Below, one piece after another: positions 1 to 64,000 of a stretch of DNA of 64,000 bases. The position numbers were made by a program, and so were the translations under genes. The notes below the pieces were generated by a model. That model did no database searches and was not told where the DNA came from. It was given only the letters and a program-made list of their open reading frames with translations. The DNA is taken from the NCBI RefSeq assembly GCF_016446395.1, contig NZ_CP051168.1:3621579-3685578 (forward strand), read 5' to 3'. The stretch is from [Phormidium] sp. ETS-05 (lineage in GTDB: Bacteria; Cyanobacteriota; Cyanobacteriia; Cyanobacteriales; Laspinemataceae). Every line of letters begins with the position of its first letter. The first letter of the stretch is position 1.

Positions 1-524
1 TGCAACCGCCAACCCTTCACCTCCACACTATTATAATTATCCAGATAAGACTCCGGTAGCACCTCCAAATTCCCCGGAATTTTCAAGCGGTTAAGGATAC
101 TGCGGATATTCGCTCTTGGGTCGCGCACGACTATGGCAAACTTAGCCTGGGGAAAATATTCGGCCAGTTGGTCGTAAAAAAAAGTCAAGTGAGTTTCCTT
201 GATGATTTCCGTAGAAAAGTAAAACTTGTACCTTTCCATCAAATCTCGCAGGGGCATTTCTCCGCCGTACAACTGCTCCCGGAAATCTGGTTCCTTAATC
301 AGGTGAAACATATCAATAATCACCGTTTTGCCCGCTGCCCGTGCCACCAGAGCCGCAATGGCAGAAGTCCCACTTTTAGGATTGCCTAAAATAATCACTG
401 GCGCCGGATGAATCCGGGAAAACTTCATCAGATAAGAAGTTTTGAGCTGCGCCGCCGCCTTTTGTAAAGGCCGGAGGGGCTGCTTCATCGATTCGGGAAT
501 GATATCTTTAATTTTGCCAGCCAT
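1..524 (-). CDS. Sulfotransferase-family protein, C-terminally truncated by the window edge. It is not in the ORF track because it has no stop in the window.
   Basis: Reverse translation from the ATG at 524 gives MAGKIKDIIPESMKQPLRPLQKAAAQLKTSYLMKFSRIHPAPVIILGNPKSGTSAIAALVARAAGKTVIID... with the PAPS-binding P-loop-like GNPKSGTS motif typical of sulfotransferases. Confidence 0.5.
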   Translation of the reverse strand, partial: MAGKIKDIIPESMKQPLRPLQKAAAQLKTSYLMKFSRIHPAPVIILGNPKSGTSAIAALVARAAGKTVIIDMFHLIKEPDFREQLYGGEMPLRDLMERYKFYFSTEIIKETHLTFFYDQLAEYFPQAKFAIVVRDPRANIRSILNRLKIPGNLEVLPESYLDNYNSVEVKGWRL

Positions 525-744
525 TTACCTCTTCTTCGCTCCTAGTTATTGGTTATTGGTCATTTGTCATAGGTCACTTGTCATATCAAGTCTGGGGTCA
601 TGGTTCTGGTTTTTTCTAGCAGTTCTCAAGAGCCCCCCGGTCGGTGAGGGAAGCAGAACCGATGCTGAACTGCCTTTTGGCTTCCCCAGTTATTCACTTT
701 CCGATGCCAGACAAATGCCCGTAAAGCCAGTTGCTGAAACAATG

Positions 745-2067
745 TTAATTATACCGATTGATTGTCCTCCCTCCTCCCGGTCTGATCGATGGCGCCGGTT
801 CCTCCTCGAGATTATCCTCTGGCAGGAGGGGAGGTTCAGTGTTTCTGCCCACATCCGCGTATTGCACCTGTGGCCACAGACTAATTGAGACATAAAGCAC
901 CCAAGGGAGAGTATTTCCTACCAAAAGCCGGGTTTCCGAGACATTATTGAGAATTAAAATCGTAACAAACATCATCGGCCAAAGACTTTCGGCAGTTTTA
1001 GTATAGTGAATCCAGCTAACCCCCCGTTTGATGGTGAGAAAAAAGCCGATTAAGAATATCCCCAAACCCAACAAACCCAGCTCCGCCGCCAGGTCGATAA
1101 ACCCATTGTGACCGTACAAAGGACGCCAGTTGACGTTCCGCCAAATCACGGCTGAAGGACCCCGCCAGCTAATCCAAAATGACTTAAACCCATAACCCAG
1201 CCAGGGTTTTTCCGCCATCAGGGGAAACATCAGTTTCCACAGGGGCACTCGTCCAGAGAGGTCAGGACTCTTATCGAGAGCCTCAAAAAAGGCATCTAGA
1301 TTATCCACAAACAACGTTCCCGCCACACCACCAGAGAGTACAGTAACAATTAAAAAGTACATCATCATGCCGTAGCGAAACCGCAATCCCTGCAAGATGG
1401 GCACCATCATCATCACCGTCAAAAAGCCCACCCGACCGCCCCCAGATTTGGTCTGAAACACCAGAAACACTGATAGGAAAAAGCCCAACCAAGCGAGCCA
1501 GCGCTTTTTGATATCACTGTGAGCCAGTACCCAAAACACTGCTGTGGCAATAACTACATTCGTTGCCATTGCATTTTTGTGGCGGTAGATACCTCGCCAA
1601 GCACCACCGTGAATCCCTGACATGACGCCGTAATTGCGGACGCCGAAACCATATATGACGCAAAAGAACCCTGTAATGCCAAAGGCAATACCTAAAAGAC
1701 GCAATTGCTCTTTGTAGGTGTAGCGAGTGCCAAAGTAAAAGGCAAATATAGTGGTGCCCACTAGCTCTCGGGCGAATTTTTGGGTTGTGGGGGGCTCGAT
1801 AGACCAGAAAAAGGAAACAACGGCAATCAGGACTAAGATGAGGGGGAATTTCCCTCCCAAAAATAGCCCTCGAGCGCATTTTTTCCAATGGGCGAAGATA
1901 AAGAAGGCACTGGCGCCATAGATGGCGTAGTAGGATAGGTCTCGCACAGCCCCCGTAAACTGCAGTTCAAAAGCGCCGCTAAATATGACGATCGCCAAGA
2001 CTGCAAAAAGTTGTTCAAAGGCAAGGCTGAGCCTAATTCCGGTGCGAATTAATGGGTGTAAATACAT
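745..2067 (-). CDS. Polytopic membrane protein, O-antigen ligase/polymerase (Wzy/WaaL)-like.
   Basis: 445-aa ORF with more than ten hydrophobic helices and a large loop. It sits downstream of a glycosyltransferase in a polysaccharide context. The likely start is M at MYLHPLIRTG. Confidence 0.5.
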   Translation of the reverse strand: MYLHPLIRTGIRLSLAFEQLFAVLAIVIFSGAFELQFTGAVRDLSYYAIYGASAFFIFAHWKKCARGLFLGGKFPLILVLIAVVSFFWSIEPPTTQKFARELVGTTIFAFYFGTRYTYKEQLRLLGIAFGITGFFCVIYGFGVRNYGVMSGIHGGAWRGIYRHKNAMATNVVIATAVFWVLAHSDIKKRWLAWLGFFLSVFLVFQTKSGGGRVGFLTVMMMVPILQGLRFRYGMMMYFLIVTVLSGGVAGTLFVDNLDAFFEALDKSPDLSGRVPLWKLMFPLMAEKPWLGYGFKSFWISWRGPSAVIWRNVNWRPLYGHNGFIDLAAELGLLGLGIFLIGFFLTIKRGVSWIHYTKTAESLWPMMFVTILILNNVSETRLLVGNTLPWVLYVSISLWPQVQYADVGRNTEPPLLPEDNLEEEPAPSIRPGGGRTINRYN

Positions 2068-2138
2068 GGCAGGGATAGGCAAATTGTAGATGCAGCATTG
2101 GCGGTTGATGCCGGGGCTGCACTATCAAGCATAAATCG

Positions 2139-3410
2139 CTATTTTCCCAGACTGGAATTGCCGGATGAAACCATTTCACCATAAACAGATAAATAACGGC
2201 GAGCTTGGATTTCCAGGGTGAACTCGGTTTCTACCTTTTCTCTGGCGCGCTGGGAGAGTTTTTGGTGACGAGAACCATTTTCTAGTACCCAAGCGATGCC
2301 TTGAGCCAAGTCATCTATATTATATGCTGCTGCTAGATAACCATTTTGCTCATGTTCAATCATATCGGGCATCCCCCCAATATCAAACGCCACGCAGGGA
2401 GTGCCGCAGGCGAGGGATTCCATAATTGTATTGGGCAGGTTATCTTGCAAGGAAGGCAGCACAAATACATCGGCGGCGCTATATGCCAGCACTAAAGATA
2501 GCTCGTCCCCCAGCTTGCCCAGATAATGACATTTAAAGCCTAATTCCTCGCTTAGGCGACCGTGGGAGGCACCAAATACGACTAACTCAATCTTATCTTG
2601 CCAGCCGGATTTACTTAATTGTAGCAGGGCGGCTTGCAATGGCTCGAAACCCTTGCGCTTGTGGGTGGTTGCCCTCATGGCACCAAATAGCACCAGTTGT
2701 TTGTCTTGGGGTAATTCGAGCAGCGATCGGGCCGTATGGCGATCGAGGGGGCGGTATTTTTGCACATCAATGCCATTAGGAATCACTTCGACCCGGGTTT
2801 TGGCAAATAGGGCACTCTCCCGAGTGCATTTTGCCAACCACTTACTGGGGGTGACAATGGTTAAATTCAGGTTTTCCCAGGCTTTGCGCTTGCGTTGCCA
2901 TACCCAGTGGGATAAATCTCCCGGTTTGGAGCTTTGCAGTTGGGGACAGGCGCCACAGGATGTCTCGTAGCGATCGCACTCCAAAGCGTAATGACAGCCC
3001 CCCGTAAACCCCCACATATCGTGGAACGTCCATACAATGGGCTGATGCAGCTTCTGAAGGGTGGCGATATTGACAAATCCTTCCCCCACCCAGTGCAAAT
3101 TCACCACATCCGGGTTGAGCTGCTGCACTTTTGTCGCCACCCGATCGGGCAACCACCCCAGAGAATAAGCCTCCTTCGTTCGCCCGGGATAAACCTGCAT
3201 CGGCAACCGGTCCAGAGTCTGCCGCAGCTTCGCCACCTCTTGTTCCAGCTTTTTAACCGGTTCGATTACCCTTGGGTCATCGCTGAGTTTTCTTTGCACC
3301 AACAACTTTGAATCTACTTGCATTCCCAGTAGCCCTTGATGCAATCTAAATGCAGCTCTTGCCGCTCCTCCCTCAATATCCGTTGTATTCACCAACAGCA
3401 CTTTCATCAT
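2139..3410 (-). CDS. Glycosyltransferase family 4 (GT-B, group 1).
   Basis: 423-aa ORF. It has the N-terminal MKVLLVNTTDIEGGAARAAFRLHQGL pattern and the C-terminal E..IPNGID / nucleotide-sugar-binding region (LPSLQDNLPNTIMESLACGTPCVAFDIGG) typical of GT4 enzymes. Confidence 0.75.
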   Translation of the reverse strand: MMKVLLVNTTDIEGGAARAAFRLHQGLLGMQVDSKLLVQRKLSDDPRVIEPVKKLEQEVAKLRQTLDRLPMQVYPGRTKEAYSLGWLPDRVATKVQQLNPDVVNLHWVGEGFVNIATLQKLHQPIVWTFHDMWGFTGGCHYALECDRYETSCGACPQLQSSKPGDLSHWVWQRKRKAWENLNLTIVTPSKWLAKCTRESALFAKTRVEVIPNGIDVQKYRPLDRHTARSLLELPQDKQLVLFGAMRATTHKRKGFEPLQAALLQLSKSGWQDKIELVVFGASHGRLSEELGFKCHYLGKLGDELSLVLAYSAADVFVLPSLQDNLPNTIMESLACGTPCVAFDIGGMPDMIEHEQNGYLAAAYNIDDLAQGIAWVLENGSRHQKLSQRAREKVETEFTLEIQARRYLSVYGEMVSSGNSSLGK

Positions 3411-3834
3411 CTACACACCTTCACCATTTCCATTTCTCAGATAATCATCATTTCTAGCCGTCAAACCCAACCAAATCTGTAAGACACCCCGTCTCTTCCA
3501 GAAGGTTGCTTTGAAATGCACCCGCTGTATTGCCTACAGTATAAGCACTTTTCCTCCCTTTTGCCTAGACTTATGTCTCTTTCTCTACCTCTCCACTGGT
3601 TTTTCCCCCTAAATTCCCCCCATTACTCGCCATATCATCATATATTTGTTACAATCATATATTACAGCCTGTTCATAAATAACCCGATCAGATCTCAAAG
3701 TCCCTCTCCCTCTCTGGGAGAGGGATTTAGGGTGAGGGCAATGTGTTAAGCGAATGGTGAACAGGCTGTAACTATCAACCCAACCAAATTAATTTACCAA
3801 ATTTTCATCAATTGCTTTTTCATAAAAAAAACTA

Positions 3835-4692
3835 TCAGGCATTGTTTTTAATTAATAGTTCAGTCATTGGCGCGTGATGTGCATTTTTCATGGCCACAGC
3901 TTCCACCGCAAATCCATACCTATGGGCGCGCTGACGGACTTCTTCCGTATTATCATAGGTCATCAAAAAATTACCCTTCAGGCGGCTAGCTATATCAAAA
4001 ATTTGTTCGTGGTTAATTTCCCAATGTTTATAAAGACGCTTTCCAGCTTTTTTACCGGCATCACTATAAGGAGGATCGATAAAAAATACTGCGTCTGTTC
4101 GGCTGACATTATGCAACAAAACTTCCATGCCGTCTCCAGGGATAAAACTGATTTTCTGCCGAATCGACATAATATCTAAAATCCGCTTTTTTAGAGTTTC
4201 TGGATACCAGCGAGATTTTAAGCCCATGCCATGTTCTCCCAGTTTAATTTTTCCGGCACCCGGAGCAAGAATACCACCTCGATTAATCCGGTTTTTTAGG
4301 ATAGTTTGAAAAGCCTTTTCTTTGGTTGATATATTCCTCTGAGAGAGTATATAATTAACTGTATCCGGGGAAAAATCAAAAGCAGCAATTTGATTGGCAA
4401 GCCATTCCGCCTCTGGGGAAAGCATCGTCAACCACACCGCTGCAACGTCTGCATCCAACTCCGCGATCGTCACATGATGAGCCAACTGCTCAAAAGCCAC
4501 AGTGAGGCTGACAATTCCCCCACCAGCAAAAGGCTCGATAAATTCCATCGGTGGTACTTCCTGGCTCGCCAGCCAGCTCCTGATTCGTGGAACGAGCCAA
4601 GTTTTCCCCCCCGGATACCGAAAAGGACTGCGCAGGGGAACAGCAGTATTTGAGCTATATTGATGTGATTCAAATAGAGATAGTTGCTGCAT
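3835..4692 (-). CDS. Dam-family (D12 class) N6-adenine DNA methyltransferase.
   Basis: N-terminal FRYPGGKTWLVPRI (motif I-like) and the catalytic FFIDPPY motif. Its 285-aa length matches Dam-family enzymes. Confidence 0.8.
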   Translation of the reverse strand: MQQLSLFESHQYSSNTAVPLRSPFRYPGGKTWLVPRIRSWLASQEVPPMEFIEPFAGGGIVSLTVAFEQLAHHVTIAELDADVAAVWLTMLSPEAEWLANQIAAFDFSPDTVNYILSQRNISTKEKAFQTILKNRINRGGILAPGAGKIKLGEHGMGLKSRWYPETLKKRILDIMSIRQKISFIPGDGMEVLLHNVSRTDAVFFIDPPYSDAGKKAGKRLYKHWEINHEQIFDIASRLKGNFLMTYDNTEEVRQRAHRYGFAVEAVAMKNAHHAPMTELLIKNNA

Positions 4693-4824
4693 GAGTACAA
4701 TAAATCTACAATATGTCGGTCAGTGTTGGTGCATCCGGGGGATTGTCCAGGCGATCGTCCAGTTTTTCTTGGATATAATTAACAAATTCTTCTATGAGTC
4801 CAGCTTCTGGAATGGTCAAGCGTT

Positions 4825-5594
4825 CTAAAGCGGGCTGAAATAAAGTATAAACTGTCTTATACTTAGTAATTGATAAATTTGGCGCTTTTCATCGTACTGT
4901 AAGTCGTAAACTAGCCAGACCATTTCTGCCAATTCCCTGTCAACTTCTGGAATTTCGGGCAGCTTGCTGTAAAATCCTTTATGCAAAGCCACAGCAATTC
5001 TCTTCCCCCATGTTTTAAAAATACCTCCTTTATATATTAGCTGCGGCGCTAGACGTTTCCGCGAAGATGATAAATAGTCAGGACGCGGATAGTTTGTGGG
5101 ACTGTTCCAGTCCATATTAAAATGCCCGGATTTTCCATGTAGTATTCAAATGGTAGCCTCACATTGCCAGAAATGTACACACCTTGCACTTCTAAGGCTC
5201 CAAAATCAATTATCCTGCCTCGGTCATCATAAGCAACGATAACCACGTCAATATTCCCAGCCGACTGTCCATTTTTATCGTTGAGGCGAATTTCTGTAAG
5301 AGAAGTCCATTTCGTCGTTTCGGGAAAAAAGAACTGGGCTGCATCTTCAGCTATGAGCCAATCCTGACGGAAGCGAATTGGACAGGTAATAGCCAAATCA
5401 TCTCCTTCATATACACTGCAAACACCCAAAGGGTCATTGGCTTTATCTTTAGTGCAAGAAGGAACTTTATTGTTGTATGGGCAAAGTCTATTTTGACGGT
5501 ATCTCTGAGCCGCCTGTGATAGGTTATGAATGGGAAATCCAAAAACTTCTCCCAGTGGTTGTTTTGGCATAAACATCAACATTTTATGAATCAA
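4825..5594 (-). CDS. Putative type II restriction endonuclease partner of the Dam-like methyltransferase, split by a frameshift into a 181-aa ORF plus a 96-aa ORF.
   Basis: Two overlapping minus-strand ORFs (5049-5594 and 4825-5115) in different frames. The first contains a Cys-rich CPYNNKVPSC...C...ITCP motif. The gene lies immediately next to, and on the same strand as, the methyltransferase. The frame change lies within 5049-5115. Confidence 0.4.
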
Positions 5595-5681
5595 ATAAAT
5601 TTGACAACAATCCCGGCAATAAAACCAATAAGATTTGTAACTTTATCAATGCCAGCAATGACGATATTACACAATCATCCC

Positions 5682-6695
5682 TCATATTACCGCCGATTCC
5701 AATAACCTAATCGTCCCTACGCGGGCATCGATTTCCGCTTCCACCCCCAGGGGAACCGTGAATTTATCCCGAATGTGACCGATCGCCGACCCATACCACG
5801 CCGGAATCCCCAAAGGTTTGATCATATCCTGCAACACCTGATTCAAAGTGAGGGATGGTTCGTCCCCTTCTCCCGCCGTGCAATCCGTACATTCCGCAAA
5901 AATGAACCCAGCTAATTTATCCAAAATACCCGCAATTTTTAGCTGAGTTAACAATCTATCAACACTATAGATATTTTCCTCAATTTCTTCTATAAATAAG
6001 ATAGTTTGACCCCAGTCGGGCAGGTAATTAGACCCCAACATGGAAGCAATTACAGATAAATTACCCCCCAAAAGTCGCCCCATAGATTTGCCACTGGTGA
6101 TAGTTTGCACCCGCAGGGTAGGGGGATTGCGCAGGGTGACAGATTCCCCAGCAAATAGCAGACGCTGAAAATAATTTACCGAAAAAGAATTCCAGCTAGA
6201 AATCCCAACCGGTCCGTGAAATGTCACCATCCCGGTCTGGGCATAAATTGCCAATAATAAAGATGTGATATCGCTGAAACCGATAATAATTTTGGGATTT
6301 TGGCGAATCAGATTGTAGTCTAGAAGAGGTAAAATGCGGTTGCACCCCCAACCGCCGCGCATGGTGATAATGGCTTTTACCGTAGGATCGCGAAACATAT
6401 TATTCACATCTGTAGCGCGGTTTTCGTCTCTACCAGCCAGATAACCGTATTCGTCGAGGATATGAGCGCCTAATTTAGCTTTTAATCCCAGTTGATTCAT
6501 TACTGCTACCGCATCCGCCACATCTTCCCGATCGACCGGAGACGCCGGACTGATTAAACCCACAGTATCTCCTAGTTGCAACCGGCGAGGTTTGAGAACT
6601 GTGGGTGAATTGGCAGCAGCAATTTTGGGCAATTGACTTGCCAATATGGTCATCCCTAGAATTTCCCCGAATTGTCGCCGCGATATTTTCGCCAT
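5682..6695 (-). CDS. ldcA: LD-carboxypeptidase (peptidase S66, LdcA-like) with a Tat-type signal.
   Basis: SRRQFGEILG twin-arginine leader. GDTVGLISPASPV and the G-S-D-x-T nucleophile region (IIGFSDITSLL) match S66 muramoyl-tetrapeptide carboxypeptidases. Confidence 0.75.
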   Translation of the reverse strand: MAKISRRQFGEILGMTILASQLPKIAAANSPTVLKPRRLQLGDTVGLISPASPVDREDVADAVAVMNQLGLKAKLGAHILDEYGYLAGRDENRATDVNNMFRDPTVKAIITMRGGWGCNRILPLLDYNLIRQNPKIIIGFSDITSLLLAIYAQTGMVTFHGPVGISSWNSFSVNYFQRLLFAGESVTLRNPPTLRVQTITSGKSMGRLLGGNLSVIASMLGSNYLPDWGQTILFIEEIEENIYSVDRLLTQLKIAGILDKLAGFIFAECTDCTAGEGDEPSLTLNQVLQDMIKPLGIPAWYGSAIGHIRDKFTVPLGVEAEIDARVGTIRLLESAVI

Positions 6696-6798
6696 TTTCC
6701 CTATCCCCGTTTTGCCATTATGATGGCTTCATCCTAATATGTTACCATACAAAGGACAAAGGACAAAGGACAAAGGACAAAGGACAAAGGACAAATCA

Positions 6799-8079
6799 TT
6801 ATTTTTGCCAAGGTGGAGCGGAGTAGTCCAGGGGGAGCTGGAAACTGCCCGGTTTTGGTTGCACCCAGGGTAGTTGTCGGCTGAACGATATGGACATCGT
6901 ACCATCACTGTTTAATTGATAAATCCACCGCTCACCCGGACAAACTTTTGATGGCAGATCTGGTAGTTCTGAGGGCCATTTCCCTGTAGTTGCTGCTGCT
7001 GTCTTCGCTGCCAATACTTGCGCCGTCAGCTCCCAGTCTAGCATCACTTTGCCTGTATTTTGCCATTGACCGGCCCAATCGGGCATACCGAGACGACCCA
7101 AATCATTCCACCAGGCGATCGCGTCCGATCGCTCTCGCTCAAAAGCATCTTTATCAAAAGTGCAGACATTTTCCCCCTCCAACTTAGCAAATGCCAGCCG
7201 GTTTTTGGCAGTTGTATCCATTGCGGATAACTGTAAATACATTAACTCCAGCGGTTGCAACGCCATATTCCCCTCATCCTTGGGAGGGAATTGCACCAAC
7301 CCGTACATCATCCAAGCTTCTAACATCAAAGCCCGCTCCAGGGATTTTTGGTAATCCACTGCCATCATATTTGCCAGCCCCTCTGGCGGGAGAGCATGGA
7401 GTTGGCGAGCCACCCCAGCTTGCATCTTCGCCACAATTAACGCCAATAACTGAGATACCGCATCTGGACGGTTCCGTAAGGCTTGATTTAGCTGATAAGA
7501 TACCGCCATCATTGGCCATAAATCTGCTTTCTTATCAATTCGATTTTTTACCAAAATATCCAACATCAAAATTTTTTGTAATTTCAGCAATCCCCCCAGA
7601 TTGGGCAGAGGGGCAGAAATATCTAAAAACCGCTCTATGTCCATTTGCCAAACAGGAGTTTCACTACTGGCAACGTGACGGCGAATGGCCGATATTTCCC
7701 CAGCTCGCTTTTGCAGATAATCTTGCAGAACCGCCGGAATCTGCACATTGCTAGTGGGTTTTTCTAGCTGACTGTTCAAAAACTTGTCTAATTCTTCTCG
7801 GATATTTTCAAACTCCTGCATTTCTCCGCCTGGGGTGGGCGGTTCTTCCCTGCTAGAGACCGCCGGACCGATACCGAGTTTTACCGTAAGTTGATTGAGT
7901 TGGCGTGCTGAGTCGTTGATTGCAGTTTTGGGGAACTGGCTAGCAAAGTTTCCCCAATCTTGGGACATTTGTTTTGCCTGTTGGCTAATCCAGAATTGAC
8001 CCCCCAATAGAACCAGGACTAACAATCCCAATCCCCCACCCATAGAGGTTAAAATTAATTGCCAAATTTTTCGGTTCAT
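6799..8079 (-). CDS. Hypothetical protein with an N-terminal transmembrane anchor.
   Basis: 426-aa ORF. N-terminal hydrophobic segment LILTSMGGGLGLLVLVLLGG. I recognise no motif. Confidence 0.4.
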   Translation of the reverse strand: MNRKIWQLILTSMGGGLGLLVLVLLGGQFWISQQAKQMSQDWGNFASQFPKTAINDSARQLNQLTVKLGIGPAVSSREEPPTPGGEMQEFENIREELDKFLNSQLEKPTSNVQIPAVLQDYLQKRAGEISAIRRHVASSETPVWQMDIERFLDISAPLPNLGGLLKLQKILMLDILVKNRIDKKADLWPMMAVSYQLNQALRNRPDAVSQLLALIVAKMQAGVARQLHALPPEGLANMMAVDYQKSLERALMLEAWMMYGLVQFPPKDEGNMALQPLELMYLQLSAMDTTAKNRLAFAKLEGENVCTFDKDAFERERSDAIAWWNDLGRLGMPDWAGQWQNTGKVMLDWELTAQVLAAKTAAATTGKWPSELPDLPSKVCPGERWIYQLNSDGTMSISFSRQLPWVQPKPGSFQLPLDYSAPPWQK

Positions 8080-8142
8080 AATAGCTAGCGGTGTTTCGGT
8101 AATGAATCCGATAATTATAAATCATTCTTCCAGATAGCCGCC

Positions 8143-9696
8143 ATGTCAAATCGGCTGGGGAGCAAAAGGTCAACTTTTGATATGATGAAGGCAACAGCCC
8201 GCATCTGGGGAAAAATTGGAGGATTGGCAATGGAGAGAGCCTGGGAAAAAAAGACGATCGGTTGGAAACTACAAGGGAAAAAGGTGGCCCGGAGAGTGCA
8301 AAAGGAGGTCAGTGCTTACCGCCGGTTTTTGGCGGAGCGGGGGTTAAACAGCAATGTGGAATTTGACCAGTTACCAGTGACGGATAAGCAATCTTATGCT
8401 CTGAGTTATCCTTATGAAGAATTGCTGGGGGGAGACCGGGAAAAATTTTTGGCGATTTTTCGCTCTTCTGGCTCTTCTGGCAACCCTTTTTTCTGGCCAG
8501 TTTTGAAGCCCAGCAGCCGGTTGATGCCCTGGTCAACCCGCCTATTTTTGGAGCAATCTTTTGCCATCCATAAGCGCAAAACAATGGTAATTGTAGGGTT
8601 GGGTTTGGGTAGCTGGTTGCCGGGGGAGCATTTTTCCTGGGGCATGAAAAATGTGGCGATGCAGGTGAGCTATCCTTTCTGGGTGTTTACTCCCGGCACC
8701 AATTTTCAGGAAATTATCGAGATGGTGCAGCGGATGGATAATCTGGTGGAACAGATTATTATTTTAATCACGCCAGCGGCGATACCGCATCTGCGGCTGA
8801 AAGCGGTTGAGTTGGGACAAACTCTGCCTTTGGCTAAATTAAGGTATGTACTGTTAGGCGAACCGTTTCCCGAAAGCATCCGCAGTTACTGGCAAACTGA
8901 AGCTGGCATTCCCCCAGAAATTGCTTTTATGCTGTCTATGTATGGGAGTAATGATACGGGTGGTTTGGGGGTGGAATCTTTAGGCTCGGTGGCGGTTCGG
9001 CAACTATTGGAGCAAAACCCTGCTCTGGCGGAGGAACTGGGAATTACACCGCCAATTCCGCTATTTTTTCACGCGATCGCCTTTGACGCCTTCCTGGAAA
9101 TTGTTGATGGCAGTCTTTGCATTACCCGCTGGCAAGGCATTCCCCTGGTGCGCTACATGGTCTATGATAAAGTGGCGTTTTATAGTTGGCAAAAACTCAA
9201 ACAAGCCATCCTCACATCAAAACACTTACCACCAGGGGATAATCCTTGGGTCGATGTGGTGGCAAAAAGTGCCAATTGGCTGCCTAATATCATCGCCGTA
9301 ACCGGTCGATCGGATAGTTGCCTGATTCTGAATGGCATTACTATTACAGAATATATGCTGGATGAAGCTGTAAGGTGCGCTGAACTGCAACCCATTCTTA
9401 CCGGCATTTATCGGGCAAGAATTATTTATGAAGAAACTAGACAGCATCTGGCTCTGGATTTGGAACTCAACCCAGATGTCATCATAGATGCTACTACCTC
9501 TGACCTAGTTTATCACCATTTAGTAAAATCCTTGGGGAGAGTAGAGCCAGTTTTTTTGGCCACGTGGAAAAATGAATACAGCCATTGGGATAATGACCCG
9601 GATAAGCGAGTTTTTAAAATCCGTCTGCTGCCCTGGCCGAGTTTGTCTCAATCTACGGAAACCAGCATCAAACAGAGAGGGATTGTCCGGGAATAG
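8143..9696 (+). CDS. Adenylate-forming enzyme, phenylacetate-CoA ligase / coenzyme F390 synthetase-like (PaaK/CapK family).
   Basis: FRSSGSSGNPFFWP resembles the PaaK-family P-loop (SSGTTGKP). The length and the downstream GLGLGSW...YGSNDTGGLG pattern are consistent with the family. Confidence 0.5.
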   Translation: MSNRLGSKRSTFDMMKATARIWGKIGGLAMERAWEKKTIGWKLQGKKVARRVQKEVSAYRRFLAERGLNSNVEFDQLPVTDKQSYALSYPYEELLGGDREKFLAIFRSSGSSGNPFFWPVLKPSSRLMPWSTRLFLEQSFAIHKRKTMVIVGLGLGSWLPGEHFSWGMKNVAMQVSYPFWVFTPGTNFQEIIEMVQRMDNLVEQIIILITPAAIPHLRLKAVELGQTLPLAKLRYVLLGEPFPESIRSYWQTEAGIPPEIAFMLSMYGSNDTGGLGVESLGSVAVRQLLEQNPALAEELGITPPIPLFFHAIAFDAFLEIVDGSLCITRWQGIPLVRYMVYDKVAFYSWQKLKQAILTSKHLPPGDNPWVDVVAKSANWLPNIIAVTGRSDSCLILNGITITEYMLDEAVRCAELQPILTGIYRARIIYEETRQHLALDLELNPDVIIDATTSDLVYHHLVKSLGRVEPVFLATWKNEYSHWDNDPDKRVFKIRLLPWPSLSQSTETSIKQRGIVRE

Positions 9697-9828
9697 TTGC
9701 ACCCAAGCATGGCGAAGCTGCTGGAGATTTATCCCCAGCAGTCAGAAAAATTTTTTTGGCAAAACTATTGACAGAAACGTGGGGTTTAGAGTAGGCTAAT
9801 TAATAGCACCAAAAGCCTACTCTCGTTC

Positions 9829-10674
9829 TTACCCTTCCACCCGATCGCTGCCCCGACCAGCAGTATCTTTTTCCACACGACCGCTACCGCGAGCGTCATC
9901 TGACTTGATGCGACCGCTGCCTCTGGCATCGGGGGTATTTTCTACGCGACCGCTACCGCGAGCATCTTCTGACTTGACGCGACCGCTACCCCGGGAGTCT
10001 TCGCTGGTTTCCACGCGACCGCTACCGCGAGCATCTTCTGACTTGACGCGACCGCTACCGCGAGCATCGGGGTGTTTTTCACGACCGCTACCGCGAGCAT
10101 CTTCTGACTTGACGCGACCGCTACCCCGGGAGTCTTCGCTGGTTTCCACGCGACCGCTACCGCGAGCATCTTCTGACTTGACGCGACCGCTACCGCGAGC
10201 ATCGGGGGTGTTTTCTACACGACCGCTACCGCGAGCATCTTCTGACTTGACGCGACCGCTACCCCGGGAGTCTTCGCTGGTTTCCACGCGACCGCTACCG
10301 CGAGCATCTTCTGACTTGACGCGACCGCTACCGCGAGCATCGGGGGCGTTTTCTACACGACCGCTACCGCGAGCATCTTCTGACTTGACGCGACCGCTAC
10401 CGCGAGCATCGGGGGCGTTTTCCACCCGACCGCTACCGCGAGGGTCTTGGCTAGTCTCTACTCGACCGCTACCGCGATGTTTGAGATTTGCTACTTGGGA
10501 CTGAGCGGGAACCGCACCCTGGGATGTTAAGGAATCTTTTTCCGTTTGTACCTGTATGATTGAGGCGGTGGTTGGCGCTGAGGATTCGCTATTGCGAGAT
10601 GAAATGGCGCGGGCGCTGTTGGCGAAACTGGCGAGGAGCAGACCGGACAAGAGGATGGAAGTGTAGACGCGCAT
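9829..10674 (-). CDS. Secreted low-complexity tandem-repeat protein with (S/P)(E)DARGSGRV(K/E) repeats.
   Basis: Clear signal peptide MRVYTSILLSGLLLASFANSARA. About 16 tandem 13-15-aa repeats are encoded by 39/45-nt DNA repeats. The opposite strand is also open, which is an artefact of the repeat. Confidence 0.55.
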   Translation of the reverse strand: MRVYTSILLSGLLLASFANSARAISSRNSESSAPTTASIIQVQTEKDSLTSQGAVPAQSQVANLKHRGSGRVETSQDPRGSGRVENAPDARGSGRVKSEDARGSGRVENAPDARGSGRVKSEDARGSGRVETSEDSRGSGRVKSEDARGSGRVENTPDARGSGRVKSEDARGSGRVETSEDSRGSGRVKSEDARGSGREKHPDARGSGRVKSEDARGSGRVETSEDSRGSGRVKSEDARGSGRVENTPDARGSGRIKSDDARGSGRVEKDTAGRGSDRVEG

Positions 10675-11095
10675 TTTAAACCTACCCGTTCATAACTGCT
10701 AACTGATTCGGATTGGTTTTGGCGGCGTCAGAAGTAAAGTCGCCTCTTGGGGTCACTTACCAGACTGTCCCAGGTTTTTGTTTCGCGGTGATGGCTGTAG
10801 CTCCCTTGGGGTGGTTGGGGGATGGTAGTCGCTCTTGTAACTGTCTTTGCTTTTGCCGCAAATAGCCCTAAATCTGCTCAATCGCTTGTCCCCCGGTTTT
10901 GGAGTCTCCGGTGTCCCCGGTGTCTGCGGTGTCTCTCTTGGTCGGGACTCAGATTGACTCAAATGGCCATTCCACAAGGCAGTTTGTAGGTAAAAACTAA
11001 AAGAAACCTTACATCAGAGGGTGATAAGGGAACTTAGCTTTATTCTGAAAGCAAGTAAACTAAAGCTGATTAACGTCTGGGGGGATTTCTGAATT

Positions 11096-12657
11096 ATGGC
11101 CCGTTTAGCTCTGGTGAGTACGTCTGATAAAACGGGGTTAGTCGAGTTCGCCCGCCACCTCGTAGAAGATTTCGGATTTGACCTGATTAGCAGTGGTGGT
11201 ACTGCTAAAACCCTGTCCGAGAATGGGTTACCGGTAATGAAAGTGTCTGATTACACCGGTTTTCCTGAGATTTTGGGGGGGAGGGTGAAAACTCTGCATC
11301 CGCGCATTCATGGTGGGATTTTGGGGCGGCGAGACTTTCCCTCAGACGTGGCAGAAATGGAAACTAACCATATCCGCCCCATAGATTTGGTGGTGGTCAA
11401 CCTTTACCCGTTCCAGGAGACGATCGCCAAACCGGGAGTGACGATGGCGGAGGCGATCGAAAATATCGATATTGGCGGACCGGCGATGCTGCGAGCTGCA
11501 GCCAAAAACCACCTGCACCTAACGGTTTTATGCAAACCGTCTCAGTATGAACCGTATTTGCAGCAGTTACAAGAACAGGGGGGGGAAGTATCCCTGGCAT
11601 TCCGCCAAGCCTGTGCCCGGGAGGCATTCTGGCATACGGCGACTTACGATGAGGCGATCGCTGCCTACCTAGGCAGCCAACCCCTGGTGGGCTCTGTGGA
11701 AGAAACCCCCTTGCCACCCCAATTTACCCTGGTGGGCAAGCAAGTGCAGCCGATGCGGTACGGTGAAAACCCGCACCAGAAAGCGGCGTGGTATCAAACC
11801 GGACAAACTTCTACCGGTTGGGCCGCCGCTACCAAAGTCCAGGGTAAAGAACTGAGCTACAACAACTTGGTGGACTTGGAAGCCGCCCGCCGCCTGATTT
11901 CCGAGTTTCCCAGTTCCGGTGAAGCCGCAGCGGCGATTTTAAAACACAACAACCCTTGCGGCGTGGCTTTGGCAAAAACGCCCGTAGAAGCATATAAAAA
12001 AGCCCTCGCCTCGGACCCGGTATCGGCTTTTGGGGTATTGTGGCTCTCAACTGCCCGATCGATGCGGATACCGCCGGGGAGCTGACCCAGATATTTTTGG
12101 AATGTGTGGTGGCTCCCGCTTGTACTCCCGAGGCGGCGGAAATTCTCCAAAGCAAATCTCGGGTGCGGGTTTTGACTCTGGCTTCGCTGACGGATGAGCC
12201 GCAGCAAACTATCAAAGCGATCGCTGGTGGTTTCTTGCTCCAAGAAGGCGATCGGGCAATGGAACAGCCCCAACATTGGAAAGTGGTAACGGAAAAACAA
12301 CCCACTCCCGACCAACTCGAAGAGCTGTTCTTCGCCTGGAAAGTGGTTAAACACGTGAAATCTAATGCTATCGTCGTCACTCGCGATCGAGCCACCGCTG
12401 GCGTGGGAGCCGGTCAAATGAACCGGGTGGGGTCAGCAAAAATCGCCTTAGAACAAGCGGGAGATAAAGCGGTAGGAGCAGTCCTCTCTAGCGATGCCTT
12501 TTTCCCCTTTGGCGACTCAGTACGCCTCGCCGCTGAGAAAGGGATCGTGGCGATCGTCCAACCAGGAGGCAGTCTGCGCGACCAAGAGTCGATCGACGCT
12601 GCCAACGAACTGGGCATCGTGATGATGTTTACTGGTATCCGCCACTTCTTGCACTAA
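11096..12657 (+). CDS. purH: Bifunctional AICAR transformylase / IMP cyclohydrolase PurH, with an apparent -1 frameshift near 12030-12040 in a G run.
   Basis: N-terminal [19 protein letters not shown] (MGS-like IMPCH domain). The second ORF (12040-12657) continues the AICARFT domain ([28 protein letters not shown]). Expected SAFGGIVALN is broken at gcttttggggtattg. Confidence 0.85.
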
Positions 12658-12755
12658 ATTTTTTTCCGTAGGGCTGGCATTGCCCACCCTACGGGACTAT
12701 CCTCTAACGTTATCCTCTGGGTAAAATTGTCCATATTGCCATCCAGAGGAAATCA

Positions 12756-13595
12756 ATGAGCGCGCAATGGGACAATTTTCTGAAAAATCTGGGGGTATGG
12801 GAGGGCTCGTTCACTCAAATATCCCCACAGGGAGAAATCTTGGGCTCTACTCCCAGTATCCTCACCCTAGAAGGTTTGGACGATAACCAGCGGGTGCGAT
12901 TTCATATCCGCCGCTTCCAAACCAACTCTAATGGAGAAACCACCGAGCAGGCGCACACCCAGGAATTTCAGTCTCTGGGGCGTCACGCCTTATTTTTTGA
13001 TAACGGCGCTTTTTCTAAAGGCAATATGCAATTAGCTCCGTTTTCTGAGTTTGTCTCTGAATTTGGGTTCGTGGAGGGAGACAGACGGTTGCGGTTCGTA
13101 CAGCAATTCAACAAAGAAAACCAATTTACCAGCCTCACCCTAATTCGGGAAACTCGGGCTGATTCTGGTGCCGTGGAAAGCCCCCCCCTAACCCTAGCGC
13201 AACTTCTGGGCAAGTGGGAAGGAACTGCCTGCACTATGTACCCGGACTGGCGAAGAGCAGATATTTATCCCACCACCTTAGAAATTAAAGATATCGGCGG
13301 CGGATATATAGAACAAAATTTGAGTTTTGCGGGTAAAATCATCAATTCCAAAGGACGGGTAGATGGTAATACCCTGCACTTTGACCAAGGCTCTCACCTA
13401 GTGCAAGTCTTGCTGCTCCCTGGTGGCGGTTCCGCTACCCAACCGCCACAACTGCCCTTGCGCCAAGCGTTTTTCTTTGAAGTGGGTTGGTTGGTGCAAC
13501 CGGGATGGCGTCAGCGCTTAATTCGCAGTTACTCTGACAAAGGGGAATGGCTTAGCTCCACTTTGGTTAACGAGCGGTTGGTGTCTGAGGGGTAG
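12756..13595 (+). CDS. Conserved hypothetical protein (cyanobacterial DUF-type, possibly lipocalin-like).
   Basis: 279-aa ORF MSAQWDNFLKNLGVWEGSFTQISPQGEILG.... I identify no catalytic motif. Confidence 0.45.
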   Translation: MSAQWDNFLKNLGVWEGSFTQISPQGEILGSTPSILTLEGLDDNQRVRFHIRRFQTNSNGETTEQAHTQEFQSLGRHALFFDNGAFSKGNMQLAPFSEFVSEFGFVEGDRRLRFVQQFNKENQFTSLTLIRETRADSGAVESPPLTLAQLLGKWEGTACTMYPDWRRADIYPTTLEIKDIGGGYIEQNLSFAGKIINSKGRVDGNTLHFDQGSHLVQVLLLPGGGSATQPPQLPLRQAFFFEVGWLVQPGWRQRLIRSYSDKGEWLSSTLVNERLVSEG

Positions 13596-13607
13596 TGAGT
13601 GAGGGAA

Positions 13608-14186
13608 TTACAATAAGGAACATCGCCGCCCCAAGGCTTGCGCCAGTAGCTCTTGATATTCTTTGTTTTTGACGATGTAGGCCCCGAAGCGCTCTAGGTG
13701 GGGGTTGGTCATTTGGGCATCGAAGAGGAGAAACTGGCGATCGCGCAGCCTTTCTACCAACTTCACCATCGCCACTTTAGAACCATCGGGAATGCGGTAA
13801 AACATTGATTCGCCAATGAAGGCGCCACCAATGACTATGCCTAAAATTCCTCCCGCCAGTTCGTCTTCCTGCCAGGTTTCAAAGCTGTGGGCCCAGCCGG
13901 AGCGATGCAGTTCCCAGTAAATTTCTTGCAGTTGAGGGGATATCCAGGTGGTTTCCCGGTTCGCGCAACCATTCACCACTGCCTCAAAATCTCGGTTCAC
14001 CGCTACGGTAAACCGCTCTTGGTTGAGGACCCGCTGCAGGGACTTGGGATAACGAAACCGATCGTCTAAAGGTATCAGCGCTCTTTTGCGGCTGCTATAC
14101 CAATCCAGGGAGTCATCGCCATCATTCGCCATCAGGAAATATCCTTTGGCATAGCCTTCGATAATTGCCGGGATGTTATACTTCAT
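13608..14186 (-). CDS. aat: Leucyl/phenylalanyl-tRNA--protein transferase.
   Basis: [54 protein letters not shown] matches the L/F-transferase family. The annotated ORF's first 11 aa ([11 protein letters not shown]) are a translated STRR array, so the true start is M at 14186. Confidence 0.8.
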
Positions 14187-14400
14187 TTCATTTGTCATTT
14201 GTCCTTTGTCCTTTGTCATTTGTCATTTGTCATTTGTCCTTTGTCCTTTGTCCTTTGTCCTTTGTTTATTTATATAATTGAAATAACACACTATTATTTA
14301 TATGTGTGTTTACTTACAAGTGACAAGTGACAAGGGACAAGTGACAAGGGACAGGTGACAAGTGACAAGTGGACTTGCGGACAAGTGACAAAGGACAAAT
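14186..14400. repeat. STRR heptanucleotide array arranged as an inverted repeat ((TTTGTCC/CATTTGT)n ... (GGACAAG/TGACAAG)n).
   Basis: Direct reading shows TTTGTCATTTGTCCTTTGTCC..., then an AT-rich centre, then CAAGTGACAAGGGACAAGTGACAAGG. Confidence 0.9.
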
Positions 14401-14439
14401 TTTAAAAAACCTGATGGGATTTGGATTTGAAAAAATCTT

Positions 14440-14769
14440 ATGTCCGAACCATTGCCACCAATAACCTTACCCCCGGCGACCGCTCCCCAACAAGAGGGGC
14501 AGTGGTTGCAGGCTGCTTTACATAGCTGGCTCGATCGCGAATTCATCCCGGAGCCAGTGAATGCAGAAATTGCTCGCCGTGCCTCCCAAATCTTCGTCCG
14601 CCACCGGATGGAAGGGGAGACAGACTTAGGCGAGTTGACGATCGCGATCGTGATGGAGATGGCCGCTTTTGACTTTTCCCAGAGCTTTTACGGCGAATTT
14701 GCCGTTGCCAACGCCGTCAGCGACCTGCTCCTAGATAGTTTGGGGATAGAGCGCTGCTGCGGCCAATAA
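14440..14769 (+). CDS. Small hypothetical protein.
   Basis: 109-aa ORF between STRR arrays, with normal amino-acid composition and no motif. Confidence 0.3.
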   Translation: MSEPLPPITLPPATAPQQEGQWLQAALHSWLDREFIPEPVNAEIARRASQIFVRHRMEGETDLGELTIAIVMEMAAFDFSQSFYGEFAVANAVSDLLLDSLGIERCCGQ

Positions 14770-14915
14770 GGCCCCAGAGCGCGAACCCCGTCCAGGGACC
14801 CTTTTACCTCGCTCCCCGCTCAATACTTTTAATTTGCATTTAGTTTCTGGCTAAACTAAACCATTGCATTTATTATCAAAATAATATAAATGCAAATTAA
14901 AAGCATGAAATTACT

Positions 14916-15218
14916 TTACCAACTGGACTTGACCACCCCGGGGAGGAGTCCCTGGTGTGCCATTTCCCGCAGCACGTTCCGAGACAAACCGAAATCCCGG
15001 TAATAGCCTCTGGGCCGTCCTGTCAGCCAGCAGCGGTTCCGCAGGCGAGTCCGGGAGCTGCTGCGGGGCAGTTGCTGGATTTCCCGGTGGATGGCGATTT
15101 TATCCTCTAAATCCGTAGCTTGCTCAAACTGTTGTTTCAGGGTGGCGCGCTTTTCTTTGTACTTGTCCACCAGGTTTTGCCGTTTCTTTTCCCGCTCGAT
15201 TATGCTTTTCTTGGCCAT
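14916..15218 (-). CDS. rpsN: 30S ribosomal protein S14.
   Basis: [28 protein letters not shown]...[41 protein letters not shown] is canonical S14. The true start is the internal M of the listed ORF. Confidence 0.9.
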
Positions 15219-15469
15219 GAATGGTTCTGATTGCCGAAAAATACACCATTTTTCATCATACCGCGTCGGGGCAGGTTTCCAACCCAACTTGACAAACCTT
15301 TTGGCTCAAGCCAACTAGGAACCTCTGTTGGAAACCCCCCCGACAAACCTTTTGGGCTTTAGCTCAACTAAGAAATCCGGGCGGAAAGTGGCAGTTTCGG
15401 CTGGTGCTTAGATAAATTGGGGCATAAATACATCAACAATATGATTGTGGTACTCATAGGTAAGTTTTT

Positions 15470-16744
15470 ATGACAACCAGGAAGAATCTGGCCAAAGCGC
15501 TTTTGTGGGAGGTTAGCTTGGCGATCGTTCTTGGGTCCGCTCCGGGCTCAGCGATCGCAGCCAAAGGGATGTTTCCCCCCCTAGGAGAAGGAGTGAGGCT
15601 GACGCCAACCCTGACGGGGGTGGCTCAAGCTGTCACCACTCCCACACCGCCGCCACCGCCTAAACCAAAAGTGCAAACCACCCCAGAAGCCAGTCCCACA
15701 CCAAGAGCCACTACCGCCCCAGCTCGGGGCGCTTCTGGAAACACCACTGCGGCTCCCACCCCCACCCCCACACCCACACCCACAGCATCCCCATCCCCAG
15801 AGGCAGTAGTTTCCCCAACCCCAACCCCAACACCAGCCGCCACCACGGCTCCGGTTCCCACTCCGATGAGTCAACCAGCCGCTGCTGCTTCTGAAGTGAT
15901 GCCAGCGAGCGCCGAAGAAGAGCGCATCCAAAAAATCGTCCAAGCCGAAGTCGATCGCCTCTTCAGTAAAACCACTAACCTCCTCAACTGGGTACTGGGG
16001 TTAACTTTGTTTCTGGTGGCTGGTACTTGGGTAGGCATTTGGCTGATGCGCCGCAGTGTCGCCGAGCAAGTGGGCACTGAGTTGAAAAAACAGCTCGGTG
16101 GTGAGTTAAACCCTCAGACGACATCGGCGAACGCCGACAGGCGTCGCGTTAGCATCGTCCCCCATTCTGCCCCACCACAACCATCAGACAATACTGCCCT
16201 ACCCGTACTCTCATCACAGCAAAAAGCCGAGCAAAACGCTCAGTTAAACGAACTAATTTCAATGGCTTTAGCCACCCAAAACCTCATCGCAGAGGCGCGC
16301 AGTGCCCTAGAAGAATCCGCCAAGTTTCAAGATAGCATTCAAAAACCCTTTCAAGATGTATTAGGCGTATATCTGACTCAGGCTCAAGAACTGGTGGCCC
16401 AGGGCAAGTATCAAGAAGCGGTGGAAATCTATGATAGGAGCATTTCTATGAATCCTGATTTCTACGATGCTTGGTTAGAGCGGGGTAAAGCCCTCTCTAA
16501 GCTGCAGCGCCACGATGAGGCGATCGCGTCTTATAACAAAGCCATCCAAATCAACTCCTCTCGCTGCGATTCTTGGTATGAAAAAGCCTGCTGCTATGCC
16601 TTAAAAGGCGATGTAGATTTAGTCATCGACAACCTCCGTCAGGCGATTAATATCGACCCCAGCAAGAAAGAAAAAGCCAAATTTGATGCCACCTTTGTCG
16701 AAATGCGTGCCGATGAAGCATTTGCCCAGTTAATCTTCGTTTAG
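15470..16744 (+). CDS. Membrane-anchored protein with a Pro/Thr/Ala-rich linker and C-terminal tetratricopeptide repeats.
   Basis: N-terminal signal/TM. A (TPTP)n low-complexity linker and a second TM (LNWVLGLTLFLVAGTWVGIWLM). C-terminal TPR-like repeats (YDAWLERGKALSKLQRHDEAIASYNKAIQINSSRCDSWYEKACCYALKGD). Confidence 0.6.
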   Translation: MTTRKNLAKALLWEVSLAIVLGSAPGSAIAAKGMFPPLGEGVRLTPTLTGVAQAVTTPTPPPPPKPKVQTTPEASPTPRATTAPARGASGNTTAAPTPTPTPTPTASPSPEAVVSPTPTPTPAATTAPVPTPMSQPAAAASEVMPASAEEERIQKIVQAEVDRLFSKTTNLLNWVLGLTLFLVAGTWVGIWLMRRSVAEQVGTELKKQLGGELNPQTTSANADRRRVSIVPHSAPPQPSDNTALPVLSSQQKAEQNAQLNELISMALATQNLIAEARSALEESAKFQDSIQKPFQDVLGVYLTQAQELVAQGKYQEAVEIYDRSISMNPDFYDAWLERGKALSKLQRHDEAIASYNKAIQINSSRCDSWYEKACCYALKGDVDLVIDNLRQAINIDPSKKEKAKFDATFVEMRADEAFAQLIFV

Positions 16745-17015
16745 TCGCCGCACCCATAAGTCCAATGCAGACTGTGGGGTGAGCCAAGGAGAGATGGGGG
16801 AGGTAGGGAATAATATTTTCTCGATCGTGGGTCTGATGGCGATTTCCCCCCTCCCCAGTCCCCCCGTCCCCCTCCAGTGAATTACCACGAAATAGGCAAA
16901 AAAAAATATGTTATAGTTAATTCAAATCAGAAAGGAAACAGAACTGCCCATAACTCTGGGGCAATTGAGCTGCTGAACTGATTTAAGCCAGAGCCAAATC
17001 TCATGCTTATTTGAA

Positions 17016-17393
17016 ATGACTAGACTTTCAGATATCGAGATAAAAGTTAACGCCCTGGGTAAAAATCCTACGGATGTATGGGAATTTCCCAAGGTGACAT
17101 CAGGTAAAAATCGGTCATCAGCAGAACGCACCCCCCATCCCGCCCAATTTCCCGCCGCTGTCATAGAACGCATTATTAAGGCTACTTCCAACTCCGATGA
17201 CATAATTTTCGACCCTTTTCTCGGTTCCGGGACTACTGCGGTGGTAGCTTTAGCTCTCCAGCGACAGGTAATCGGCTTTGAAATTAGGCAGGATTATTGC
17301 GATATCGCCGCTAACCGCATTGATGATTTTCTGACCAATCTCAGCCGTTTTGACGCGCAAAAATCACCGGCTCTAAGGGCTAGCTACCGGTGA
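17016..17393 (+). pseudogene. C-terminal fragment of a beta-class N4/N6 DNA methyltransferase (R-M remnant).
   Basis: TPHPAQFPAAVIERIIKATSNSDDIIFDPFLGSGTT matches the HPTxKP...DPFxGSGTT AdoMet-binding end of beta-class methyltransferases. There are only 125 aa, and no DPPY-containing N-terminal half lies upstream. Confidence 0.55.
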
Positions 17394-17516
17394 GTTGGGG
17401 CTGGACTTGCTGATGGCGGTTCAATCTCCCAACTATCAGATTATCCCATAATCTAAAAAAAACATCAAATTATTTCATAAATTCCATAAATTTTCCCATT
17501 GACATTTAGCATATAT

Positions 17517-17771
17517 TTACTCGATTTTTTCTAGCAACTCGCTGGGTGAGATACCCAAACCCTTGGCCAAGCGGAGAATGTTTAAAAAAGAGAGGTTTCT
17601 TTCCCCGCGCTCAATGCCACCGATGTAATTGCGGTGGAGTTGGGCTAATTCAGCTAGCTGTTCTTGGGAAAGACCCCGCGCTTTTCTCAGGCTCCGCACC
17701 GGAGTGCCAAATTGTTGTAATTGAGGATTATCTGTCACTGTTACAACATAGTAGTTGCACCCGGTTGTCAT
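17517..17771 (-). CDS. XRE-family helix-turn-helix transcriptional regulator (R-M controller 'C protein'-like).
   Basis: LRKARGLSQEQLAELAQLHRNYIGGIERGERNLSFLNILRLAKGLGISPSELL is a typical Cro/C1 HTH. 84 aa. Confidence 0.7.
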   Translation of the reverse strand: MTTGCNYYVVTVTDNPQLQQFGTPVRSLRKARGLSQEQLAELAQLHRNYIGGIERGERNLSFLNILRLAKGLGISPSELLEKIE

Positions 17772-18070
17772 CTACCCACTATCAGTATGATTAAAACCAA
17801 AATCTCAGCTACAGCTTGGGCCAGATGCGGGGTTAGGGCAGGAGGTGTGGCGGTTTGACCCGATCGGATGTACCGAGAAAATACTGATTCAGCCCGGAGC
17901 GACAGTGAAAACACGGATATCCTCTCAACCTGGTGGCTACCTCCCCCAGAGGGACCGCCCTAAGATGGCGGATGTAGGCTGAAATCTTAATTTTGTGCGT
18001 CAAATCCAGCCTATTCCAAGGAAAGGTGACTACATATATAAAGGAAAGGATATTTCAAGGAGATCAGGAT

Positions 18071-19129
18071 ATGGGAGATGCACTTCGAGTCCGAGTGGGT
18101 ATCGTGGGAGCGTCTGGCTATGGCGGGGTGCAGCTAGTTAGACTGTTGATGGAGCATCCGGGGTTAGAGGTGGTGTATTTGGGAGGGGATAGCAGTGCTG
18201 GCAAGCCTTTTTCCGATATCTATCCTCATTTGGCCCATGTGACAAATTTGATTGTGGAGCCGGTAGATGCAGAGCAAATCGCGGCTCGCTGTGAAGTGGT
18301 GTTTTTGTCTCTCCCCAATGGGTTGGCTTGCCAGATCGCACCGACGTTGTTGGATAAAGGCTGCAAGGTTCTGGACTTGTCGGCGGACTATCGGTTTAGT
18401 TCTCTGGACACTTACCAATCTTGGTATGGGATAGAGCGCCAAGACCAAGCTACCGCTGCTACTGCGGTTTATGGCTTGCCAGAACTGTATCGCGATCGCA
18501 TCAAAGACGCCCAGCTCGTGGGTTGCCCCGGATGCTACCCCACCGCCAGCCTGCTGGCCCTAGCGCCATTGCTCAAACAAGGGATGATTGTGCCAGAAAC
18601 CGCGATTATTGACGCTAAATCTGGTACATCTGGGGGGGGACGCCAAGCCAAAATCAATATGCTGTTAGCCGAAGCTGATAGCTCCGTTTCCCCCTATGGC
18701 GTGGCTCGCCACCGACATACCCCAGAAATCGAGCAAATTTGTAGCGACTTAGCCGGACATGAAGTGATGGTCCAGTTTACCCCCCACCTGATGCCAATGG
18801 TGAGAGGCATTTTGGCCACAGTTTATGCTACTTTGCGAGACCCGGGACTGGTGCGGGAAGATTTGGTCACGATTTACAATGCCTTTTATCGCAATTCCCC
18901 CTGGGTGCGGGTATTGCCTGCGGGAGTTTATCCCCAAACCAAATGGGCTGCGGGTAGTAATGCTTGCTTTATCAGTGTGGAAGTGGACCCCAGGACCGAT
19001 CGGGCAATTGTCATGTCAGCCATTGATAACCTCATCAAAGGCCAAGCCGGTCAAGCGGTGCAATGTCTCAACATTATGATGGGCTGGGATGAAACTTTGG
19101 GATTGCCCAAACTGGGATTTTATCCTTAA
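18071..19129 (+). CDS. argC: N-acetyl-gamma-glutamyl-phosphate reductase.
   Basis: [30 protein letters not shown]... has the NAD-binding GxSGYxG motif, and the catalytic Cys region ([19 protein letters not shown]) fits ArgC. The listed ORF starts about 26 aa upstream at a doubtful start. Confidence 0.9.
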
Positions 19130-19137
19130 ATTCTTGT

Positions 19138-19262
19138 TCTTTGTCCTTAGTCCCTTGTCACTTGTCCTTTGTCAAATGACTAAGGACTAAGGACAATTGA
19201 CAATTGACAATTGACAATTCAATTATCAATTATCAATTGTCAATTGTCAATTATCAAATGAC
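19138..19262. repeat. STRR/hexamer-heptamer palindromic array between the convergent argC and eno genes.
   Basis: ttgtccttagtcccttgtcacttgtcctttgtc ... gacaattgacaattgacaattcaattatcaattatcaattgtcaattgtcaattatc. Confidence 0.85.
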
Positions 19263-19263
19263 A

Positions 19264-20571
<1,308 letters not shown>

Positions 20572-20751
20572 TCAATGGTCTGTGTAATGGTGTTGCCGGG
20601 ATATTTGCTCCCAGAAATCACCGTCAAGATTAAAATACCGCCCCCATTGTCAAAAGCCCCCAGTCTTAATCATATTTATCGATCTCCGCCCCTTCCCTCC
20701 CCAAAAGTTCCCCCGTCCGGCGGCTCTGCCTTTACAATAGCTAGATAGATT

Positions 20752-21200
20752 TGTCCTTAGTCATTTGTCCCCTTCGGCAAGCTCAGGGCGGGCTTGGTCA
20801 TTTGTCCTTGGTCATTTGTCCTTGGTCATTTGTCATTGGTCATTGGTCATTGGTCATATAAGTGATAATTTGTTTGTATTTATTGTTAAAATTTTGATGT
20901 TTGGTTCATATGAACAAGTGACAAAGGACAAAGGACAAGTGACCAAGGACAAAGGACAAGAAGCAAAGGATAGCCGATACTTTATACTTGATAGTTGATA
21001 GTTGATAGTTGTCAATTGTCCGTAGGGGCACGGCGTCATCAAGATTTGGGTGAAACGATAAAGATTAATGATGCCGTGCCCTTACCAAGTGACAAAGGAC
21101 AAAGGACAAGTGACAAGTGACAAAGGACAAAGGACAAAGGACAAGTGACAAGTGACAAAGGACAAGTGACAAAGGACAAGTGACAAGTGACAAAGGACAA
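20752..21200. repeat. Composite STRR arrays (TTGGTCA, TTTGTCC, GGACAAA, GTGACAA) flanking a long-stem hairpin element (21022-21086).
   Basis: Read directly from the sequence. The arrays are upstream of the kinase gene. Confidence 0.9.
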
Positions 21201-21261
21201 ATGATTAGGGTGCTGACTCAGAAAAGGTGATGTAATAGTTGAAGGATTTGTAGCTGGCACC

Positions 21262-23841
21262 ATGAAAGGGGTTTTAAATCAAGAGGAGTTGGCTGCGATC
21301 GCCCTCGCTTCTCGGCAAAGTTTCCTCTATGAAGAGGCACCGGACCATCTGGCGACCCTGGAAAAGGGTATCGAACAACTGCGCCAAGGGGGGGAGGAAT
21401 ACACCCCCATTATCCGAGCCGCCCATTCTTTGAAAGGGGGGGCGGGTTTGGCATCGATGCCAGAATTATCCCGTTTGGCGCATAAGTTGGAAGATTTGCT
21501 CATTGCCCTGCGATCGGGAAGAATCACCGCCAGGGACACAGCCAATCGACTTTTGTCTCAAACCCTCGATCGCATCGCTGAGCAGCTATTGGCAGCAATG
21601 GGCAACCAAGAACTGCCCGAAGGCCCCCAAAAGTTGGAAGCTACCACCGCTGCTCTGGAAGAATTTTTAGCCCAGCTACCCACCGCCACCGACGCCGAAG
21701 CCGAACCCGAACCGGTGGCATTTTCATCTTTTCAGCAACCGAGTTTCTACAAAACTGCCCTCACTGAAGATTTGGAGGAATGCTTACAGCGGTTGGAAGC
21801 GGATATCACAAGTGCTGCAGCAGTTGCCAGTTTTGTGGAAGAAGCCACCCTCTTGGGGGAAACTCTGGGTTTGACTTGGTTGCGGGATATGGCGGCGGAA
21901 ATGGAGGCTGTGTCTGGTGACACACTGCCAGAGGCGGCTATATCGGAGATTATCTCTCGCATTCGTACCAGCCGCACCGAGTTTTTAACCGGTACAACGC
22001 CATCGCCGGAAACTACGCCACCGCCGGAAATTACGCCACCGCCAGAAACATCCCCCCCACCAAGGGACGATCGGGCAGGAGAAGGGGGGGTGGGAGCCAG
22101 CCTGCCGATCTTCAATTCTCAGATTCCCCAGCGGTTTTTAAAATATCTGATTTTACAGCCACAGGCAGCACCACCACCAGGGTTGCTACAGGTGCGGGTG
22201 CCTTTGTCACGCCTGGAGGCGATGGGCGATCGAGCCGCTGAGTTACTCGCTCAATGTCAGCGGTTACAAGATACCACCAATCCAGATATCCCCGCCGCCA
22301 TTACCGCCATCCGCTCTCGCTTAGAAGCCCTCAGCGCCGATATTACCGAGCTGCGCCTGGTGCCTTTCCGGCAGATAGCCGATCGCTACCACACCCCCCT
22401 AGAAAGCCTCAAACAACAATATCACAAACAAGTTCAGCTCCAAATCGAAGGCCAAGAAAACCTCGTTGATCAAGTCATCTTAGAACAACTACAAGCCCCC
22501 CTCACCCACCTATTTCGCAACGCCTTCGACCACGGTATCGAGCTACCCGTAGAAAGAAAAGCCCTGGGTAAACCCCCGATCGCCACCATCACCCTCGCCG
22601 CCACCACCCGCCGTTCTCACCTAGAAATTACCATCACCGATGATGGACGTGGCATCGATATTGAAACTGTTTATCAACGCGCTGTCGAAAAAGGACTGAC
22701 CAATCAAGATTATCACCAACTCACCACTGCAGAAATCCTGAAATTTATCTTCACCCCCGGTTTTTCCACCGCCAAACGTGTCACCGACCTATCAGGCAGG
22801 GGCGTTGGTTTAGATGTGGTCTTATCCCAAGTTTCTCGCCTCGGCGGTTCTCTAGAGCTAGCCACCAACCCGGGCTATGGCACCAAATTTATCATCACCG
22901 TGCCCCTAACCCAGACAGTTTTGCCCCTCTACTTTTTCCAATGTGGTGGTGCCTCCCTTGCCCTCCCTGCCAGCGATATTATCGATATTCTCGATATGAG
23001 CGATACCACAGAGAGGCCAGAAGAAATTATCTGGCAAAATCAATCTATCCCTTTGTTTAATTTAACCAATATCCTGCCCTATGGCCGCCAAGCTAGACGA
23101 ATAATTAACGCATCTGCAGCCCAGAGTCCAGAAACCGGGTGTCTGTCTAGCTCTCTGCTAAAGCCCTCACCCCCAGCCCCTCTCCCACCAGGGGAGAGGG
23201 GAGAAATGTTCAGCTCCGAGGTTTTGCATAGAAAACCGGTTTCTATAATTATTGATATTGGCCAAAAAATTGGGCTATTAGTAGATAATATTAGCGCCAA
23301 ATTATCCGCTGCTGTCAAGCCTTTTGACCCCACCTTACCCGTGCCAGCGTGGGTGGAGGGTTGGACTTGGGGAAGTCGTGGGGAAGTGGTGCCGATGCTA
23401 TCGGGAGCATCTCTGGCAGAAATAATTCCTGTCTCCACTGCGCCCGCTCAAACCACTATTCTCGTGGTTGATGATTCTCCCGCTGTGCGGCGCACCCTAG
23501 AAATGGTGTTATCCGCTGCAGGTTTTGCCGTTGTCACGGGCAATGATGGTCAGGAAGGTATCGCCGCTTTGACGGAAAATGCGGCGAGATTCAGTTTAGT
23601 GATATCAGATTTAGAAATGCCTAATCTGGATGGTTTTGGCTTATTGGCCGCTATCAAAAATCATCCGATTTGGCGTCGGTTGCCGGTGGCGATGCTCACT
23701 TCCCAAAACACGCCATACCACCGCCGTCGCGCTCTGGAATTGGGTGCTGCAGTTTACCTCACTAAACCTTTTGAACCGGCGACAATTTTAGCCAGTTTGT
23801 CGGGCTTGGGATTACCAAAAATCAGTGATATTATAGCCTAA
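21262..23841 (+). CDS. CheA-like hybrid histidine kinase (HPt - kinase - CheW - receiver).
   Basis: HPt motif [28 protein letters not shown]. HATPase region [13 protein letters not shown]...[12 protein letters not shown] CheW-like segment. A C-terminal REC domain ([15 protein letters not shown]...[19 protein letters not shown]...LTKPFE). A Pro-rich linker ([16 protein letters not shown]). Confidence 0.8.
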
Positions 23842-24423
23842 TTCGGCTACCATCCGCCGCAGCAGGGGCAAGCTCAAGCCGATAACGTTGGTATGGCAGC
23901 CTTCGATTTTTTCTACGAATAAGCCGCCGCGTCCATCAATGGCAAAGCAGCCAGCGCACTGGAGGGGTTCGCCGGTGGCAACGTATTCGGCAATTTCCCG
24001 ATCGCTTATATCGGCGAAAAATACCCGCGTCACCTGACATCTCACCACTGTTTGCCGTTTCCCCACATCGATTAAAGCATGACCTGTATAAAGTTCCCCC
24101 ACATTCTGGCGCATCAGCCGCCAGCGAGCTTCCGCCTCCGTTGAGTTCGCCGGTTTACCATGTATTTCCCCCGCCAAACTTAACACCGAATCACATCCCA
24201 ACACTAATAGGGGTTGTGGTCCTTCCTCTCCTCGCCAAACTCTGGCTGCCACACTTTCCGCCTTGCATAGAGCCAAAGTCTCCACCAACTCCACCGGGTT
24301 ATCTGACTCCACAGAAGTTTCATCAAAATCGCTATCTATAACCACCGGATGAATTCCCGCACTGATGAGCAACAACCGGCGAGCTTTCGACTTAGAACCC
24401 AAGATAAACTGACCTTTACCCAT
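23812..24423 (-). CDS. maf: Maf-like nucleoside triphosphate pyrophosphatase.
   Basis: [30 protein letters not shown]... and the length match Maf/YhdE. It overlaps the 3' end of the kinase gene by 30 nt. Confidence 0.75.
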
Positions 24424-24582
24424 TTGTCCTTTGTCCTTTGTCCTTTGTCCTTTGTCCTTTGTCCTTGGTCATTTGTCCTTTGTCCTTTGTCCTTTGACAA
24501 TTGACAATTGACAATTATCAATTATCAATTATCAATTATCAATTGTCAATTGTACTTTGGGGACAAGGGACAAGGGACAAAT
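24421..24582. repeat. STRR inverted-repeat array ((TTTGTCC)n ... (CAATTGA/CAATTAT)n ... (GGACAAG)n).
   Basis: Read directly from the sequence. Confidence 0.85.
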
Positions 24583-24584
24583 GA

Positions 24585-25128
24585 CTAATTCACAGAAAAA
24601 CTTTTGACCACAGTGTTAAACTGTGCTGAGCGTTTTTGCCAGCTATTTTCCGTGGTAGATAAATTCAAGGTGAATAATTTCCCCCGGCTTACAGCCACAC
24701 TAGCTAAATTGTGCCGATGCAGGTCGTTAGCCAGCTTCACGTCATATTCAAAAATGTAGTAACTTTTATCCCCTTTTTCCAGGCTTTCGGCGCTGAGCAG
24801 TTCTGCTTCCCGTCCCGAACCCGCAGGCGCGATCGCATTTTTCGACAGCTTATAACCAACTTCTGAAGGCGTGCCCAATTCTGCCAGAGTTTTGCCATCT
24901 GGTACTTGGGAAATCACCACGCTAACATTATCCATTTGGTTGATTAAATCGTGGAATACCACATCTGGTCCCTTACCCGCATTTACCTGCGTCCAGCCAT
25001 TGGGATAAAAACTGATATCCTTTGTAGCTATCTACGTATGGCTGCAGTCCCGCCGTCGCCGAAGCCGCGCAGCTAGTAACTGTCACACTCAGCACTAATA
25101 AAATAATTGTCGCAATCCGTTTGAACAT
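24585..25128 (-). CDS. cyanoP: PsbP-like protein CyanoP (lipoprotein), with an apparent 1-nt frameshift in a T run near 25000.
   Basis: The ATG at 25128 gives MFKRIATIILLVLSVTVTSC (lipobox) ...YVDSYKGYQFL, which then shifts frame to PNGWTQVNAGKGPDVVFHDLINQMDNVSVVISQV... (PsbP fold). Confidence 0.7.
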
Positions 25129-25392
25129 TGGTATGATTTCCTTGAACATCCGAGGATGTGACCCTTTTAGCTCTCATCCCGCCATTACTAGATTCTCACA
25201 ATCTGGCGGCATTTTCCACCACAGAAACCGGTTTGCTTCTGGGAAACCGGGGTGAAAACCTCGATCTATGGTGTCTGTCCCCGTTTTTCCCCGGTTATGG
25301 TGCAGACATCAAGCCAAGGCAAGAACCTCTCAGCCTTTGATGGGGTTAAACAATAAATTAGTAATTGCCAATATGCAATATTTAAACTAGCG

Positions 25393-25776
25393 TTAGGGGA
25401 TACCGGGGAAAGATTCCACCAGTTTGATTTTAATATCGGGGAAAGAATCCACGTATTTAATCTTGAAGTCAGGAAATGAATTTACTTCCTGCCATTTGCC
25501 GCACCGATCGGGAAAGGAATCAACTAACTGCACTTTTAAATCGGGAAAAGAATCAACTTTTTCCACTTTAATATCAGGAAAGCTATTGACTATCTGAAAT
25601 TTCCCATAAAGCTGCTGGCCATTATATGAGCAGTCCTGCGGGTTAAATTTGGTTTCTGTGCGCCCCGGAGTTACGGTGAGAACCAGCACCAGAGCCAAAA
25701 CAGCACAAAACAGAAATTGTAAAGTGCGCATAGAAAGCAGCCATAATTTTATCTGCAATTTTAACCTTATGGGCAC
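25393..25776 (-). CDS. Small secreted protein with six V(D/N/E)SFPD(I/L/F)K(V/I) decapeptide repeats.
   Basis: N-terminal signal/TM LQFLFCAVLALVLVLTVTPG, then repeats VNSFPDIKVEKVDSFPDLKVQLVDSFPDRCGKWQEVNSFPDFKIKYVDSFPDIKIKLVESFPGIP. Confidence 0.45.
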   Translation of the reverse strand: MPIRLKLQIKLWLLSMRTLQFLFCAVLALVLVLTVTPGRTETKFNPQDCSYNGQQLYGKFQIVNSFPDIKVEKVDSFPDLKVQLVDSFPDRCGKWQEVNSFPDFKIKYVDSFPDIKIKLVESFPGIP

Positions 25777-26567
25777 AACCGGCGAGCGGTGCGCAAAATT
25801 TGTCCGGCGAGAATGGCGGCGCCAAAACCGTTATCGATATTGACGACGCCGATGCCCGCTGCACAGGAATTGAGCATTGTCAAGAGGGGTGCGAGCCCCT
25901 GAAAGCTGGCGCCGTAACCGATGCTGGTGGGGACGGCAATTACAGGGGCGGCAGCTAACCCGGCGACGACGCTGGGGAGGGCGCCTTCCATCCCGGCGAC
26001 GACAATCAGGACGGAGGATTGGTGGATAATATGCTGGTTGGCGAATAGGCGGTGAATGCCTGCGACGCCCACATCGGCGAGCCGCTGCACCCGAAACCCG
26101 CATAATTCGGCGGTGACGGCGGCTTCTTCGGCTACGGGGAGGTCCGCAGTGCCTGCGCAGAGGATGCCAATACTGCCGGGATGTTGGGGTTCGCAGTCGG
26201 GGAGGGCGGTGGCACAGATGCGAGCTTGGGGGTAGTAGTGCAGTTCGGGGACTTTTTCCCGGACTTGCTCGAAGACTTCTGGGGTGATGCGGGTAGCCAT
26301 GACTACGGAATGGTTGCGGCGCATGGCTTGGAAGATATGGGCGATTTGCTCTGGGGTTTTCCCTGGTCCCCAGATGACTTCGGGGAAGCCGGTGCGCAGG
26401 TGGCGGTGGTTGTCGATGCGGGCGTATATTTCGCCGGAATTGGTGGCGCTGGAATTGCCGCTGAGGGGTTCAAACGCTAGGTGTTTGAGGTTTTCTAAGG
26501 CGGCGTCAGGATGGATTTTCCCGGCGGCGACGGCGGTGAGGAGGGTTTGTAGGGATTCGGGTGTCAT
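25767..26567 (-). CDS. larB: Nickel-pincer cofactor biosynthesis protein LarB (PurE-like carboxylase family).
   Basis: C-terminal PurE-like region GILCAGTADLPVAEE...IVVAGMEGALPSVVAGLAAAPVIAVPTSIGYG. An approximately 100-aa N-terminal extension is characteristic of LarB. Confidence 0.6.
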   Translation of the reverse strand: MTPESLQTLLTAVAAGKIHPDAALENLKHLAFEPLSGNSSATNSGEIYARIDNHRHLRTGFPEVIWGPGKTPEQIAHIFQAMRRNHSVVMATRITPEVFEQVREKVPELHYYPQARICATALPDCEPQHPGSIGILCAGTADLPVAEEAAVTAELCGFRVQRLADVGVAGIHRLFANQHIIHQSSVLIVVAGMEGALPSVVAGLAAAPVIAVPTSIGYGASFQGLAPLLTMLNSCAAGIGVVNIDNGFGAAILAGQILRTARRLCP

Positions 26568-26770
26568 TGGTCATTTGTCCTTGGTCATTTGTCATTGGTC
26601 ATTGGTCATTGGTCATTGGTCATTGGTCATTTGTCCTTTGTCCTTTGTCCTTTGTCTTTTTTTATTTATACAAATGAAAAAGGACAAAGTGTGACAATTG
26701 CCCTATATCTTATACAAGTGACAAGTGACAAGGGACAAGGGACAAGGGACAAGGGACAAGGGACAAATGG
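26566..26770. repeat. STRR inverted-repeat array ((TTGGTCA)n, (TTTGTCC)n ... (GTGACAA)n, (GGGACAA)n).
   Basis: Read directly from the sequence. Confidence 0.9.
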
Positions 26771-28558
26771 TTATTCTTCGATTTTCAGCTCGTTGAGGTT
26801 CCAGAAGGCGCCACCAAGGGCGGAATATTCGATGCCTTTGACCCGATCGCGCACTGCAGCCAGAGATAGGGGATTGACCAAATGAATCACCGGCAAATGC
26901 TCCTGCACAAGCTGCTGGGTTTCATTATAAATCGCTTTGCGTTTGGTCTCGTCTAGCTCTCCGGCGCCTTTGACATACAAATCCCCTAATTTCCGCTCCC
27001 AATCAAACACCTTCCTCCCCACAAGCGGGGTTTGCCCTGGTTGTCGATCGAGGTTGAAAATGTGCAACCTGCCTTCTGGAGCCCACAGGTTCGCCCCGTT
27101 ATTCGGTTCCACGCCACCAGTAAAACCGATTAAAATGCACTCCCAATCCAGAGAATCAGATAACTTGCCCACCAAGGCATTAAAGGCGATCGGCTGGAAA
27201 TCGACTCTGATGCCGATTTTGCCTAAATCTTGCTTAATTTGCGCCCCCATCGCCTCACGAGTTTGGTTGCCTGCATTAGTATGGAGGGTGAACCGCACTA
27301 AATTACCTTGAGCATCTAGCAGCTCCTGATTCTCGTTGTATTTGAACCCAGCTTCTAAAAGCAATTGTTTTGCCTTTTCTGGATTGTAATCATACACTTT
27401 CAGCCCTTTTTCTGGGGGCAGATAATAAGGACTTTGGATGGATATGTGGGAATTTTGGGGCTCGCCTAAGCCACGAAAAGTATTGTTAATCATGGTTTGG
27501 CGGTCAATGCCATAAGCCACTGCCTGCCGGAATTTCAGATTATTAAACCAGCTTGACTTGATGGGGTCAACTACGGGCTTGTTGCTATCAGCATTTCGTC
27601 CTAGATTCAGATTGAAGGCAATAAAGGTTGTCCCCATCGCCTGACCGCCGTTGTAAATCGTGAATTTACCGCGTTTTTCTTCTCTTTTGAGCAGCTCAAA
27701 AGTTTCTGGGGAAACGCCGATGTAATCTAAATCTCCAGAGCGAAATTGGAGCAGGGAAGTATCCTGTTTTTCTACAATTTGCAAAACCACACGCTCGATA
27801 TAAGGTTGGGGATTGCCTTGGGCGTCTTGCTTCCAGTAGTGAGGGTTACGCTGGAAAACCATCCGCTGATTGGTTTGGTAGTTGGTCAAGACATATGGTC
27901 CGTTGCCCACCAGTTCTTCTAAGGGGGTATCTACTCCCCACATAGAGAGAAATTCTGGCTCGCCTTTGGAGTTCAGCTTGTCAACGGATGCGCGGAGGAT
28001 GTGGGCTGGTAAAATTTCGCTTCCGGTGGTGCGCAAAAATGGGGCAAAAGGTTCTGGGAGGGTGAATTCTATGCGTCGATCGTCCAGCATTCGCACCTTT
28101 GGTAAAGCGCGACTTTCCCCAATCCGCAGCACATCGATCGTGCTGTTGGGGATTTTGGGGTTAAAGTAAACTTCATTGTAAGTAAACACCACATCATCAG
28201 CGGTGAGGGGGGCGCCATCAGACCATTTTAGTCCTGGGCGCAGGGTAAAGGTAAATCGCAGTTTATCTGGGGAGATTTCCCAAGATTCTGCCAAGCCCGG
28301 TTCTACTTCTGCGGTGATGCCATTTTGGGTGGTTAAACCTTCAAATGTATAGCCAAATGTATTGGATTCATTGCTCAGAGGGGGGTTGAAGGTTTTCGGG
28401 TCGCTTAAGCTACTGAAAACTACTTGGGGCACGCTGGCGGCTTCGGTTTTAAACCGCGCTGGACTACAGCCGCTGCTAGCAATACTGATGAGAAATATTA
28501 GGGCGATAATCAACCCATTTTGCCAAATTTTTTTGCCGAGAAAACTATTAGATTTCAT
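26771..28558 (-). CDS. ABC transporter substrate-binding lipoprotein, family 5 (peptide/nickel, OppA/DppA-like).
   Basis: 595 aa with a lipoprotein signal (LIFLISIASSGCSP). Family-5 SBP signature regions (e.g. GLKWSDGAPLTADDVVFTY, NPHYWKQDAQGNPQPYIERVV). Confidence 0.85.
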   Translation of the reverse strand: MKSNSFLGKKIWQNGLIIALIFLISIASSGCSPARFKTEAASVPQVVFSSLSDPKTFNPPLSNESNTFGYTFEGLTTQNGITAEVEPGLAESWEISPDKLRFTFTLRPGLKWSDGAPLTADDVVFTYNEVYFNPKIPNSTIDVLRIGESRALPKVRMLDDRRIEFTLPEPFAPFLRTTGSEILPAHILRASVDKLNSKGEPEFLSMWGVDTPLEELVGNGPYVLTNYQTNQRMVFQRNPHYWKQDAQGNPQPYIERVVLQIVEKQDTSLLQFRSGDLDYIGVSPETFELLKREEKRGKFTIYNGGQAMGTTFIAFNLNLGRNADSNKPVVDPIKSSWFNNLKFRQAVAYGIDRQTMINNTFRGLGEPQNSHISIQSPYYLPPEKGLKVYDYNPEKAKQLLLEAGFKYNENQELLDAQGNLVRFTLHTNAGNQTREAMGAQIKQDLGKIGIRVDFQPIAFNALVGKLSDSLDWECILIGFTGGVEPNNGANLWAPEGRLHIFNLDRQPGQTPLVGRKVFDWERKLGDLYVKGAGELDETKRKAIYNETQQLVQEHLPVIHLVNPLSLAAVRDRVKGIEYSALGGAFWNLNELKIEE

Positions 28559-28574
28559 ACTTAATTAAATTATT

Positions 28575-28740
28575 AGTTTAAGTCCTTTGTCATTTGTCAT
28601 TTGTCCTTTGTTATTTGTCATTTGTTTTGTTATACAAGGGACAAAGGACAAGGGACAAGTGACAAATGACAATCCCCCAACCCCCTTTGAAAGGGGGGGA
28701 CTTGCGGACAAGTGACAAGTGACAAATGACAAATGACATT
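28575..28740. repeat. STRR inverted-repeat array containing a GC-clamp palindrome (28676-28702).
   Basis: Read directly from the sequence. Confidence 0.85.
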
Positions 28741-28742
28741 GC

Positions 28743-29222
28743 CTATTGGGAGACTAGGAGGGTGACGGCGTAAGCGGCGATACCTTCTTCTCGTCCTACG
28801 GGGCCTAATTTTTCGTTGGTGGTGGCTTTGATGCCGATTTGGTCGGGATTTAGTTGCAGTATATGGGCGATCGCGTCTCGCATGGCCCCGATGTGGGGTT
28901 TGAGTTTGGGACGTTCAGCCACGATTACGGAGTCGATATTTTCAATCTGCCAGTGGCGCGATCGTACCAATTGATTTACCTGAGCGAGCAACTCTAAGCT
29001 ATTCGCTCCCCGCCACCGCTCATCCGTGGGGGGGAAATAATGTCCGATATCTCCCAAGCTCAAAGCTCCGAGCATAGCATCCATAATGGCGTGTGTCAGT
29101 ACATCGGCATCGCTGTGTCCGAGTAACCCCAACTCGTGTGGGATGTTGACTCCCCCCAAAATCAAGGGACGTTCTGGGGTTAACCGATGGATGTCGTAAC
29201 CGTTGCCTATGCGAAATTTCAT
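28743..29222 (-). CDS. ispF: 2-C-methyl-D-erythritol 2,4-cyclodiphosphate synthase.
   Basis: [53 protein letters not shown] is canonical IspF. Confidence 0.9.
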
Positions 29223-29463
29223 GTCATCCCCCCAGCCACTTAGAGTGGTATATTGTATCAGATTTTAGCGGTGCCAGGTGGGTTTGGCAGGGAAACACTT
29301 GATTACGGATGCGCGGAAAGTGTCATTAACCCGTAAAATGTGCGGTGTGGGGACACGGCATGGCGGCGGCGTAACTCCGGGGAAACCTTTTAGCGATCGC
29401 GCCCAATATCCTATGGACGCCGTGACCCTACGGACCTTTTTTTGATAGAGGAAGCGATACCAG

Positions 29464-29775
29464 ATGCCCGAGGCAGTTGGAGTCATTGAAACCGACGGGT
29501 TTCCGGCGGTACTTGCCGCCGCAGACGCAATGGTAAAGGCGGGTCGAGTCGCGATCGTGTATTATGGCATGGCGGAAAGTGCCCGCCTCTTGGTAGCTAT
29601 TCGCGGCCCGGTAGCGGAAGTGAGACAGGGTATGGAAGCGGGAATCGACGCTGGGGAAAAAGTCGGTAAGGGTAAAGTGATTACCCACTATATAGTTCCC
29701 AATCCGCCGCAAAATGTGGTGGCAGTCTTGCCGATCGAGTACACGAAAACTAGCGAACAATTCCGATTTACTTAA
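29464..29775 (+). CDS. ccmK3: Carboxysome shell protein CcmK (BMC-H domain), CcmK3-like.
   Basis: AVGVIETDGFPAVLAAADAMVKAGRVAIVYYG...IRGPVAEVRQGMEAG is a BMC domain. It is the first gene of the conserved ccmK3-ccmK4 pair. Confidence 0.8.
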   Translation: MPEAVGVIETDGFPAVLAAADAMVKAGRVAIVYYGMAESARLLVAIRGPVAEVRQGMEAGIDAGEKVGKGKVITHYIVPNPPQNVVAVLPIEYTKTSEQFRFT

Positions 29776-29882
29776 CTTTTAGTGCCGCCACCCCCAGCCT
29801 CAAATCATGGCAGGGGTGGGCAATTTGGCGCAGGCTTTTTGCCTGCATAGAAAATTTTATCGATTCAGGAGATTAATTCCAC

Positions 29883-30239
29883 ATGGCAGTACAGCAAGCA
29901 GTAGGGGCATTGGAAACCAAGGGTTTCCCCGGCATTCTCGCCGCCGCCGATGCAATGGTGAAAGCGGGTCGCGTTACTCTGGTGGGTTATTTGCGTGTAG
30001 GTAGTGCCCGGTTTAGCATCATCATTCGCGGTGATGTGTCGGAAGTGAAAACCTCGATGGATGCGGGGATTGCAGCGGTAGAATCGGCTTACGGTGCAAC
30101 TCTGGAATCTTGGGTGATTATTCCCCGTCCTCACGAAAACGTGGTGGCGGTTCTGCCGATCGCCTTCACCGCTGCGGTAGAAGAATACCGCGAAGCTGCA
30201 GAAGGCATCATTATGCCGGGACGCCCCCCAGTCCGCTAA
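29883..30239 (+). CDS. ccmK4: Carboxysome shell protein CcmK4-like (BMC-H).
   Basis: AVGALETKGFPGILAAADAMVKAGRVTLVGYLRVGSARFSIIIRGDVSEVKTSMDAG. Confidence 0.8.
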   Translation: MAVQQAVGALETKGFPGILAAADAMVKAGRVTLVGYLRVGSARFSIIIRGDVSEVKTSMDAGIAAVESAYGATLESWVIIPRPHENVVAVLPIAFTAAVEEYREAAEGIIMPGRPPVR

Positions 30240-30430
30240 ATTTTTGTCCTTTGTCCTTTGTCACTTGTCCCTTGTCACTTGTCACTTGTCACTTGTCACT
30301 TGTCACTTGTCCCTTGTCCCTTGTATGAGTAAGACAATAAATGTTTTTGTTTCTCACTTGTATGAAAAAACAAAGGACAAATGACAAAGGACAAATGACA
30401 AAGGACAAATGACAAATGACAATTGACAAT
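30240..30430. repeat. STRR inverted-repeat array ((CTTGTCA)n ... (GGACAAA/TGACAAA)n).
   Basis: Read directly from the sequence. Confidence 0.9.
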
Positions 30431-30433
30431 TGA

Positions 30434-33077
30434 TTAGCTGTCACTGCGTGGGGGCAGGGGGTTGACTAAACCGCTGGCGGTACTAAATAAGTTGATGGGG
30501 TTTTTGCCATCGGTAATCAGTACGCTTTGGATGCCAAGACCTTCTAGCAAACGAGCCTGCATTTCTGGGCCTGCTTGAGCGATCGCCCGGAGGGTTTCTG
30601 TCCCGATCGCTGCCACTTTCTCGGCAAATTCCCGGCTAGTAATCTCCGCCATCGCCTGGGCTTTTTGCACTTCCAAATTGCTCAAAGCCTGCTGGTGTGC
30701 CAATTCTGCCTCTTGACGTGCCCTCATTTGCGCCAATTCTGTCTCAGCACGGATGCGGGTCGCTTCGGCTTCTTGTTGCGCCATACTTACGGCTAATTCC
30801 CCTTGAATGCGAGCCGCTTCGGCTTTTGCTCGCGCTGCCGCGATCGCCTCTCCCGTAGATTCAATAGCCGCGTTTTCCGCCTTTGATTCTAGCAGATTTT
30901 TCCGCTGTGCTTCCGAAGCCGCCTTATCAATAATTGCCTGCCTTTCTAACCGGGCTCGCTTCCTGTTCCAACCGCGCCGCATCCTGTCGCGCCGCCGCTT
31001 CTTGAGCATCCGTAGTAATTTTAATCGCCAACTGCACCGATTTCTGTAAACTCTTTAACGTTTCCTCATCCACCGGTTCCACCGATTGAATATCCACGTT
31101 AAAAATCACCAGATTATTCGTCCTGAATCGGAATTCATCGCGCACGTGCCCTTGGTCATCTAAGCCAAACACTGCTTGGCGAATAATCCGCGCCGAATTG
31201 CGGTGAAATTCATCAAAAGAAACACTAGCCACCGCACCCCGCACGCGAGAAGCAATAGCTTTACAAGCCGTATCCACAAAATCAGGCGCTTGAAACAGTT
31301 TGGCCGCCTCATCTTGATTGGTTTTATCTACATTAAAATACCAATTATAAGACAAGCGCAATTGTAACCGGGCGTGGTCTGCAGTTTCCACCGCAAACAA
31401 ATCGGTCATAAAGTCGGGTCCTAACAGCAAAGCCAGAGATTTAATCACATGGGGACGCTTGGGCACTCCTCCCGATAAACTCAGCACCGTAAAGGCTTCG
31501 TCTGGACCTAACATCACCAAATCTGGGCCAAACACAGTCCGGGCAGTTCTTTCCTTATAATCGTGAATCTGTACTGCCGCATTTTGGGGCACGTGAAACA
31601 CCACGGCGCGAGTTTTATCTCTTTGAAAGCTAGATTTCTGCTCGCCATCTTGGCGATATCTGCCCCGTTCAGAAACTGGGTCATTTTTAATCGCCAGCAA
31701 CTCTTCTACGATAGGCGGTACATCTTTTTCCCATAATTCTTCATAGGGACTGAGCATATATGCTCGCGGACCGCTGACTACTTTTAATTCCCCCGTTTGC
31801 ACGTCCCGGACGTAGATGCCTTCATTTTTATCTAAGGGAATGGCTTGGCGTTTTTCTACTACTTCCACCTCCACGCGGGGAATGTATTCTCGCGGTCCGG
31901 ATATCATCCATAAATCCCCCGGTTGACGGTGGATGATTTGGTCGCCTTCACCTTCATCGAAGGCTTCATTAGCCCGGAGTAACAAGGCTTCTTGTTCGCT
32001 GAGGACATAAATTCGGCGAATGCCCTCCGGTTGACCTTCAGAATCATCATCATCCGTATAGTAGGGGATTTCCAACTCTTCTCCGGGATGGAGGAAAAAG
32101 GAGATTCTCCCTTGACGGACTTCTCGTTTCCCTAGTTGCGGTTTGCCCAATTCATCGATGGGGTTGAAGACGATGCACCATTCCCGATCGCTCAGGGTGG
32201 TAATGGGTACTTCTCCCACCACTTCTTCATAGACATCGGGGATATGAATTTCCGCATCTTCTATAGTTACGAGCCATTCATCCCCAGCTTTGCGCCGCCG
32301 TCCGAAAATATCGGTAAAAGTCCGTTTAGCGCGCAAGTGTAAAGCGGTTTGTTCTGTTAATACATAAGCATCAATCAAGTCGATAACTTCTTCATCGACT
32401 CCGGGTAAATAAGAGCCTTCTTCTCTTACCAGCCATTCTTCCCCAGCGCGGCGCCTTTGTCCCGTGCGATCGGTGCAATTTTGTCGCGCCATCAAATGCA
32501 GCGCCTGATTAGGTTTGATAATTATCGCTTTCACCGTAGCGATAACTTCCACTTCCACGCGAGGAATATAAGTTCCTGGACCTTCAAATAGCCATTCATC
32601 CCCCGCCAACTGGTGGATAACGTTGTTTTGATTGTCAGTATAGGATAAATCTCTAATCGCTCGCAACCGCAGAGCTTGATTTCTTTCTACTACCTGCAAA
32701 AGCTGGACTTTTCCCTCGATTTCTTCCCCCGGATATACTGGGAAAGGCTCTTGCTGAAAGCGGATTTCTCGGTCGCCATATCGGAGTTTAATTTGACCGT
32801 GAGTATCCGCTACTGGTTGCCCCGACTCATCCCGCAATACGGGATTTTTTACTACGCAATAATGCCTAGGCGGCACTACGGTCATTTGCTGGGGTGACAT
32901 TACTACCCGTTCTTGGTCTCGCAGAGTAATCGTTTGGGGGCCAACTTCCAAACGGGTAACGCCAGTGTTGTTATCCAAGACGTGAATAAACTGTTGGGGT
33001 TTGAGGCGGATCGATCCCCCAGATATTCCGGGGAGTTCGCTGGGAGTTTCCCCAATGCGATCGGCTTTAGTCATCAA
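30434..33077 (-). CDS. Major vault protein (MVP) homologue, split by a +1 frameshift near 30940-30960 into a 716-aa N-terminal ORF and a 191-aa C-terminal ORF.
   Basis: The N-terminus ...[53 protein letters not shown]... mirrors the eukaryotic MVP N-terminus (...YIHVLDQN..VEVGPKTY...VPPRHYC..). Multiple MVP repeat units follow. The second ORF is the Ala/Glu/Arg/Gln-rich cap-helix coiled coil. The combined length of about 880 aa matches MVP. Confidence 0.75.
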
Positions 33078-33400
33078 GTTTCCTCAGCCATGATTGGAAT
33101 TGTCTTCTGATTTATTCTAGCCTTGGCTCTATTTTTTCGTCGATAAATATTAATTAACTTTTGTTACATTTTGGCGCAAATAGATAGATTTGTAGGTTGG
33201 ATCCGCCATCGACGAAACCCAACCTACAGATTTTGGCTAAGAGCTGATTTATAAAGTACATCTTGAAGGACATCGGCGCATGAAAGCGTCAAGGATCCCC
33301 CCCTGCCCCCCCTTAAAAAAGGGGGGGAATTTCTACAGCCCCCCTTAAACAGGGGTTGGGGGATCCAGATTTTCTTTATGAATCAGCTCTAATAACGGGG

Positions 33401-34381
33401 TTAGATGATGGCGAGAGAAATCATCAGGGCATGGAGGTTATCCCCGAAGGCGGTAGTTATCTCATGGGTGATGGGCAGGCTATCAACTACCATCCCTGCA
33501 GAAAGCAGCATGAGATAAAGGATGGAGTATTTGAATAAACTGCGGGCGAGCTGCTTGTCTTCCGGTTCGCGCAATAGTTGCCATGCTTTGAGGGCGAAGA
33601 TGGCGCCCAGCCAAAGGGCGATGCTGGCGTAAACCACACCGCTGGCGTGGAGGGGATAAACCAGGAGGAAGGTGGAGGGGAGCATCACTAGGGTGTAGAG
33701 CCAAATTTGCTGGGCGGTGGGTTGGCAACCAGCGATCGCCGGGAGCATGGGGACTCCGACTCCGGCGTATTCATCCCGGATCATCATGGCGAGAGCCCAG
33801 AAGTGGGGGGGAGTCCAGAGAAAGACGATCGCGAACATTGCCCAAGCTGGCCAACTGAGGTCCCCGGTGACGGCGGCCCAGCCCACGAGAGGGGGAATAG
33901 CACCCGCTGCACCCCCGATGACGATATTTTGGGCGGTGTGGCGTTTCAGCCAGTGGGTGTAAACCAGGACATAACAGACAATACCGGACATTGCCAACAA
34001 AGCGGCGAGCAGGTTGGCAAAGATGGTGAGCAAACTAAAGGATGCGGCGGCGAGAGCCATAGCGAAGATGAGAGCATCCCGAGGCTGTACCCTACCGGAG
34101 GGGATGGGCCGCTTTCGGGTGCGTTCCATAATATAGTCGATGTCTCTGTCGTAGAGACAGTTAATGGTATTGGCGGATGCAGCGGCTAAGGCGCCACCAG
34201 TAATAGTCACCAATAGCAGCAAGGGGTCCACTTCGCCTTTGGCGGCGACCCACATGGCGGCGGCGGTGGAGATGAGCAGGAGCAGGATGATGCGTGGTTT
34301 GGTGAGTTGGTAATAACTCTGCAGCACCTGGATGAGATTTTGATGGTGTCTGATAACGGGGCGATCGATTATTTCTTGCAT
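33401..34381 (-). CDS. ctaB: Protoheme IX farnesyltransferase (heme O synthase).
   Basis: [46 protein letters not shown]... is a UbiA-family polytopic protein with CyoE/CtaB motifs ([20 protein letters not shown]). The listed ORF's first 23 aa are a translated STRR array. Confidence 0.85.
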
Positions 34382-34397
34382 CGGTTTTATTCCTAAA

Positions 34398-34580
34398 CAG
34401 CTTGTGGTTTGTCCTTTGTCATTTGTCACTTGTCCTTTGTCCTTTGTCACTTGTTACTTGTCACTTGTATGAATAAAAAATCCCAAAGGACAAAATAATC
34501 CCTACCCAAGGACAAAGGACAAATGACAAAGGACAAATGACAAAGGACAAATGACAAAGGACAAAGGACAAAGGACAAAG
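34398..34580. repeat. STRR inverted-repeat array between ctaB and ctaA.
   Basis: Read directly from the sequence. Confidence 0.9.
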
Positions 34581-34588
34581 GACAAAAA

Positions 34589-35518
34589 TTAATCCCGCAT
34601 CGCCAGGGTGGCGAATACGACCAAAGTGCCCAACAAGGCGGCCCCGGTGGTGTGGTGAGCGACGGTGAGGGGTTCGACTTGCAGGTGGAGGTAGAAGGTG
34701 GCGACGCCTAAACTAATTTGGCAAACCAGCAAAGTGGTGGCGGCGATCGCGAGACGGCCCAGAGTGGGATGGAGGTTTTGGTGCGCCAAGCCATGACGGC
34801 GAGGGTAAGGATGGCGGTGGTGGGGAAGACTACCCCGATGATGTGGCTGTGCATCACTGTGCATAGCTGCTGGTAGCCAAAGCATTGGTGTAAAGCCCAT
34901 TGGGAGGCGACTAGACCGCCGGAGATGCTTTGCAGATACACCAGGATGGCGCTACCAACTGCCACCCAGGGGAGTTTAGATCCCCCAACCCCCTTTTAAA
35001 GGGGGGGAAATGACGCCGGTGCCTTCATAGGGGGTGAGTGCGGCGGCGATCGTCAATAAGGTGATGAAAAATAACAAAGCGGTGCCCAAATGAGCGGTGA
35101 CAATATCAAACCGCAGCAGCTCAGTCACGGTGAGCCCGCCCAAAACCCCTTGAAACACGATTAAACCGAGGGCACCCGTGGCGGCCCAAGGTAGCCAACT
35201 GGGCAAGTGGCGGCGATACCACCAGCTACCCCCTGCGAGAGCAATGGCCATAATGCCAATTAGGGAAGCATCGAGGCGGTGAAACCATTCTAAGAACACT
35301 TGCAGATTCATTTGCCGAGCGGGCAATAATTCCCCGTAGCACAGGGGCCAGTCAGGGCAAGCTAGTCCCGCATTCATCACCCGCGTGGCGCTACCCACCG
35401 CCATGAGTAACAGGGTGGCAATAGCGATTTTCCAGACAAAACCACGGATCCGCTGTTGGGTTAAGGTGCTGTCACTGTTGGTAGTTGCCTGCTTCGGCTC
35501 CATCACTGAGTTAGCCAT
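34589..35518 (-). CDS. ctaA: Heme A synthase (CtaA/COX15), disrupted. An inserted GC-clamp palindromic element introduces a stop, and at least one further frameshift follows.
   Basis: Three consecutive minus ORFs in three frames (34976-35518, 34708-34965, 34589-34900) all look like COX15 transmembrane segments with conserved His (e.g. LACPDWPLCYG, TVMHSHIIGV, LTVAHHTTGA). The first ends inside the palindromic repeat at 34978-35010. Confidence 0.6.
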
Positions 35519-35914
35519 AGGCTGTTTTTCCCCTCAATTTACACCAAACTTAATTTATCTGTGAGTTTTGACTCTTAGGTTAACTCCCCCTCCGCCTCTG
35601 TGGGAGAATTTGCTTCATACCAGCTTAATCAGGCTTTTGGGATTGGCAGTGGGTTTTATAATTTTTTCGGGATTGTTACAATTAGTGCCTCGGTGCATTG
35701 GGACTATTGCCGTCTGAGTTAATATAACTTGGGATTTTTCCGCCATAAATGGAACACAGGGGACAAAGACAATGCCGGATCCCGAATAAATTCTAAAGAT
35801 TTGTCACAACGTCGTCCCGCTCCGGATACCTGCTTTACCGTTGTTAGGGGATGGATATGCAAAAATTGCTAAGTTTAAGTCTGAACATCTGTTCTGGCTG
35901 TATGGGCGGTGTTT

Positions 35915-36045
35915 GGGCTTCAGCCCAACTACAAACCCAAGATGGGCTTCAGCCCAACTACGAACCTCATAAGTTACGTGATATTTGGGCTTCAGCCCAA
36001 CTACGAACCAAAAGAGGGCTTCAGCCCAACTACGAACCATTCGAT
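35915..36045. promoter_or_regulatory. Four direct copies of a 23-nt motif GGGCTTCAGCCCAACTAC(A/G)AACC, each with a GGGC-TTCA-GCCC mini-hairpin, in the ctaC leader.
   Basis: Copies near 35923, 35951, 35994 and 36023, with spacers of 5, 20 and 6 nt. Confidence 0.6.
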
Positions 36046-36077
36046 AGGCGAGGGGTTTCAATTGAGGAGGTTATGAT

Positions 36078-37091
36078 TTGAAGATACCGAATGCTATAAC
36101 TGCGATGCTTGCGGGCATCGTCTTAACCCTGGCGAGTCTCTGGTTTGGTCAAAATCACGGTCTGATGCCAGTGGCTGCCTCAGAAGAGGCCCCCTTGGTG
36201 GATGGTCTGTTTAATGCGATGATGACGATCGCCGCCGGTCTGTTTATCCTGGTGCAGGGAGCGCTGGTGATTTCGATTATCAAATTCCGGAAGCGTCCGG
36301 GGGATGAAACCGATGCGCCGCCAGTGGATGGCAACCTATCCCTGGAAATTGTCTGGACCGCTATCCCGGTAGTCATAGTCTTGGGTCTGAGTGTATATAG
36401 TTTTGAGGTGTACAACACGATGGGGGGTCTCGACCCGATGGCATCCCACGACCACGGCCCCCACCAGATGGCTATGACTAGCGGGTCTGCCATAGCTGCT
36501 CCCCTTCCTGGCAGTGAAGATGCGATACCACCGGCGAAAGAAGAGAAAATCGCCCTAGGGGTAGGCGCTTCCCCGGAAAACCAAGGGAACCCCGCCGATT
36601 TAGAAGTGAATGTGCTGGGTTTACAATTTGCCTGGATTTTTACTTATCCTGAAAGCGGCGTTGTTTCTGGCGAACTGCATATCCCTGCTGGCAAAGAAGT
36701 TCAGCTCAACATTGCGGCTCAAGATGTTCTCCATGCCTTCTGGGTGCCGCAGTTCCGCCTGAAACAAGATGCGATTCCCGCACGGACTACGGAACTGCGG
36801 TTTAAACCAAAAACTCCGGGAGATTATCCGATCGTCTGTGCGGAACTCTGCGGCGCCTATCATGGGGCAATGCAGACTCGGGTATTGGTGGAAACGCCAG
36901 AAGATTTCGAGGCTTGGTTGCAAACCCAAATCGCTCTCCAGAAGGATGCGGCGTCTCAAACTGTGGCCATGAACCCGGGCGAATTATCCGATGGGGAGTT
37001 TTTGGCTCCTTTTGTTAGGGATATGGGGATTAATTCTGCAGCTTTGGAGCAGTTGCACCCAGCAGCTCACCACGAACATCACAATAGTTAG
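36078..37091 (+). CDS. ctaC: Cytochrome c oxidase subunit II.
   Basis: CuA centre HAFWVPQFRLKQDAIP...CAELCGAYHGAMQ. Two N-terminal TM helices. Confidence 0.9.
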   Translation: MKIPNAITAMLAGIVLTLASLWFGQNHGLMPVAASEEAPLVDGLFNAMMTIAAGLFILVQGALVISIIKFRKRPGDETDAPPVDGNLSLEIVWTAIPVVIVLGLSVYSFEVYNTMGGLDPMASHDHGPHQMAMTSGSAIAAPLPGSEDAIPPAKEEKIALGVGASPENQGNPADLEVNVLGLQFAWIFTYPESGVVSGELHIPAGKEVQLNIAAQDVLHAFWVPQFRLKQDAIPARTTELRFKPKTPGDYPIVCAELCGAYHGAMQTRVLVETPEDFEAWLQTQIALQKDAASQTVAMNPGELSDGEFLAPFVRDMGINSAALEQLHPAAHHEHHNS

Positions 37092-37220
37092 CTAGGAAGA
37101 TAAAATCCGGTTAATTACCCAGACTAACCTCTCCCTAAACTCCTCTACTCCCCTCTCCCTGTTTGGCAGAGGGGGCGGGGGTGAGGGGTTTTGAGAGCCT
37201 CATTTGTGCAAAAAAGATAA

Positions 37221-38900
37221 TTGATTATGACAACTACAGGAATCGAAACCACGATGAAGCCGCCAGAGCCTGACGAGGCAAGTAATGGCAATAATTGGCG
37301 AAAATACTTTGGCTTTAGCACTGACCACAAGGTGATTGGGATTCAATATCTTGTCACCAGCTTTTTGTTTTACTTGATTGGTGGTCTGTTGGCGGAAGGT
37401 GTGCGGGTGGAACTGGCAACCCCAGACCCGGATTTTGTGGACCCACAGCTTTATAATGGGTTGTTTACGGTTCACGCCACGGTGATGATTTTCCTGTGGA
37501 TTGTGCCAGCAACGGCGGGTTTTGCTAATTATGTGATTCCCCTGGCGATCGGGGCAAAAGACATGGCCTTCCCTCGGTTGAATGGGGTGGGTTTTTGGTT
37601 GATTCCCCCAGGAGGAATTTTGCTCCTATCCAGCTTTTTTGTGGGCGCGCCTGCAGCGGGTTGGACTTCTTATCCCCCTTTAAGTGTGGTGGGGGAAAAA
37701 GGCGGCCAGTTACTGTGGATTCTCAGCGTGTTGGTGCTGGGAACTTCATCGATTTTGGGTGCGATAAATTTTCTCTCTACGATTCTGAAAATGCGCATCC
37801 GAGAGATGGAGCTAAATGATATGCCCTTGTTTTGTTGGGCAATGCTGGCGGCTTCGGCGCTGATTTTGGTGTCAACGCCGGTGCTGGCGGGGGCGCTGAT
37901 TTTGCTCTGTTTTGATTTGATGGCGGGTACTCCTTTCTTTAACCCAATGGCTGGCGGAGACCCGGTGGTTTACCAGCATATGTTCTGGTTTTATTCCCAC
38001 CCGGCGGTTTATATTATGATTCTGCCAGTGTTTGGGATGATTTCAGAAATTATCCCGGTTCACGCTCGCAAGCCGATTTTTGGTTATCAGGCGATCGCTT
38101 ATTCCAGTCTCGCTATCAGCTTCTTGGGTCTCATCGTCTGGGCTCACCATATGTTCACCAGTGGGACTCCCGGCTGGTTGCGGATGTTCTTTATGATTGC
38201 CACAATGGCGATCGCTGTCCCCACCGGTATCAAAGTCTTTAGCTGGGTTGCCACCATTTGGGGGGGCAAACTCCGTCTCAATAGCGCCATGTTATTCGCG
38301 ATCGGGTTCGTCTCTATGTTCCTCGTGGGTGGACTCAGCGGCGTCATGCTCGCCTCGGTTCCCTTTGATATCCACGTTCACGATACCTATTTCATCGTCG
38401 CTCACCTCCACTACGTTCTATTTGGCGGTAGCGTTTTCGGCATTTACGCCGGTGTTTACCACTGGTTCCCCAAAATGACCGGGCGGATGATGAACGAATT
38501 TTGGGGCAAAGTTCATTTCTTCCTCACCTTTTTCGGTTTTAACCTTTGCTTCTTACCCATGCACTGGTTGGGGCTCCAAGGTATGCCTCGCCGCGTTGCC
38601 CAATACAACCCAGAATTTGCCACGGTGAATATGGTTTGTACTGTGGGCTCTTTCATTTTGGCCATTTCTACTCTGCCTTTTCTGTTTAACGCGATTTGGA
38701 GCTGGATAGCCGGACCAAAAGCCTCTGCTAATCCCTGGCGGGCTCTAACTTTAGAGTGGCAGACTTCTTCTCCTCCTCCGGTAGAAAACTTTCTCGAGGA
38801 ACCGGTTTTGTGGTCTGGTCCTTATGAGTACGGCATTGATACCCTCTATGACCGTCAGTCTGCCGATGAATTGCTCGCAGAAGTGAAAGGGGAAGTTTGA
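37221..38900 (+). CDS. ctaD: Cytochrome c oxidase subunit I.
   Basis: 559 aa, 12 TM helices, canonical heme-copper oxidase motifs (WFFGHPEVY-like FWFYSHPAVYIMILPVFG, HHMF). Confidence 0.95.
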   Translation: MIMTTTGIETTMKPPEPDEASNGNNWRKYFGFSTDHKVIGIQYLVTSFLFYLIGGLLAEGVRVELATPDPDFVDPQLYNGLFTVHATVMIFLWIVPATAGFANYVIPLAIGAKDMAFPRLNGVGFWLIPPGGILLLSSFFVGAPAAGWTSYPPLSVVGEKGGQLLWILSVLVLGTSSILGAINFLSTILKMRIREMELNDMPLFCWAMLAASALILVSTPVLAGALILLCFDLMAGTPFFNPMAGGDPVVYQHMFWFYSHPAVYIMILPVFGMISEIIPVHARKPIFGYQAIAYSSLAISFLGLIVWAHHMFTSGTPGWLRMFFMIATMAIAVPTGIKVFSWVATIWGGKLRLNSAMLFAIGFVSMFLVGGLSGVMLASVPFDIHVHDTYFIVAHLHYVLFGGSVFGIYAGVYHWFPKMTGRMMNEFWGKVHFFLTFFGFNLCFLPMHWLGLQGMPRRVAQYNPEFATVNMVCTVGSFILAISTLPFLFNAIWSWIAGPKASANPWRALTLEWQTSSPPPVENFLEEPVLWSGPYEYGIDTLYDRQSADELLAEVKGEV

Positions 38901-39050
38901 TTTTTGTCCTTTGTCCTTTGTCATTTGTCCTTTGTCATTTGTCATTTGTCCTTTGTCCCTTGTCACTTGTAACTTGTATTCACAAAAAATGACAAATCTC
39001 ACTTGTATGACAAAACAAAGGACAAAGGACAAATGACAAATGACCAATTT
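38900..39050. repeat. STRR inverted-repeat array between ctaD and ctaE.
   Basis: Read directly from the sequence. Confidence 0.9.
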
Positions 39051-39075
39051 GTAGTTTTCAAATAGGCGTAAATTC

Positions 39076-39702
39076 ATGCAAGGTTCTGCGATTGAAACTT
39101 CTCAAACAACTGTAGATATGCAGCATGGTCACGGCCATGCTGCGGCTCATCACGAAGCACATCCCGACCACCGCATTTTTGGCATTGTCTTGTTTCTAAT
39201 TGCGGAGTCGATGATATTTTTGGGCTTGTTTGCTGCTTATCTGACTTTCCGCGCTGTCTCCCCGGAATGGCCCCCAGAAGGGACGCCGGAAATGGAGCTA
39301 TTACTGCCGGGAATCAACACGATTATCCTGATTTCTAGCAGTTTTGTGATGAATCAAGGCAATGCCGCAATCAAGCAAAATAATGTGGGCGGTATGCGCG
39401 CTTGGTTTGGTGCTACGGCTTTGATGGGTGTGGTGTTCTTGTGCGGTCAGCTTTATGAGTATTTCCACACCGGTTTCGGTCTCACGGATAATATTTTTAC
39501 CAGCACTTTTTACGTCCTTACTGGTTTCCACGGTTTGCACGTCTGTTTTGGTTTGATGTTGATTTTGGCGGTGATGTGGCGATCGCTCAAGGCCGATCGC
39601 TATTCCAGCGCCAGCCACTTCGGTCCCGAAGCCGCCGAACTTTACTGGCACTTCGTCGATGTGGTGTGGATCGTCCTTTTCCTCATCTTGTACCTGCTCT
39701 GA
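39076..39702 (+). CDS. ctaE: Cytochrome c oxidase subunit III.
   Basis: ...HHEAHPDHRIFGIVLFLIAESMIFLGLFAAYLTFR... is typical subunit III. Confidence 0.9.
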   Translation: MQGSAIETSQTTVDMQHGHGHAAAHHEAHPDHRIFGIVLFLIAESMIFLGLFAAYLTFRAVSPEWPPEGTPEMELLLPGINTIILISSSFVMNQGNAAIKQNNVGGMRAWFGATALMGVVFLCGQLYEYFHTGFGLTDNIFTSTFYVLTGFHGLHVCFGLMLILAVMWRSLKADRYSSASHFGPEAAELYWHFVDVVWIVLFLILYLL

Positions 39703-39894
39703 ACTCTACCAGGTAACTTACCTCAACTAGAAACCGGGTTTCTGCCTAGAAACCCGGTTTCTGCCTATTTTTGGCGATTTCTGGCGGTTTGTGGCAACGG
39801 AAAAAATTTTTCGCGTACCCCTTGACAGCCCCAGCTTTATCCACTATACTACTATATAGTGATATATATGCTCAGCCTGCTTCGGAGAACTCTT

Positions 39895-40437
39895 ATGACT
39901 TTATCCCTAGAGCCAAAAATCCACGACATCGACGCCACCACCCTCAAGCAATGGTTGGATAGGGAAGAAGTGCTGCTAGTGGATGTGCGCGAACCCGCAG
40001 AATACGCCGGGGAACATATTCCCGGGGCGCAACTGATGCCTTTATCCGGGTTTAACCCCGCGAAGCTACCCCAAAATGGGAGCAAAAAGCTGGTGTTGCA
40101 TTGTCAGTCGGGCCGCCGGTCCTACCGCGCTGCGCAGCTACTCCTAGAAGCTGGTTTCCCGGACGTGACGCAACTGCAAGGTGGACTCACGGCGTGGAAA
40201 GCTGCTGGTTATCGGACTTTAATTAATAAAAAAGCCCCAATTAGTTTGATGCGGCAAGTGCAGATTGTGGCCGGTTCTTTGGTATTTATCGGCACGACTT
40301 TAGGCGCTTTTGTCTCGCCTGGTTTTTTGATTCTCAGTGGGTTTGTAGGGTGTGGTTTGGTCTTTGCTGGGGTCACGGATACTTGTATGATGGCGCAGCT
40401 TTTGGCCAAGTTGCCTTATAATCAAGTTAAGAATTAA
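39895..40437 (+). CDS. Rhodanese-domain sulfurtransferase fused to a C-terminal membrane domain (YgaP/DUF2892-like).
   Basis: Rhodanese active-site loop LHCQSGRRS. C-terminal hydrophobic helices (IVAGSLVFIGTTLGAFVSPGFLILSGFVGCGLVFAGV). The start is taken at MTLSLEPK. Confidence 0.7.
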   Translation: MTLSLEPKIHDIDATTLKQWLDREEVLLVDVREPAEYAGEHIPGAQLMPLSGFNPAKLPQNGSKKLVLHCQSGRRSYRAAQLLLEAGFPDVTQLQGGLTAWKAAGYRTLINKKAPISLMRQVQIVAGSLVFIGTTLGAFVSPGFLILSGFVGCGLVFAGVTDTCMMAQLLAKLPYNQVKN

Positions 40438-40613
40438 GTTTTTTGTCCTTTGTCCTTTGTCCTTTGTTATCAAAATGTAGGGGCACGGCATCATTAATCT
40501 GGAGGATTGACGAAAAATATTAATAACGCCGTGCCCCCTGTTTTGGGTAGTATAGCCCACCCTACTACTTTAAAAGGACAAAGGACAAAGGACTAATGAC
40601 CAATGACCAATAT

Positions 40614-41096
40614 TTAACGTTCTAACAGGTCAATCAGAAATTTTTTAGAGCCATTGGCTTCAGGGCGAAAGCCTAGGGGACAGATCAACAGCCCAACCAG
40701 AAACATCCCCAATGGTGTCAAATAGGTGGGATCAAAGGTGGCACTGGAGAAAGCGGCAATTAACACCCCCACGGCGGCTTGTCCCACCACACTCAACCAA
40801 ATTGCCATAAAAACCATCACAAATGGGTGCATGGTCATTTCAATATGAATTTTACTGCCTGTGCCGTCAGGGTAAATGCGGCCTTTGATGACCGGGATAA
40901 AAGAGTTGCGATAATTGATAATCCGGCTAATCTCGAAATAACTCTCACTAATTTTCCCTTGGTATGGTTTATCCGGCTTGGTCATTCCCCATCGGATATT
41001 GCGGCTGGGAGGTTCTACGACTGAGATTAACTTTTCTCGGACGATATCGGGAGGCAGAGCGGTGGTGATGGTGAAACGCTCGAACGGGAAAATCAT
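40614..41096 (-). CDS. Hypothetical membrane protein.
   Basis: 160 aa with two C-terminal TM helices and no motif. Confidence 0.4.
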   Translation of the reverse strand: MIFPFERFTITTALPPDIVREKLISVVEPPSRNIRWGMTKPDKPYQGKISESYFEISRIINYRNSFIPVIKGRIYPDGTGSKIHIEMTMHPFVMVFMAIWLSVVGQAAVGVLIAAFSSATFDPTYLTPLGMFLVGLLICPLGFRPEANGSKKFLIDLLER

Positions 41097-41325
41097 ACCT
41101 CGCCCTCAAATGCGCTCTCCCCATTCTGGCACAAAAGTTCGGAGTTGAGCTTTAGCCGAAAAGGGGACGGGGAGACGGGGGGACGGGGGGACTTCTGGAC
41201 CAGGGGACTAGGGGACGGGGAGACCAGGGGACCAGGGGACGGGGGGACCAGGGGACTGGGGACCGTCACCCCCTCACCCCGTCTCCCCGTCCCTTTGGGT
41301 GTTGGGTTTCGTTCCTCAACCCAAC

Positions 41326-44300
41326 CTACCAAGGAGTGCCAATCAGAGTAAATGGGGCCCAGTAGTAGGGGTGAGTAAAATCGAGGTCGGCTTGCTTTGG
41401 CTTCACCTCGCCGCGCAACATGGCTATTTGTGCTTGCTGTAGGGCCTCGACTTTGGTGGGGGACTGTCCGAGATTCTGGTAAAGTTGCGCCATGAGTTCT
41501 GAGGTGCCGCCGTCGCTGACTTCCCACAGGGTGGCGATCGCGGTTTTTACCCCCGCTTGCACCGATAAGCCTGCAAACCCCATTTCCGCGTCCCGGTTGC
41601 CCACGGCGGTTTCACAGGCACTGAGTACGAGTAATTCTACCGAGCGATCGCCATACCATTGCACCTGGCGTAAATCTTCCAAATGCTTCTGGCCATCCCA
41701 AAATTGGATGTAGTTATTATCCTTATTCTGGAATGCGGCATGGGTGGAAATGTGAATGATGTTAAACCGCTGGCTTTGGCGAGCTTCAGCGAGATTCGCT
41801 AACGTAGCTTGTTCGTTGCGATAAATGGCGACTCCATTCGGCCATGAAGAGTTGATGGCGTCCAGTGTTTCATTTACCCCCAGGAGGTTTTCTAATTTTT
41901 TGACATTGGCCAACCTCTCAAAATCAGATATTCCCATTGCCAACACTTCCCCATCCTGCAATCTGTTGTAGGTAGCGTCACTGAAGGAAGAACTACTGAT
42001 AATTTGGGCTACTTTGTATTTCTCTACCAGAAATTGTTGGCCATCATGCAAAGCTGCTATCGGTAGCAGACTCATACTATCTGGCAGCCCAAATATTAAT
42101 GTGTTGATTCCCAGGGATTGCAACTCTGCTTCCAAAGGTTTAATCAGGATATTATACAGAATTTGTGCATCATGTACTACAGATGTTTTGGCTGTGTTCT
42201 TATCACGTACACTATTGTGAAATAATTTCACCATTTCTTTCAATTCATCAATTTTATTGGTAGTAACTATCTCCTCAACCAGTTGTCCTTCACTATTGAT
42301 GCGGCGCTGGATGCGATGTTCTGTCAGTGGATAGACAGAGGTTGGTCGCCCAGAACCAGTCAACATCACTAACCGCATTCCTATCCCTTTTTGGTCATCT
42401 ACATAAATGATTGCGGGTTTTAAGCTTGTCTCCCGACTTATTTTAGTAAGCATTTCGCGCATTTGAGTTTCGCTTTTGGTTTTCGGTAGCTCTTTATTGC
42501 GCAAATACTCGGTATATTCATTAGTGCGCTGTTGATCAATCAAATCGAATAGGCTTTCTCCATTAGCAGGAGGAGAGGTCGGTAAATTGCTGGCGGGGTT
42601 GAGATTGGGACTCTGTGGTGGCGCCAGGAATCGGGGATTTTTGGGGTTATCACGTCCCAGGGAAACTGGTTCAGTGGTAGGGTTGCTGCTATCCCCTGCA
42701 TTAGGAGAAACTCCATTCCCTTGATTGAGTGGTTGCTCTGTTGGGGGGGTTGCTGGTGCGGGTGCTACGGTTCCGGGAAAATCGGGAGCCGCATTCGGGG
42801 TTGAAGTTTGGTTAACGGTGGGTTGGTTGTATGGGCGCTGATACTGCTGAAGACCAAGGGAAAGTTTCACCGAAGGCTCGATTATCAGAATATTATCCGA
42901 CAATACAGGGCCAATGGTTATGCCTTGGGGAGCTTGTAATGTAATTTGTGCATCGGGAAATCCTGACCCAGAATTGGCGTCTAAAGCACCGGTGACAATA
43001 CGTCCCACGTCAGAGTTTAAACTGATAATTCCCGCTTGTTGATTTTCAGAACGGCTAGTAATGTCGCCGGTGGTGATATTTTGGTTGGCATTTATCTGGA
43101 CGTTACCGGCTGGTCCGTCGATCGCGCTACCATTCACATCACCCAGATTAACTTCACCTGCGGTACTGGTGATGGTGACATTGCCAGCAGCATTCAGGGG
43201 AGTAGGTTCTGGGCCGCTAGTGGGTGTTGGCGCCACAACTGTGGCAGTGGGAGTGGGGTTATTCACTACAGGAGCAGCAGTGACTGACGATGGCGATATG
43301 TTGGCGGGAGCAATTACTGGCGAAGCAGTGGCGGTAGCAGTTGCTGGTGATGTGGTGGTGGGGGTGGTTGGTCCAGCAGAAGTATTGATATTTCCCAGAT
43401 TGATATCTCCAGGAGCTGTGGCGGTAACGCCGCCACCAGAACCATTACTGGCAGAACTGCTGTTGATATCACCGATGGTAATGCTGCCTTCTGTACTGGT
43501 GGCAGTAACATCACCTGCATTTCCAGAATTAACGTTGGTGCTAATATCCTCGGCGGTAACGTTTCCAGCAGCTTGTAAGTTTACCGGTCCACCTGTACCC
43601 ACGTTGGCTTTAGTAGTGAGAATGTTAGCGGTGACATTGCCGTTTGTGCTGGTAATAGTGATGCTGCCGCTGGTTCCCAGTGCGGTTGCGGGAAGAGCGG
43701 GGGAATTACTCGTGGCTGGTGGAGTGGTGGCTGCAGGTTGTGCCGGAGCTGTGGCTGTAGGTTGTGCCGGAGCTGTGGTTACAGGTTGTGGTGTGGGAGT
43801 CGTGGCTGCAGGTTGTGCCGGAGCTGTGGTTACAGGTTGTGCCGGAGTGGCGCTAGCTGGTGGAGTCGTGGCTGCAGGTTGTGCTGGATCTGTGGTTGTT
43901 GGCGGGGGACTGTAGTTGGTAGAGGCATCAACATTACCCACGGTGACATTATTGTTACCGGATACACCAATATTTCCCGCATTTCCCTGCTGCGCGGAAC
44001 TATTCAAATCTTCGGCTTTAACGCCGCCTTCGCTGCTGTTGACTGAAATATTGTTGCCGTTGCCTTCTAAGCCCGATCGGCTATCGATACTCCCAGTGTT
44101 AACATCATCTGTGGCGTTGATGCTAGTTTCTCCGGCATCCCCTTCTACGGTTGATGTCACCACAGTGGGATTGCTAACGGATTCCTCTCGACCGTCCGTG
44201 GTCTCCACTTCGATTTTAATTCCTGAATTGCCGTTATTGGGAGTTGTGCTGTCACTGTCGCCGGTTTGAGTGTCAGTACCATCATCAGTAGGGGTATCTT

Positions 44301-46401
44301 CAGATGGAGGGGTTGTTGGTTCTGGTTCTGGCTGTGGTTCCGGTTCTGGCTGTGGTTCCGGTTCTGGCTGTGGTTCTGGTTCCGGTTCTGGTTCCGGTTC
44401 TGGTTCCGGTTCTGGTTCCGGTTCTGATGTAGTGGGTGGTTTTGGGGCGATCGGCGTAATTTTCACCGGTCCAGCCAGCAAACCCTGACCCGGTAAAGAC
44501 ATAGTTTCTGAAGGAGTTAGCGTCACCGAACCATCATCATTACAAGCCACAGTTCCCGATGCACTGGTGCCGCAATTGTTCTGGAAAAAATCATACACAG
44601 CGCCGCTGGTAATGGTAATACTGCCACCCACTTCTATGGTGATACTGCCTGCATTTCCGAACCAAGTGCCAGTTATGGTTTCTCCGATATTAATATTCTC
44701 AGCCGCTTTCAGGTAAATAGGGCCACCATCACCGGACATAGAGCCAGTAGTAATCACGCCACCGGTCAAATTAGCGCCGCTCGTGAGGGAAATAGAGCCA
44801 CCATTGCCATTAGGCGCATTTGCATCTATCCCCCCAGCATTGATATTGCCAGTAGCATTGACCGTAATCGAACCTGCATCGCCGCCGTACTTAGTGTTAA
44901 CGGCTAGATGAGTACCGCCAGAAAAGGCAGGAATCATCCCAAAATCGCCCCCAGCGGTGATATCAATCGTGCCACCACTTCCCTCCTTGCTAACAGCACG
45001 AACTTTATCCGTAGCAATGTTGCCTCCGGCGTCTAAAATAATACTGCCTGCATCCCCTTTCTGCCATACGCTAGCTTCTACCTGACCAGTGGTAATATCA
45101 TTCATGGCTCGAATTTCTATATTGCCGCCATGACCGGAGTCCGTCGTAGCGCCCACGTTTTCAAGTTTAATGCTACCGTTAGTGCTGTTAATGGTGATGT
45201 CGGCAGCAGTTCCACTCGCGCTATAGCCACTAATTAATCCTGTGGCATTAATATCGCCGTTGGCGTCGATGGTGATGTCACCTGCATCAGCAGCAGCAGT
45301 GGAAGAAGAATTGAGGGAACCGGTTATCTCAATTTTGCCATCACTATTGATATGGATATCTCCCCCCGGCGAACCACCGGTATTGATACTGTCAAGAGTG
45401 ATATCCCCTTTTGCTTCCAAGGTGACGTTACTACCTGCAGCATTGAGGGTTCCAGCGTTCAGAAAACCGCCAGACAGAAGATGGATACCACCACCAGCAA
45501 TACCAGATGTAGTGGTGGCATTTGTGGCAACTAAAGCGCCGTTTTCTATTTTGACTCCAGAACCGGTCAAGTTTACAGTACCATCGGCATTTTTTTGCAC
45601 TCCCGTGGCATGAGTGGCGACACCCCCCGTGAGCAATCCCGGTAAATCTAGCGGAGAAAATGTCAAATCATTAGGCAGACTTCCCGCCGCACTGCTAGGG
45701 ATGATATCCAAACTCAACAACATACCATCTTGACTCAGGCGCAGGACATTGCCACCGTCCACCGATGCTATATTTATTTGGCCACCTGGTGCAGTTAAGC
45801 TACCGGTACTGATGACTGTGCCTCCGAATAGGTTTAAATTTTTTCCCTCTAATACGGATAAATTACCAGAATTGATAATTGTCCCCGGTTGGGACATGGT
45901 GAAGGCAAATTGATTGGGGGTTCCGGTTAAATTGGTGTAGTCGTTATTGCCAATGGCGTTAAACCAGTTGCTGCCTAAACCTATGCCATTGGCGGTAGTT
46001 GCCGTAAATGAACCCATAACGTTTAATTGGGCGTTGGCACCAAAAACAATTCCCGCTGGATTCATTAGAAACAAATTGGCATTGCCGCCCGTCACCTGTA
46101 TTAGCCCATTAATTAGTGAGGCATCGCCGCCAACTACACGACCGAGGATGTTTTGAATGGTGGGGTTTGTCTGGAAATTGGCAGTTTGTCCAGAATCGAG
46201 ATTAAATTGGTCAAAACTGTGAAATAGATTCGTCCCCCCGGTTGTACCGTCTTTAATATCTATGGTGGTGCCGTTAATATTGATATTGGTGTTGGTGGGG
46301 TTGCCGGTTTCTGGGGTGATTTGTGCCAGAACTGGTGTCCCAGCTAATCCGATTCCTAATGGTAGTAGGCATAAAGCTGTATGCAATCCTGATGGTTTCA
46401 T
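41326..46401 (-). CDS. Giant secreted two-partner-secretion exoprotein: N-terminal haemagglutination (TPS) domain, beta-helical repeat body, Pro/Thr/Glu-rich linkers, and a C-terminal CHAT (caspase-like) protease domain.
   Basis: Signal peptide. The TPS domain ...IDIKDGTTGGTNLFHSFDQFNLDSGQTANFQ...NILGRVVGGDASLINGLIQVTGGNANLFLMNPAGIVFG. Gly/Asn/Thr-rich beta-helix repeats. (PEPE/PQPE)n linkers. C-terminal CHAT His/Cys dyad (IIHISTHAAF ... LLVLSACETAVG). Confidence 0.75.
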   Translation of the reverse strand: MKPSGLHTALCLLPLGIGLAGTPVLAQITPETGNPTNTNININGTTIDIKDGTTGGTNLFHSFDQFNLDSGQTANFQTNPTIQNILGRVVGGDASLINGLIQVTGGNANLFLMNPAGIVFGANAQLNVMGSFTATTANGIGLGSNWFNAIGNNDYTNLTGTPNQFAFTMSQPGTIINSGNLSVLEGKNLNLFGGTVISTGSLTAPGGQINIASVDGGNVLRLSQDGMLLSLDIIPSSAAGSLPNDLTFSPLDLPGLLTGGVATHATGVQKNADGTVNLTGSGVKIENGALVATNATTTSGIAGGGIHLLSGGFLNAGTLNAAGSNVTLEAKGDITLDSINTGGSPGGDIHINSDGKIEITGSLNSSSTAAADAGDITIDANGDINATGLISGYSASGTAADITINSTNGSIKLENVGATTDSGHGGNIEIRAMNDITTGQVEASVWQKGDAGSIILDAGGNIATDKVRAVSKEGSGGTIDITAGGDFGMIPAFSGGTHLAVNTKYGGDAGSITVNATGNINAGGIDANAPNGNGGSISLTSGANLTGGVITTGSMSGDGGPIYLKAAENINIGETITGTWFGNAGSITIEVGGSITITSGAVYDFFQNNCGTSASGTVACNDDGSVTLTPSETMSLPGQGLLAGPVKITPIAPKPPTTSEPEPEPEPEPEPEPEPEPQPEPEPQPEPEPQPEPEPTTPPSEDTPTDDGTDTQTGDSDSTTPNNGNSGIKIEVETTDGREESVSNPTVVTSTVEGDAGETSINATDDVNTGSIDSRSGLEGNGNNISVNSSEGGVKAEDLNSSAQQGNAGNIGVSGNNNVTVGNVDASTNYSPPPTTTDPAQPAATTPPASATPAQPVTTAPAQPAATTPTPQPVTTAPAQPTATAPAQPAATTPPATSNSPALPATALGTSGSITITSTNGNVTANILTTKANVGTGGPVNLQAAGNVTAEDISTNVNSGNAGDVTATSTEGSITIGDINSSSASNGSGGGVTATAPGDINLGNINTSAGPTTPTTTSPATATATASPVIAPANISPSSVTAAPVVNNPTPTATVVAPTPTSGPEPTPLNAAGNVTITSTAGEVNLGDVNGSAIDGPAGNVQINANQNITTGDITSRSENQQAGIISLNSDVGRIVTGALDANSGSGFPDAQITLQAPQGITIGPVLSDNILIIEPSVKLSLGLQQYQRPYNQPTVNQTSTPNAAPDFPGTVAPAPATPPTEQPLNQGNGVSPNAGDSSNPTTEPVSLGRDNPKNPRFLAPPQSPNLNPASNLPTSPPANGESLFDLIDQQRTNEYTEYLRNKELPKTKSETQMREMLTKISRETSLKPAIIYVDDQKGIGMRLVMLTGSGRPTSVYPLTEHRIQRRINSEGQLVEEIVTTNKIDELKEMVKLFHNSVRDKNTAKTSVVHDAQILYNILIKPLEAELQSLGINTLIFGLPDSMSLLPIAALHDGQQFLVEKYKVAQIISSSSFSDATYNRLQDGEVLAMGISDFERLANVKKLENLLGVNETLDAINSSWPNGVAIYRNEQATLANLAEARQSQRFNIIHISTHAAFQNKDNNYIQFWDGQKHLEDLRQVQWYGDRSVELLVLSACETAVGNRDAEMGFAGLSVQAGVKTAIATLWEVSDGGTSELMAQLYQNLGQSPTKVEALQQAQIAMLRGEVKPKQADLDFTHPYYWAPFTLIGTPW

Positions 46402-46459
46402 CTTATTTTTACTTCATGTGTATTCGGTGATTTATCCCCTACTTTCAAAGGGGGTTGGG

Positions 46460-46800
46460 GGATTCTTTTGTCTTTGGTCATTGGCTGTAGGGGCACGGCG
46501 TCATTGAGATTTCTCGTGAAACCCAGATATTAATGAGGCCGTGCCCCTACCACGGGATGATTTTTTTCATATGTGCAATTGTTATTTGTCGTTGGCCATT
46601 GGTTGTGGGGGCACTGCGTTATTAAGATTTCTCGTGAAACCTAGATATTAATGAGGCCGTGCCCCTACCAGGGGAGGCTTTTTTCATATGTGCAATTGTC
46701 ATTTGTACTTGGTCATTGGTTGTGGGGGCACGGCGTTATTAAGATTTCTCGTGAAACCCAGATATTAATGAGGCCGTGCCCCTACCACGGTAGATTGAGG
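46460..46800. repeat. Three tandem copies of an approximately 120-bp unit, each containing a 21-bp-stem hairpin (GTAGGGGCACGGCGTCATTAA ... TTAATGAGGCCGTGCCCCTAC).
   Basis: Units start near 46486, 46606 and 46726. Single copies of the hairpin occur at 21022-21086 and 40478-40543. Confidence 0.85.
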
Positions 46801-46827
46801 TTCGGGGTACGGTGCCAGGGATGCCCA

Positions 46828-47916
46828 TTACGGCTGTAATTTTTGTAAGTTTTGCACTCGTGTGACATCACCTAATGTTTCATAACCTTGAATTGCCTCC
46901 TGGAGAAATCGCTGGGCTTGGGGGGTATCTTTCAGGGCGGAATAAATTTCTGCCAATTTTGCCGCTGCTTCGGTTTTGATGACTAAATCGGGGGTTTCAG
47001 TGGCGAGTTGGAAGGCTTGGAGATAGTTGTTTATGGCTAGCTGGTTTAGTTGTACTTCCTCGTACAAACCTGCTAGGGTGTGGTAAATTTGGGCTGATTT
47101 TATATTGGCACTGATGGCGGTTTCTAGGGTCTCAATGGCTTCGGCTCTTAACTTATATTTCTGGTATAATATGACTTGGGCTAGAGTCTGCGTGGGTTGG
47201 CCTGGTTGCTGCTGACTTAGTTCGGTGAGGTCGGCTTGGAGGTTGGCTCTTTTACTGTCATCAAGTATGGTGAATCCGAGCTGCATTCCGGGGTCATCAG
47301 TGGAACTAGCCCCGCTGTCGGTGATGATGGTAATTAAGTAATATTCTCCGGGTTGTAAGGGGGTTTCGCCTCCATAAACTACTTGATTGGTGGTGACTTC
47401 TGTTTTCCAATCGACTCCGACTCCCCGCACGCGCACGCGATAGCTGTTGGCTCCGGTTACGGCGTTCCAGCGGATGGTTGGGGTTGGGGAAAGTAGGTGG
47501 GTGCGGCGGGGACTGATGAGATAGGGAAGGTTGGCATCGATACCGGCGATCGCGTCCCCCATAGTGGGATCGGGATTCACAGTCGGCACCGGACAGATAT
47601 TTGCTACCCCTGACGGACTGCCACTGGGTACAGGCTGTGTGGTGCCGTTGCTGCATTGCAGCTTGACTTGGCTCCCGGCGGCGGGCCAAATTAAATCGCC
47701 GTTATCCAGGCTGGTGCCTACGGCGGCGGGTTGGTAGCTGCTCCACCCACTACGTTTGATAGATACTTGTCCGGTGGCGGTGAGGATCGTTCCCAGGGAA
47801 GCGGCGACGGCGGTTGGGGCAGTGGTGAATGCCCCAGTCACCATGATGGACGTGGTAAGTCCGAGGGAACTAAAGCGGTTTAAATACAGGTTTTTGGTGA
47901 GAGTTTGACTGCACAT
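46828..47916 (-). CDS. Secreted FecR-domain protein with C-terminal TPR repeats.
   Basis: Signal peptide. FecR-like GQVSIKRSGWSSYQPAAVGTSLDNGDLIWPAAGSQVKLQCSNGT. C-terminal TPR-like helices. It is paralogous to the ORF at 51545-51916. Confidence 0.55.
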   Translation of the reverse strand: MCSQTLTKNLYLNRFSSLGLTTSIMVTGAFTTAPTAVAASLGTILTATGQVSIKRSGWSSYQPAAVGTSLDNGDLIWPAAGSQVKLQCSNGTTQPVPSGSPSGVANICPVPTVNPDPTMGDAIAGIDANLPYLISPRRTHLLSPTPTIRWNAVTGANSYRVRVRGVGVDWKTEVTTNQVVYGGETPLQPGEYYLITIITDSGASSTDDPGMQLGFTILDDSKRANLQADLTELSQQQPGQPTQTLAQVILYQKYKLRAEAIETLETAISANIKSAQIYHTLAGLYEEVQLNQLAINNYLQAFQLATETPDLVIKTEAAAKLAEIYSALKDTPQAQRFLQEAIQGYETLGDVTRVQNLQKLQP

Positions 47917-49615
47917 CTAATTGCCTCTGTTGCATCAGCATAACTTCATAACTTACCAACCGTTGCTGAGCCATATCAATCCACTTACTTTCTTCGGGAG
48001 TAGTAGTGGGTTGAGCGTAACGCAGACAGTTTTCCCACTCGGTCAAAGCTGCCTTTGGTTGGTTTTGGTTTTCTAGCACTTGCGCTAATAAGCAGTAAGC
48101 GGAGGCTCGTTCTGGGTTGAGGCTGATAGCCATCCGCAAATTGGCTTCGGCGACTGCATAGCCTTTTTGGATAGCTCTTGCCCATCCCAAGTTTTTGTGC
48201 AGGGAATATTTCACCCCATTACTAAAATTGTTTTTCTGTAGTTCAGGCAATATTAGTTGTACTGCTGCCTCGGGATTTCCCGCTAGAATTTCCAACCGAG
48301 CTAAATTATTTACCGCTGGGGTGTAGCCTTTTTTGGCGGCTTTGTAGTAATACTCTTTGGCTAGGTTTTGGTTGAAAAAAGGCTGTTTTTCATACAGCAA
48401 ACCCAGATTATTATAAGGTTTGGGGTAATTGGGTTTGACCCAAATGGCGGTGTGATACCAAAATTCGGCTTGTTCTGGGTTTGTGGTTCCTGCGGCTTGT
48501 CCTAACCGGGTGCAAAAGTCGGCTATGGGTTGCAGAGTTAGCTGCAAGCCAATACACAATATCAATAAGCTGATGGCCGATCGCCGCATTTGCTGTGGGG
48601 AAAACGGCCATGAGAAGATGATTCCTAGACGCAGGTTCTGGCGACGAAACTCCCCAGAGATGTGAGGATTTGAGGGATTTTCCTCGGTGCTTTCTGAGGG
48701 AGCATCATAAAGATGCTGTAGCCGCTCTAACAGCACTTGGGGATTGGCTGGTCGCTGCTGGGGGAGAGGGGATATCATTTGGTCGAGCAAATCTGCCAAC
48801 GGTTTGGAGATTCCCTCTACCCGATCGCGCCATAGCAGTTTATTGGTGCGCCGATGTTTGGGCAAATCGTCGGGATATGAGCCGGTGAGCAAATGGACGA
48901 TCGTGCAGCCAAGACCAAAAATATCTGATTGGGGAACCGCCCCCCCGCTGCGCTGTTCTGGTGCGGTGTATCCATAGGAACCCACCGGCGTCACAGCGCG
49001 ATTAATAAACCCCACGTTGCCAAAGTCGATTAATGCTAATTCTCCGTTAGCTTTCAGGATAATGTTGCTGGGTTTGATATCCCGATGCAGCAATCCTTCT
49101 TCATGTACGTAAATCAGCAGTTGGGTGATTTGGCGCAACCAATTTACCGCGATCGCTTCGGTAATCTCCCCATTTTCCTGGAGCCATGCTCGGAGGTTAG
49201 TCCCCTCAATCTGCTCCATTACCAGACAGGGCAATTGCCTGTGAGCATCTAGAGAAATGGTGAAGAAGCCATCCGGTTCGACCCGAGGCAAACCGGGATG
49301 ACGCAACCGCTTTAATATGGTGGCTTCTCGTTCAAACAGAGTTTGGGCGCCGGTTTCCTGCATTTTGAGAACTTTCAGCACTTTGGGCCAGTCCTCTCGG
49401 TCAGGATTGATGTCCCAGTCTTCCACCTCAAAGACATCGGTTGTGTATTCTTCGTCCAATTGCCGCAGGGGTTTGGCGAGGCGATAGCGATCGTTGATCA
49501 GCAGTGGCGTACCGCAACTGAGACAGCGAGAGCCATCATCGGGGTTGAAGCGGTTGATACAACGGGGGTTAATGCAGTAACACCCGATTTCGGGGGGTTG
49601 ATTAGCGGCAGTCAT
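47870..49615 (-). CDS. Membrane Ser/Thr protein kinase with an N-terminal zinc-ribbon and C-terminal TPR/Sel1-like repeats.
   Basis: CINPRCINRFNPDDGSRCLSCGTPL zinc ribbon. Kinase subdomains (HRDIKPSNIIL, IDFGNVG, GSYGYTAPE). A TM helix, then TPR-like repeats. Confidence 0.8.
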   Translation of the reverse strand: MTAANQPPEIGCYCINPRCINRFNPDDGSRCLSCGTPLLINDRYRLAKPLRQLDEEYTTDVFEVEDWDINPDREDWPKVLKVLKMQETGAQTLFEREATILKRLRHPGLPRVEPDGFFTISLDAHRQLPCLVMEQIEGTNLRAWLQENGEITEAIAVNWLRQITQLLIYVHEEGLLHRDIKPSNIILKANGELALIDFGNVGFINRAVTPVGSYGYTAPEQRSGGAVPQSDIFGLGCTIVHLLTGSYPDDLPKHRRTNKLLWRDRVEGISKPLADLLDQMISPLPQQRPANPQVLLERLQHLYDAPSESTEENPSNPHISGEFRRQNLRLGIIFSWPFSPQQMRRSAISLLILCIGLQLTLQPIADFCTRLGQAAGTTNPEQAEFWYHTAIWVKPNYPKPYNNLGLLYEKQPFFNQNLAKEYYYKAAKKGYTPAVNNLARLEILAGNPEAAVQLILPELQKNNFSNGVKYSLHKNLGWARAIQKGYAVAEANLRMAISLNPERASAYCLLAQVLENQNQPKAALTEWENCLRYAQPTTTPEESKWIDMAQQRLVSYEVMLMQQRQLDVQSNSHQKPVFKPL

Positions 49616-49642
49616 GGCGGCACCCCATAGTTTGATTGATTT

Positions 49643-51247
49643 TTAACTGGCGAGGGAATTTCCAGCCGGATCGGGCGGTAGGGCTTTGATTAATGATTGG
49701 ATGTTGTCAGCGGCATAGCCGACTTCAAACAGAGACCGATCGCCCAGCCAGCCTAGTAACCGATTATATCGCTCTTCCACTTTCTTTTGACTGCGGAACG
49801 CCTTACACAGCCGCTCGTTTACCTGTTGTAAAATTGGGTGTTCCGTCACAGCATCGCCGCTATCTGATCCTAGAGACCCTTTCCCCAGGTCATGGCTTCT
49901 TAACAAGCTCAATTTTTCGGCGTCTTGGGTTTTCACTGCCTCCATAATTTCGTTGCCAGCTTGAACCACCAGTTGATTCGTCACATATTCCAGCACCATC
50001 GGTTGCAGACTAAACCGAGCGCTGCCGGACTCAGTGATTTTTTCAATCAGGTTGCGCCGTCCCAGAGATTCTAAAGCCTCTAGGAGTTCGGCCTGATGTT
50101 CCGATAGTTCGATATCGTCTTGCAGGGTAAAGAATGTCACCGGTTGGCGCTCGATCGCCAGCCAGTAGAGAATTTCTTTCTCAAACTCATACAAGCGCTC
50201 AAACTGAAAGTCCAGCAAATCCCGAATGTTGCCAAACACAAAGGTTTTTTGCTTCAGGAACTCGGACACATTGCCGCCAAACAGCTCTTTAATCGTGGTA
50301 GCGACAATCTTTAAAGCCAAAGGATTGCCTCGGTAGAGGCGCGTTAGCTCTACCCACTGCTCCGGTTCCGATAACCCTTTAGCGCGGAAAATTTCCCACG
50401 ATTGCTCTTCGTCTAATTCCCTTAGCTCCATCACCCGCACGGGCATGGTTTCACCTTGCAGCAAGGCAATATCGTCGATTTGCTCCAGACTGGTAATCAC
50501 CAAGCAGCTTTGGTGGGATTCCGTGGCCACTCGTTTGATGAGATTGCCATAATCTTGATAGCTATCGCCATAATGCCCCGCTAGGTTGCCACTTCTGAGA
50601 ATCGCTTGGGCGCTATCTAGCACAATCAGACAGCGCTTGGCTTTCAATGTATCCATCAGTCGCGATATCCTGTCGTCAGTTTCATATGGTGGGCTGACGC
50701 CGGGGGCGAAAAATTTAATCAAATCTGCCAGCAGTTCCCTGGCTGGGGGAGCGTCCCGCAGACTGCGCCAAATTACTCCATCAAATTGGTCTTGAATTTG
50801 TTTGGCGAGTTTGATGGCTAGGGTGGTTTTGCCAATTCCCCCCATCCCGCAAATGGCGACCAAACGACAGCGATCGTTTAGTATCCACCCGGCTAAGGTG
50901 TCTAGCTGTTCGCTGCGACCGTAAAAAATGGACACATCGGGTGCTTCTCCCCAGTCGCGGCGGGGTTCTCCGTCCCACTCGAGGCTACTGCCATCTGGTG
51001 TTTGCCCCCGAGACAAAGCCAAGAGATGCTGCTGTAGTTTCGCCAGCTTCACAGGCCCGCGCCCCGGAATCTCAAATTTTTTGTAGATGTCGCTCAGGCG
51101 CTTGCGTACTAGGTCTTCGCTAATCTCGACTTTGGCGGCGATCGTCGGTGTTGATTCTCCCTTCATGGCTAGGGACAACACATGGAACTCTCCATCGGAA
51201 ACTTGCTTCTCGTCGGCGATGGCTTTTAACAGGTCCTCCTGAATCAC
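49643..51247 (-). CDS. STAND-class NB-ARC ATPase with an N-terminal LuxR/sigma-70 region-4-like HTH; no C-terminal repeat sensor domain.
   Basis: HTH segment LSLAMKGESTPTIAAKVEISEDLVRKRLSDIYKKF. Walker A VAICGMGGIGKTTLA and Walker B RCLIVLDSAQ. NB-ARC-type helical region. Confidence 0.7.
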   Translation of the reverse strand: MIQEDLLKAIADEKQVSDGEFHVLSLAMKGESTPTIAAKVEISEDLVRKRLSDIYKKFEIPGRGPVKLAKLQQHLLALSRGQTPDGSSLEWDGEPRRDWGEAPDVSIFYGRSEQLDTLAGWILNDRCRLVAICGMGGIGKTTLAIKLAKQIQDQFDGVIWRSLRDAPPARELLADLIKFFAPGVSPPYETDDRISRLMDTLKAKRCLIVLDSAQAILRSGNLAGHYGDSYQDYGNLIKRVATESHQSCLVITSLEQIDDIALLQGETMPVRVMELRELDEEQSWEIFRAKGLSEPEQWVELTRLYRGNPLALKIVATTIKELFGGNVSEFLKQKTFVFGNIRDLLDFQFERLYEFEKEILYWLAIERQPVTFFTLQDDIELSEHQAELLEALESLGRRNLIEKITESGSARFSLQPMVLEYVTNQLVVQAGNEIMEAVKTQDAEKLSLLRSHDLGKGSLGSDSGDAVTEHPILQQVNERLCKAFRSQKKVEERYNRLLGWLGDRSLFEVGYAADNIQSLIKALPPDPAGNSLAS

Positions 51248-51544
51248 GCCTTATTCCTCCCTTTAACTTCTTGGTACTCTATCATACCCGTGAAAAAAAC
51301 GCAAGGTTTTTTTCATCCTCGTGCGATTCTGGGCTTTGGCGTTTCTAACCTTTTTATATCAAAGGTTAGCCGCCATATTCATAGATGCCTTATCATCGCA
51401 TAATTCCATTATTGGTCATATGAGTTAATTTTAACCTCCTGGGGTATGTAAATTTTTGTTGCAAAAATCCCCAGCTCGGCAAAAAAAGCCAAATTTCCCC
51501 CCGATAGAAGGTTGACGGCTATTCACTGCTGGGGACCGTGCTAG

Positions 51545-51916
51545 ATGTCAACCAAAATTACTGTGAGGGGAATTTCCACGAACCTGCTGGGGTGGGCAAT
51601 GCCGATCGCCACGGCTGCAGTTGCAGGGCTGGTAATATCTCCCCTGCTCACACCCGGGAGAGCCGATGCAGCCACCAGTGTGGGCGCGATCAGCAGCGCC
51701 TCTGGAACCGTATGGGTTAAACCCAGCAACTCCAGCCAATATTATGCCGCCCCTGTAGGCACCACATTATATGTTGGGGATTTGATTTGGCCCGACGCCG
51801 GGAGCGAAGTGATTCTGGAATGCAGCAGTGGGAAAAAATTGCGCGTTCCCAGCGGTGTTCCCTCCGGGGTCACGAATATTTGTCCCCTACCCCAGTCTGA
51901 GGACACTGGGATTTAA
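51545..51916 (+). CDS. Small secreted FecR-like domain protein, paralogous to the N-terminal domain of the ORF at 46828-47916.
   Basis: Signal peptide LLGWAMPIATAAVAGLVISPLLTPGRADA. GTVWVKPSNSSQYYAAPVGTTLYVGDLIWPDAGSEVILECSSGKKLRVPSGVPSGVTNICP aligns with the paralogue. Confidence 0.45.
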   Translation: MSTKITVRGISTNLLGWAMPIATAAVAGLVISPLLTPGRADAATSVGAISSASGTVWVKPSNSSQYYAAPVGTTLYVGDLIWPDAGSEVILECSSGKKLRVPSGVPSGVTNICPLPQSEDTGI

Positions 51917-52066
51917 ATTGTCTGTTATCGCGGAAATTCTCTGTGGTCATACTTCGCCCCTACAGATTGACACCCTACTGGCTAGCCAGAAATAGCGCTC
52001 CAGAAACCGGGTTTCTTTCACCCTGCGACTAGCCAGAAGGTTTCTTTCCCTTGCCCATATTGTTGA

Positions 52067-52363
52067 TTAGCGGCGCAGCACCGAACTGATAATTATTGTA
52101 ATCGTCGCACTAGCAATCAGAGTAAAAGCCAGTTGCACCACCCACGGCATTGCTTGCTGGTAGTTGGCAAAGCGATCGTTAAACTTCTCCGAGTCTCTTG
52201 ACAGCTTGTCAACTTCGGTGGTCAGCTTGTCAACTTCGGTGGTCAGCTTGTCAACATCAGTCGATAGCTCATCTAACTTTTCTATGACATCCGCTAAGGT
52301 TGGTTCTTGATTGGCTGTCCTGGTCATCTGTGTACCTTTCCCTCGATAATTGTATTTGACCAT
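52067..52363 (-). CDS. Small coiled-coil protein with a C-terminal TM helix (XhlA/holin-accessory-like topology).
   Basis: (VDKLTTE)x3 heptad repeats, then the hydrophobic C-terminus WVVQLAFTLIASATITIIISSVL. Confidence 0.35.
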   Translation of the reverse strand: MVKYNYRGKGTQMTRTANQEPTLADVIEKLDELSTDVDKLTTEVDKLTTEVDKLSRDSEKFNDRFANYQQAMPWVVQLAFTLIASATITIIISSVLRR

Positions 52364-52508
52364 ATAATTCGAAAAGTTGCCAATATTTTTTTACCTTTGT
52401 CGATTTTTCAAAAAGTAGAAAATTTTATTTTTGCTTAATTTTAAAAATCCCAAACACAAGCGATAATTAAATTAGGTAAAAACTCCGACCTTTAAAGAGG
52501 AGGACAAT

Positions 52509-52952
52509 ATGTCAAGTCAAAACGATAAAGAAATGGGAAAAGTTTTCGCCAGTATGACGATCGTTAACCGAGCTGACCAAATTTTGGCAGAAGCGGGGGT
52601 GATACCAGAAGACCAAATCCGATCACTCCACCTCAAAAACGTCCTAGTGGATACCGGAGCAACCACCTTGTGTTTGCCACCAGAGTTAATTAGCAAGCTG
52701 GGACTAAAAATCCTCAAAGAGGTAGATGTAGCCACAGCAATGGGCATTGGCAAAGCCCGCATTTTCCGAGATGCCTCCATCTTGATATCTGACCGAGAAG
52801 GAACCTTCGAGTGTTTGGAGCTACCGGGGGGTAGCGAACCGCTACTGGGAGTAATTCCTTTAGAATCTTTGGGCTTAGAAGTAGATTTGCAAAATCAAAC
52901 CTTAAAGCTCTTGCCCATCAGTCCCACCGAAACCTATTTGACGATTTTGTAG
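52509..52952 (+). CDS. Retropepsin-like (clan AA) aspartic protease, copy 1 of a tandem triplication.
   Basis: The catalytic NVLVDTGATTLCLPPELISKLGL (D-T-G-A) motif and a 147-aa size are typical of bacterial retropepsin-like proteases. Confidence 0.7.
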   Translation: MSSQNDKEMGKVFASMTIVNRADQILAEAGVIPEDQIRSLHLKNVLVDTGATTLCLPPELISKLGLKILKEVDVATAMGIGKARIFRDASILISDREGTFECLELPGGSEPLLGVIPLESLGLEVDLQNQTLKLLPISPTETYLTIL

Positions 52953-53112
52953 GGAAAAATTTCTAGGAGAGCCGTAGTAGGGTGGGCAATGCCTGACGGA
53001 TAATTTTTTTATAACCATTGTTCTATAGTTAGCACTGCCCACCCTACAGAACTCCCATTATTAGCTATAATTAAATTAGGTAAAAACTCCGACCTTTAAA
53101 GAGGAGGACAAT

Positions 53113-53556
53113 ATGTCAAGTCAAAACGATAAAGAAATGGGAAAAGTTTTCGCCAGTCTAACCATCGTTAACCGAGCCGACCAAATTCGCGCCGAGGATG
53201 GGACAATCCCCCTAGACCAAATCCGATCGCTCCACCTCAAAAACGTCCTAGTGGATACCGGAGCAACCACCTTGTGTTTGCCACCAGAGTTAATTAGCAA
53301 GCTGGGACTAAAAATCCTCAAAGAGGTAGATGTAGCCACAGCAATGGGCATTGGCAAAGCCCGCATTTTCCAAGATGCCAAAATCTCCATATATGACCGA
53401 GAAGGCACTTTCGAGTGTTTGGAGTTACCGGGGGGTAGCGAACCGCTACTGGGAGTAATTCCTTTAGAATCTTTGGGCTTAGAGGTAGATTTGCAAAATC
53501 AAACCTTAAAGCTCTTGCCCATCAGTCCCACCGAAACCTATTTGACGATTTTGTAG
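53113..53556 (+). CDS. Retropepsin-like aspartic protease, copy 2.
   Basis: About 90% identical to copy 1 and has the same DTGA motif. Variable patches IRAEDGTIPLDQ and QDAKISIYD. Confidence 0.7.
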   Translation: MSSQNDKEMGKVFASLTIVNRADQIRAEDGTIPLDQIRSLHLKNVLVDTGATTLCLPPELISKLGLKILKEVDVATAMGIGKARIFQDAKISIYDREGTFECLELPGGSEPLLGVIPLESLGLEVDLQNQTLKLLPISPTETYLTIL

Positions 53557-53717
53557 GGAAAAATTTCTAGGAGAGCCGTAGTAGGGTGGGCAATGCCTGA
53601 CGGATAATTTTTTTTATGACCATTGTTCTATAGTTAGCACTGCCCACCCGACAGAACTCTAAACACAAGCTATAATTAAATTAGGTAAAAACTCCGACCT
53701 TTAAAGAGGAGGACAAT

Positions 53718-54159
53718 ATGTCAAGTCAAAACGATAAAGAAATGGGAAAAGTTTTCGCCAGTCTAACCATCGTTAACCGAGCCGACCAAATTTTGGCAGA
53801 AGCGGGGGTGATACCAGAAGACCAAATCCGATCGCTCCACCTCAAAAACGTCCTAGTGGATACCGGAGCAACCACCTTGTGTTTGCCACCAGAGTTAATT
53901 AGCAAGCTGGGACTAAAAATCCTCAAAGAGGTAGATGTAGCCACAGCAATGGGCATTGGCAAAGCCCGCATTTTCCAAGATGCCAAAATCTCCATATCTG
54001 ACCGAGAAGGCACTTTCGAGTGTTTGAGTTACCGGGGGTAGCGAACCGCTACTGGGAGTAATTCCTTTAGAATCTTTGGGCTTAGAGGTAGATTTGCAAA
54101 ATCAAACCTTAAAGCTCTTGCCCATCAGTCCCACGGAAACCTATTTGACGATTTTGTAG
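53718..54159 (+). CDS. Retropepsin-like aspartic protease, copy 3. It is a mosaic of copies 1 and 2 and is frameshifted near 54025-54040.
   Basis: The N-terminal part equals copy 1 (ILAEAGVIPEDQ) and the middle equals copy 2 (QDAKISI). Two single-G losses (gtttggag to gtttgag; ccgggggg to ccggggg) truncate the ORF at FECLSYRG*. The downstream sequence still encodes the conserved C-terminus out of frame. Confidence 0.5.
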
Positions 54160-54418
54160 GGAAAAATTTCTAGGAGAGCCGTAGTAGGGTGGGCAGTGCC
54201 TGACGGATAATTCTTTTTATAACTATTGTTCTGTAGGGGCGAATGGCCATTCGCCCCTACAGCCCACCCTACAGAACTACCCAGAAACCTTCGGCAACCA
54301 ATATTTCGGTTTTGATGCAGAGATGGTCGCCGCAGGTTTCTTGACTTTAATTTTTGTAAATTAATTAAAAAAATCGCCAATCCATGCTATCATAGAATCA
54401 ACTCCAGGATAATTTGGT

Positions 54419-54745
54419 ATGAATCAACCGAATCAAATCCCCGAAATTATGAAAAAAACCAGCCAGGAAATCAAGAAAATTTATGGCGATCGATTAGACA
54501 GAATTATTTTATTTGGCTCCCAAGCTAGAGGCGATGCTAGACCCGACTCAGATATTGATGTTATGATTGTCTTGAAAAATAATTTCAATTATTTTCAAGA
54601 AAGCCAGCGCATCAGTGAGCCGATCGCGGACTTATGTTTAGAGTATAATGTTTTAATTAGCTGTGCCTTTGCCACCCGCGAACAATTTCAACAGCGCAAC
54701 ACCGGATTCTTCCGCAACATCCGCCGCGAAGGAGTTGCTCTATGA
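54419..54745 (+). CDS. mntA: Nucleotidyltransferase (MNT) antitoxin of a HEPN/MNT pair.
   Basis: GSQARGDARPDSDIDVMIV is the minimal nucleotidyltransferase motif. It overlaps the downstream HEPN gene by 4 nt. Confidence 0.85.
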   Translation: MNQPNQIPEIMKKTSQEIKKIYGDRLDRIILFGSQARGDARPDSDIDVMIVLKNNFNYFQESQRISEPIADLCLEYNVLISCAFATREQFQQRNTGFFRNIRREGVAL

Positions 54746-55137
54746 CTCCCGAACAACAAATCCTGTTAGATAAAGCAGCCAGAAGCCTGCAAGCTGCCCG
54801 GGAGCTAAACCAGACAGGTTTTGCCGAATTTGCCGCCTCCCGCGCCTACTACGCCATGTTTTATGTAGCCACAGCATTTCTCGAAGGAGAAGGACTATCC
54901 TATGCTCGACATTCAGCCGTTATTTCTGCTTTTGGTCAACAATTTACTAAAACTGGAAGAATTCCTGTTAAATATCACCGTTACCTCATTGATGCCGAAA
55001 GAAATCGTTTAAGTGCTGATTACGATTTAGAACCGAATATAACCACAGCAGAAGCCGAGCAGATAATATCTTATGCCGACGAAATATTAAATTTTGCCCG
55101 CGCTAATATGGATTCTCTTCCTCCCCCCTCTCCTTAA
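54742..55137 (+). CDS. hepT: HEPN-domain toxin of the HEPN/MNT module.
   Basis: 131 aa. HEPN-type helices SRAYYAMFYVATAFLEGEGLSYARHSAVISAF. The ATGA start overlaps the MNT stop. Confidence 0.8.
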   Translation: MTPEQQILLDKAARSLQAARELNQTGFAEFAASRAYYAMFYVATAFLEGEGLSYARHSAVISAFGQQFTKTGRIPVKYHRYLIDAERNRLSADYDLEPNITTAEAEQIISYADEILNFARANMDSLPPPSP

Positions 55138-55665
55138 CCATAGATTATATCAAGTCCTACTGCGTCGTTTGTGAATATTTGCCATAGGGGGAGGAGGGGG
55201 AAGAGGGGGAAGAGCAGAGGTAAAATAACCCCCCCAAAGGGGGTTTGATTCATGTAGCCACAGGTTTTAACCTGTGGCGTCAGAGGGCGTTGCCCCGCCC
55301 GACCTAATTCCGATCGCCACCGCATTCCGCCACTATCAAAGCCCCTCTCCCTACCGCCGGTGTGGGGTTTGGGGTGAGGGCAAGAGCTGATTTTTCGCCC
55401 GAGGGCAACTATTCACATGACGATGCGAACAGACTTGATATTACTCTTTTTCCCGCAACTACCCAGAAACCTTCTTCACCAAGATTTCGGTCCAGATGCA
55501 GAGCCGATCGCCCCCACCCCATGAACCGCAAAAGGTCCCCCGCCCCATCCCCCCATCAACACCCCCCAGCAGTCCTATGCCCAAATTTCAGGCACTACGG
55601 TGAGGATTGACAAGTAAAAAGGCTACAATTAAAGATAGGAAAGCTGAAATTTACGGGTAATTGGC

Positions 55666-57354
55666 TTGAATTCTGTGGAATCGCCGGACAACGCCTCAAA
55701 ACCAAACTTTGAATTTGACTCGATCGACACCGCTCTCGCTGCCATCAAAGCAGGGCGACCCATCATCGTGGTGGACGATGAGAACCGGGAAAATGAAGGG
55801 GACCTCATTTGCGCCGCTCAGTTTGCCACCCCCGACACCATCAACTTCATGGCAGTGCATGCCAGAGGTCTAATTTGTCTGGCCATGACAGGCGATCGCC
55901 TCGACAGCCTCGACCTCCCCTTAATGGTCACAAACAACACCGACAGCAACCAAACCGCGTTCACCGTCAGCATCGATGCCGGACCTCATTTGGGCGTCAC
56001 CACCGGCATTTCCGCAGACGATCGGGCCCGCACCATCCAAACCGCCATTCATCCCAACACCAAACCCACCGACCTACGCCGTCCCGGTCATATCTTCCCC
56101 CTCCGCGCCCGAGATGGTGGGGTATTAAAACGCGCCGGTCACACCGAAGCCGCCGTGGACCTCACCAGACTCGCCGGTTTATACCCCGCTGGAGTCATCT
56201 GCGAAATCCAAAACCCCGACGGCTCAATGGCGCGGCTACCCGAACTCATAGAATATTCCCAAACACACCACCTCGCCATCATCAGCATCGCCGATTTAAT
56301 CGCCTACCGACTGCAACACGAGCGATTCGTCATCCGCGAAACCGTCGCCAACCTCCCCACCGAATTTGGCCAATTCAAAATCTACGCCTATCGCAACACC
56401 CTAGACGGCTCCGACCATATAGCCATTGTCAAAGGAGACCCCGCCGACTTTTACAACCAACCCATCATGGTGCGGGTCCATTCCGAATGTCTCACCGGCG
56501 ACGCCTTGGGCTCCCTGCGCTGTGACTGCCGGATGCAGCTCCAAGCCGCCATGAAAATGATAGAAAACAAAGGTCAAGGAGTAGTGGTCTATCTGCGCCA
56601 AGAAGGACGCGGTATCGGCTTGATTAACAAACTCAAAGCCTACTCCCTGCAAGATTCCGGTCTCGACACCGTAGAAGCCAACGAACGCCTCGGCTTTCCC
56701 GCCGACCTGCGCAACTACGGCGTCGGTGCCCAAATTCTCAACGATTTACGAGTTAACAAAATCCGCCTCGTCACCAACAACCCCCGCAAAATCGCCGGGT
56801 TAAAAGGCTATGGATTGGAAATAGTCGATCGCGTCCCCCTACTCATCGAGACCAACCCCTACAACTGCAGCTATCTCGCCACCAAAGCCGAAAAACTCGG
56901 TCATATGCTCCTGCAGACCTATCTCATCACCGTCGCCCTCCATTGGACTGAAGAAGAACTCACACCCCAGCAGACATATGAATATCTAGAGAAAGTCCGG
57001 TCCATAGCCGCCGAAGAACATTTACTCCTCCAAGAAGAAAAACGACCAGTCACAGTAGCCGTATTCGGCAAACCCACCCTCACCTTTCACCTAGGCTTCG
57101 ACCAACCCCAACTAGCCGCCCCCGACTGGTATCAACAACCAGACCATCCCTACCTCCAGGCGATCGGTCAAATACTCGACGAACTAGCCACCTGGCCGGG
57201 ACTCGACTGCCTAGAATTTCTAGTATCATCAGGCAGCGACCCCCTCACCAGCCTAGGAGTGCAACTCAACCGCATCACCTTCCCCCGCACCAAACCCCCA
57301 TCCACCCTCAGCGGCGAACTCAACCACCAGATAGTCTATAGTTTCAGCAATTAA
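55666..57354 (+). CDS. ribBA: Bifunctional DHBP synthase / GTP cyclohydrolase II (RibBA) with an approximately 160-aa C-terminal extension.
   Basis: RENEGDLICAAQF (RibB) and HSECLTGDALGSLRCDCRMQ ... RNYGVGAQIL (RibA). 562 aa against about 400 aa typical. Starts at a TTG/GTG. Confidence 0.9.
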   Translation: MNSVESPDNASKPNFEFDSIDTALAAIKAGRPIIVVDDENRENEGDLICAAQFATPDTINFMAVHARGLICLAMTGDRLDSLDLPLMVTNNTDSNQTAFTVSIDAGPHLGVTTGISADDRARTIQTAIHPNTKPTDLRRPGHIFPLRARDGGVLKRAGHTEAAVDLTRLAGLYPAGVICEIQNPDGSMARLPELIEYSQTHHLAIISIADLIAYRLQHERFVIRETVANLPTEFGQFKIYAYRNTLDGSDHIAIVKGDPADFYNQPIMVRVHSECLTGDALGSLRCDCRMQLQAAMKMIENKGQGVVVYLRQEGRGIGLINKLKAYSLQDSGLDTVEANERLGFPADLRNYGVGAQILNDLRVNKIRLVTNNPRKIAGLKGYGLEIVDRVPLLIETNPYNCSYLATKAEKLGHMLLQTYLITVALHWTEEELTPQQTYEYLEKVRSIAAEEHLLLQEEKRPVTVAVFGKPTLTFHLGFDQPQLAAPDWYQQPDHPYLQAIGQILDELATWPGLDCLEFLVSSGSDPLTSLGVQLNRITFPRTKPPSTLSGELNHQIVYSFSN

Positions 57355-57360
57355 TGTCCT

Positions 57361-57700
57361 ACTCCCCTCTCCCTACCTGGGAGAGGGGATGGGGGTGAGG
57401 GCTTTAGAGGCTTCAGTGTGGTGATAAAGCCAGCCCTCTATCCCCCAACCCCTTTCTCCCAGGGGGGGAGAAAGGGGCTAAAGCCCTCTCCCGTTTTCTC
57501 CCCTCTCCCTACTTGGGAGAGGGGCCGGGGGTGAGGGCTTTAGAGGCTTCAGTGTGGTGATAAAGCCAGCCCTCTATCCCCCAACCCCTTTCTCCCAGGG
57601 GGGGAGAAAGGGGCTAAAGCCCTCTCCCGTTTTCTCCCCTCTCCCTACCTGGGAGAGGGGATGGGGGTGAGGGCAGATTTGCGGTGAGGGTCTGCACCAA
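57361..57700. repeat. Approximately 140-bp unit repeated about 2.3 times, containing the CCCTCTCCC-N-GGGAGAGGG and CCCCTTTCTCCC-GGGGGGGAGAAAGGGG palindromes.
   Basis: Read directly. Unit starts near 57361, 57502 and 57640. Confidence 0.8.
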
Positions 57701-57760
57701 ATCGAGCCCCTCTCATACGATATAATAGAAAACTGCCTTGAATCACCAAGAGGAAAAACC

Positions 57761-57997
57761 ATGTCCCGTAGATGCCAACTCACCGACAAAAAAGCCAATA
57801 ACGGCATGTCCGTTTCCCACTCCCACCGCCGCACCCACAAACTGCAACAAGCCAACCTGCAGTGGAAACGCATCTGGTGGCCCCAAGAAAAGCGCTGGGT
57901 AAAACTCCACCTCTCCACCAAAGCCATCAAAACCATTCAGCAGAAAGGCTTACAAGCATACGCCAAAGAATGCGGCGTCAACCTGCATCAATTCTAG
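57761..57997 (+). CDS. rpmB: 50S ribosomal protein L28.
   Basis: [59 protein letters not shown] is canonical L28. Confidence 0.9.
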
Positions 57998-58023
57998 GAA
58001 CCATTTAACCGTAGGGACACGGC

Positions 58024-58260
58024 ATGCCGTGTCCCCCTGCACCCCCCGACAGGGGACCAGGGGACGGGGAGACGGGGGGCAGGGGGGATGGGGAGGATAG
58101 GGAGGATAGGGAGGATAGGGAGGAAGATTGCTTCCCACACTCCCCACACTCCCCACACTCCCCACACTCCCCACACTCCCCACACTCCCCACACTCCCCA
58201 CACTCCCCACACTCCCCACACTCCCCTGCACCCCGGTCCCCCGCCTCCCCGTCCCCCCGT
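58024..58260. repeat. Mixed short tandem repeats: (GGGGACN)n, (GGGAGGATA)x3, (CTCCCCACA)x10, then the reverse-complement G/C-rich arm.
   Basis: Read directly, between rpmB and the DUF433 gene. Confidence 0.8.
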
Positions 58261-58280
58261 CCCCATCACCTCCAAAAGAT

Positions 58281-58517
58281 ATGGAAAATACCCTTGGGCA
58301 GAGAATTACCCTAGATGCAGATATTTGTCACGGAAAACCCTGTATCCGGGGACTGCGTTACCCAGTAGAGTTCATCCTAGAATTACTTAGTGCCGGGATG
58401 AACATAGAAGACATCCTCGCCGACTATGAAGACTTGGAAAGAGAGGATATTCTAGCAGCTTTGGTGTTTGCCACTCGGCTGACCCAGGTAAAAAGCATCT
58501 ATAAAATAGCTCCATGA
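58281..58517 (+). CDS. DUF433-family small protein (putative antitoxin).
   Basis: MENTLGQRITLDADICHGKPCIRGLRYPVEFILELLSAGMNIEDILADY matches DUF433. The listed ORF's N-terminal extension is a translated LPT repeat artefact. It overlaps the next gene by 4 nt. Confidence 0.7.
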   Translation: MENTLGQRITLDADICHGKPCIRGLRYPVEFILELLSAGMNIEDILADYEDLEREDILAALVFATRLTQVKSIYKIAP

Positions 58518-58867
58518 AATTTTTAGTCGATGCCCAGTTACCCTTACGGCTAGCACGTTTTTTGCAACTTTCCGGTTACGATACCCTCCATACCAAAGAT
58601 TTGAAACTGGGAAACTCAACCCCAGATTCAGCAATTAATGATATTTCCCTGCAGGAAAACCGGATTGTCATTACAAAAGACCGGGATTTCTATGATTCGT
58701 TTTTGATTAAAAACGAACCTTATAAACTGTTAATCGTGACTACCGGCAACATCACCAATGCTGATCTAGAAAATTTATTTAAAAACAATTTACCCCAGCT
58801 AACGGAACTATTCCAGGTGCATTCTCTGATAGAAATGAGCCGCCATACCCTGGTGGTACATCAGTAG
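58514..58867 (+). CDS. DUF5615 / Mut7-C-like PIN-fold protein (putative toxin).
   Basis: MKFLVDAQLPLRLARFL...ITKDRDF pattern of DUF5615 PIN-like proteins. Operonic with DUF433. Confidence 0.65.
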   Translation: MKFLVDAQLPLRLARFLQLSGYDTLHTKDLKLGNSTPDSAINDISLQENRIVITKDRDFYDSFLIKNEPYKLLIVTTGNITNADLENLFKNNLPQLTELFQVHSLIEMSRHTLVVHQ

Positions 58868-58889
58868 ATTGACTCCTGGTGGCTGACAG

Positions 58890-59340
58890 GTCCCCCCATC
58901 ACCCCGTCTCCGGAGTCTTACCCTCTCCCCACCTGGGAGAGGGGTTGGGGGTGAGGGCTTTCTGGGTCAGATAAGGTCCCCCCATCACCCCGTCTCCGGA
59001 GTCTTACCCTCTCCCCACCTGGGAGAGGGGTTGGGGTGAGGGCTTTCTGGGTCAGATAAGGCCCCCCATCACCCCGTCTCCGGAGTCTTACCCTCTCCCC
59101 ACCTGGGAGAGGGGTTGGGGGTGAGGGCTTTCTGGGTCAGATAAGGTCCCCCCATCACCCCGTCTCCGGAGTCTTACCCTCTCCCCACCTGGGAGAGGGG
59201 TTGGGGGTGAGGGCTTTCTGGGTCAGATAAGGTCCCCCCATCACCCCGTCTCCGGAGTCTTACCCTCTCCCCACCTGGGAGAGGGGTTGGGGGTGAGGGC
59301 TTTCTGGGTCAGATAAGGTCCCCCCATCACCCCGTCTCCC
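58890..59340. repeat. Five tandem copies of an approximately 84-bp unit (CCCTCTCCCCACCTGGGAGAGGGGTTGGGGGTGAGGGCTTTCTGGGTCAGATAAGGTCCCCCCATCACCCCGTCTCCGGAGTCTTA).
   Basis: Read directly. The core palindrome begins at about 58921, 59005, 59085, 59169 and 59253. Confidence 0.85.
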
Positions 59341-59698
59341 CAAGGGGTGATATGTTTCCCAGAGAAAATGGGTATCATAAAAATAGACCTCATCCCCACC
59401 CACATATCAGCCGTAAAATCACGGACACAAAAATTAACATAAATTAATTTCCACCTGGGGTAATCACGGTTGACGTTCAGGCGGGGAAAGGTTAGGAAGG
59501 TAAAAGGGAAGATGCGTGGATCTGCCATTCGGGCTGCCTCCTATGCCTAAAATGCTGCCATCGCTGAAACACTTAAATTATACAAATAATGCTCAAGCAG
59601 CATACTTCATATAAATAAAAACACCAAAAGCGAAGCCAGCAGCTAATTTCACCCTTTTTCCCAACCTAGGTTGATGCCATTCACTCAGGAAAGCAGCT

Positions 59699-62600
59699 AT
59701 GTCAACAAGACACAGGGGCAAACTTAACCGGCTTATCTACTACTGGTGGCTCCAGATAGCCAAACGCGCCAGCCGTATCGGCAAAAGTTTCCGCAACTTG
59801 CTACTGCAACCGCTACAACTCCTGAAACCAGGACTGAAAAGGCAGGAAGCGGCGGGTTTCGTGCTACCCACCATCACTATGATTATGTTGGTGGTGGTAT
59901 TGGTGGTATCAGCCATAGTCCTGCGTTCTTTTGACAGAGCCAATAACGCCCGGAATATCCGCGTCAACCAGGCAGTTTTGGCAGCAGCGCAACCAGCTTT
60001 GGATAGAGCTAATGCGAAATTAAACTATTTGTTGGGAGGAGAGCCAGACCCGGATCCATCCATCCCCCCCACCACCCCAACTGACCTGACACTTTATCAA
60101 GCTCTCTTAGCAGATGACTACACTTTTGGCGATGAAGATCGACTAAAAGTTAGATATGATATTGACGGTGATGGTACTCCTCTTCCCAAAGGAGCGGATG
60201 ATGATTCTTCAACCATTGAAGATAATGAAGAGATAAAGACCGCTTGGCGGTTTCCCATCGATACTGATAATAACGGGAAATTTGATACCTTCACACTCTA
60301 CGGGATTTATCTCAAAACACCCACTCGCGATGAGACAACAGGAGAATTCAATACAGCCAGAAGTCCTCTGGATGCAAGAACACCTCCCATGCCTCCTGTA
60401 GAAGCCGGAAGCAATGCTGCATGTGCCGGGGCTTTAGGCACCAGCGCCAGCTTGGTAGGAGATTCTGGTTGGTACAAGTCAGACGCAAAGCTGAAAAAGA
60501 GCTTTTATGTCTTTGCTGTTAACGTGCCGATTACAGCTCTTGGCACTCTAGACCCAAATAAATACGAAACGGGTAAATCAGGCTTCTCTGCTCTGGAATA
60601 CCAGCAAGACAGGTCACGGATTCCTCTAACCAACAATGCTGTAGTTTATGACAACGACTTGGAAGTAACCCCTGGTGTCACCTTGCGCCTCAACGGACGC
60701 ATCCAAGCCAATAGTAATTTTATAGTTTCTTATACAGGCAGTGGTACAACTTTAGATTTTTATCAAGTCAGCTCCCCTGAATCTTGCTTTTATGACCAAG
60801 AAAATAGCAAGATCGTCGTGGGCGGTAATGTGATTAATGGTAAGTCAGATACCACCGCCGATCGCCGCCCAGTGGCGGTACATCTATTCAATGGTGCTGG
60901 TGCCAGTCCCAACACAAGTCCCCGTATTGAGAATAACACCAGTGGGGGTCAGTCTGTTGGCAACACTTCTCTGCAAGCACAATACAATAACAACGCCTAT
61001 GAGCAGCGCATCGCTTGCTTATTAGAAGCTCAGATAGGGGATCCCGCTAATCCCACCCCAGAAAGCAACGATCCAAAAGCTGTCACCGAGGCAGTAGAGC
61101 AGAAGCTAGACGAGAATCCCAGTTTAGACCGAGCCAAAGTCCGCCGTCAAGAACTGGAGGCATATTTCCGGAACCGCACCCGCCAAGTACCCTTTGCGGA
61201 AGTGGCTGATGGTGCCAATGCCATCTCCGGAGCCCCTGCTCCACCGGCTGACCAGGCTCCTTGGTGCCGTCAAAATGCCAGTTCAGTTCTAGCCGGTAGC
61301 AACGACACTCTCCGACCAATTGATAGCTGGATATGGCCAACAGACTTTAGTGGTGGTGTTGCTCGTGCCACGGGCCCCACAAATTTAAATCTGGTTCAGC
61401 TCCCAGCAACAGAATTTGGCAAACAAAAAAACTTGGGGAAAGAACAGTACCTCGGAGATAGAGTCCTAGTTGGCAACAACCTGCCCGCCGTCTGGTGGAA
61501 TGGTAGCAAGTTTGCAGAAGGACCACCGAACCCCCCAGAAACAGATAACCTTCAAACGCTGAATGAAAATTGGACAGACCCCAATAACGAGCCACGCACT
61601 CGGGCTACTCGCGTGCGCAAAATTCCTGAAGTCGGGGCAATAGACCGGGATGGTTTCTGGGAAAAATCCGCTGCCGTCAAACCCCAAACTGCTGTATCTG
61701 GTAGAGGTGGTCTGCGGATAATCACCAGTGGTGGTGTGTATGAGCGCCTCAACTCCTTCCTCCCACCGCCACCAGCTCCAGCCAATGACCCAATCACCAC
61801 AGAGGACGAATCTAAGTTTATTGTGGTCTGGCCGGACACAATGCCCATGTCTCCGGGATTGAAATCTGCGGTTTACGATAATGATGCCACTGTTTGGAAG
61901 AAGCCGGATGAGTGGAACGGTACCCCGCCTGATTGGCTCCTCACCACTACCAATTCACCCCCAAAAACTCCTACTATTGACCCCAGCACACCCAAATATG
62001 CCAAAGGGGACCTGCGGATGCGGGCAACTGCCGTCTATCACTACGCCCAAGACCCCATCGACCCACCAGAAAATACAGACCCAAACAAAGACACTGACCA
62101 GCAACCCATCGCCTGCATCAGCAGCTACTACGACCCCACCGACTTTGAAACGGCTCGCAACGCCCCGGGACTGCCAGACGTGAGCGGCTGGGGACCACCA
62201 TCCTATACCAAACCCACTGGTGCTGCCGCCCAAAGTGCGAAAAACAAATCCAACAACGGTGTAGCCTATCCCAAACCCACCACTGCCCGCCCTACTTCTG
62301 CCAGTTACAACAGCACTACCGGCTTGTTTACAGGTAGCAGCGAGCTGGAAAAGCAAGCCAATATGGTCTTTCCTGATGGTCGCTTTGCCAACAAACCCCT
62401 GCGGGAAGCCTTGAAAAAGCTGGCCAACAGTGAGGAGTTGACTCTGGCTGACCAATCCGCCATTGACTCTACCCTCTGTGCCTTGGACATTCTGGCAGGG
62501 AACATCTCCCCGAATAACTCCGTGATTCCCCACGGGGCAATTAAAGAAATCAGTTTCCTCAACCCCAGGGAAATCAAGGCTCTTGATAAAGACGACCCCG

Positions 62601-64000
62601 CTACCACTGTTGACGAAACCTTTACCCTCAACAGCCCCCTATATCCTGACGCCCAAGCCGCCAACCTAACCGGACTATATGACCAACCCATAGAAGAGCG
62701 GCAACCCCTAGAAATTAGGGTGACGCAGATAGACCTTCATTTGCTGCGTAACCAAACCATTAGTTTGGCTTCCAATATCAAAGGTCCCAACCCAGAATAC
62801 CTCCTACCCAGCAGCGGCATTATCTATGCTACCCGGGACGATGCTCTGCCAGACCGGAGCTATCGCAGCATCAGCGACGACGGCAGCAAACTCATCAGCC
62901 CCACGGATTTTAGGCTCGACCCCACCCGCCGTCCCAACGGCATTATGCTGATTAACGGCAGATTCCTTGCCCGTAATGATGGCAATAATGATGGTCAAAA
63001 CGATACTGACCCAGCCAAGCCATCGGATGTGGTCAAAGAAAAGGGCATCATCTTGGTCAGCAATGAACCAGTTTATGTCCAGGGGAATTTTAACCTGCAC
63101 AACCAAGAAGAATTTGACACCGCATTAAACGGGAATTGGAGCAACTTCTACACACGCACCATCAGCAATATTGATGAAAACTTTGCCTGCCGTCAAAATG
63201 ACCCCCGCATCTCCCAATGTACCCAAGGCGACACCTGGCGCCCCGCCACGGTTCTCGCTGATGCCGTCACCCTGCTATCGGACAACTTCCGCCCCGGTTT
63301 CCGCAATGAAGGCGACTTCGACCTGAGAAATAATGCGGGTAATCCTTTGGTTCTGCCTGACGGCGGTTATGACATCGATGGCAATGGAACTATTGGTACT
63401 AACACAGTGGCTGAAGTTGCTATCGGGTTAGACCTCAATAGTGATGGAGATACTACTGACACAGTAGCAGAGAACCAAATATCAGTCGGAGCCGCTCGCC
63501 GTCTCAACGGTTTTCTCGCCAACGACTACGCCGTTAATGGCTTGAGTATGGGTGGTAGCCCTGCCGTCCGCGTTTTTGACCTGAACGGTAATGGTCGAAT
63601 TGATACCAGTGGCACCACTGACAACACCCCCACTGATGAACGATATGCTACTGCTGGCGGTAGTGCTAACCTGCGCCTCAACAGCTCATACTTTAACAAC
63701 TTCGTCACCCCAGTGCAGCGCCGAGGCGAATTCCCAGAATACGTCATGGAAATCTGCCGCAAGCTGCCTGTTTCCACCTGTCAACCAGAAGACTGGGTAG
63801 TGGGTACTCTGACTGTACCTACTGCTAAAGCTAGCGATATAGCAGTAGGAACCCCTGTCAGCGACCTACTATCAGGAACCACAGCGCTCCCACCACAAGA
63901 CCCAGCGGACCAGCGCTATCCCCGCCGTGTAGCTTTTAAGCGAAATGCCAACAACCAACTGACATTGAATAACAATCTACCCATTCCTTTGGGCATAAAT
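59699..64000 (+). CDS. Large (>1434 aa, 3'-truncated by the window) membrane-anchored, Thr/Pro/Asn/Asp-rich secreted protein; candidate HpsA-like hormogonium polysaccharide protein.
   Basis: Continuous frame from the ATG at 59699 to the window end, ending exactly on a codon boundary. N-terminal basic leader then a hydrophobic helix (AGFVLPTITMIMLVVVLVVSAIVL, pseudopilin-like). Calcium-binding-like DxDGDG/DxDGNG motifs. The ORF track shows no competing large ORFs. Confidence 0.45.
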   Translation, partial: MSTRHRGKLNRLIYYWWLQIAKRASRIGKSFRNLLLQPLQLLKPGLKRQEAAGFVLPTITMIMLVVVLVVSAIVLRSFDRANNARNIRVNQAVLAAAQPALDRANAKLNYLLGGEPDPDPSIPPTTPTDLTLYQALLADDYTFGDEDRLKVRYDIDGDGTPLPKGADDDSSTIEDNEEIKTAWRFPIDTDNNGKFDTFTLYGIYLKTPTRDETTGEFNTARSPLDARTPPMPPVEAGSNAACAGALGTSASLVGDSGWYKSDAKLKKSFYVFAVNVPITALGTLDPNKYETGKSGFSALEYQQDRSRIPLTNNAVVYDNDLEVTPGVTLRLNGRIQANSNFIVSYTGSGTTLDFYQVSSPESCFYDQENSKIVVGGNVINGKSDTTADRRPVAVHLFNGAGASPNTSPRIENNTSGGQSVGNTSLQAQYNNNAYEQRIACLLEAQIGDPANPTPESNDPKAVTEAVEQKLDENPSLDRAKVRRQELEAYFRNRTRQVPFAEVADGANAISGAPAPPADQAPWCRQNASSVLAGSNDTLRPIDSWIWPTDFSGGVARATGPTNLNLVQLPATEFGKQKNLGKEQYLGDRVLVGNNLPAVWWNGSKFAEGPPNPPETDNLQTLNENWTDPNNEPRTRATRVRKIPEVGAIDRDGFWEKSAAVKPQTAVSGRGGLRIITSGGVYERLNSFLPPPPAPANDPITTEDESKFIVVWPDTMPMSPGLKSAVYDNDATVWKKPDEWNGTPPDWLLTTTNSPPKTPTIDPSTPKYAKGDLRMRATAVYHYAQDPIDPPENTDPNKDTDQQPIACISSYYDPTDFETARNAPGLPDVSGWGPPSYTKPTGAAAQSAKNKSNNGVAYPKPTTARPTSASYNSTTGLFTGSSELEKQANMVFPDGRFANKPLREALKKLANSEELTLADQSAIDSTLCALDILAGNISPNNSVIPHGAIKEISFLNPREIKALDKDDPATTVDETFTLNSPLYPDAQAANLTGLYDQPIEERQPLEIRVTQIDLHLLRNQTISLASNIKGPNPEYLLPSSGIIYATRDDALPDRSYRSISDDGSKLISPTDFRLDPTRRPNGIMLINGRFLARNDGNNDGQNDTDPAKPSDVVKEKGIILVSNEPVYVQGNFNLHNQEEFDTALNGNWSNFYTRTISNIDENFACRQNDPRISQCTQGDTWRPATVLADAVTLLSDNFRPGFRNEGDFDLRNNAGNPLVLPDGGYDIDGNGTIGTNTVAEVAIGLDLNSDGDTTDTVAENQISVGAARRLNGFLANDYAVNGLSMGGSPAVRVFDLNGNGRIDTSGTTDNTPTDERYATAGGSANLRLNSSYFNNFVTPVQRRGEFPEYVMEICRKLPVSTCQPEDWVVGTLTVPTAKASDIAVGTPVSDLLSGTTALPPQDPADQRYPRRVAFKRNANNQLTLNNNLPIPLGIN

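Follow-up and report, generated by a model that had tools for sequence, protein, structure and literature searches.

Do the closely packed genes of the filamentous cyanobacterium [Phormidium] sp. ETS-05 that encode a STAND ATPase, a Ser/Thr kinase and a small exported protein beside a giant CHAT exoprotein form a functional module, and what might such a module do? In the stretch of DNA analysed here (64,000 nucleotides, referred to as the window), these genes are part of a six-gene block in the order E160–TPS/CHAT–C–B–A–D (40614-51916).

Organization of the block and its proteins

The STAND ATPase with a helix-turn-helix (HTH) domain, A (49643-51247, 534 aa), the Ser/Thr kinase B (47870-49615, 581 aa) and the exported MtxA-like protein C (46828-47916, 362 aa) are encoded on the minus strand, as are the TPS-CHAT exoprotein (41326-46401, 1691 aa) and the membrane protein E160 (40614-41096, 160 aa). 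D (51545-51916, 123 aa), a paralogue of the N-terminal domain of C, lies on the plus strand, divergent from A. The stop codon of A is separated from the start of B by 27 nt, and the genes for B and C share 47 nt; both values are identical in the orthologous locus L001. These positions and spacings, already given in a first-pass annotation, were confirmed by the ORF list and by RefSeq, which calls the four proteins A-D of [Phormidium] sp. ETS-05 with identical lengths (WP_199245452-455). The TPS-CHAT gene, the retropepsin-like genes and HEPN had likewise been placed correctly within the window.

The intergenic region between the divergent genes D and A (51248-51544, 297 nt) is presumed to be the promoter region of both transcription units. 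It is 86% identical to that of L001, with conserved blocks at each end, and the GTG start codon of A is preceded at 8 nt by GGAGG; a consensus promoter scan of this region gave no signal above chance. For the block genes, promoter and terminator consensus scans were compatible with joint as well as with separate transcription. Co-transcription of C and the CHAT gene is uncertain because a repeat-filled spacer of 426 nt lies between them. This spacer contains a 117-bp tandem repeat (46467-46790, 2.8 copies, with hairpins, TRF score 543), of which dispersed partial copies were found at 40477-40538 and 21015-21124. The tandem repeat had no match in Rfam and does not belong to the conserved parts of the module; the equivalent spacers of L001 and L003 carry different repeats.

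A carries a LuxR/GerE-type HTH (aa 17-63, nt 51059-51199; PF00196, 23.5 bits, which is exactly the cut-off, E 4e-5) followed by an NB-ARC/NACHT core (aa ~104-309, nt 50321-50938); its C-terminus is helical. The core matched both PF00931 (59.1 bits, cut-off 23.5) and NACHT (27.4 bits, cut-off 26.7) in Pfam, and the Walker A (GMGGIGKT) and Walker B (LIVLD, hhhhD) motifs are conserved across the A family (13 homologues), upholding the assignment to the NB-ARC clade. Sensor-repeat families (TPR, WD40, LRR) were not matched in Pfam and NCBIfam scans of A, in agreement with the earlier description of a STAND protein with an N-terminal HTH and without C-terminal repeats. A C-terminal repeat sensor is typical of NB-ARC STANDs, yet not obligatory. 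At least 2271 homologues of A were found, labelled by their sources as LuxR/CsgD-family or NB-ARC proteins; among the 120 listed, most are ~520-600 aa long without repeats and a few contain WD40. Several carry a precomputed PF00196 assignment together with a LuxR or CsgD family name. Based on its sequence, A is predicted to be a DNA-binding, nucleotide-dependent regulator.

B is a bitopic Ser/Thr kinase of the Hanks type. Its kinase domain (aa ~59-316, nt 48668-49441; PF00069 Pkinase, 114 bits), in which the HRDIKPSN, IDFG and TAPE motifs are intact, follows a 4-Cys zinc ribbon (aa 13-38, nt 49502-49579; NF045510, 29.2 bits, cut-off 24). A single TM helix (aa 347-365, nt 48521-48577; hydropathy 1.92), preceded by an Arg-rich stretch, leads to an extracytoplasmic TPR domain (aa 370-581, nt 47873-48508; Pfam TPR), here called B-type, which is also encoded upstream of C at other loci in other fusion contexts. 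The zinc ribbon, TM helix and TPR repeats ascribed to B in the first-pass annotation are thus supported by NF045510, hydropathy and Pfam, respectively.

C has a signal peptide and, towards its C-terminus, TPR repeats (aa 220-360, nt 46837-47259). Between them lie a beta domain resembling a retention module (aa 39-112, nt 47581-47802) and a central FN3 domain (aa 128-218, nt 47263-47535), the latter previously overlooked. The sole structural match of the beta domain was the retention module of LapA/MpIBP (MpIBP region I, 5ix9), and the FN3+TPR part superposes on MtxA (Big+TPR fold, 4z29). At the sequence level, the retention-module profile NF033682 reached 17.5 bits in D only (cut-off 50), and a C-family profile run against PDB sequences retrieved generic TPR and FN3con matches and did not recover 4z29. 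In the C-type (MtxA-like) adaptor, an IPYIISPRxT motif is near-invariant. The RefSeq name of C, 'LPS assembly protein LapB', is misleading. DUF928 (PF06051) was rejected as an identity for C, which had no such Pfam match and whose family aligned to three DUF928 proteins with 0.9% probability in hhalign; C and DUF928 are positional analogues only. D, predicted to be exported, has one beta domain behind a hydrophobic N-terminus. Its 58% identity to the N-domain of C over 74 aa (E 1e-23) bears out the divergent duplication proposed for 51545-51916.

The label 'FecR-like' originally given to C and D had to be abandoned, and C was rejected as a member of the FecR family (PF04773), trans-envelope regulators that partner an ECF sigma factor and a TonB receptor: Pfam FecR gave zero matches even at E<=10, and the fold contradicts it. 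C does share with such proteins, superficially, its export, a beta-rich N-terminus and a position beside a membrane signalling protein. Nevertheless, it is highly improbable that C is a FecR-type trans-envelope protein partnering the kinase, a reading contradicted at the level of the fold, or that four independent genes are merely adjacent, for which the promoter and terminator scans leave room.

The TPS-CHAT protein starts with a signal peptide and a TpsA domain (aa 26-227, nt 45721-46326; PF05860, 150 bits; TIGR01901, 84 bits) with an NPAGI motif. Its middle part, Gly/Asn-rich repeats with Pro/Glu/Thr-rich linkers, is probably beta-helical. The C-terminus is a CHAT protease domain (aa 1412-1688, nt 41338-42168; PF12770, 201 bits) in which both motifs of the dyad are present (His, IIHISTHA; Cys, LVLSACET), and the protein is predicted to be a caspase-like protease with intact catalytic motifs. 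A cognate TpsB (POTRA plus ShlB barrel) was not found among the scanned ORFs of the window, nor as an unassigned large ORF in 18 related loci bearing TPS; a TpsB may be encoded at a distance. E160 shows two hydrophobic helices (hydropathy peaks at aa 95-113 and 125-143) and had no match in Pfam or PADLOC.

Conservation of the block and census of the C family

The first-pass annotation had made the grouping of these genes dependent on synteny in relatives. Synteny was found at 41-92% identity with unrelated flanks, and the order STAND-kinase-C-CHAT was retained at 41-53% identity. In tblastx comparisons, similarity was confined to 40595-51917 for L001 and to 41326-51259 for L003, the flanks being unrelated in both. 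B and C also overlap elsewhere: the shared stretch is 4 nt long in both L005 and L004, and 1 nt in L089. The TPS-CHAT gene is kept downstream of C in L001/L002 and in L003 (CHAT domain identity 78% to L001 and 46% to L003), and L007 has a truncated TPS-CHAT-like gene there. E160, the last block gene in common with the closest relative, is found at the same position with 86% identity in L001/L002 and is not present in L003. These findings show that the gene adjacency in the block is not due to chance and that the conserved block includes the CHAT gene and the 160-aa membrane protein, both of which had been missed before: the CHAT exoprotein had been positioned correctly but regarded as abutting the module.

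A degenerate motif scan yielded 120 C-family loci from metagenomes, which fell into 78 clusters at 85% identity; their domains were assigned with home-made HMMs built from few sequences. The FN3 domain was present in 120/120 loci. In 46 of the 55 evaluable cases, the gene directly upstream, in the same orientation as C, encodes a B-type TPR domain, and all TPR partners examined have a TM helix ahead of the TPR domain. CHAT genes occurred in 28/45 C-family contexts versus 3/67 control cyanobacterial loci (1.2 Mb; Fisher p = 1.3e-11), and in 23/32 a CHAT or TPS gene was located within 2 kb downstream of C. Of all neighbours of the C family, an exported CHAT protease is the one that recurs most consistently. 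Approximately 30-40% of the C contexts with enough flank lack CHAT, for which short contigs are part of the reason. Signal-peptide-like N-termini were detected in most C proteins and several downstream CHAT proteins, but not in all. In most C-family loci the paired CHAT protein is a signal-peptide TPR-CHAT without a TPS domain, and the N-domain is missing entirely from several kinase-type C proteins.

The conserved core hence comprises a TM-TPR membrane protein, C and an exported CHAT protease, and the version of the locus with a kinase and an HTH-NB-ARC protein is a minority subtype. STAND plus kinase is one among several interchangeable cytoplasmic modules on this core: L007 has CHAT, DUF1822 and a sigma-r4-like HTH protein, L089 has an AAA_35 STAND and a CHAT-TIR-AAA_35 protein, and in a further variant the TPR-ectodomain partner is a plain 3-TM helical protein. 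Since cytoplasmic signalling domains are not recognisable in the most frequent form of the core, the core may function purely in the periplasm, with the kinase perhaps serving as input rather than output. A, in turn, does not strictly depend on a kinase, as 67 of the 80 closest A-family loci (best 80) lack a directly adjacent one. The earlier suggestion of a signalling or conflict module therefore stands in part: the module is conserved and its domain content is compatible with signal transduction or a conflict-type system, but the STAND-kinase pair is not its core.

The block encodes a STAND NTPase and a predicted caspase-like protease, two protein types that are hallmarks of the conflict systems found enriched among multicellular bacteria (PMC7159879, PMC8195603). 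A system of this kind (anti-phage, programmed cell death or kin discrimination), in which the trio would sense an invader or damage, or CHAT would attack neighbours, with STAND and kinase as the trigger, is unlikely, even though the core of ectodomain, C and CHAT is coupled elsewhere to CHAT-TIR-AAA_35 or to a cytoplasmic CHAT with DUF1822 and the flanks of the block are unrelated between genomes. In PADLOC, the kinase region of B was matched by the PD-T4-6 HMMs (E 6e-91) and also by those of the mad6 and MkoA kinases; however, the PD-T4-6 match, which may not be specific, is limited to the kinase catalytic region and the 4-Cys prefix (aa 13-316), and PD-T4-6 itself consists of one soluble kinase. 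None of A, C, D, CHAT and E160 is part of a system defined in PADLOC, and the sole match among them was a weak one of the ATPase core of A to PDC-S27. Moreover, A has an HTH instead of a toxin as its output domain, the CHAT domain shows conservation and not polymorphism, and the pattern of an immunity gene is not visible. The retropepsin and toxin-antitoxin neighbours, on which the first-pass annotation had placed weight, are not conserved in proximity, because the flanks of L001 and L003 differ.

Known systems and a possible mechanism

MtxA of Magnetospirillum gryphiswaldense (MGR_0208, PDB 4z29) is encoded next to a gene for a CHASE2 adenylate-cyclase receptor (PMC4439547). It shares with C the succession of signal peptide, beta region, FN3/Ig and TPR as well as the Big+TPR fold, but has no detectable sequence similarity to C, whose neighbour is a kinase with a TPR ectodomain instead of a CHASE2 cyclase. 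A CHAT protease or STAND protein has not been reported for mtxA, and its deletion caused no phenotype (PMC4439547); no function can therefore be transferred from MtxA to C.

A second point of reference is a cyanobacterial module found in other genomes (L014, L018, L079), which consists of STAND-HTH, 4-Cys kinase-CHASE2, DUF928 and TPR-CHAT proteins, with or without TPS. It has in common with the ETS-05 block the A family (41-45% identity), the 4-Cys kinase family and the order of kinase, small exported protein and exported CHAT, with a TPS protein nearby. In contrast, that module has a CHASE2 ectodomain in place of TPR and DUF928 in place of C as the small exported protein, and TPS and CHAT, fused in ETS-05, are separate. 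The wider neighbourhood is unnamed; in the literature consulted, only the adjacency of CHASE2 and DUF928 is mentioned, in passing (PMC5587647).

LapA/MpIBP (5ix9) resembles C in the fold of the beta domain. There, the module forms the N-terminus of a type-1-secreted RTX giant, whereas here it is carried by the small Sec-exported proteins C and D, and the giant protein of the block uses two-partner secretion instead. An inside-out mechanism comparable to LapD/LapG/LapA would have the nucleotide state of A or the activity of B set the sequestration of C by the B ectodomain, the signal passing outward, and a plug formed by C or D would hold TPS-CHAT at the outer-membrane pore or free it. We consider this improbable. 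The plug domain would reside on a separate protein instead of the secreted giant itself, the NF033682 score is far under its cut-off, and LapG with its TAAG cleavage motif, LapD, LapE, T1SS genes and a c-di-GMP domain were not found in the block. The prevalence of CHAT partners without TPS and the kinase-type C proteins without an N-domain also speak against it.

AfsK and AfsR of Streptomyces offer a parallel in signalling logic to B and A: the Hanks kinase AfsK phosphorylates the STAND-type transcription factor AfsR. In both cases a membrane-associated Ser/Thr kinase is combined with an NB-ARC ATPase bearing an N-terminal DNA-binding domain, and NCBIfam gave weak matches to AfsR (E 1e-6) and AfsK (E 2e-13), far under the equivalog cut-offs. 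AfsR, however, binds DNA through a SARP (OmpR-type) domain and carries TPR repeats at its C-terminus, whereas the HTH of A is of the LuxR type and repeats are lacking; AfsK carries PQQ-type repeats and has no periplasmic TPR partner. The AfsK/AfsR system is not known to involve an exported protease.

CHAT owes its name to its partnership with TPR domains. TPR-CHAT proteases include HetF of Anabaena and Csx29 of type III-E CRISPR (PMC9457339, PMC8406250). They share with the ETS-05 protein a CHAT domain with a His/Cys dyad and TPR domains as partners, but are cytoplasmic or associated with the divisome, whereas the ETS-05 CHAT is exported via its TpsA domain and the TPR domains are provided in trans by B and C.

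We tentatively propose, with confidence somewhat short of even, that C and the ectodomain of B keep watch on the exported CHAT protease or control it, signalling via the kinase to A. C and the TPR ectodomain would form a periplasmic complex watching or controlling the transit, tethering or activity of CHAT, whose state would be passed through the single TM helix to the kinase of B. In a relay modelled on that from AfsK to AfsR, B would then phosphorylate A, a nucleotide-dependent switch that would change transcription of the block genes, D and CHAT among them. The analysis itself established the gene structure, the domain folds, the catalytic motifs, the topology signals, the synteny and the statistical association; we infer the physical contacts, the direction of signalling, the role of A as a substrate of B and the DNA targets of A. 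A broader and rather doubtful reading is that the trio of TM-TPR protein, C and exported CHAT represents an unrecognised trans-envelope protease-signalling device of filamentous cyanobacteria. CHAT may act on or through the C-type adaptor with its plug domain, for example at IPYIISPRxT, and the TPR ectodomain may read this event and pass it to interchangeable outputs in the cytoplasm, namely a Hanks kinase acting with an NLR-like transcription factor, a CHAT protein, or TIR and STAND as a pair.

Implications for cyanobacterial biology

Filamentous cyanobacteria have greatly expanded sets of CHAT proteases, STAND ATPases and Hanks kinases, hardly any of which has a known role. The ETS-05 locus ties all three together via the B-type TPR ectodomain and the C family, both of them unnamed domains that are nonetheless well defined. 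By the census, a curiosity of one genome became a family that has clear subtypes and, after dereplication, dozens of members, and the periplasmic trio around a secreted caspase-like protease is widespread but unstudied. Candidate partner pairs are the B ectodomain and C, C and CHAT, and the B kinase and A. MtxA, which has a solved structure but lacks a function, gains structural analogues, with sequence homology not being detected. If proteolysis were indeed relayed to transcription or cell-death effectors, this would add a new signalling principle to cyanobacterial multicellularity, surface biology or defence. The trans-envelope device, if it exists, would be a bacterial counterpart of the extracellular protease cascades that lead to receptor kinases and NLR-type switches.

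Gene anatomy of the STAND-kinase block and its exoprotein

All four open reading frames of the block were found exactly where the first-pass annotation had placed them: gene A (49643-51247, minus strand, 534 aa) encoding a STAND NB-ARC ATPase, gene B (47870-49615, minus strand, 581 aa) encoding a TPR Ser/Thr kinase, gene C (46828-47916, minus strand, 362 aa) encoding an exported TPR protein, and the divergent gene D (51545-51916, plus strand, 123 aa). The tight packing was likewise confirmed, with a gap of 27 nt between A and B and an overlap of 47 nt between B and C. For [Phormidium] sp. ETS-05, RefSeq contains the identical four proteins under consecutive accessions (WP_199245452-455), in which C is named 'LPS assembly protein LapB / TPR protein' and D 'hypothetical'.

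In A, a Pfam scan detected an NB-ARC/NACHT core and, at aa 17-63, a GerE/LuxR HTH whose score of 23.5 bits equals the cut-off; no repeat domain was recognised, consistent with the earlier description of an HTH protein devoid of repeats; the Walker A and Walker B motifs are kept throughout the A family. The zinc ribbon, TM helix and TPR repeats proposed for B were also recovered. At its N-terminus, NF045510 recognises a 4-Cys prefix domain with a score above cut-off, the kinase domain is of the Hanks type with HRD, DFG and APE motifs, and the TPR repeats are C-terminal. Since the only hydrophobic helix (aa 347-365) follows an Arg-rich stretch, the kinase is predicted to be cytoplasmic and the TPR domain extracytoplasmic. 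The PADLOC PD-T4-6 HMM set matches B with an E value of 6e-91, zinc-ribbon prefix included, and these models may therefore flag many cyanobacterial housekeeping or signalling kinases as defence genes.

The label 'FecR-like' previously attached to the secreted protein was wrong and had to be rejected, as neither C nor D showed a Pfam FecR match even at E<=10. The AlphaFold2 model of C (pLDDT 85) instead revealed a signal peptide followed by a beta domain (aa 39-112), an FN3-like sandwich (aa 128-218) and TPR helices (aa 220-360). The divergent duplication, on the other hand, is real, D being a paralogue of the N-domain of C with 58% identity over 74 aa (E 1e-23). The C-family profile matched a consensus FN3 sequence at E 6e-4 as well as generic TPR proteins. 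It did not match MtxA, so that a sequence link between C and MtxA is undetectable by this profile. MtxA consists of a signal peptide, a beta region, an FN3/Ig domain with an L-x-P-G-x-H corner and TPR, a CHASE2 adenylate-cyclase receptor gene lies downstream of mtxA, and deletion of mtxA caused no phenotype (PMC4439547). The order of parts in C is alike, with LQPGEYY at the position of the MtxA corner. Homology between C and DUF928, suspected from common PTxxW and LxxGxYY motifs, was dismissed; as no profile similarity was obtained (hhalign probability 0.9%), the two are positional analogues only.

The most conserved stretch of the C family, IPYIISPRxTxLLxxxPTxRWN, lies where the FN3 domain begins (aa 131-151, ~47464-47526), and P136, R137 and T139 are invariant among eight diverse members. 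This conservation exceeds what an FN3 A-strand would need, and the motif may therefore represent a recognition or cleavage site.

The neighbouring exoprotein (41326-46401, minus strand, 1691 aa) carries a TpsA domain (150 bits) behind its signal peptide and, at the C-terminus, a CHAT domain (201 bits) in which both the His motif (IIHISTHA) and the Cys motif (LVLSACET) are present. Its middle part consists of Gly/Asn-rich repetitive sequence, which is probably beta-helical, and Pro/Glu/Thr-rich linkers. No TpsB was found among the scanned open reading frames of the window, nor as an unassigned large open reading frame in 18 related TPS-bearing loci.

Conservation of the block and census of the C family

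A first search yielded 23 close relatives of C, the named ones being oscillatorian cyanobacteria, and the gene order proved to be kept in relatives, the comparison for which the first-pass annotation had called. The related loci L001 and L002 (78% identity) also contain D, A, B, C, the TPS-CHAT gene and the gene for a 160-aa membrane protein (40614-41096, minus strand, in the window). L003 (41%, Oscillatoria sp. SIO1A7) contains STAND, kinase, an inserted Uma2, C and TPS-CHAT, and in L005 the STAND and kinase genes precede C and a signal-peptide TPR-rich protein running off the contig end. The Uma2-family endonuclease gene of L003 (9406-9990) lies between the kinase and C and breaks their usual overlap. 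As tblastx similarity is confined to 40595-51917 of the window for L001 and to 41326-51259 for L003, the unit is a discrete block with genome-specific flanks.

Around more distant C genes two neighbours were retained and the remainder was replaced. The order is sigma-r4-like HTH protein, DUF1822, cytoplasmic CHAT-TM-TPR, C and TPS-CHAT in L007, and CHAT-TIR-AAA_35, AAA_35-TM-TPR, C and signal-peptide TPR-CHAT in L089, while L006 and L090 show TM-TPR, C and TPR-CHAT. In all four loci, the protein encoded upstream of C possesses a TM helix and, behind it, TPR homologous to the ectodomain of B (B-type TPR). Variants with TIR and CHAT and the block-like distribution point towards a role in conflict or defence; however, PADLOC gave no support, assigning the block to no known defence system, and we consider such a role unlikely. 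In one metagenomic locus of the kinase subtype (L141), two kinase-TPR genes flank the STAND gene, followed by C and CHAT, which suggests a local receptor duplication.

Searching 1.84 billion representatives with D by phmmer resulted in 59 clusters, approximately 36 with the full C architecture and approximately 17 being stand-alone N-domain proteins like D. For the family's most conserved motif, PY[ILV][ILV]SPRxTx[LIV]LxxxPx[LIF]xW, a degenerate DNA pattern was composed by hand and run against metagenomes, yielding at least 120 loci; the C-family FN3 domain was present in 120/120 among the matches listed. The following counts also refer to the matches listed and were scored with home-made HMMs after dereplication at 85% C identity (78 clusters). 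Of 55 evaluable loci, 46 have a co-directional B-type TPR gene directly upstream of C; CHAT was found in 28 of the 45 C loci with sufficient flank, and a CHAT or TPS gene is located within 2 kb downstream of C in 23/32. As a control, 67 loci around kinase-less homologues of A were used (altogether 1.2 Mb of cyanobacterial DNA); three of them contained CHAT (Fisher p = 1.3e-11 versus the listed C loci). Coincidental adjacency is rejected by this evidence, and the three-way association of a TM/B-type TPR protein, C and an exported CHAT protein is strong, replicated and established.

The commonest subtype among the matches listed is a ~400-450-aa 3-TM protein with B-type TPR (43 clusters); about a dozen loci combine a cytoplasmic CHAT-TM-TPR protein, DUF1822 and a downstream TPS protein. 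The kinase-TPR subtype accounts for only six of the listed clusters, adjoining a STAND gene in five, and the window thus holds a minority form of a family that is far larger.

The STAND-kinase pair also occurs in other settings. The cyanobacterial family of A is large, with at least 2271 homologues, and relatives are encoded by 584 of 600 pattern-matched stretches among the matches listed (one-genome-per-species contigs). Within the best 80 A-family loci, a 4-Cys kinase follows immediately downstream in 13 and further along in L079, the ectodomains of these kinases being TPR, CHASE2 or WD40. Downstream of the CHASE2 kinases there is usually a gene for an exported DUF928 protein, an adjacency noted only in passing in the literature searched (PMC5587647), where DUF928 occurs in a single paper. 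In L014, L018 and L079, the CHASE2 forms lie beside TPR-CHAT proteins with signal peptides and beside TPS proteins that are separate. In L078, a TPR kinase is found 2 kb from TPR-CHAT. Modules of this CHASE2/DUF928/DUF1822/CHAT type are absent from two large surveys of conflict systems (PMC7159879, PMC8195603).

Spacers and flanking genes

Within the 426-nt spacer between C and CHAT lies a hairpin-bearing repeat of 117 bp x 2.8 (46467-46790), which recurs in part at 40477-40538 and 21015-21124. With a GGGGCACGGC...GCCGTGCCCC inverted repeat in every unit, it resembles a small dispersed element of the MITE type. The idea that this spacer holds a conserved regulatory RNA or element was rejected, as Rfam gave only sub-threshold chance matches and the repeat is not kept in L001 and L003, where other repeats fill the orthologous spacers (in L003, arrays of heptamers). 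A separate promoter for the CHAT gene is probable; a consensus scan for promoters and terminators gave counts equal to shuffled sequence and was hence uninformative. For footprinting of the D/A intergenic region, the sole orthologue was too close to inform (86% identical). Just 3' of the CHAT stop codon, an array of ~12 copies of the octamer GGGGACGG was observed (41162-41263); an open reading frame at 41093-41527, which overlaps this stop codon and consists mostly of GGGGACGG repeats, is probably spurious.

The retropepsin/HEPN neighbourhood, which had been taken as context for the block, sits in the flanks that differ from L001 and L003 by tblastx. The 147-aa retropepsin-like gene (gag-asp_proteas / Asp_protease_2, plus strand) is present in two full tandem copies (52509-52952 and 53113-53556), with a candidate third, shorter copy at 53718-54041 (plus strand), and is not kept beside the module in relatives. 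The HEPN-domain gene (54742-55137, plus strand) overlaps an upstream 108-aa open reading frame by 4 nt, and the two (54419-55137) probably form an MNT/HEPN toxin-antitoxin pair. An ssr2422-family thylakoid membrane protein (52067-52363, minus strand; NF053525, 105 bits) contains a perfect in-frame 21-nt x 2.6 repeat (52202-52255) encoding (L)TTEVDK coiled-coil repeats. Upstream of the region, a CheA-like hybrid protein with Hpt, HATPase_c, CheW and receiver domains (21262-23841, plus strand) belongs to a cluster of chemotaxis or motility type that has no relation to the kinase-STAND-CHAT block. A 716-aa open reading frame (30927-33077, minus strand) matches eukaryotic major vault protein (MVP), with hits to the shoulder domain of MVP and to four Vault repeat families ranging from E 1e-16 to 1e-71; bacterial MVP homologues are unusual.

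Proposed function of the module

Gene anatomy, folds, motifs and topology signals are established, as is a core that carries interchangeable cytoplasmic modules. The earlier reading as a module of signalling- or conflict-like character holds in this respect; besides mislabelling C, it under-recognised the CHAT-containing core. The components all derive from known superfamilies; the C family, the B-type ectodomain and the way in which the parts are assembled are undescribed.

The module might act outward, controlling retention of the exoprotein in a Lap-like manner via a plug-like domain, which appears improbable to us. We favour an inward signal, in which the ectodomain of B and C would interact in the periplasm and together monitor or control the CHAT protease. 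In the kinase subtype, B would relay the state of this protease by phosphorylation to A, acting as a nucleotide-dependent LuxR-type regulator that receives the kinase signal, a relay following AfsK/AfsR-like logic.

Follow-up and report, generated by a model that had tools for sequence, protein, structure and literature searches.

A tandem array of retropepsin-like protease genes in [Phormidium] sp. ETS-05 and the two-state patches of its cyanobacterial family

Retropepsin-like aspartic proteases of bacteria are covered by the models PF13975/PF13650 and TIGR03698 and include APRc of Rickettsia conorii (PDB 5c9f). We analysed a three-copy array of such a gene in [Phormidium] sp. ETS-05, within a window that is the whole 64,000-nt stretch of DNA studied. 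Like the described bacterial proteins, the array product is single-domain and has a hydrophobic-hydrophobic-D-T-G-A loop, a glycine-rich flap tip (AMGIGK) and a predicted retropepsin beta-barrel. It differs by an N-terminal strand-helix insertion, which holds the first of two variable patches. Unlike APRc and the secreted retropepsin-like enzymes of Pseudomonas aeruginosa (PMC11957051), it has no membrane anchor or signal peptide. This small protein lacks a hydrophobic leader and is therefore probably cytoplasmic.

The predicted fold is the same as that of HIV-1 PR and XMRV PR (Foldseek probability 1.0, TM 0.6-0.69 normalised to target) at 15-21% identity, and LLG of the array protein sits at the position of retroviral IIG. 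In contrast to the 99-aa retroviral enzymes, the array protein has 147 aa, and its gene is chromosomal and standalone, outside any polyprotein or mobile element. As for these enzymes, an obligate dimer to which each subunit gives one Asp is presumed, and the array protease would act in this form. We found no biochemical or expression data for this cyanobacterial family in the literature. The family is an ordinary, already annotated one, and copies 1 and 2 are annotated in ETS-05. What is new here is that the patches are family-wide two-state cassettes, and that close pairs in one genome hold one gene of each type.

Protease family, fold and neighbourhood

The DTGA region, which the original prediction had read as that of a retropepsin-like protease, scored above the gathering scores of two clan AA models. 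PF13975 gave 31.2 and 31.5 bits for copies 1 and 2 (gathering score 28.2), and PF13650 gave 27.8 and 28.5 bits (gathering score 24.3). In the catalytic segment VLV-D48-T-G-A-T-T, residues D48, T49, G50 and A51 were at least 90% conserved among homologues. L112-L113-G114, the second hydrophobic-hydrophobic-Gly motif, was invariant in 120 homologues. The AlphaFold2 model (pLDDT 81, pTM 0.72) predicted a flap hairpin with strands 67-76 and 79-93 and the tip AMGIG. Its top Foldseek matches were HIV-1 PR, XMRV PR and APRc, the last being the best solved bacterial match (31% identity), and the best 50 PDB matches were almost all retroviral proteases, plus APRc. When the family profile was searched against the PDB by sequence, no related structure was found (best E-value 0.46). 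The Pfam scores and the fold match place the array product, a standalone protein, among the clan AA retropepsin-like aspartic proteases. The family is highly conserved in cyanobacteria: the cyanobacterial homologues collected were 65-83% identical, came from several orders and were often multi-copy.

Several other assignments were rejected. TIGR03698 (clan_AA_DTGF) gave 49.7 and 50.9 bits, below its cutoff of 57.35, and the motif is DTGA rather than DTGF; the protein is a relative of that family, not a member. The PADLOC candidate defence protein PDC-M08B matched weakly and partially (24.6 bits, residues 38-82 around DTG), and at 80 loci no partner gene was conserved. A domain fusion in the 306-aa representative P0130 was also dismissed, as it has a low-complexity tail and no second protease domain. 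The protease had no match in PHROGs.

Clustering of ORFs within 3 kb at the 80 loci (80 of 197 genome matches kept) showed nothing conserved but a spurious antisense ORF, and hence no neighbour that would point to a substrate. The divergent neighbour in ETS-05 had been called XhlA-like, but PF10779 reached 18.8 bits against a gathering score of 34.7. The gene instead encodes an ssr2422-family thylakoid membrane protein (NF053525, 104.7 bits versus a cutoff of 38). The array lies among variable genes (STAND NTPase, Ser/Thr kinase, MNT/HEPN pair), and a toxin-antitoxin cassette is inserted directly beside it.

Array structure and the mosaic third unit

Table 1. Features of the array and its divergent neighbour, in window coordinates.
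Feature	Coordinates	Strand	Details
ssr2422-family thylakoid membrane protein	52067-52363	-	divergent neighbour; syntenic in closest relative
Repeat unit 1	52459-53062	+	-10 box, Shine-Dalgarno, gene, stem-loop
-10 box of unit 1	52462-52467	+	GATAAT
Shine-Dalgarno of unit 1	52497-52503	+	GAGGAGG
Copy 1 gene	52509-52952	+	147 aa, WP_199245457.1; ILAEAGV and RDAS (R/T type); catalytic D48-T-G-A
Patch 1 of copy 1	52581-52616	+	codons 25-36; predicted end of helix 21-28 and next loop
Patch 2 of copy 1	52767-52793	+	codons 87-95; predicted end of strand 79-93 and turn
Stem-loop 1	52977-53047	+	16-nt arms, 39 nt between; dispersed palindrome family; T-run absent
Repeat unit 2	53063-53667	+	
Copy 2 gene	53113-53556	+	147 aa, WP_199245458.1; IRAEDGT and QDAK (Q/K type)
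Stem-loop 2	53581-53652	+	single 3'-arm mismatch (CCCGAC)
Repeat unit 3	53668-54274	+	unit-2 backbone; patch-1 tract and two isolated sites as in unit 1
Copy 3 gene	53718-54159	+	ILAEAGV and QDAK; two 1-nt G deletions break the frame
Stem-loop 3	54184-54272	+	nests a second perfect palindrome, 54231-54262, CTGTAGGGGCGAATGG/CCATTCGCCCCTACAG

The direct-repeat search found three head-to-tail units of 604-605 bp each at ~52459-54274, which bears out the predicted tandem triplication. Two families of direct repeats (300 nt and 203 nt) were each present in three places, spaced 604, 605 and 603 bp, at identities of 92-98%. In the nucleotide alignment of the three units the mean column identity was 94%; over alignment columns 20-588, units 1 and 2 were 94.4% identical, units 1 and 3 96.5%, and units 2 and 3 96.3%. 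The RBS-like leader AAAGAGGAGGACAATATG was identical in all three, as had been claimed. The predicted 147-aa DTGA ORF is intact in copies 1 and 2, both with VLVDTGATT, and copy 3 is a frameshifted 147-codon gene. Copy 2 is identical to database cluster P0002 (WP_199245458.1), which also takes in copy 1 and the 107-aa product of copy 3. All three products map to the 6,286,783-bp ETS-05 chromosome.

Since every unit is equipped with a -10 box and a strong ribosome-binding site, the copies can probably be expressed independently. The hairpin arms GTAGGGTGGGCA.../...TGCCCACCCTAC were present in all three units, with folding energies of -32 to -55 kcal/mol and z of -2.6 to -4.7, and further members of this palindrome family occur elsewhere in the window. 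Through the mismatch in stem-loop 2, unit 3 gains a better -35-like hexamer (CCGACA). The hairpins had been described as terminator-like. They do exist in every unit, but a canonical Rho-independent terminator was rejected, as the arms lie 39-61 nt apart, no T-run follows and the consensus scan of 51900-54500 returned 0 sites. An mRNA 3' end or stability element is more likely. The Rfam scan of 51500-55700 gave sub-threshold chance matches only (mir-335, 22 bits; gathering score 64).

Copies 1 and 2 differ at 30 of 444 nt, and 14 of these differences lie inside one 30-nt window, a clustering matched by none of 20,000 permutations. Along unit 3, the informative sites read 2-2-2-2-2, then fourteen as in unit 1, then 2-2-2 onwards. 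Unit 3 is thus a unit-2 backbone with a 26-50 nt tract of unit 1 inside it, and the mosaic foreseen for copy 3 (first patch of copy 1, second patch of copy 2) is real. The patch peptides given earlier were correct except for the second patch of copy 3, which is QDAKISISD and not QDAKISIYD; one site there is in common with copy 1. Peculiar to unit 3 are C at 53998, G at 54135 and the nested palindrome. Gene conversion or unequal crossing-over had been proposed. Because the unit-1 tract is internal, short-tract gene conversion is needed, and unequal crossing-over alone cannot yield unit 3.

The syntenic locus of Oscillatoriaceae M33_DOE_052, the closest relative, contains ssr2422, a single protease gene, the hairpin and ribBA (88-93% nucleotide identity), which argues for a single ancestral copy. 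The three copies then probably reflect a recent, lineage-specific tandem amplification of a standalone gene. We infer that illegitimate recombination at CCCA(A/G)AAAC, a short similarity shared by the left and right flanks, probably produced the first duplication. Unequal homologous exchange would next have added the third unit, and only later would a 26-50 nt conversion tract have carried patch 1 between units.

It is hardly credible that the units are instead mobile gene cassettes (integron-like or MITE-borne) or the target of a diversity-generating retroelement. The imperfect inverted repeat after each gene, the variable surroundings and the adjoining toxin-antitoxin insertion would suit such an origin. 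However, the units reproduce a chromosomal locus in full (promoter, RBS and gene), and this locus is syntenic in the relative. Family members also have no conserved neighbours. An integron cassette was rejected as the arms GTAGGGTGGGCA are unlike attC GTTRRRY, and a retroelement target as all four bases, not adenines alone, are substituted in the patches. Neither reverse transcriptase nor integrase was found among the genes scanned around the array.

Frameshifts of copy 3 and assembly quality

Compared with units 1 and 2, copy 3 has two 1-nt deletions: at 54026 GG is reduced to G, and at 54034-54038 G6 has become G5. Its ORF (53718-54041) stops at 107 aa, which is the annotated product, and a change of frame gives an undamaged reading of the last 41 codons (54034-54159). 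The two single-G losses reported before are present in the sequence, but they may be residual Nanopore homopolymer errors. In the same window, the essential purH is split and a G is missing from a G-run. When one G was put back in its TTTGGGG, the conserved motif SAFGGIVALN was restored. The deletions of copy 3 share this error class and may be artefacts.

The ETS-05 assembly was Nanopore-first with reads averaging ~4 kb; R9.4 data went through miniasm and minipolish, and short-read correction came afterwards (PMC7650686). Short reads from unit 3 would fit unit 2 perfectly here, so that the polisher would leave errors of unit 3 in place. For copy 3, a redundant second Q/K-type copy, the deletions have two candidate origins: a young inactivation, or Nanopore homopolymer errors left uncorrected, the latter being about as likely as the former or more so. 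We give somewhat less than an even chance to a true pseudogene, in which the redundant third copy, of Q/K type, is decaying through two real single-G deletions. Two independent deletions 8 nt apart, one of them in a mere GG dinucleotide, point that way, and so do the 107-aa product in the NCBI record and the truncated remnants that are common beside full copies in relatives (L023, L060, L105, L153, L046). A redundant Q/K copy also agrees with the one-of-each-type rule described below. The 41 undamaged codons after the shift, the assembly route and the G-run deletion in purH argue against it.

Could the whole array be an assembly artefact, with one or two true copies expanded or mis-polished? 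The single copy in the closest relative and the error in purH would allow this, and yet we consider it very unlikely. The units differ from one another at 20-32 positions, which are distributed in a structured rather than random way, the two inter-unit junctions are distinct, and the nested palindrome is found in unit 3 alone. Other genomes hold tandem pairs of this protease family, and Nanopore reads of ~4 kb on average cover the 1.8-kb array (PMC7650686). As a practical warning, frameshifted 'pseudogenes' within repeats of Nanopore-first assemblies need caution.

Two-state patches and same-genome pairs across the family

The patches had been taken as local differences between the copies. Our results showed that they are instead the two forms of a dimorphism that is old and runs through the whole family: patch 1 is ILAEAGV or IRAEDGT and patch 2 is RDAT or QDAK. 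Among 182 unique homologues, the combinations RDT+QK (40), RDT+RT (40), LAV+RT (39) and LAV+QK (16) were all found at appreciable frequency, and the two patches assorted almost independently in this homologue set. The pairing of patch-1 and patch-2 states was even reversed between genomes. Because this linkage is inconsistent across genomes, a simple two-isoform definition fails.

The same-genome pairs were much more regular. All six pairs at least 85% identical outside the patches were heterotypic, with one R/T (R/S in ETS-05) and one Q/K member, in a sample where differing pairs are favoured since short-read assemblies would merge homotypic tandem duplicates that are identical. Identity outside the patches was 98.9% in L134 and likewise in MFD01689 (L009/L015), 97.4% in ETS-05, 93.1% in USR001 (L002), 92.2% in L159 and 85.6% in CTOTU46641 (L022/L004). 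At L060, a remnant beside a full copy was also heterotypic to it. For different-locus pairs, the patch-2 states differed in 0 of 87 at an identity of at least 97% and in 21 of 366 at 93-97%. The two USR001 copies were 90.5% identical to each other and 74-77% to the ETS-05 copies. Synonymous differences cluster with the replacements in the patch, which speaks for an old tract: in the MFD01689 pair, codons 85-95 held 8 of the 11 differing nucleotides and 7 of the 10 differing codons. In the census, which kept 80 of 197 genome matches, several organisms showed a single type, such as the three R/T sequences attributed to Laspinema olomoucense, and copies 2 and 3 of ETS-05 form a homotypic Q/K pair.

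These pairs suggest that selection may keep one R/T-type and one Q/K-type subunit in a genome. Forms R87/T90 and Q87/K90, in many cases combined with ILAEAGV or IRAEDGT, would then be complementary subunit isoforms, a tentative reading that we regard as possible rather than probable. Such isoforms could form an asymmetric heterodimeric protease or act as two differently regulated enzymes, and duplication would have captured a permanent 'heterozygosity'. In paralogue pairs, gene conversion homogenises the remainder of the gene, but the patch-2 state stays different.

Alternatively, the states may be functionally equivalent and the mosaicism neutral, which we think rather doubtful. The patches would have been copied by short-tract conversion from diverged paralogues, or would be old islands in which dense mismatches block further conversion; R26/D29 versus L26/A29, or a positive charge relocated between R87 and K90, may make no difference. 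The near-independent assortment of all four combinations and the reversed pairing agree with this. So does the clustering of synonymous differences with the replacements in the patch tracts, as expected of imported or old DNA, and across the family no synonymous codon usage was tied to patch type. Against it, neutral mosaicism should produce many homotypic recent duplicates, whereas six of six close same-genome pairs were heterotypic, compared with 0-6% for equally similar genes of different loci. No other ETS-05 paralogue of at least ~73% identity was found among the best 120 database clusters that could serve as donor.

Patch 2 (codons 87-95) was aligned by hhalign to HIV-1 PR residues 60-68 at a match probability of 4.6%. 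From the anatomy of HIV-1 PR, we assume that the patches fall in the 10s-loop (fulcrum) and the 60s (cantilever) on the outer face. By this homology, they would affect flap dynamics or the recognition of partners, not the catalytic subsites.

Taken together, a recent amplification of a retropepsin-like gene, old dimorphic patches and selected heterotypic pairs make up an overall explanation that we hold to be reasonably probable. As such, the array is a recent gene amplification of an ordinary kind in an annotated family, and its interest lies in what it exposes. In the sampled pairs, close paralogues always differ at the same two predicted surface residues, and conversion erases other differences. 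This is relevant to the diversification of dimeric aspartic proteases after duplication and to the interplay of selection and gene conversion in bacteria. If true, a heterodimer would be an extant form of the intermediate stage that has been postulated to link homodimeric retropepsins to bilobed pepsins. If the isoform reading is true, the family would offer a clean natural case of a ~30-nt selected island that resists gene conversion in several cyanobacterial orders.

Concerted evolution of paralogues with selected islands of divergence is known from the cyanobacterial psbA D1 isoforms and from tufA/tufB. As in those genes, the protease paralogues are closer within a genome than orthologues are between genomes, and a few positions stay different. 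In contrast to psbA and tufA/tufB, the protease island is only ~30 nt long, and the two patches reassort between lineages.

Structure and history of the protease array

A direct-repeat search found three head-to-tail units of 604-605 bp, with a mean column identity of 94% in the alignment of all three. Pairwise identity over the shared part was 94.4% for units 1/2, 96.5% for units 1/3 and 96.3% for units 2/3. Every unit has the same leader, AAAGAGGAGGACAATATG, a frame of 147 codons that includes VLVDTGATT, and a long stem-loop with 16-nt arms (GTAGGGTGGGCAATGC and GCACTGCCCACCCTAC). The -10-like box reads GATAAT in unit 1 and TATAAT in the other two. The threefold repeat of the original prediction, with its shared leader, 147-aa DTGA frame and hairpin, was thus borne out. 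Copy 2 is identical to WP_199245458.1 and copy 1 is WP_199245457.1; copy 1 and the 107-aa copy 3 product share a cluster with the copy 2 protein. All three are encoded on the 6,286,783-bp [Phormidium] sp. ETS-05 chromosome, where copies 1 and 2 are already annotated as 'retroviral-like aspartic protease family protein'.

The stem-loop has a folding energy of -32 to -55 kcal/mol (z-scores -2.6 to -4.7 in units 1-3), and in unit 3 it contains a nested second perfect palindrome. It had been described as terminator-like, but it lacks a 3' T-run, and a terminator scan of the array region found no terminator-like sites. Its palindrome core recurs directly 3' of another gene, with variants elsewhere, which identifies the stem-loop as a dispersed palindromic element.

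The closest relative found was Oscillatoriaceae M33_DOE_052 (88-93% nucleotide identity), whose locus order is ssr2422, single protease gene, hairpin, ribBA. This places the amplification in the ETS-05 lineage alone, barring collapse of an array in this short-read MAG; its contig showed no signs of a collapsed array. The only sequence common to the left (TCCCAAACACAAGC) and right (ACTACCCAGAAACC) flanks is CCCA(A/G)AAAC. The first duplication was probably mediated by this microhomology, and unequal exchange would have followed. Unit 3 equals unit 2 at informative sites except for 14 consecutive and two isolated sites. At the 14 sites (alignment columns 145-170) it equals unit 1, with unit-2-like bounds at columns 135 and 186. 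Gene conversion or unequal crossing-over had been proposed; a short conversion tract of 26-50 nt can yield this pattern, whereas a single crossover cannot. With M33_DOE_052 as outgroup, the 3' half shows derived states common to units 2 and 3, and the unit 2 sequence at patch 1 (codons 25-36) is not a few mutations away from that of units 1 and 3.

The adjacent divergent gene, earlier taken as XhlA-like, scored only 18.8 bits for XhlA (threshold 34.7) and 104.7 bits (cutoff 38) for the ssr2422 family of thylakoid membrane proteins. In conclusion, the array is genuine, but it represents a recent amplification, in itself ordinary, of a gene already annotated. The main observation of the original prediction stands; its side claims on XhlA, the terminator and the crossing-over alternative are corrected.

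Surroundings of the array

The ssr2422-family gene contains an in-frame repeat encoding VDKLTTE heptads, part of a coiled coil. On the other side of the array, an MNT/HEPN toxin-antitoxin pair is flanked by the exact 18-bp direct repeat AACTACCCAGAAACCTTC plus about 30 more diverged bases. In M33_DOE_052 the AACTACCCAGAAACCTTC region is present once, between hairpin and ribBA, and an 83%-identical MNT gene lies beyond the ssr2422 gene. The cassette was therefore inserted or relocated at the very edge of the array. Upstream, the kinase-TPR protein is possibly split from the next TPR ORF. Together with the STAND NTPase and MNT/HEPN, it makes the region look variable and similar to a defence island.

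Features of the window and protease remnants in homologous loci
Feature	Position	Details
Heptanucleotide repeats (examples)	6749-6795, 14191-14398, 21091-21201, 24423-24553, 26562-26766, 34408-34586	
purH ORFs	11096-12085; 12040-12657	Pfam AICARFT_IMPCHas 1-170; 173-311
purH break	near 12029-12045	GCTTTTGGGGTATTGTGGCT; one G missing in TTTGGGG
Palindrome core	12669-12692	
191-aa ORF	30434-31009 (-)	
716-aa ORF	30927-33077 (-)	Pfam Vault 234 bits, MVP_shoulder 175 bits
117-nt array	46467-46790	2.8 copies
Ser/Thr kinase-TPR protein; also LuxR-HTH/NB-ARC STAND NTPase	46828-51247 (-)	kinase-TPR: PADLOC PD-T4-6-like, 303 bits
ssr2422-family gene	52067-52363	
21-nt tandem repeat in it	52202-52264	~2.6 copies (two exact, third ~81%)
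Protease array	52459-54274	
Copy 3, missing G	54026	from GG
Copy 3, missing G	54034-54038	from G6 run
MNT/HEPN segment	54275-55474	1.18 kb
MNT	54419-54745	
HEPN	54742-55137	
136-nt array	57362-57674	2.3 copies
86-nt array	58888-59339	5.3 copies
Protease remnant, L023	6524-6658	locus coordinates
Protease remnant, L060	5703-5891	locus coordinates
Protease remnant, L105	3463-3645	locus coordinates
Protease remnant, L153	6187-6357	locus coordinates
Protease remnant, L046	11026-11187	locus coordinates

Heptanucleotide tandem repeats (TTTGTCC, GACAAAG, GTCATTG and others) are numerous across the window, often as inverted pairs flanking genes, and are similar to the short tandemly repeated repetitive sequences known from filamentous cyanobacteria. 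The larger arrays may be miniature repeat elements. A motif CCTGGGAGAGGGG...GGGGGTGAGGGC occurs in both the 136-nt and the 86-nt array, and the 117-nt array has the distinct palindromic unit GGGGGCACGGC...GCCGTGCCCC. With its matches to the repeats and the shoulder domain of major vault protein (MVP), the 716-aa ORF is a bacterial homologue of that protein; the 191-aa ORF that overlaps it downstream may encode the C-terminal part, severed by another frameshift. GC content is 49.8% over the whole window, against 59.09% for the chromosome (PMC7650686).

Reading frame of copy 3 and accuracy of the assembly

The two single-G losses predicted in copy 3 are present in the assembled sequence. They end the frame after 107 codons, and the other 41 codons are intact in another frame. 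The assembly was made from 180,370 Nanopore reads (0.73 Gbp, ~4 kb average) with miniasm and minipolish, and Illumina correction came afterwards (PMC7650686). With reads of this length, the array copy number rests on reads spanning the 1.8-kb array, but single-base indels within repeats are suspect.

The window itself offers a direct control: the essential gene purH is also broken, into two overlapping ORFs. Adding one G to its G-run regained the conserved motif SAFGGIVALN. This split can almost certainly be put down to a Nanopore homopolymer error left in the ETS-05 assembly. The copy 3 deletions are of the same class, and since unit 3 is locally identical to unit 2, short-read polishing would be least effective there. 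Between an artefact and a young pseudogene, we lean slightly towards an artefact.

Paired isoforms and the protease fold

Clustering at 90% identity gave 2,286 clusters for the family, with E-values of at most 0.001, and at 50% identity there are 1,079 representatives. Its core is 147 aa long, with 65-83% identity among cyanobacterial hits from several orders, and several copies per genome are frequent. Literature searches on the family found nothing, and no neighbour gene is conserved across 80 family loci. In a set of 182 unique homologues, patch 1 has in essence two states (I-L-A-E-A-G-V, LAV, or I-R-A-E-D-G-T, RDT), and so has patch 2 (codons 87-95; R-D-A-T, RT, or Q-D-A-K, QK). RDT was combined with QK in 40 and with RT in 40, and LAV with RT in 39 and with QK in 16. 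Copy 1 pairs LAV with an R-type patch 2, and copy 2 pairs RDT with QK. Copy 3 joins patch 1 of copy 1 to patch 2 of copy 2, as predicted; this LAV/QK combination is rarer, yet natural.

Across 160 related loci, full tandem or near-tandem pairs were found in USR001, L134 and L159, and close dispersed pairs in MFD01689 (13 kb apart; L009/L015) and CTOTU46641 (L022/L004). All six same-genome pairs, ETS-05 included (with R/S instead of R/T), were heterotypic, that is, of opposite types at patch 2; the sample is small, the genome census is incomplete, and identical duplicates collapse in short-read assemblies. Nucleotide identity outside the patches was 98.9% in L134 and MFD01689, 97.4% in ETS-05, 93.1% in USR001, 92.2% in L159 and 85.6% in CTOTU46641. 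Between loci, heterotypic pairs made up 0/87 at 97% identity or more, 21/366 at 93-97% and about half below 89%. Copies 2 and 3 of ETS-05 are homotypic, which counts against the rule, and patch-1/patch-2 linkage varies between genomes.

Within USR001 the two copies share 90.5% identity, but each shares only 74-77% with ETS-05 copies of either type, the signature of concerted evolution. In the MFD01689 pair, synonymous differences at codons 85, 86, 89, 91 and 95 accompany R87Q and T90K, with three differences elsewhere. The tract is therefore old or imported DNA rather than fresh point mutation. It is conceivable that dense mismatches form a neutral barrier to conversion and so preserve the patch differences. 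We read this as gene conversion making the paralogues alike, with selection holding patch 2, and often patch 1 too, different. As far as can be told, this paired-isoform pattern is new, and it is directly testable.

Several other cyanobacteria have truncated or stop-containing protease remnants adjacent or close to full copies, so duplication followed by decay recurs in the family. In L060, the truncated remnant and the adjoining full copy are likewise heterotypic.

Both intact copies passed the Pfam thresholds of gag-asp_proteas and Asp_protease_2, which confirmed the clan AA membership, and reached 50 bits against the TIGR03698 cutoff of 57. Having no hydrophobic N-terminus, the protease is probably cytoplasmic. 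A sequence search against the PDB detected no solved structure. An AlphaFold2 model from 120 homologues (pLDDT 81, pTM 0.72) had its closest PDB matches in HIV-1, HIV-2 and XMRV proteases, and also matched the fold of the Rickettsia retropepsin-like protease APRc (5c9f, 31% identity). The modelled patch 1 takes in the end of helix 21-28 and the next loop, which are inserted between strand one and the strand that runs up to D48. Patch 2 takes in the last part of strand 79-93, together with the turn that precedes strand 96-104. A weak hhalign alignment to HIV-1 protease (probability 4.6%) placed D48 at D25, R84 at R57 and residues 87-95 at 60-68. In HIV-1 protease the 60-68 region is the 'cantilever', which packs beside the 10s loop of the 'fulcrum' at the outer surface, remote from both the catalytic cleft and the dimer interface; cantilever motions are coupled to flap opening. 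From this cantilever position of patch 2, we infer that the dimorphism may affect flap dynamics or a partner/exosite surface.
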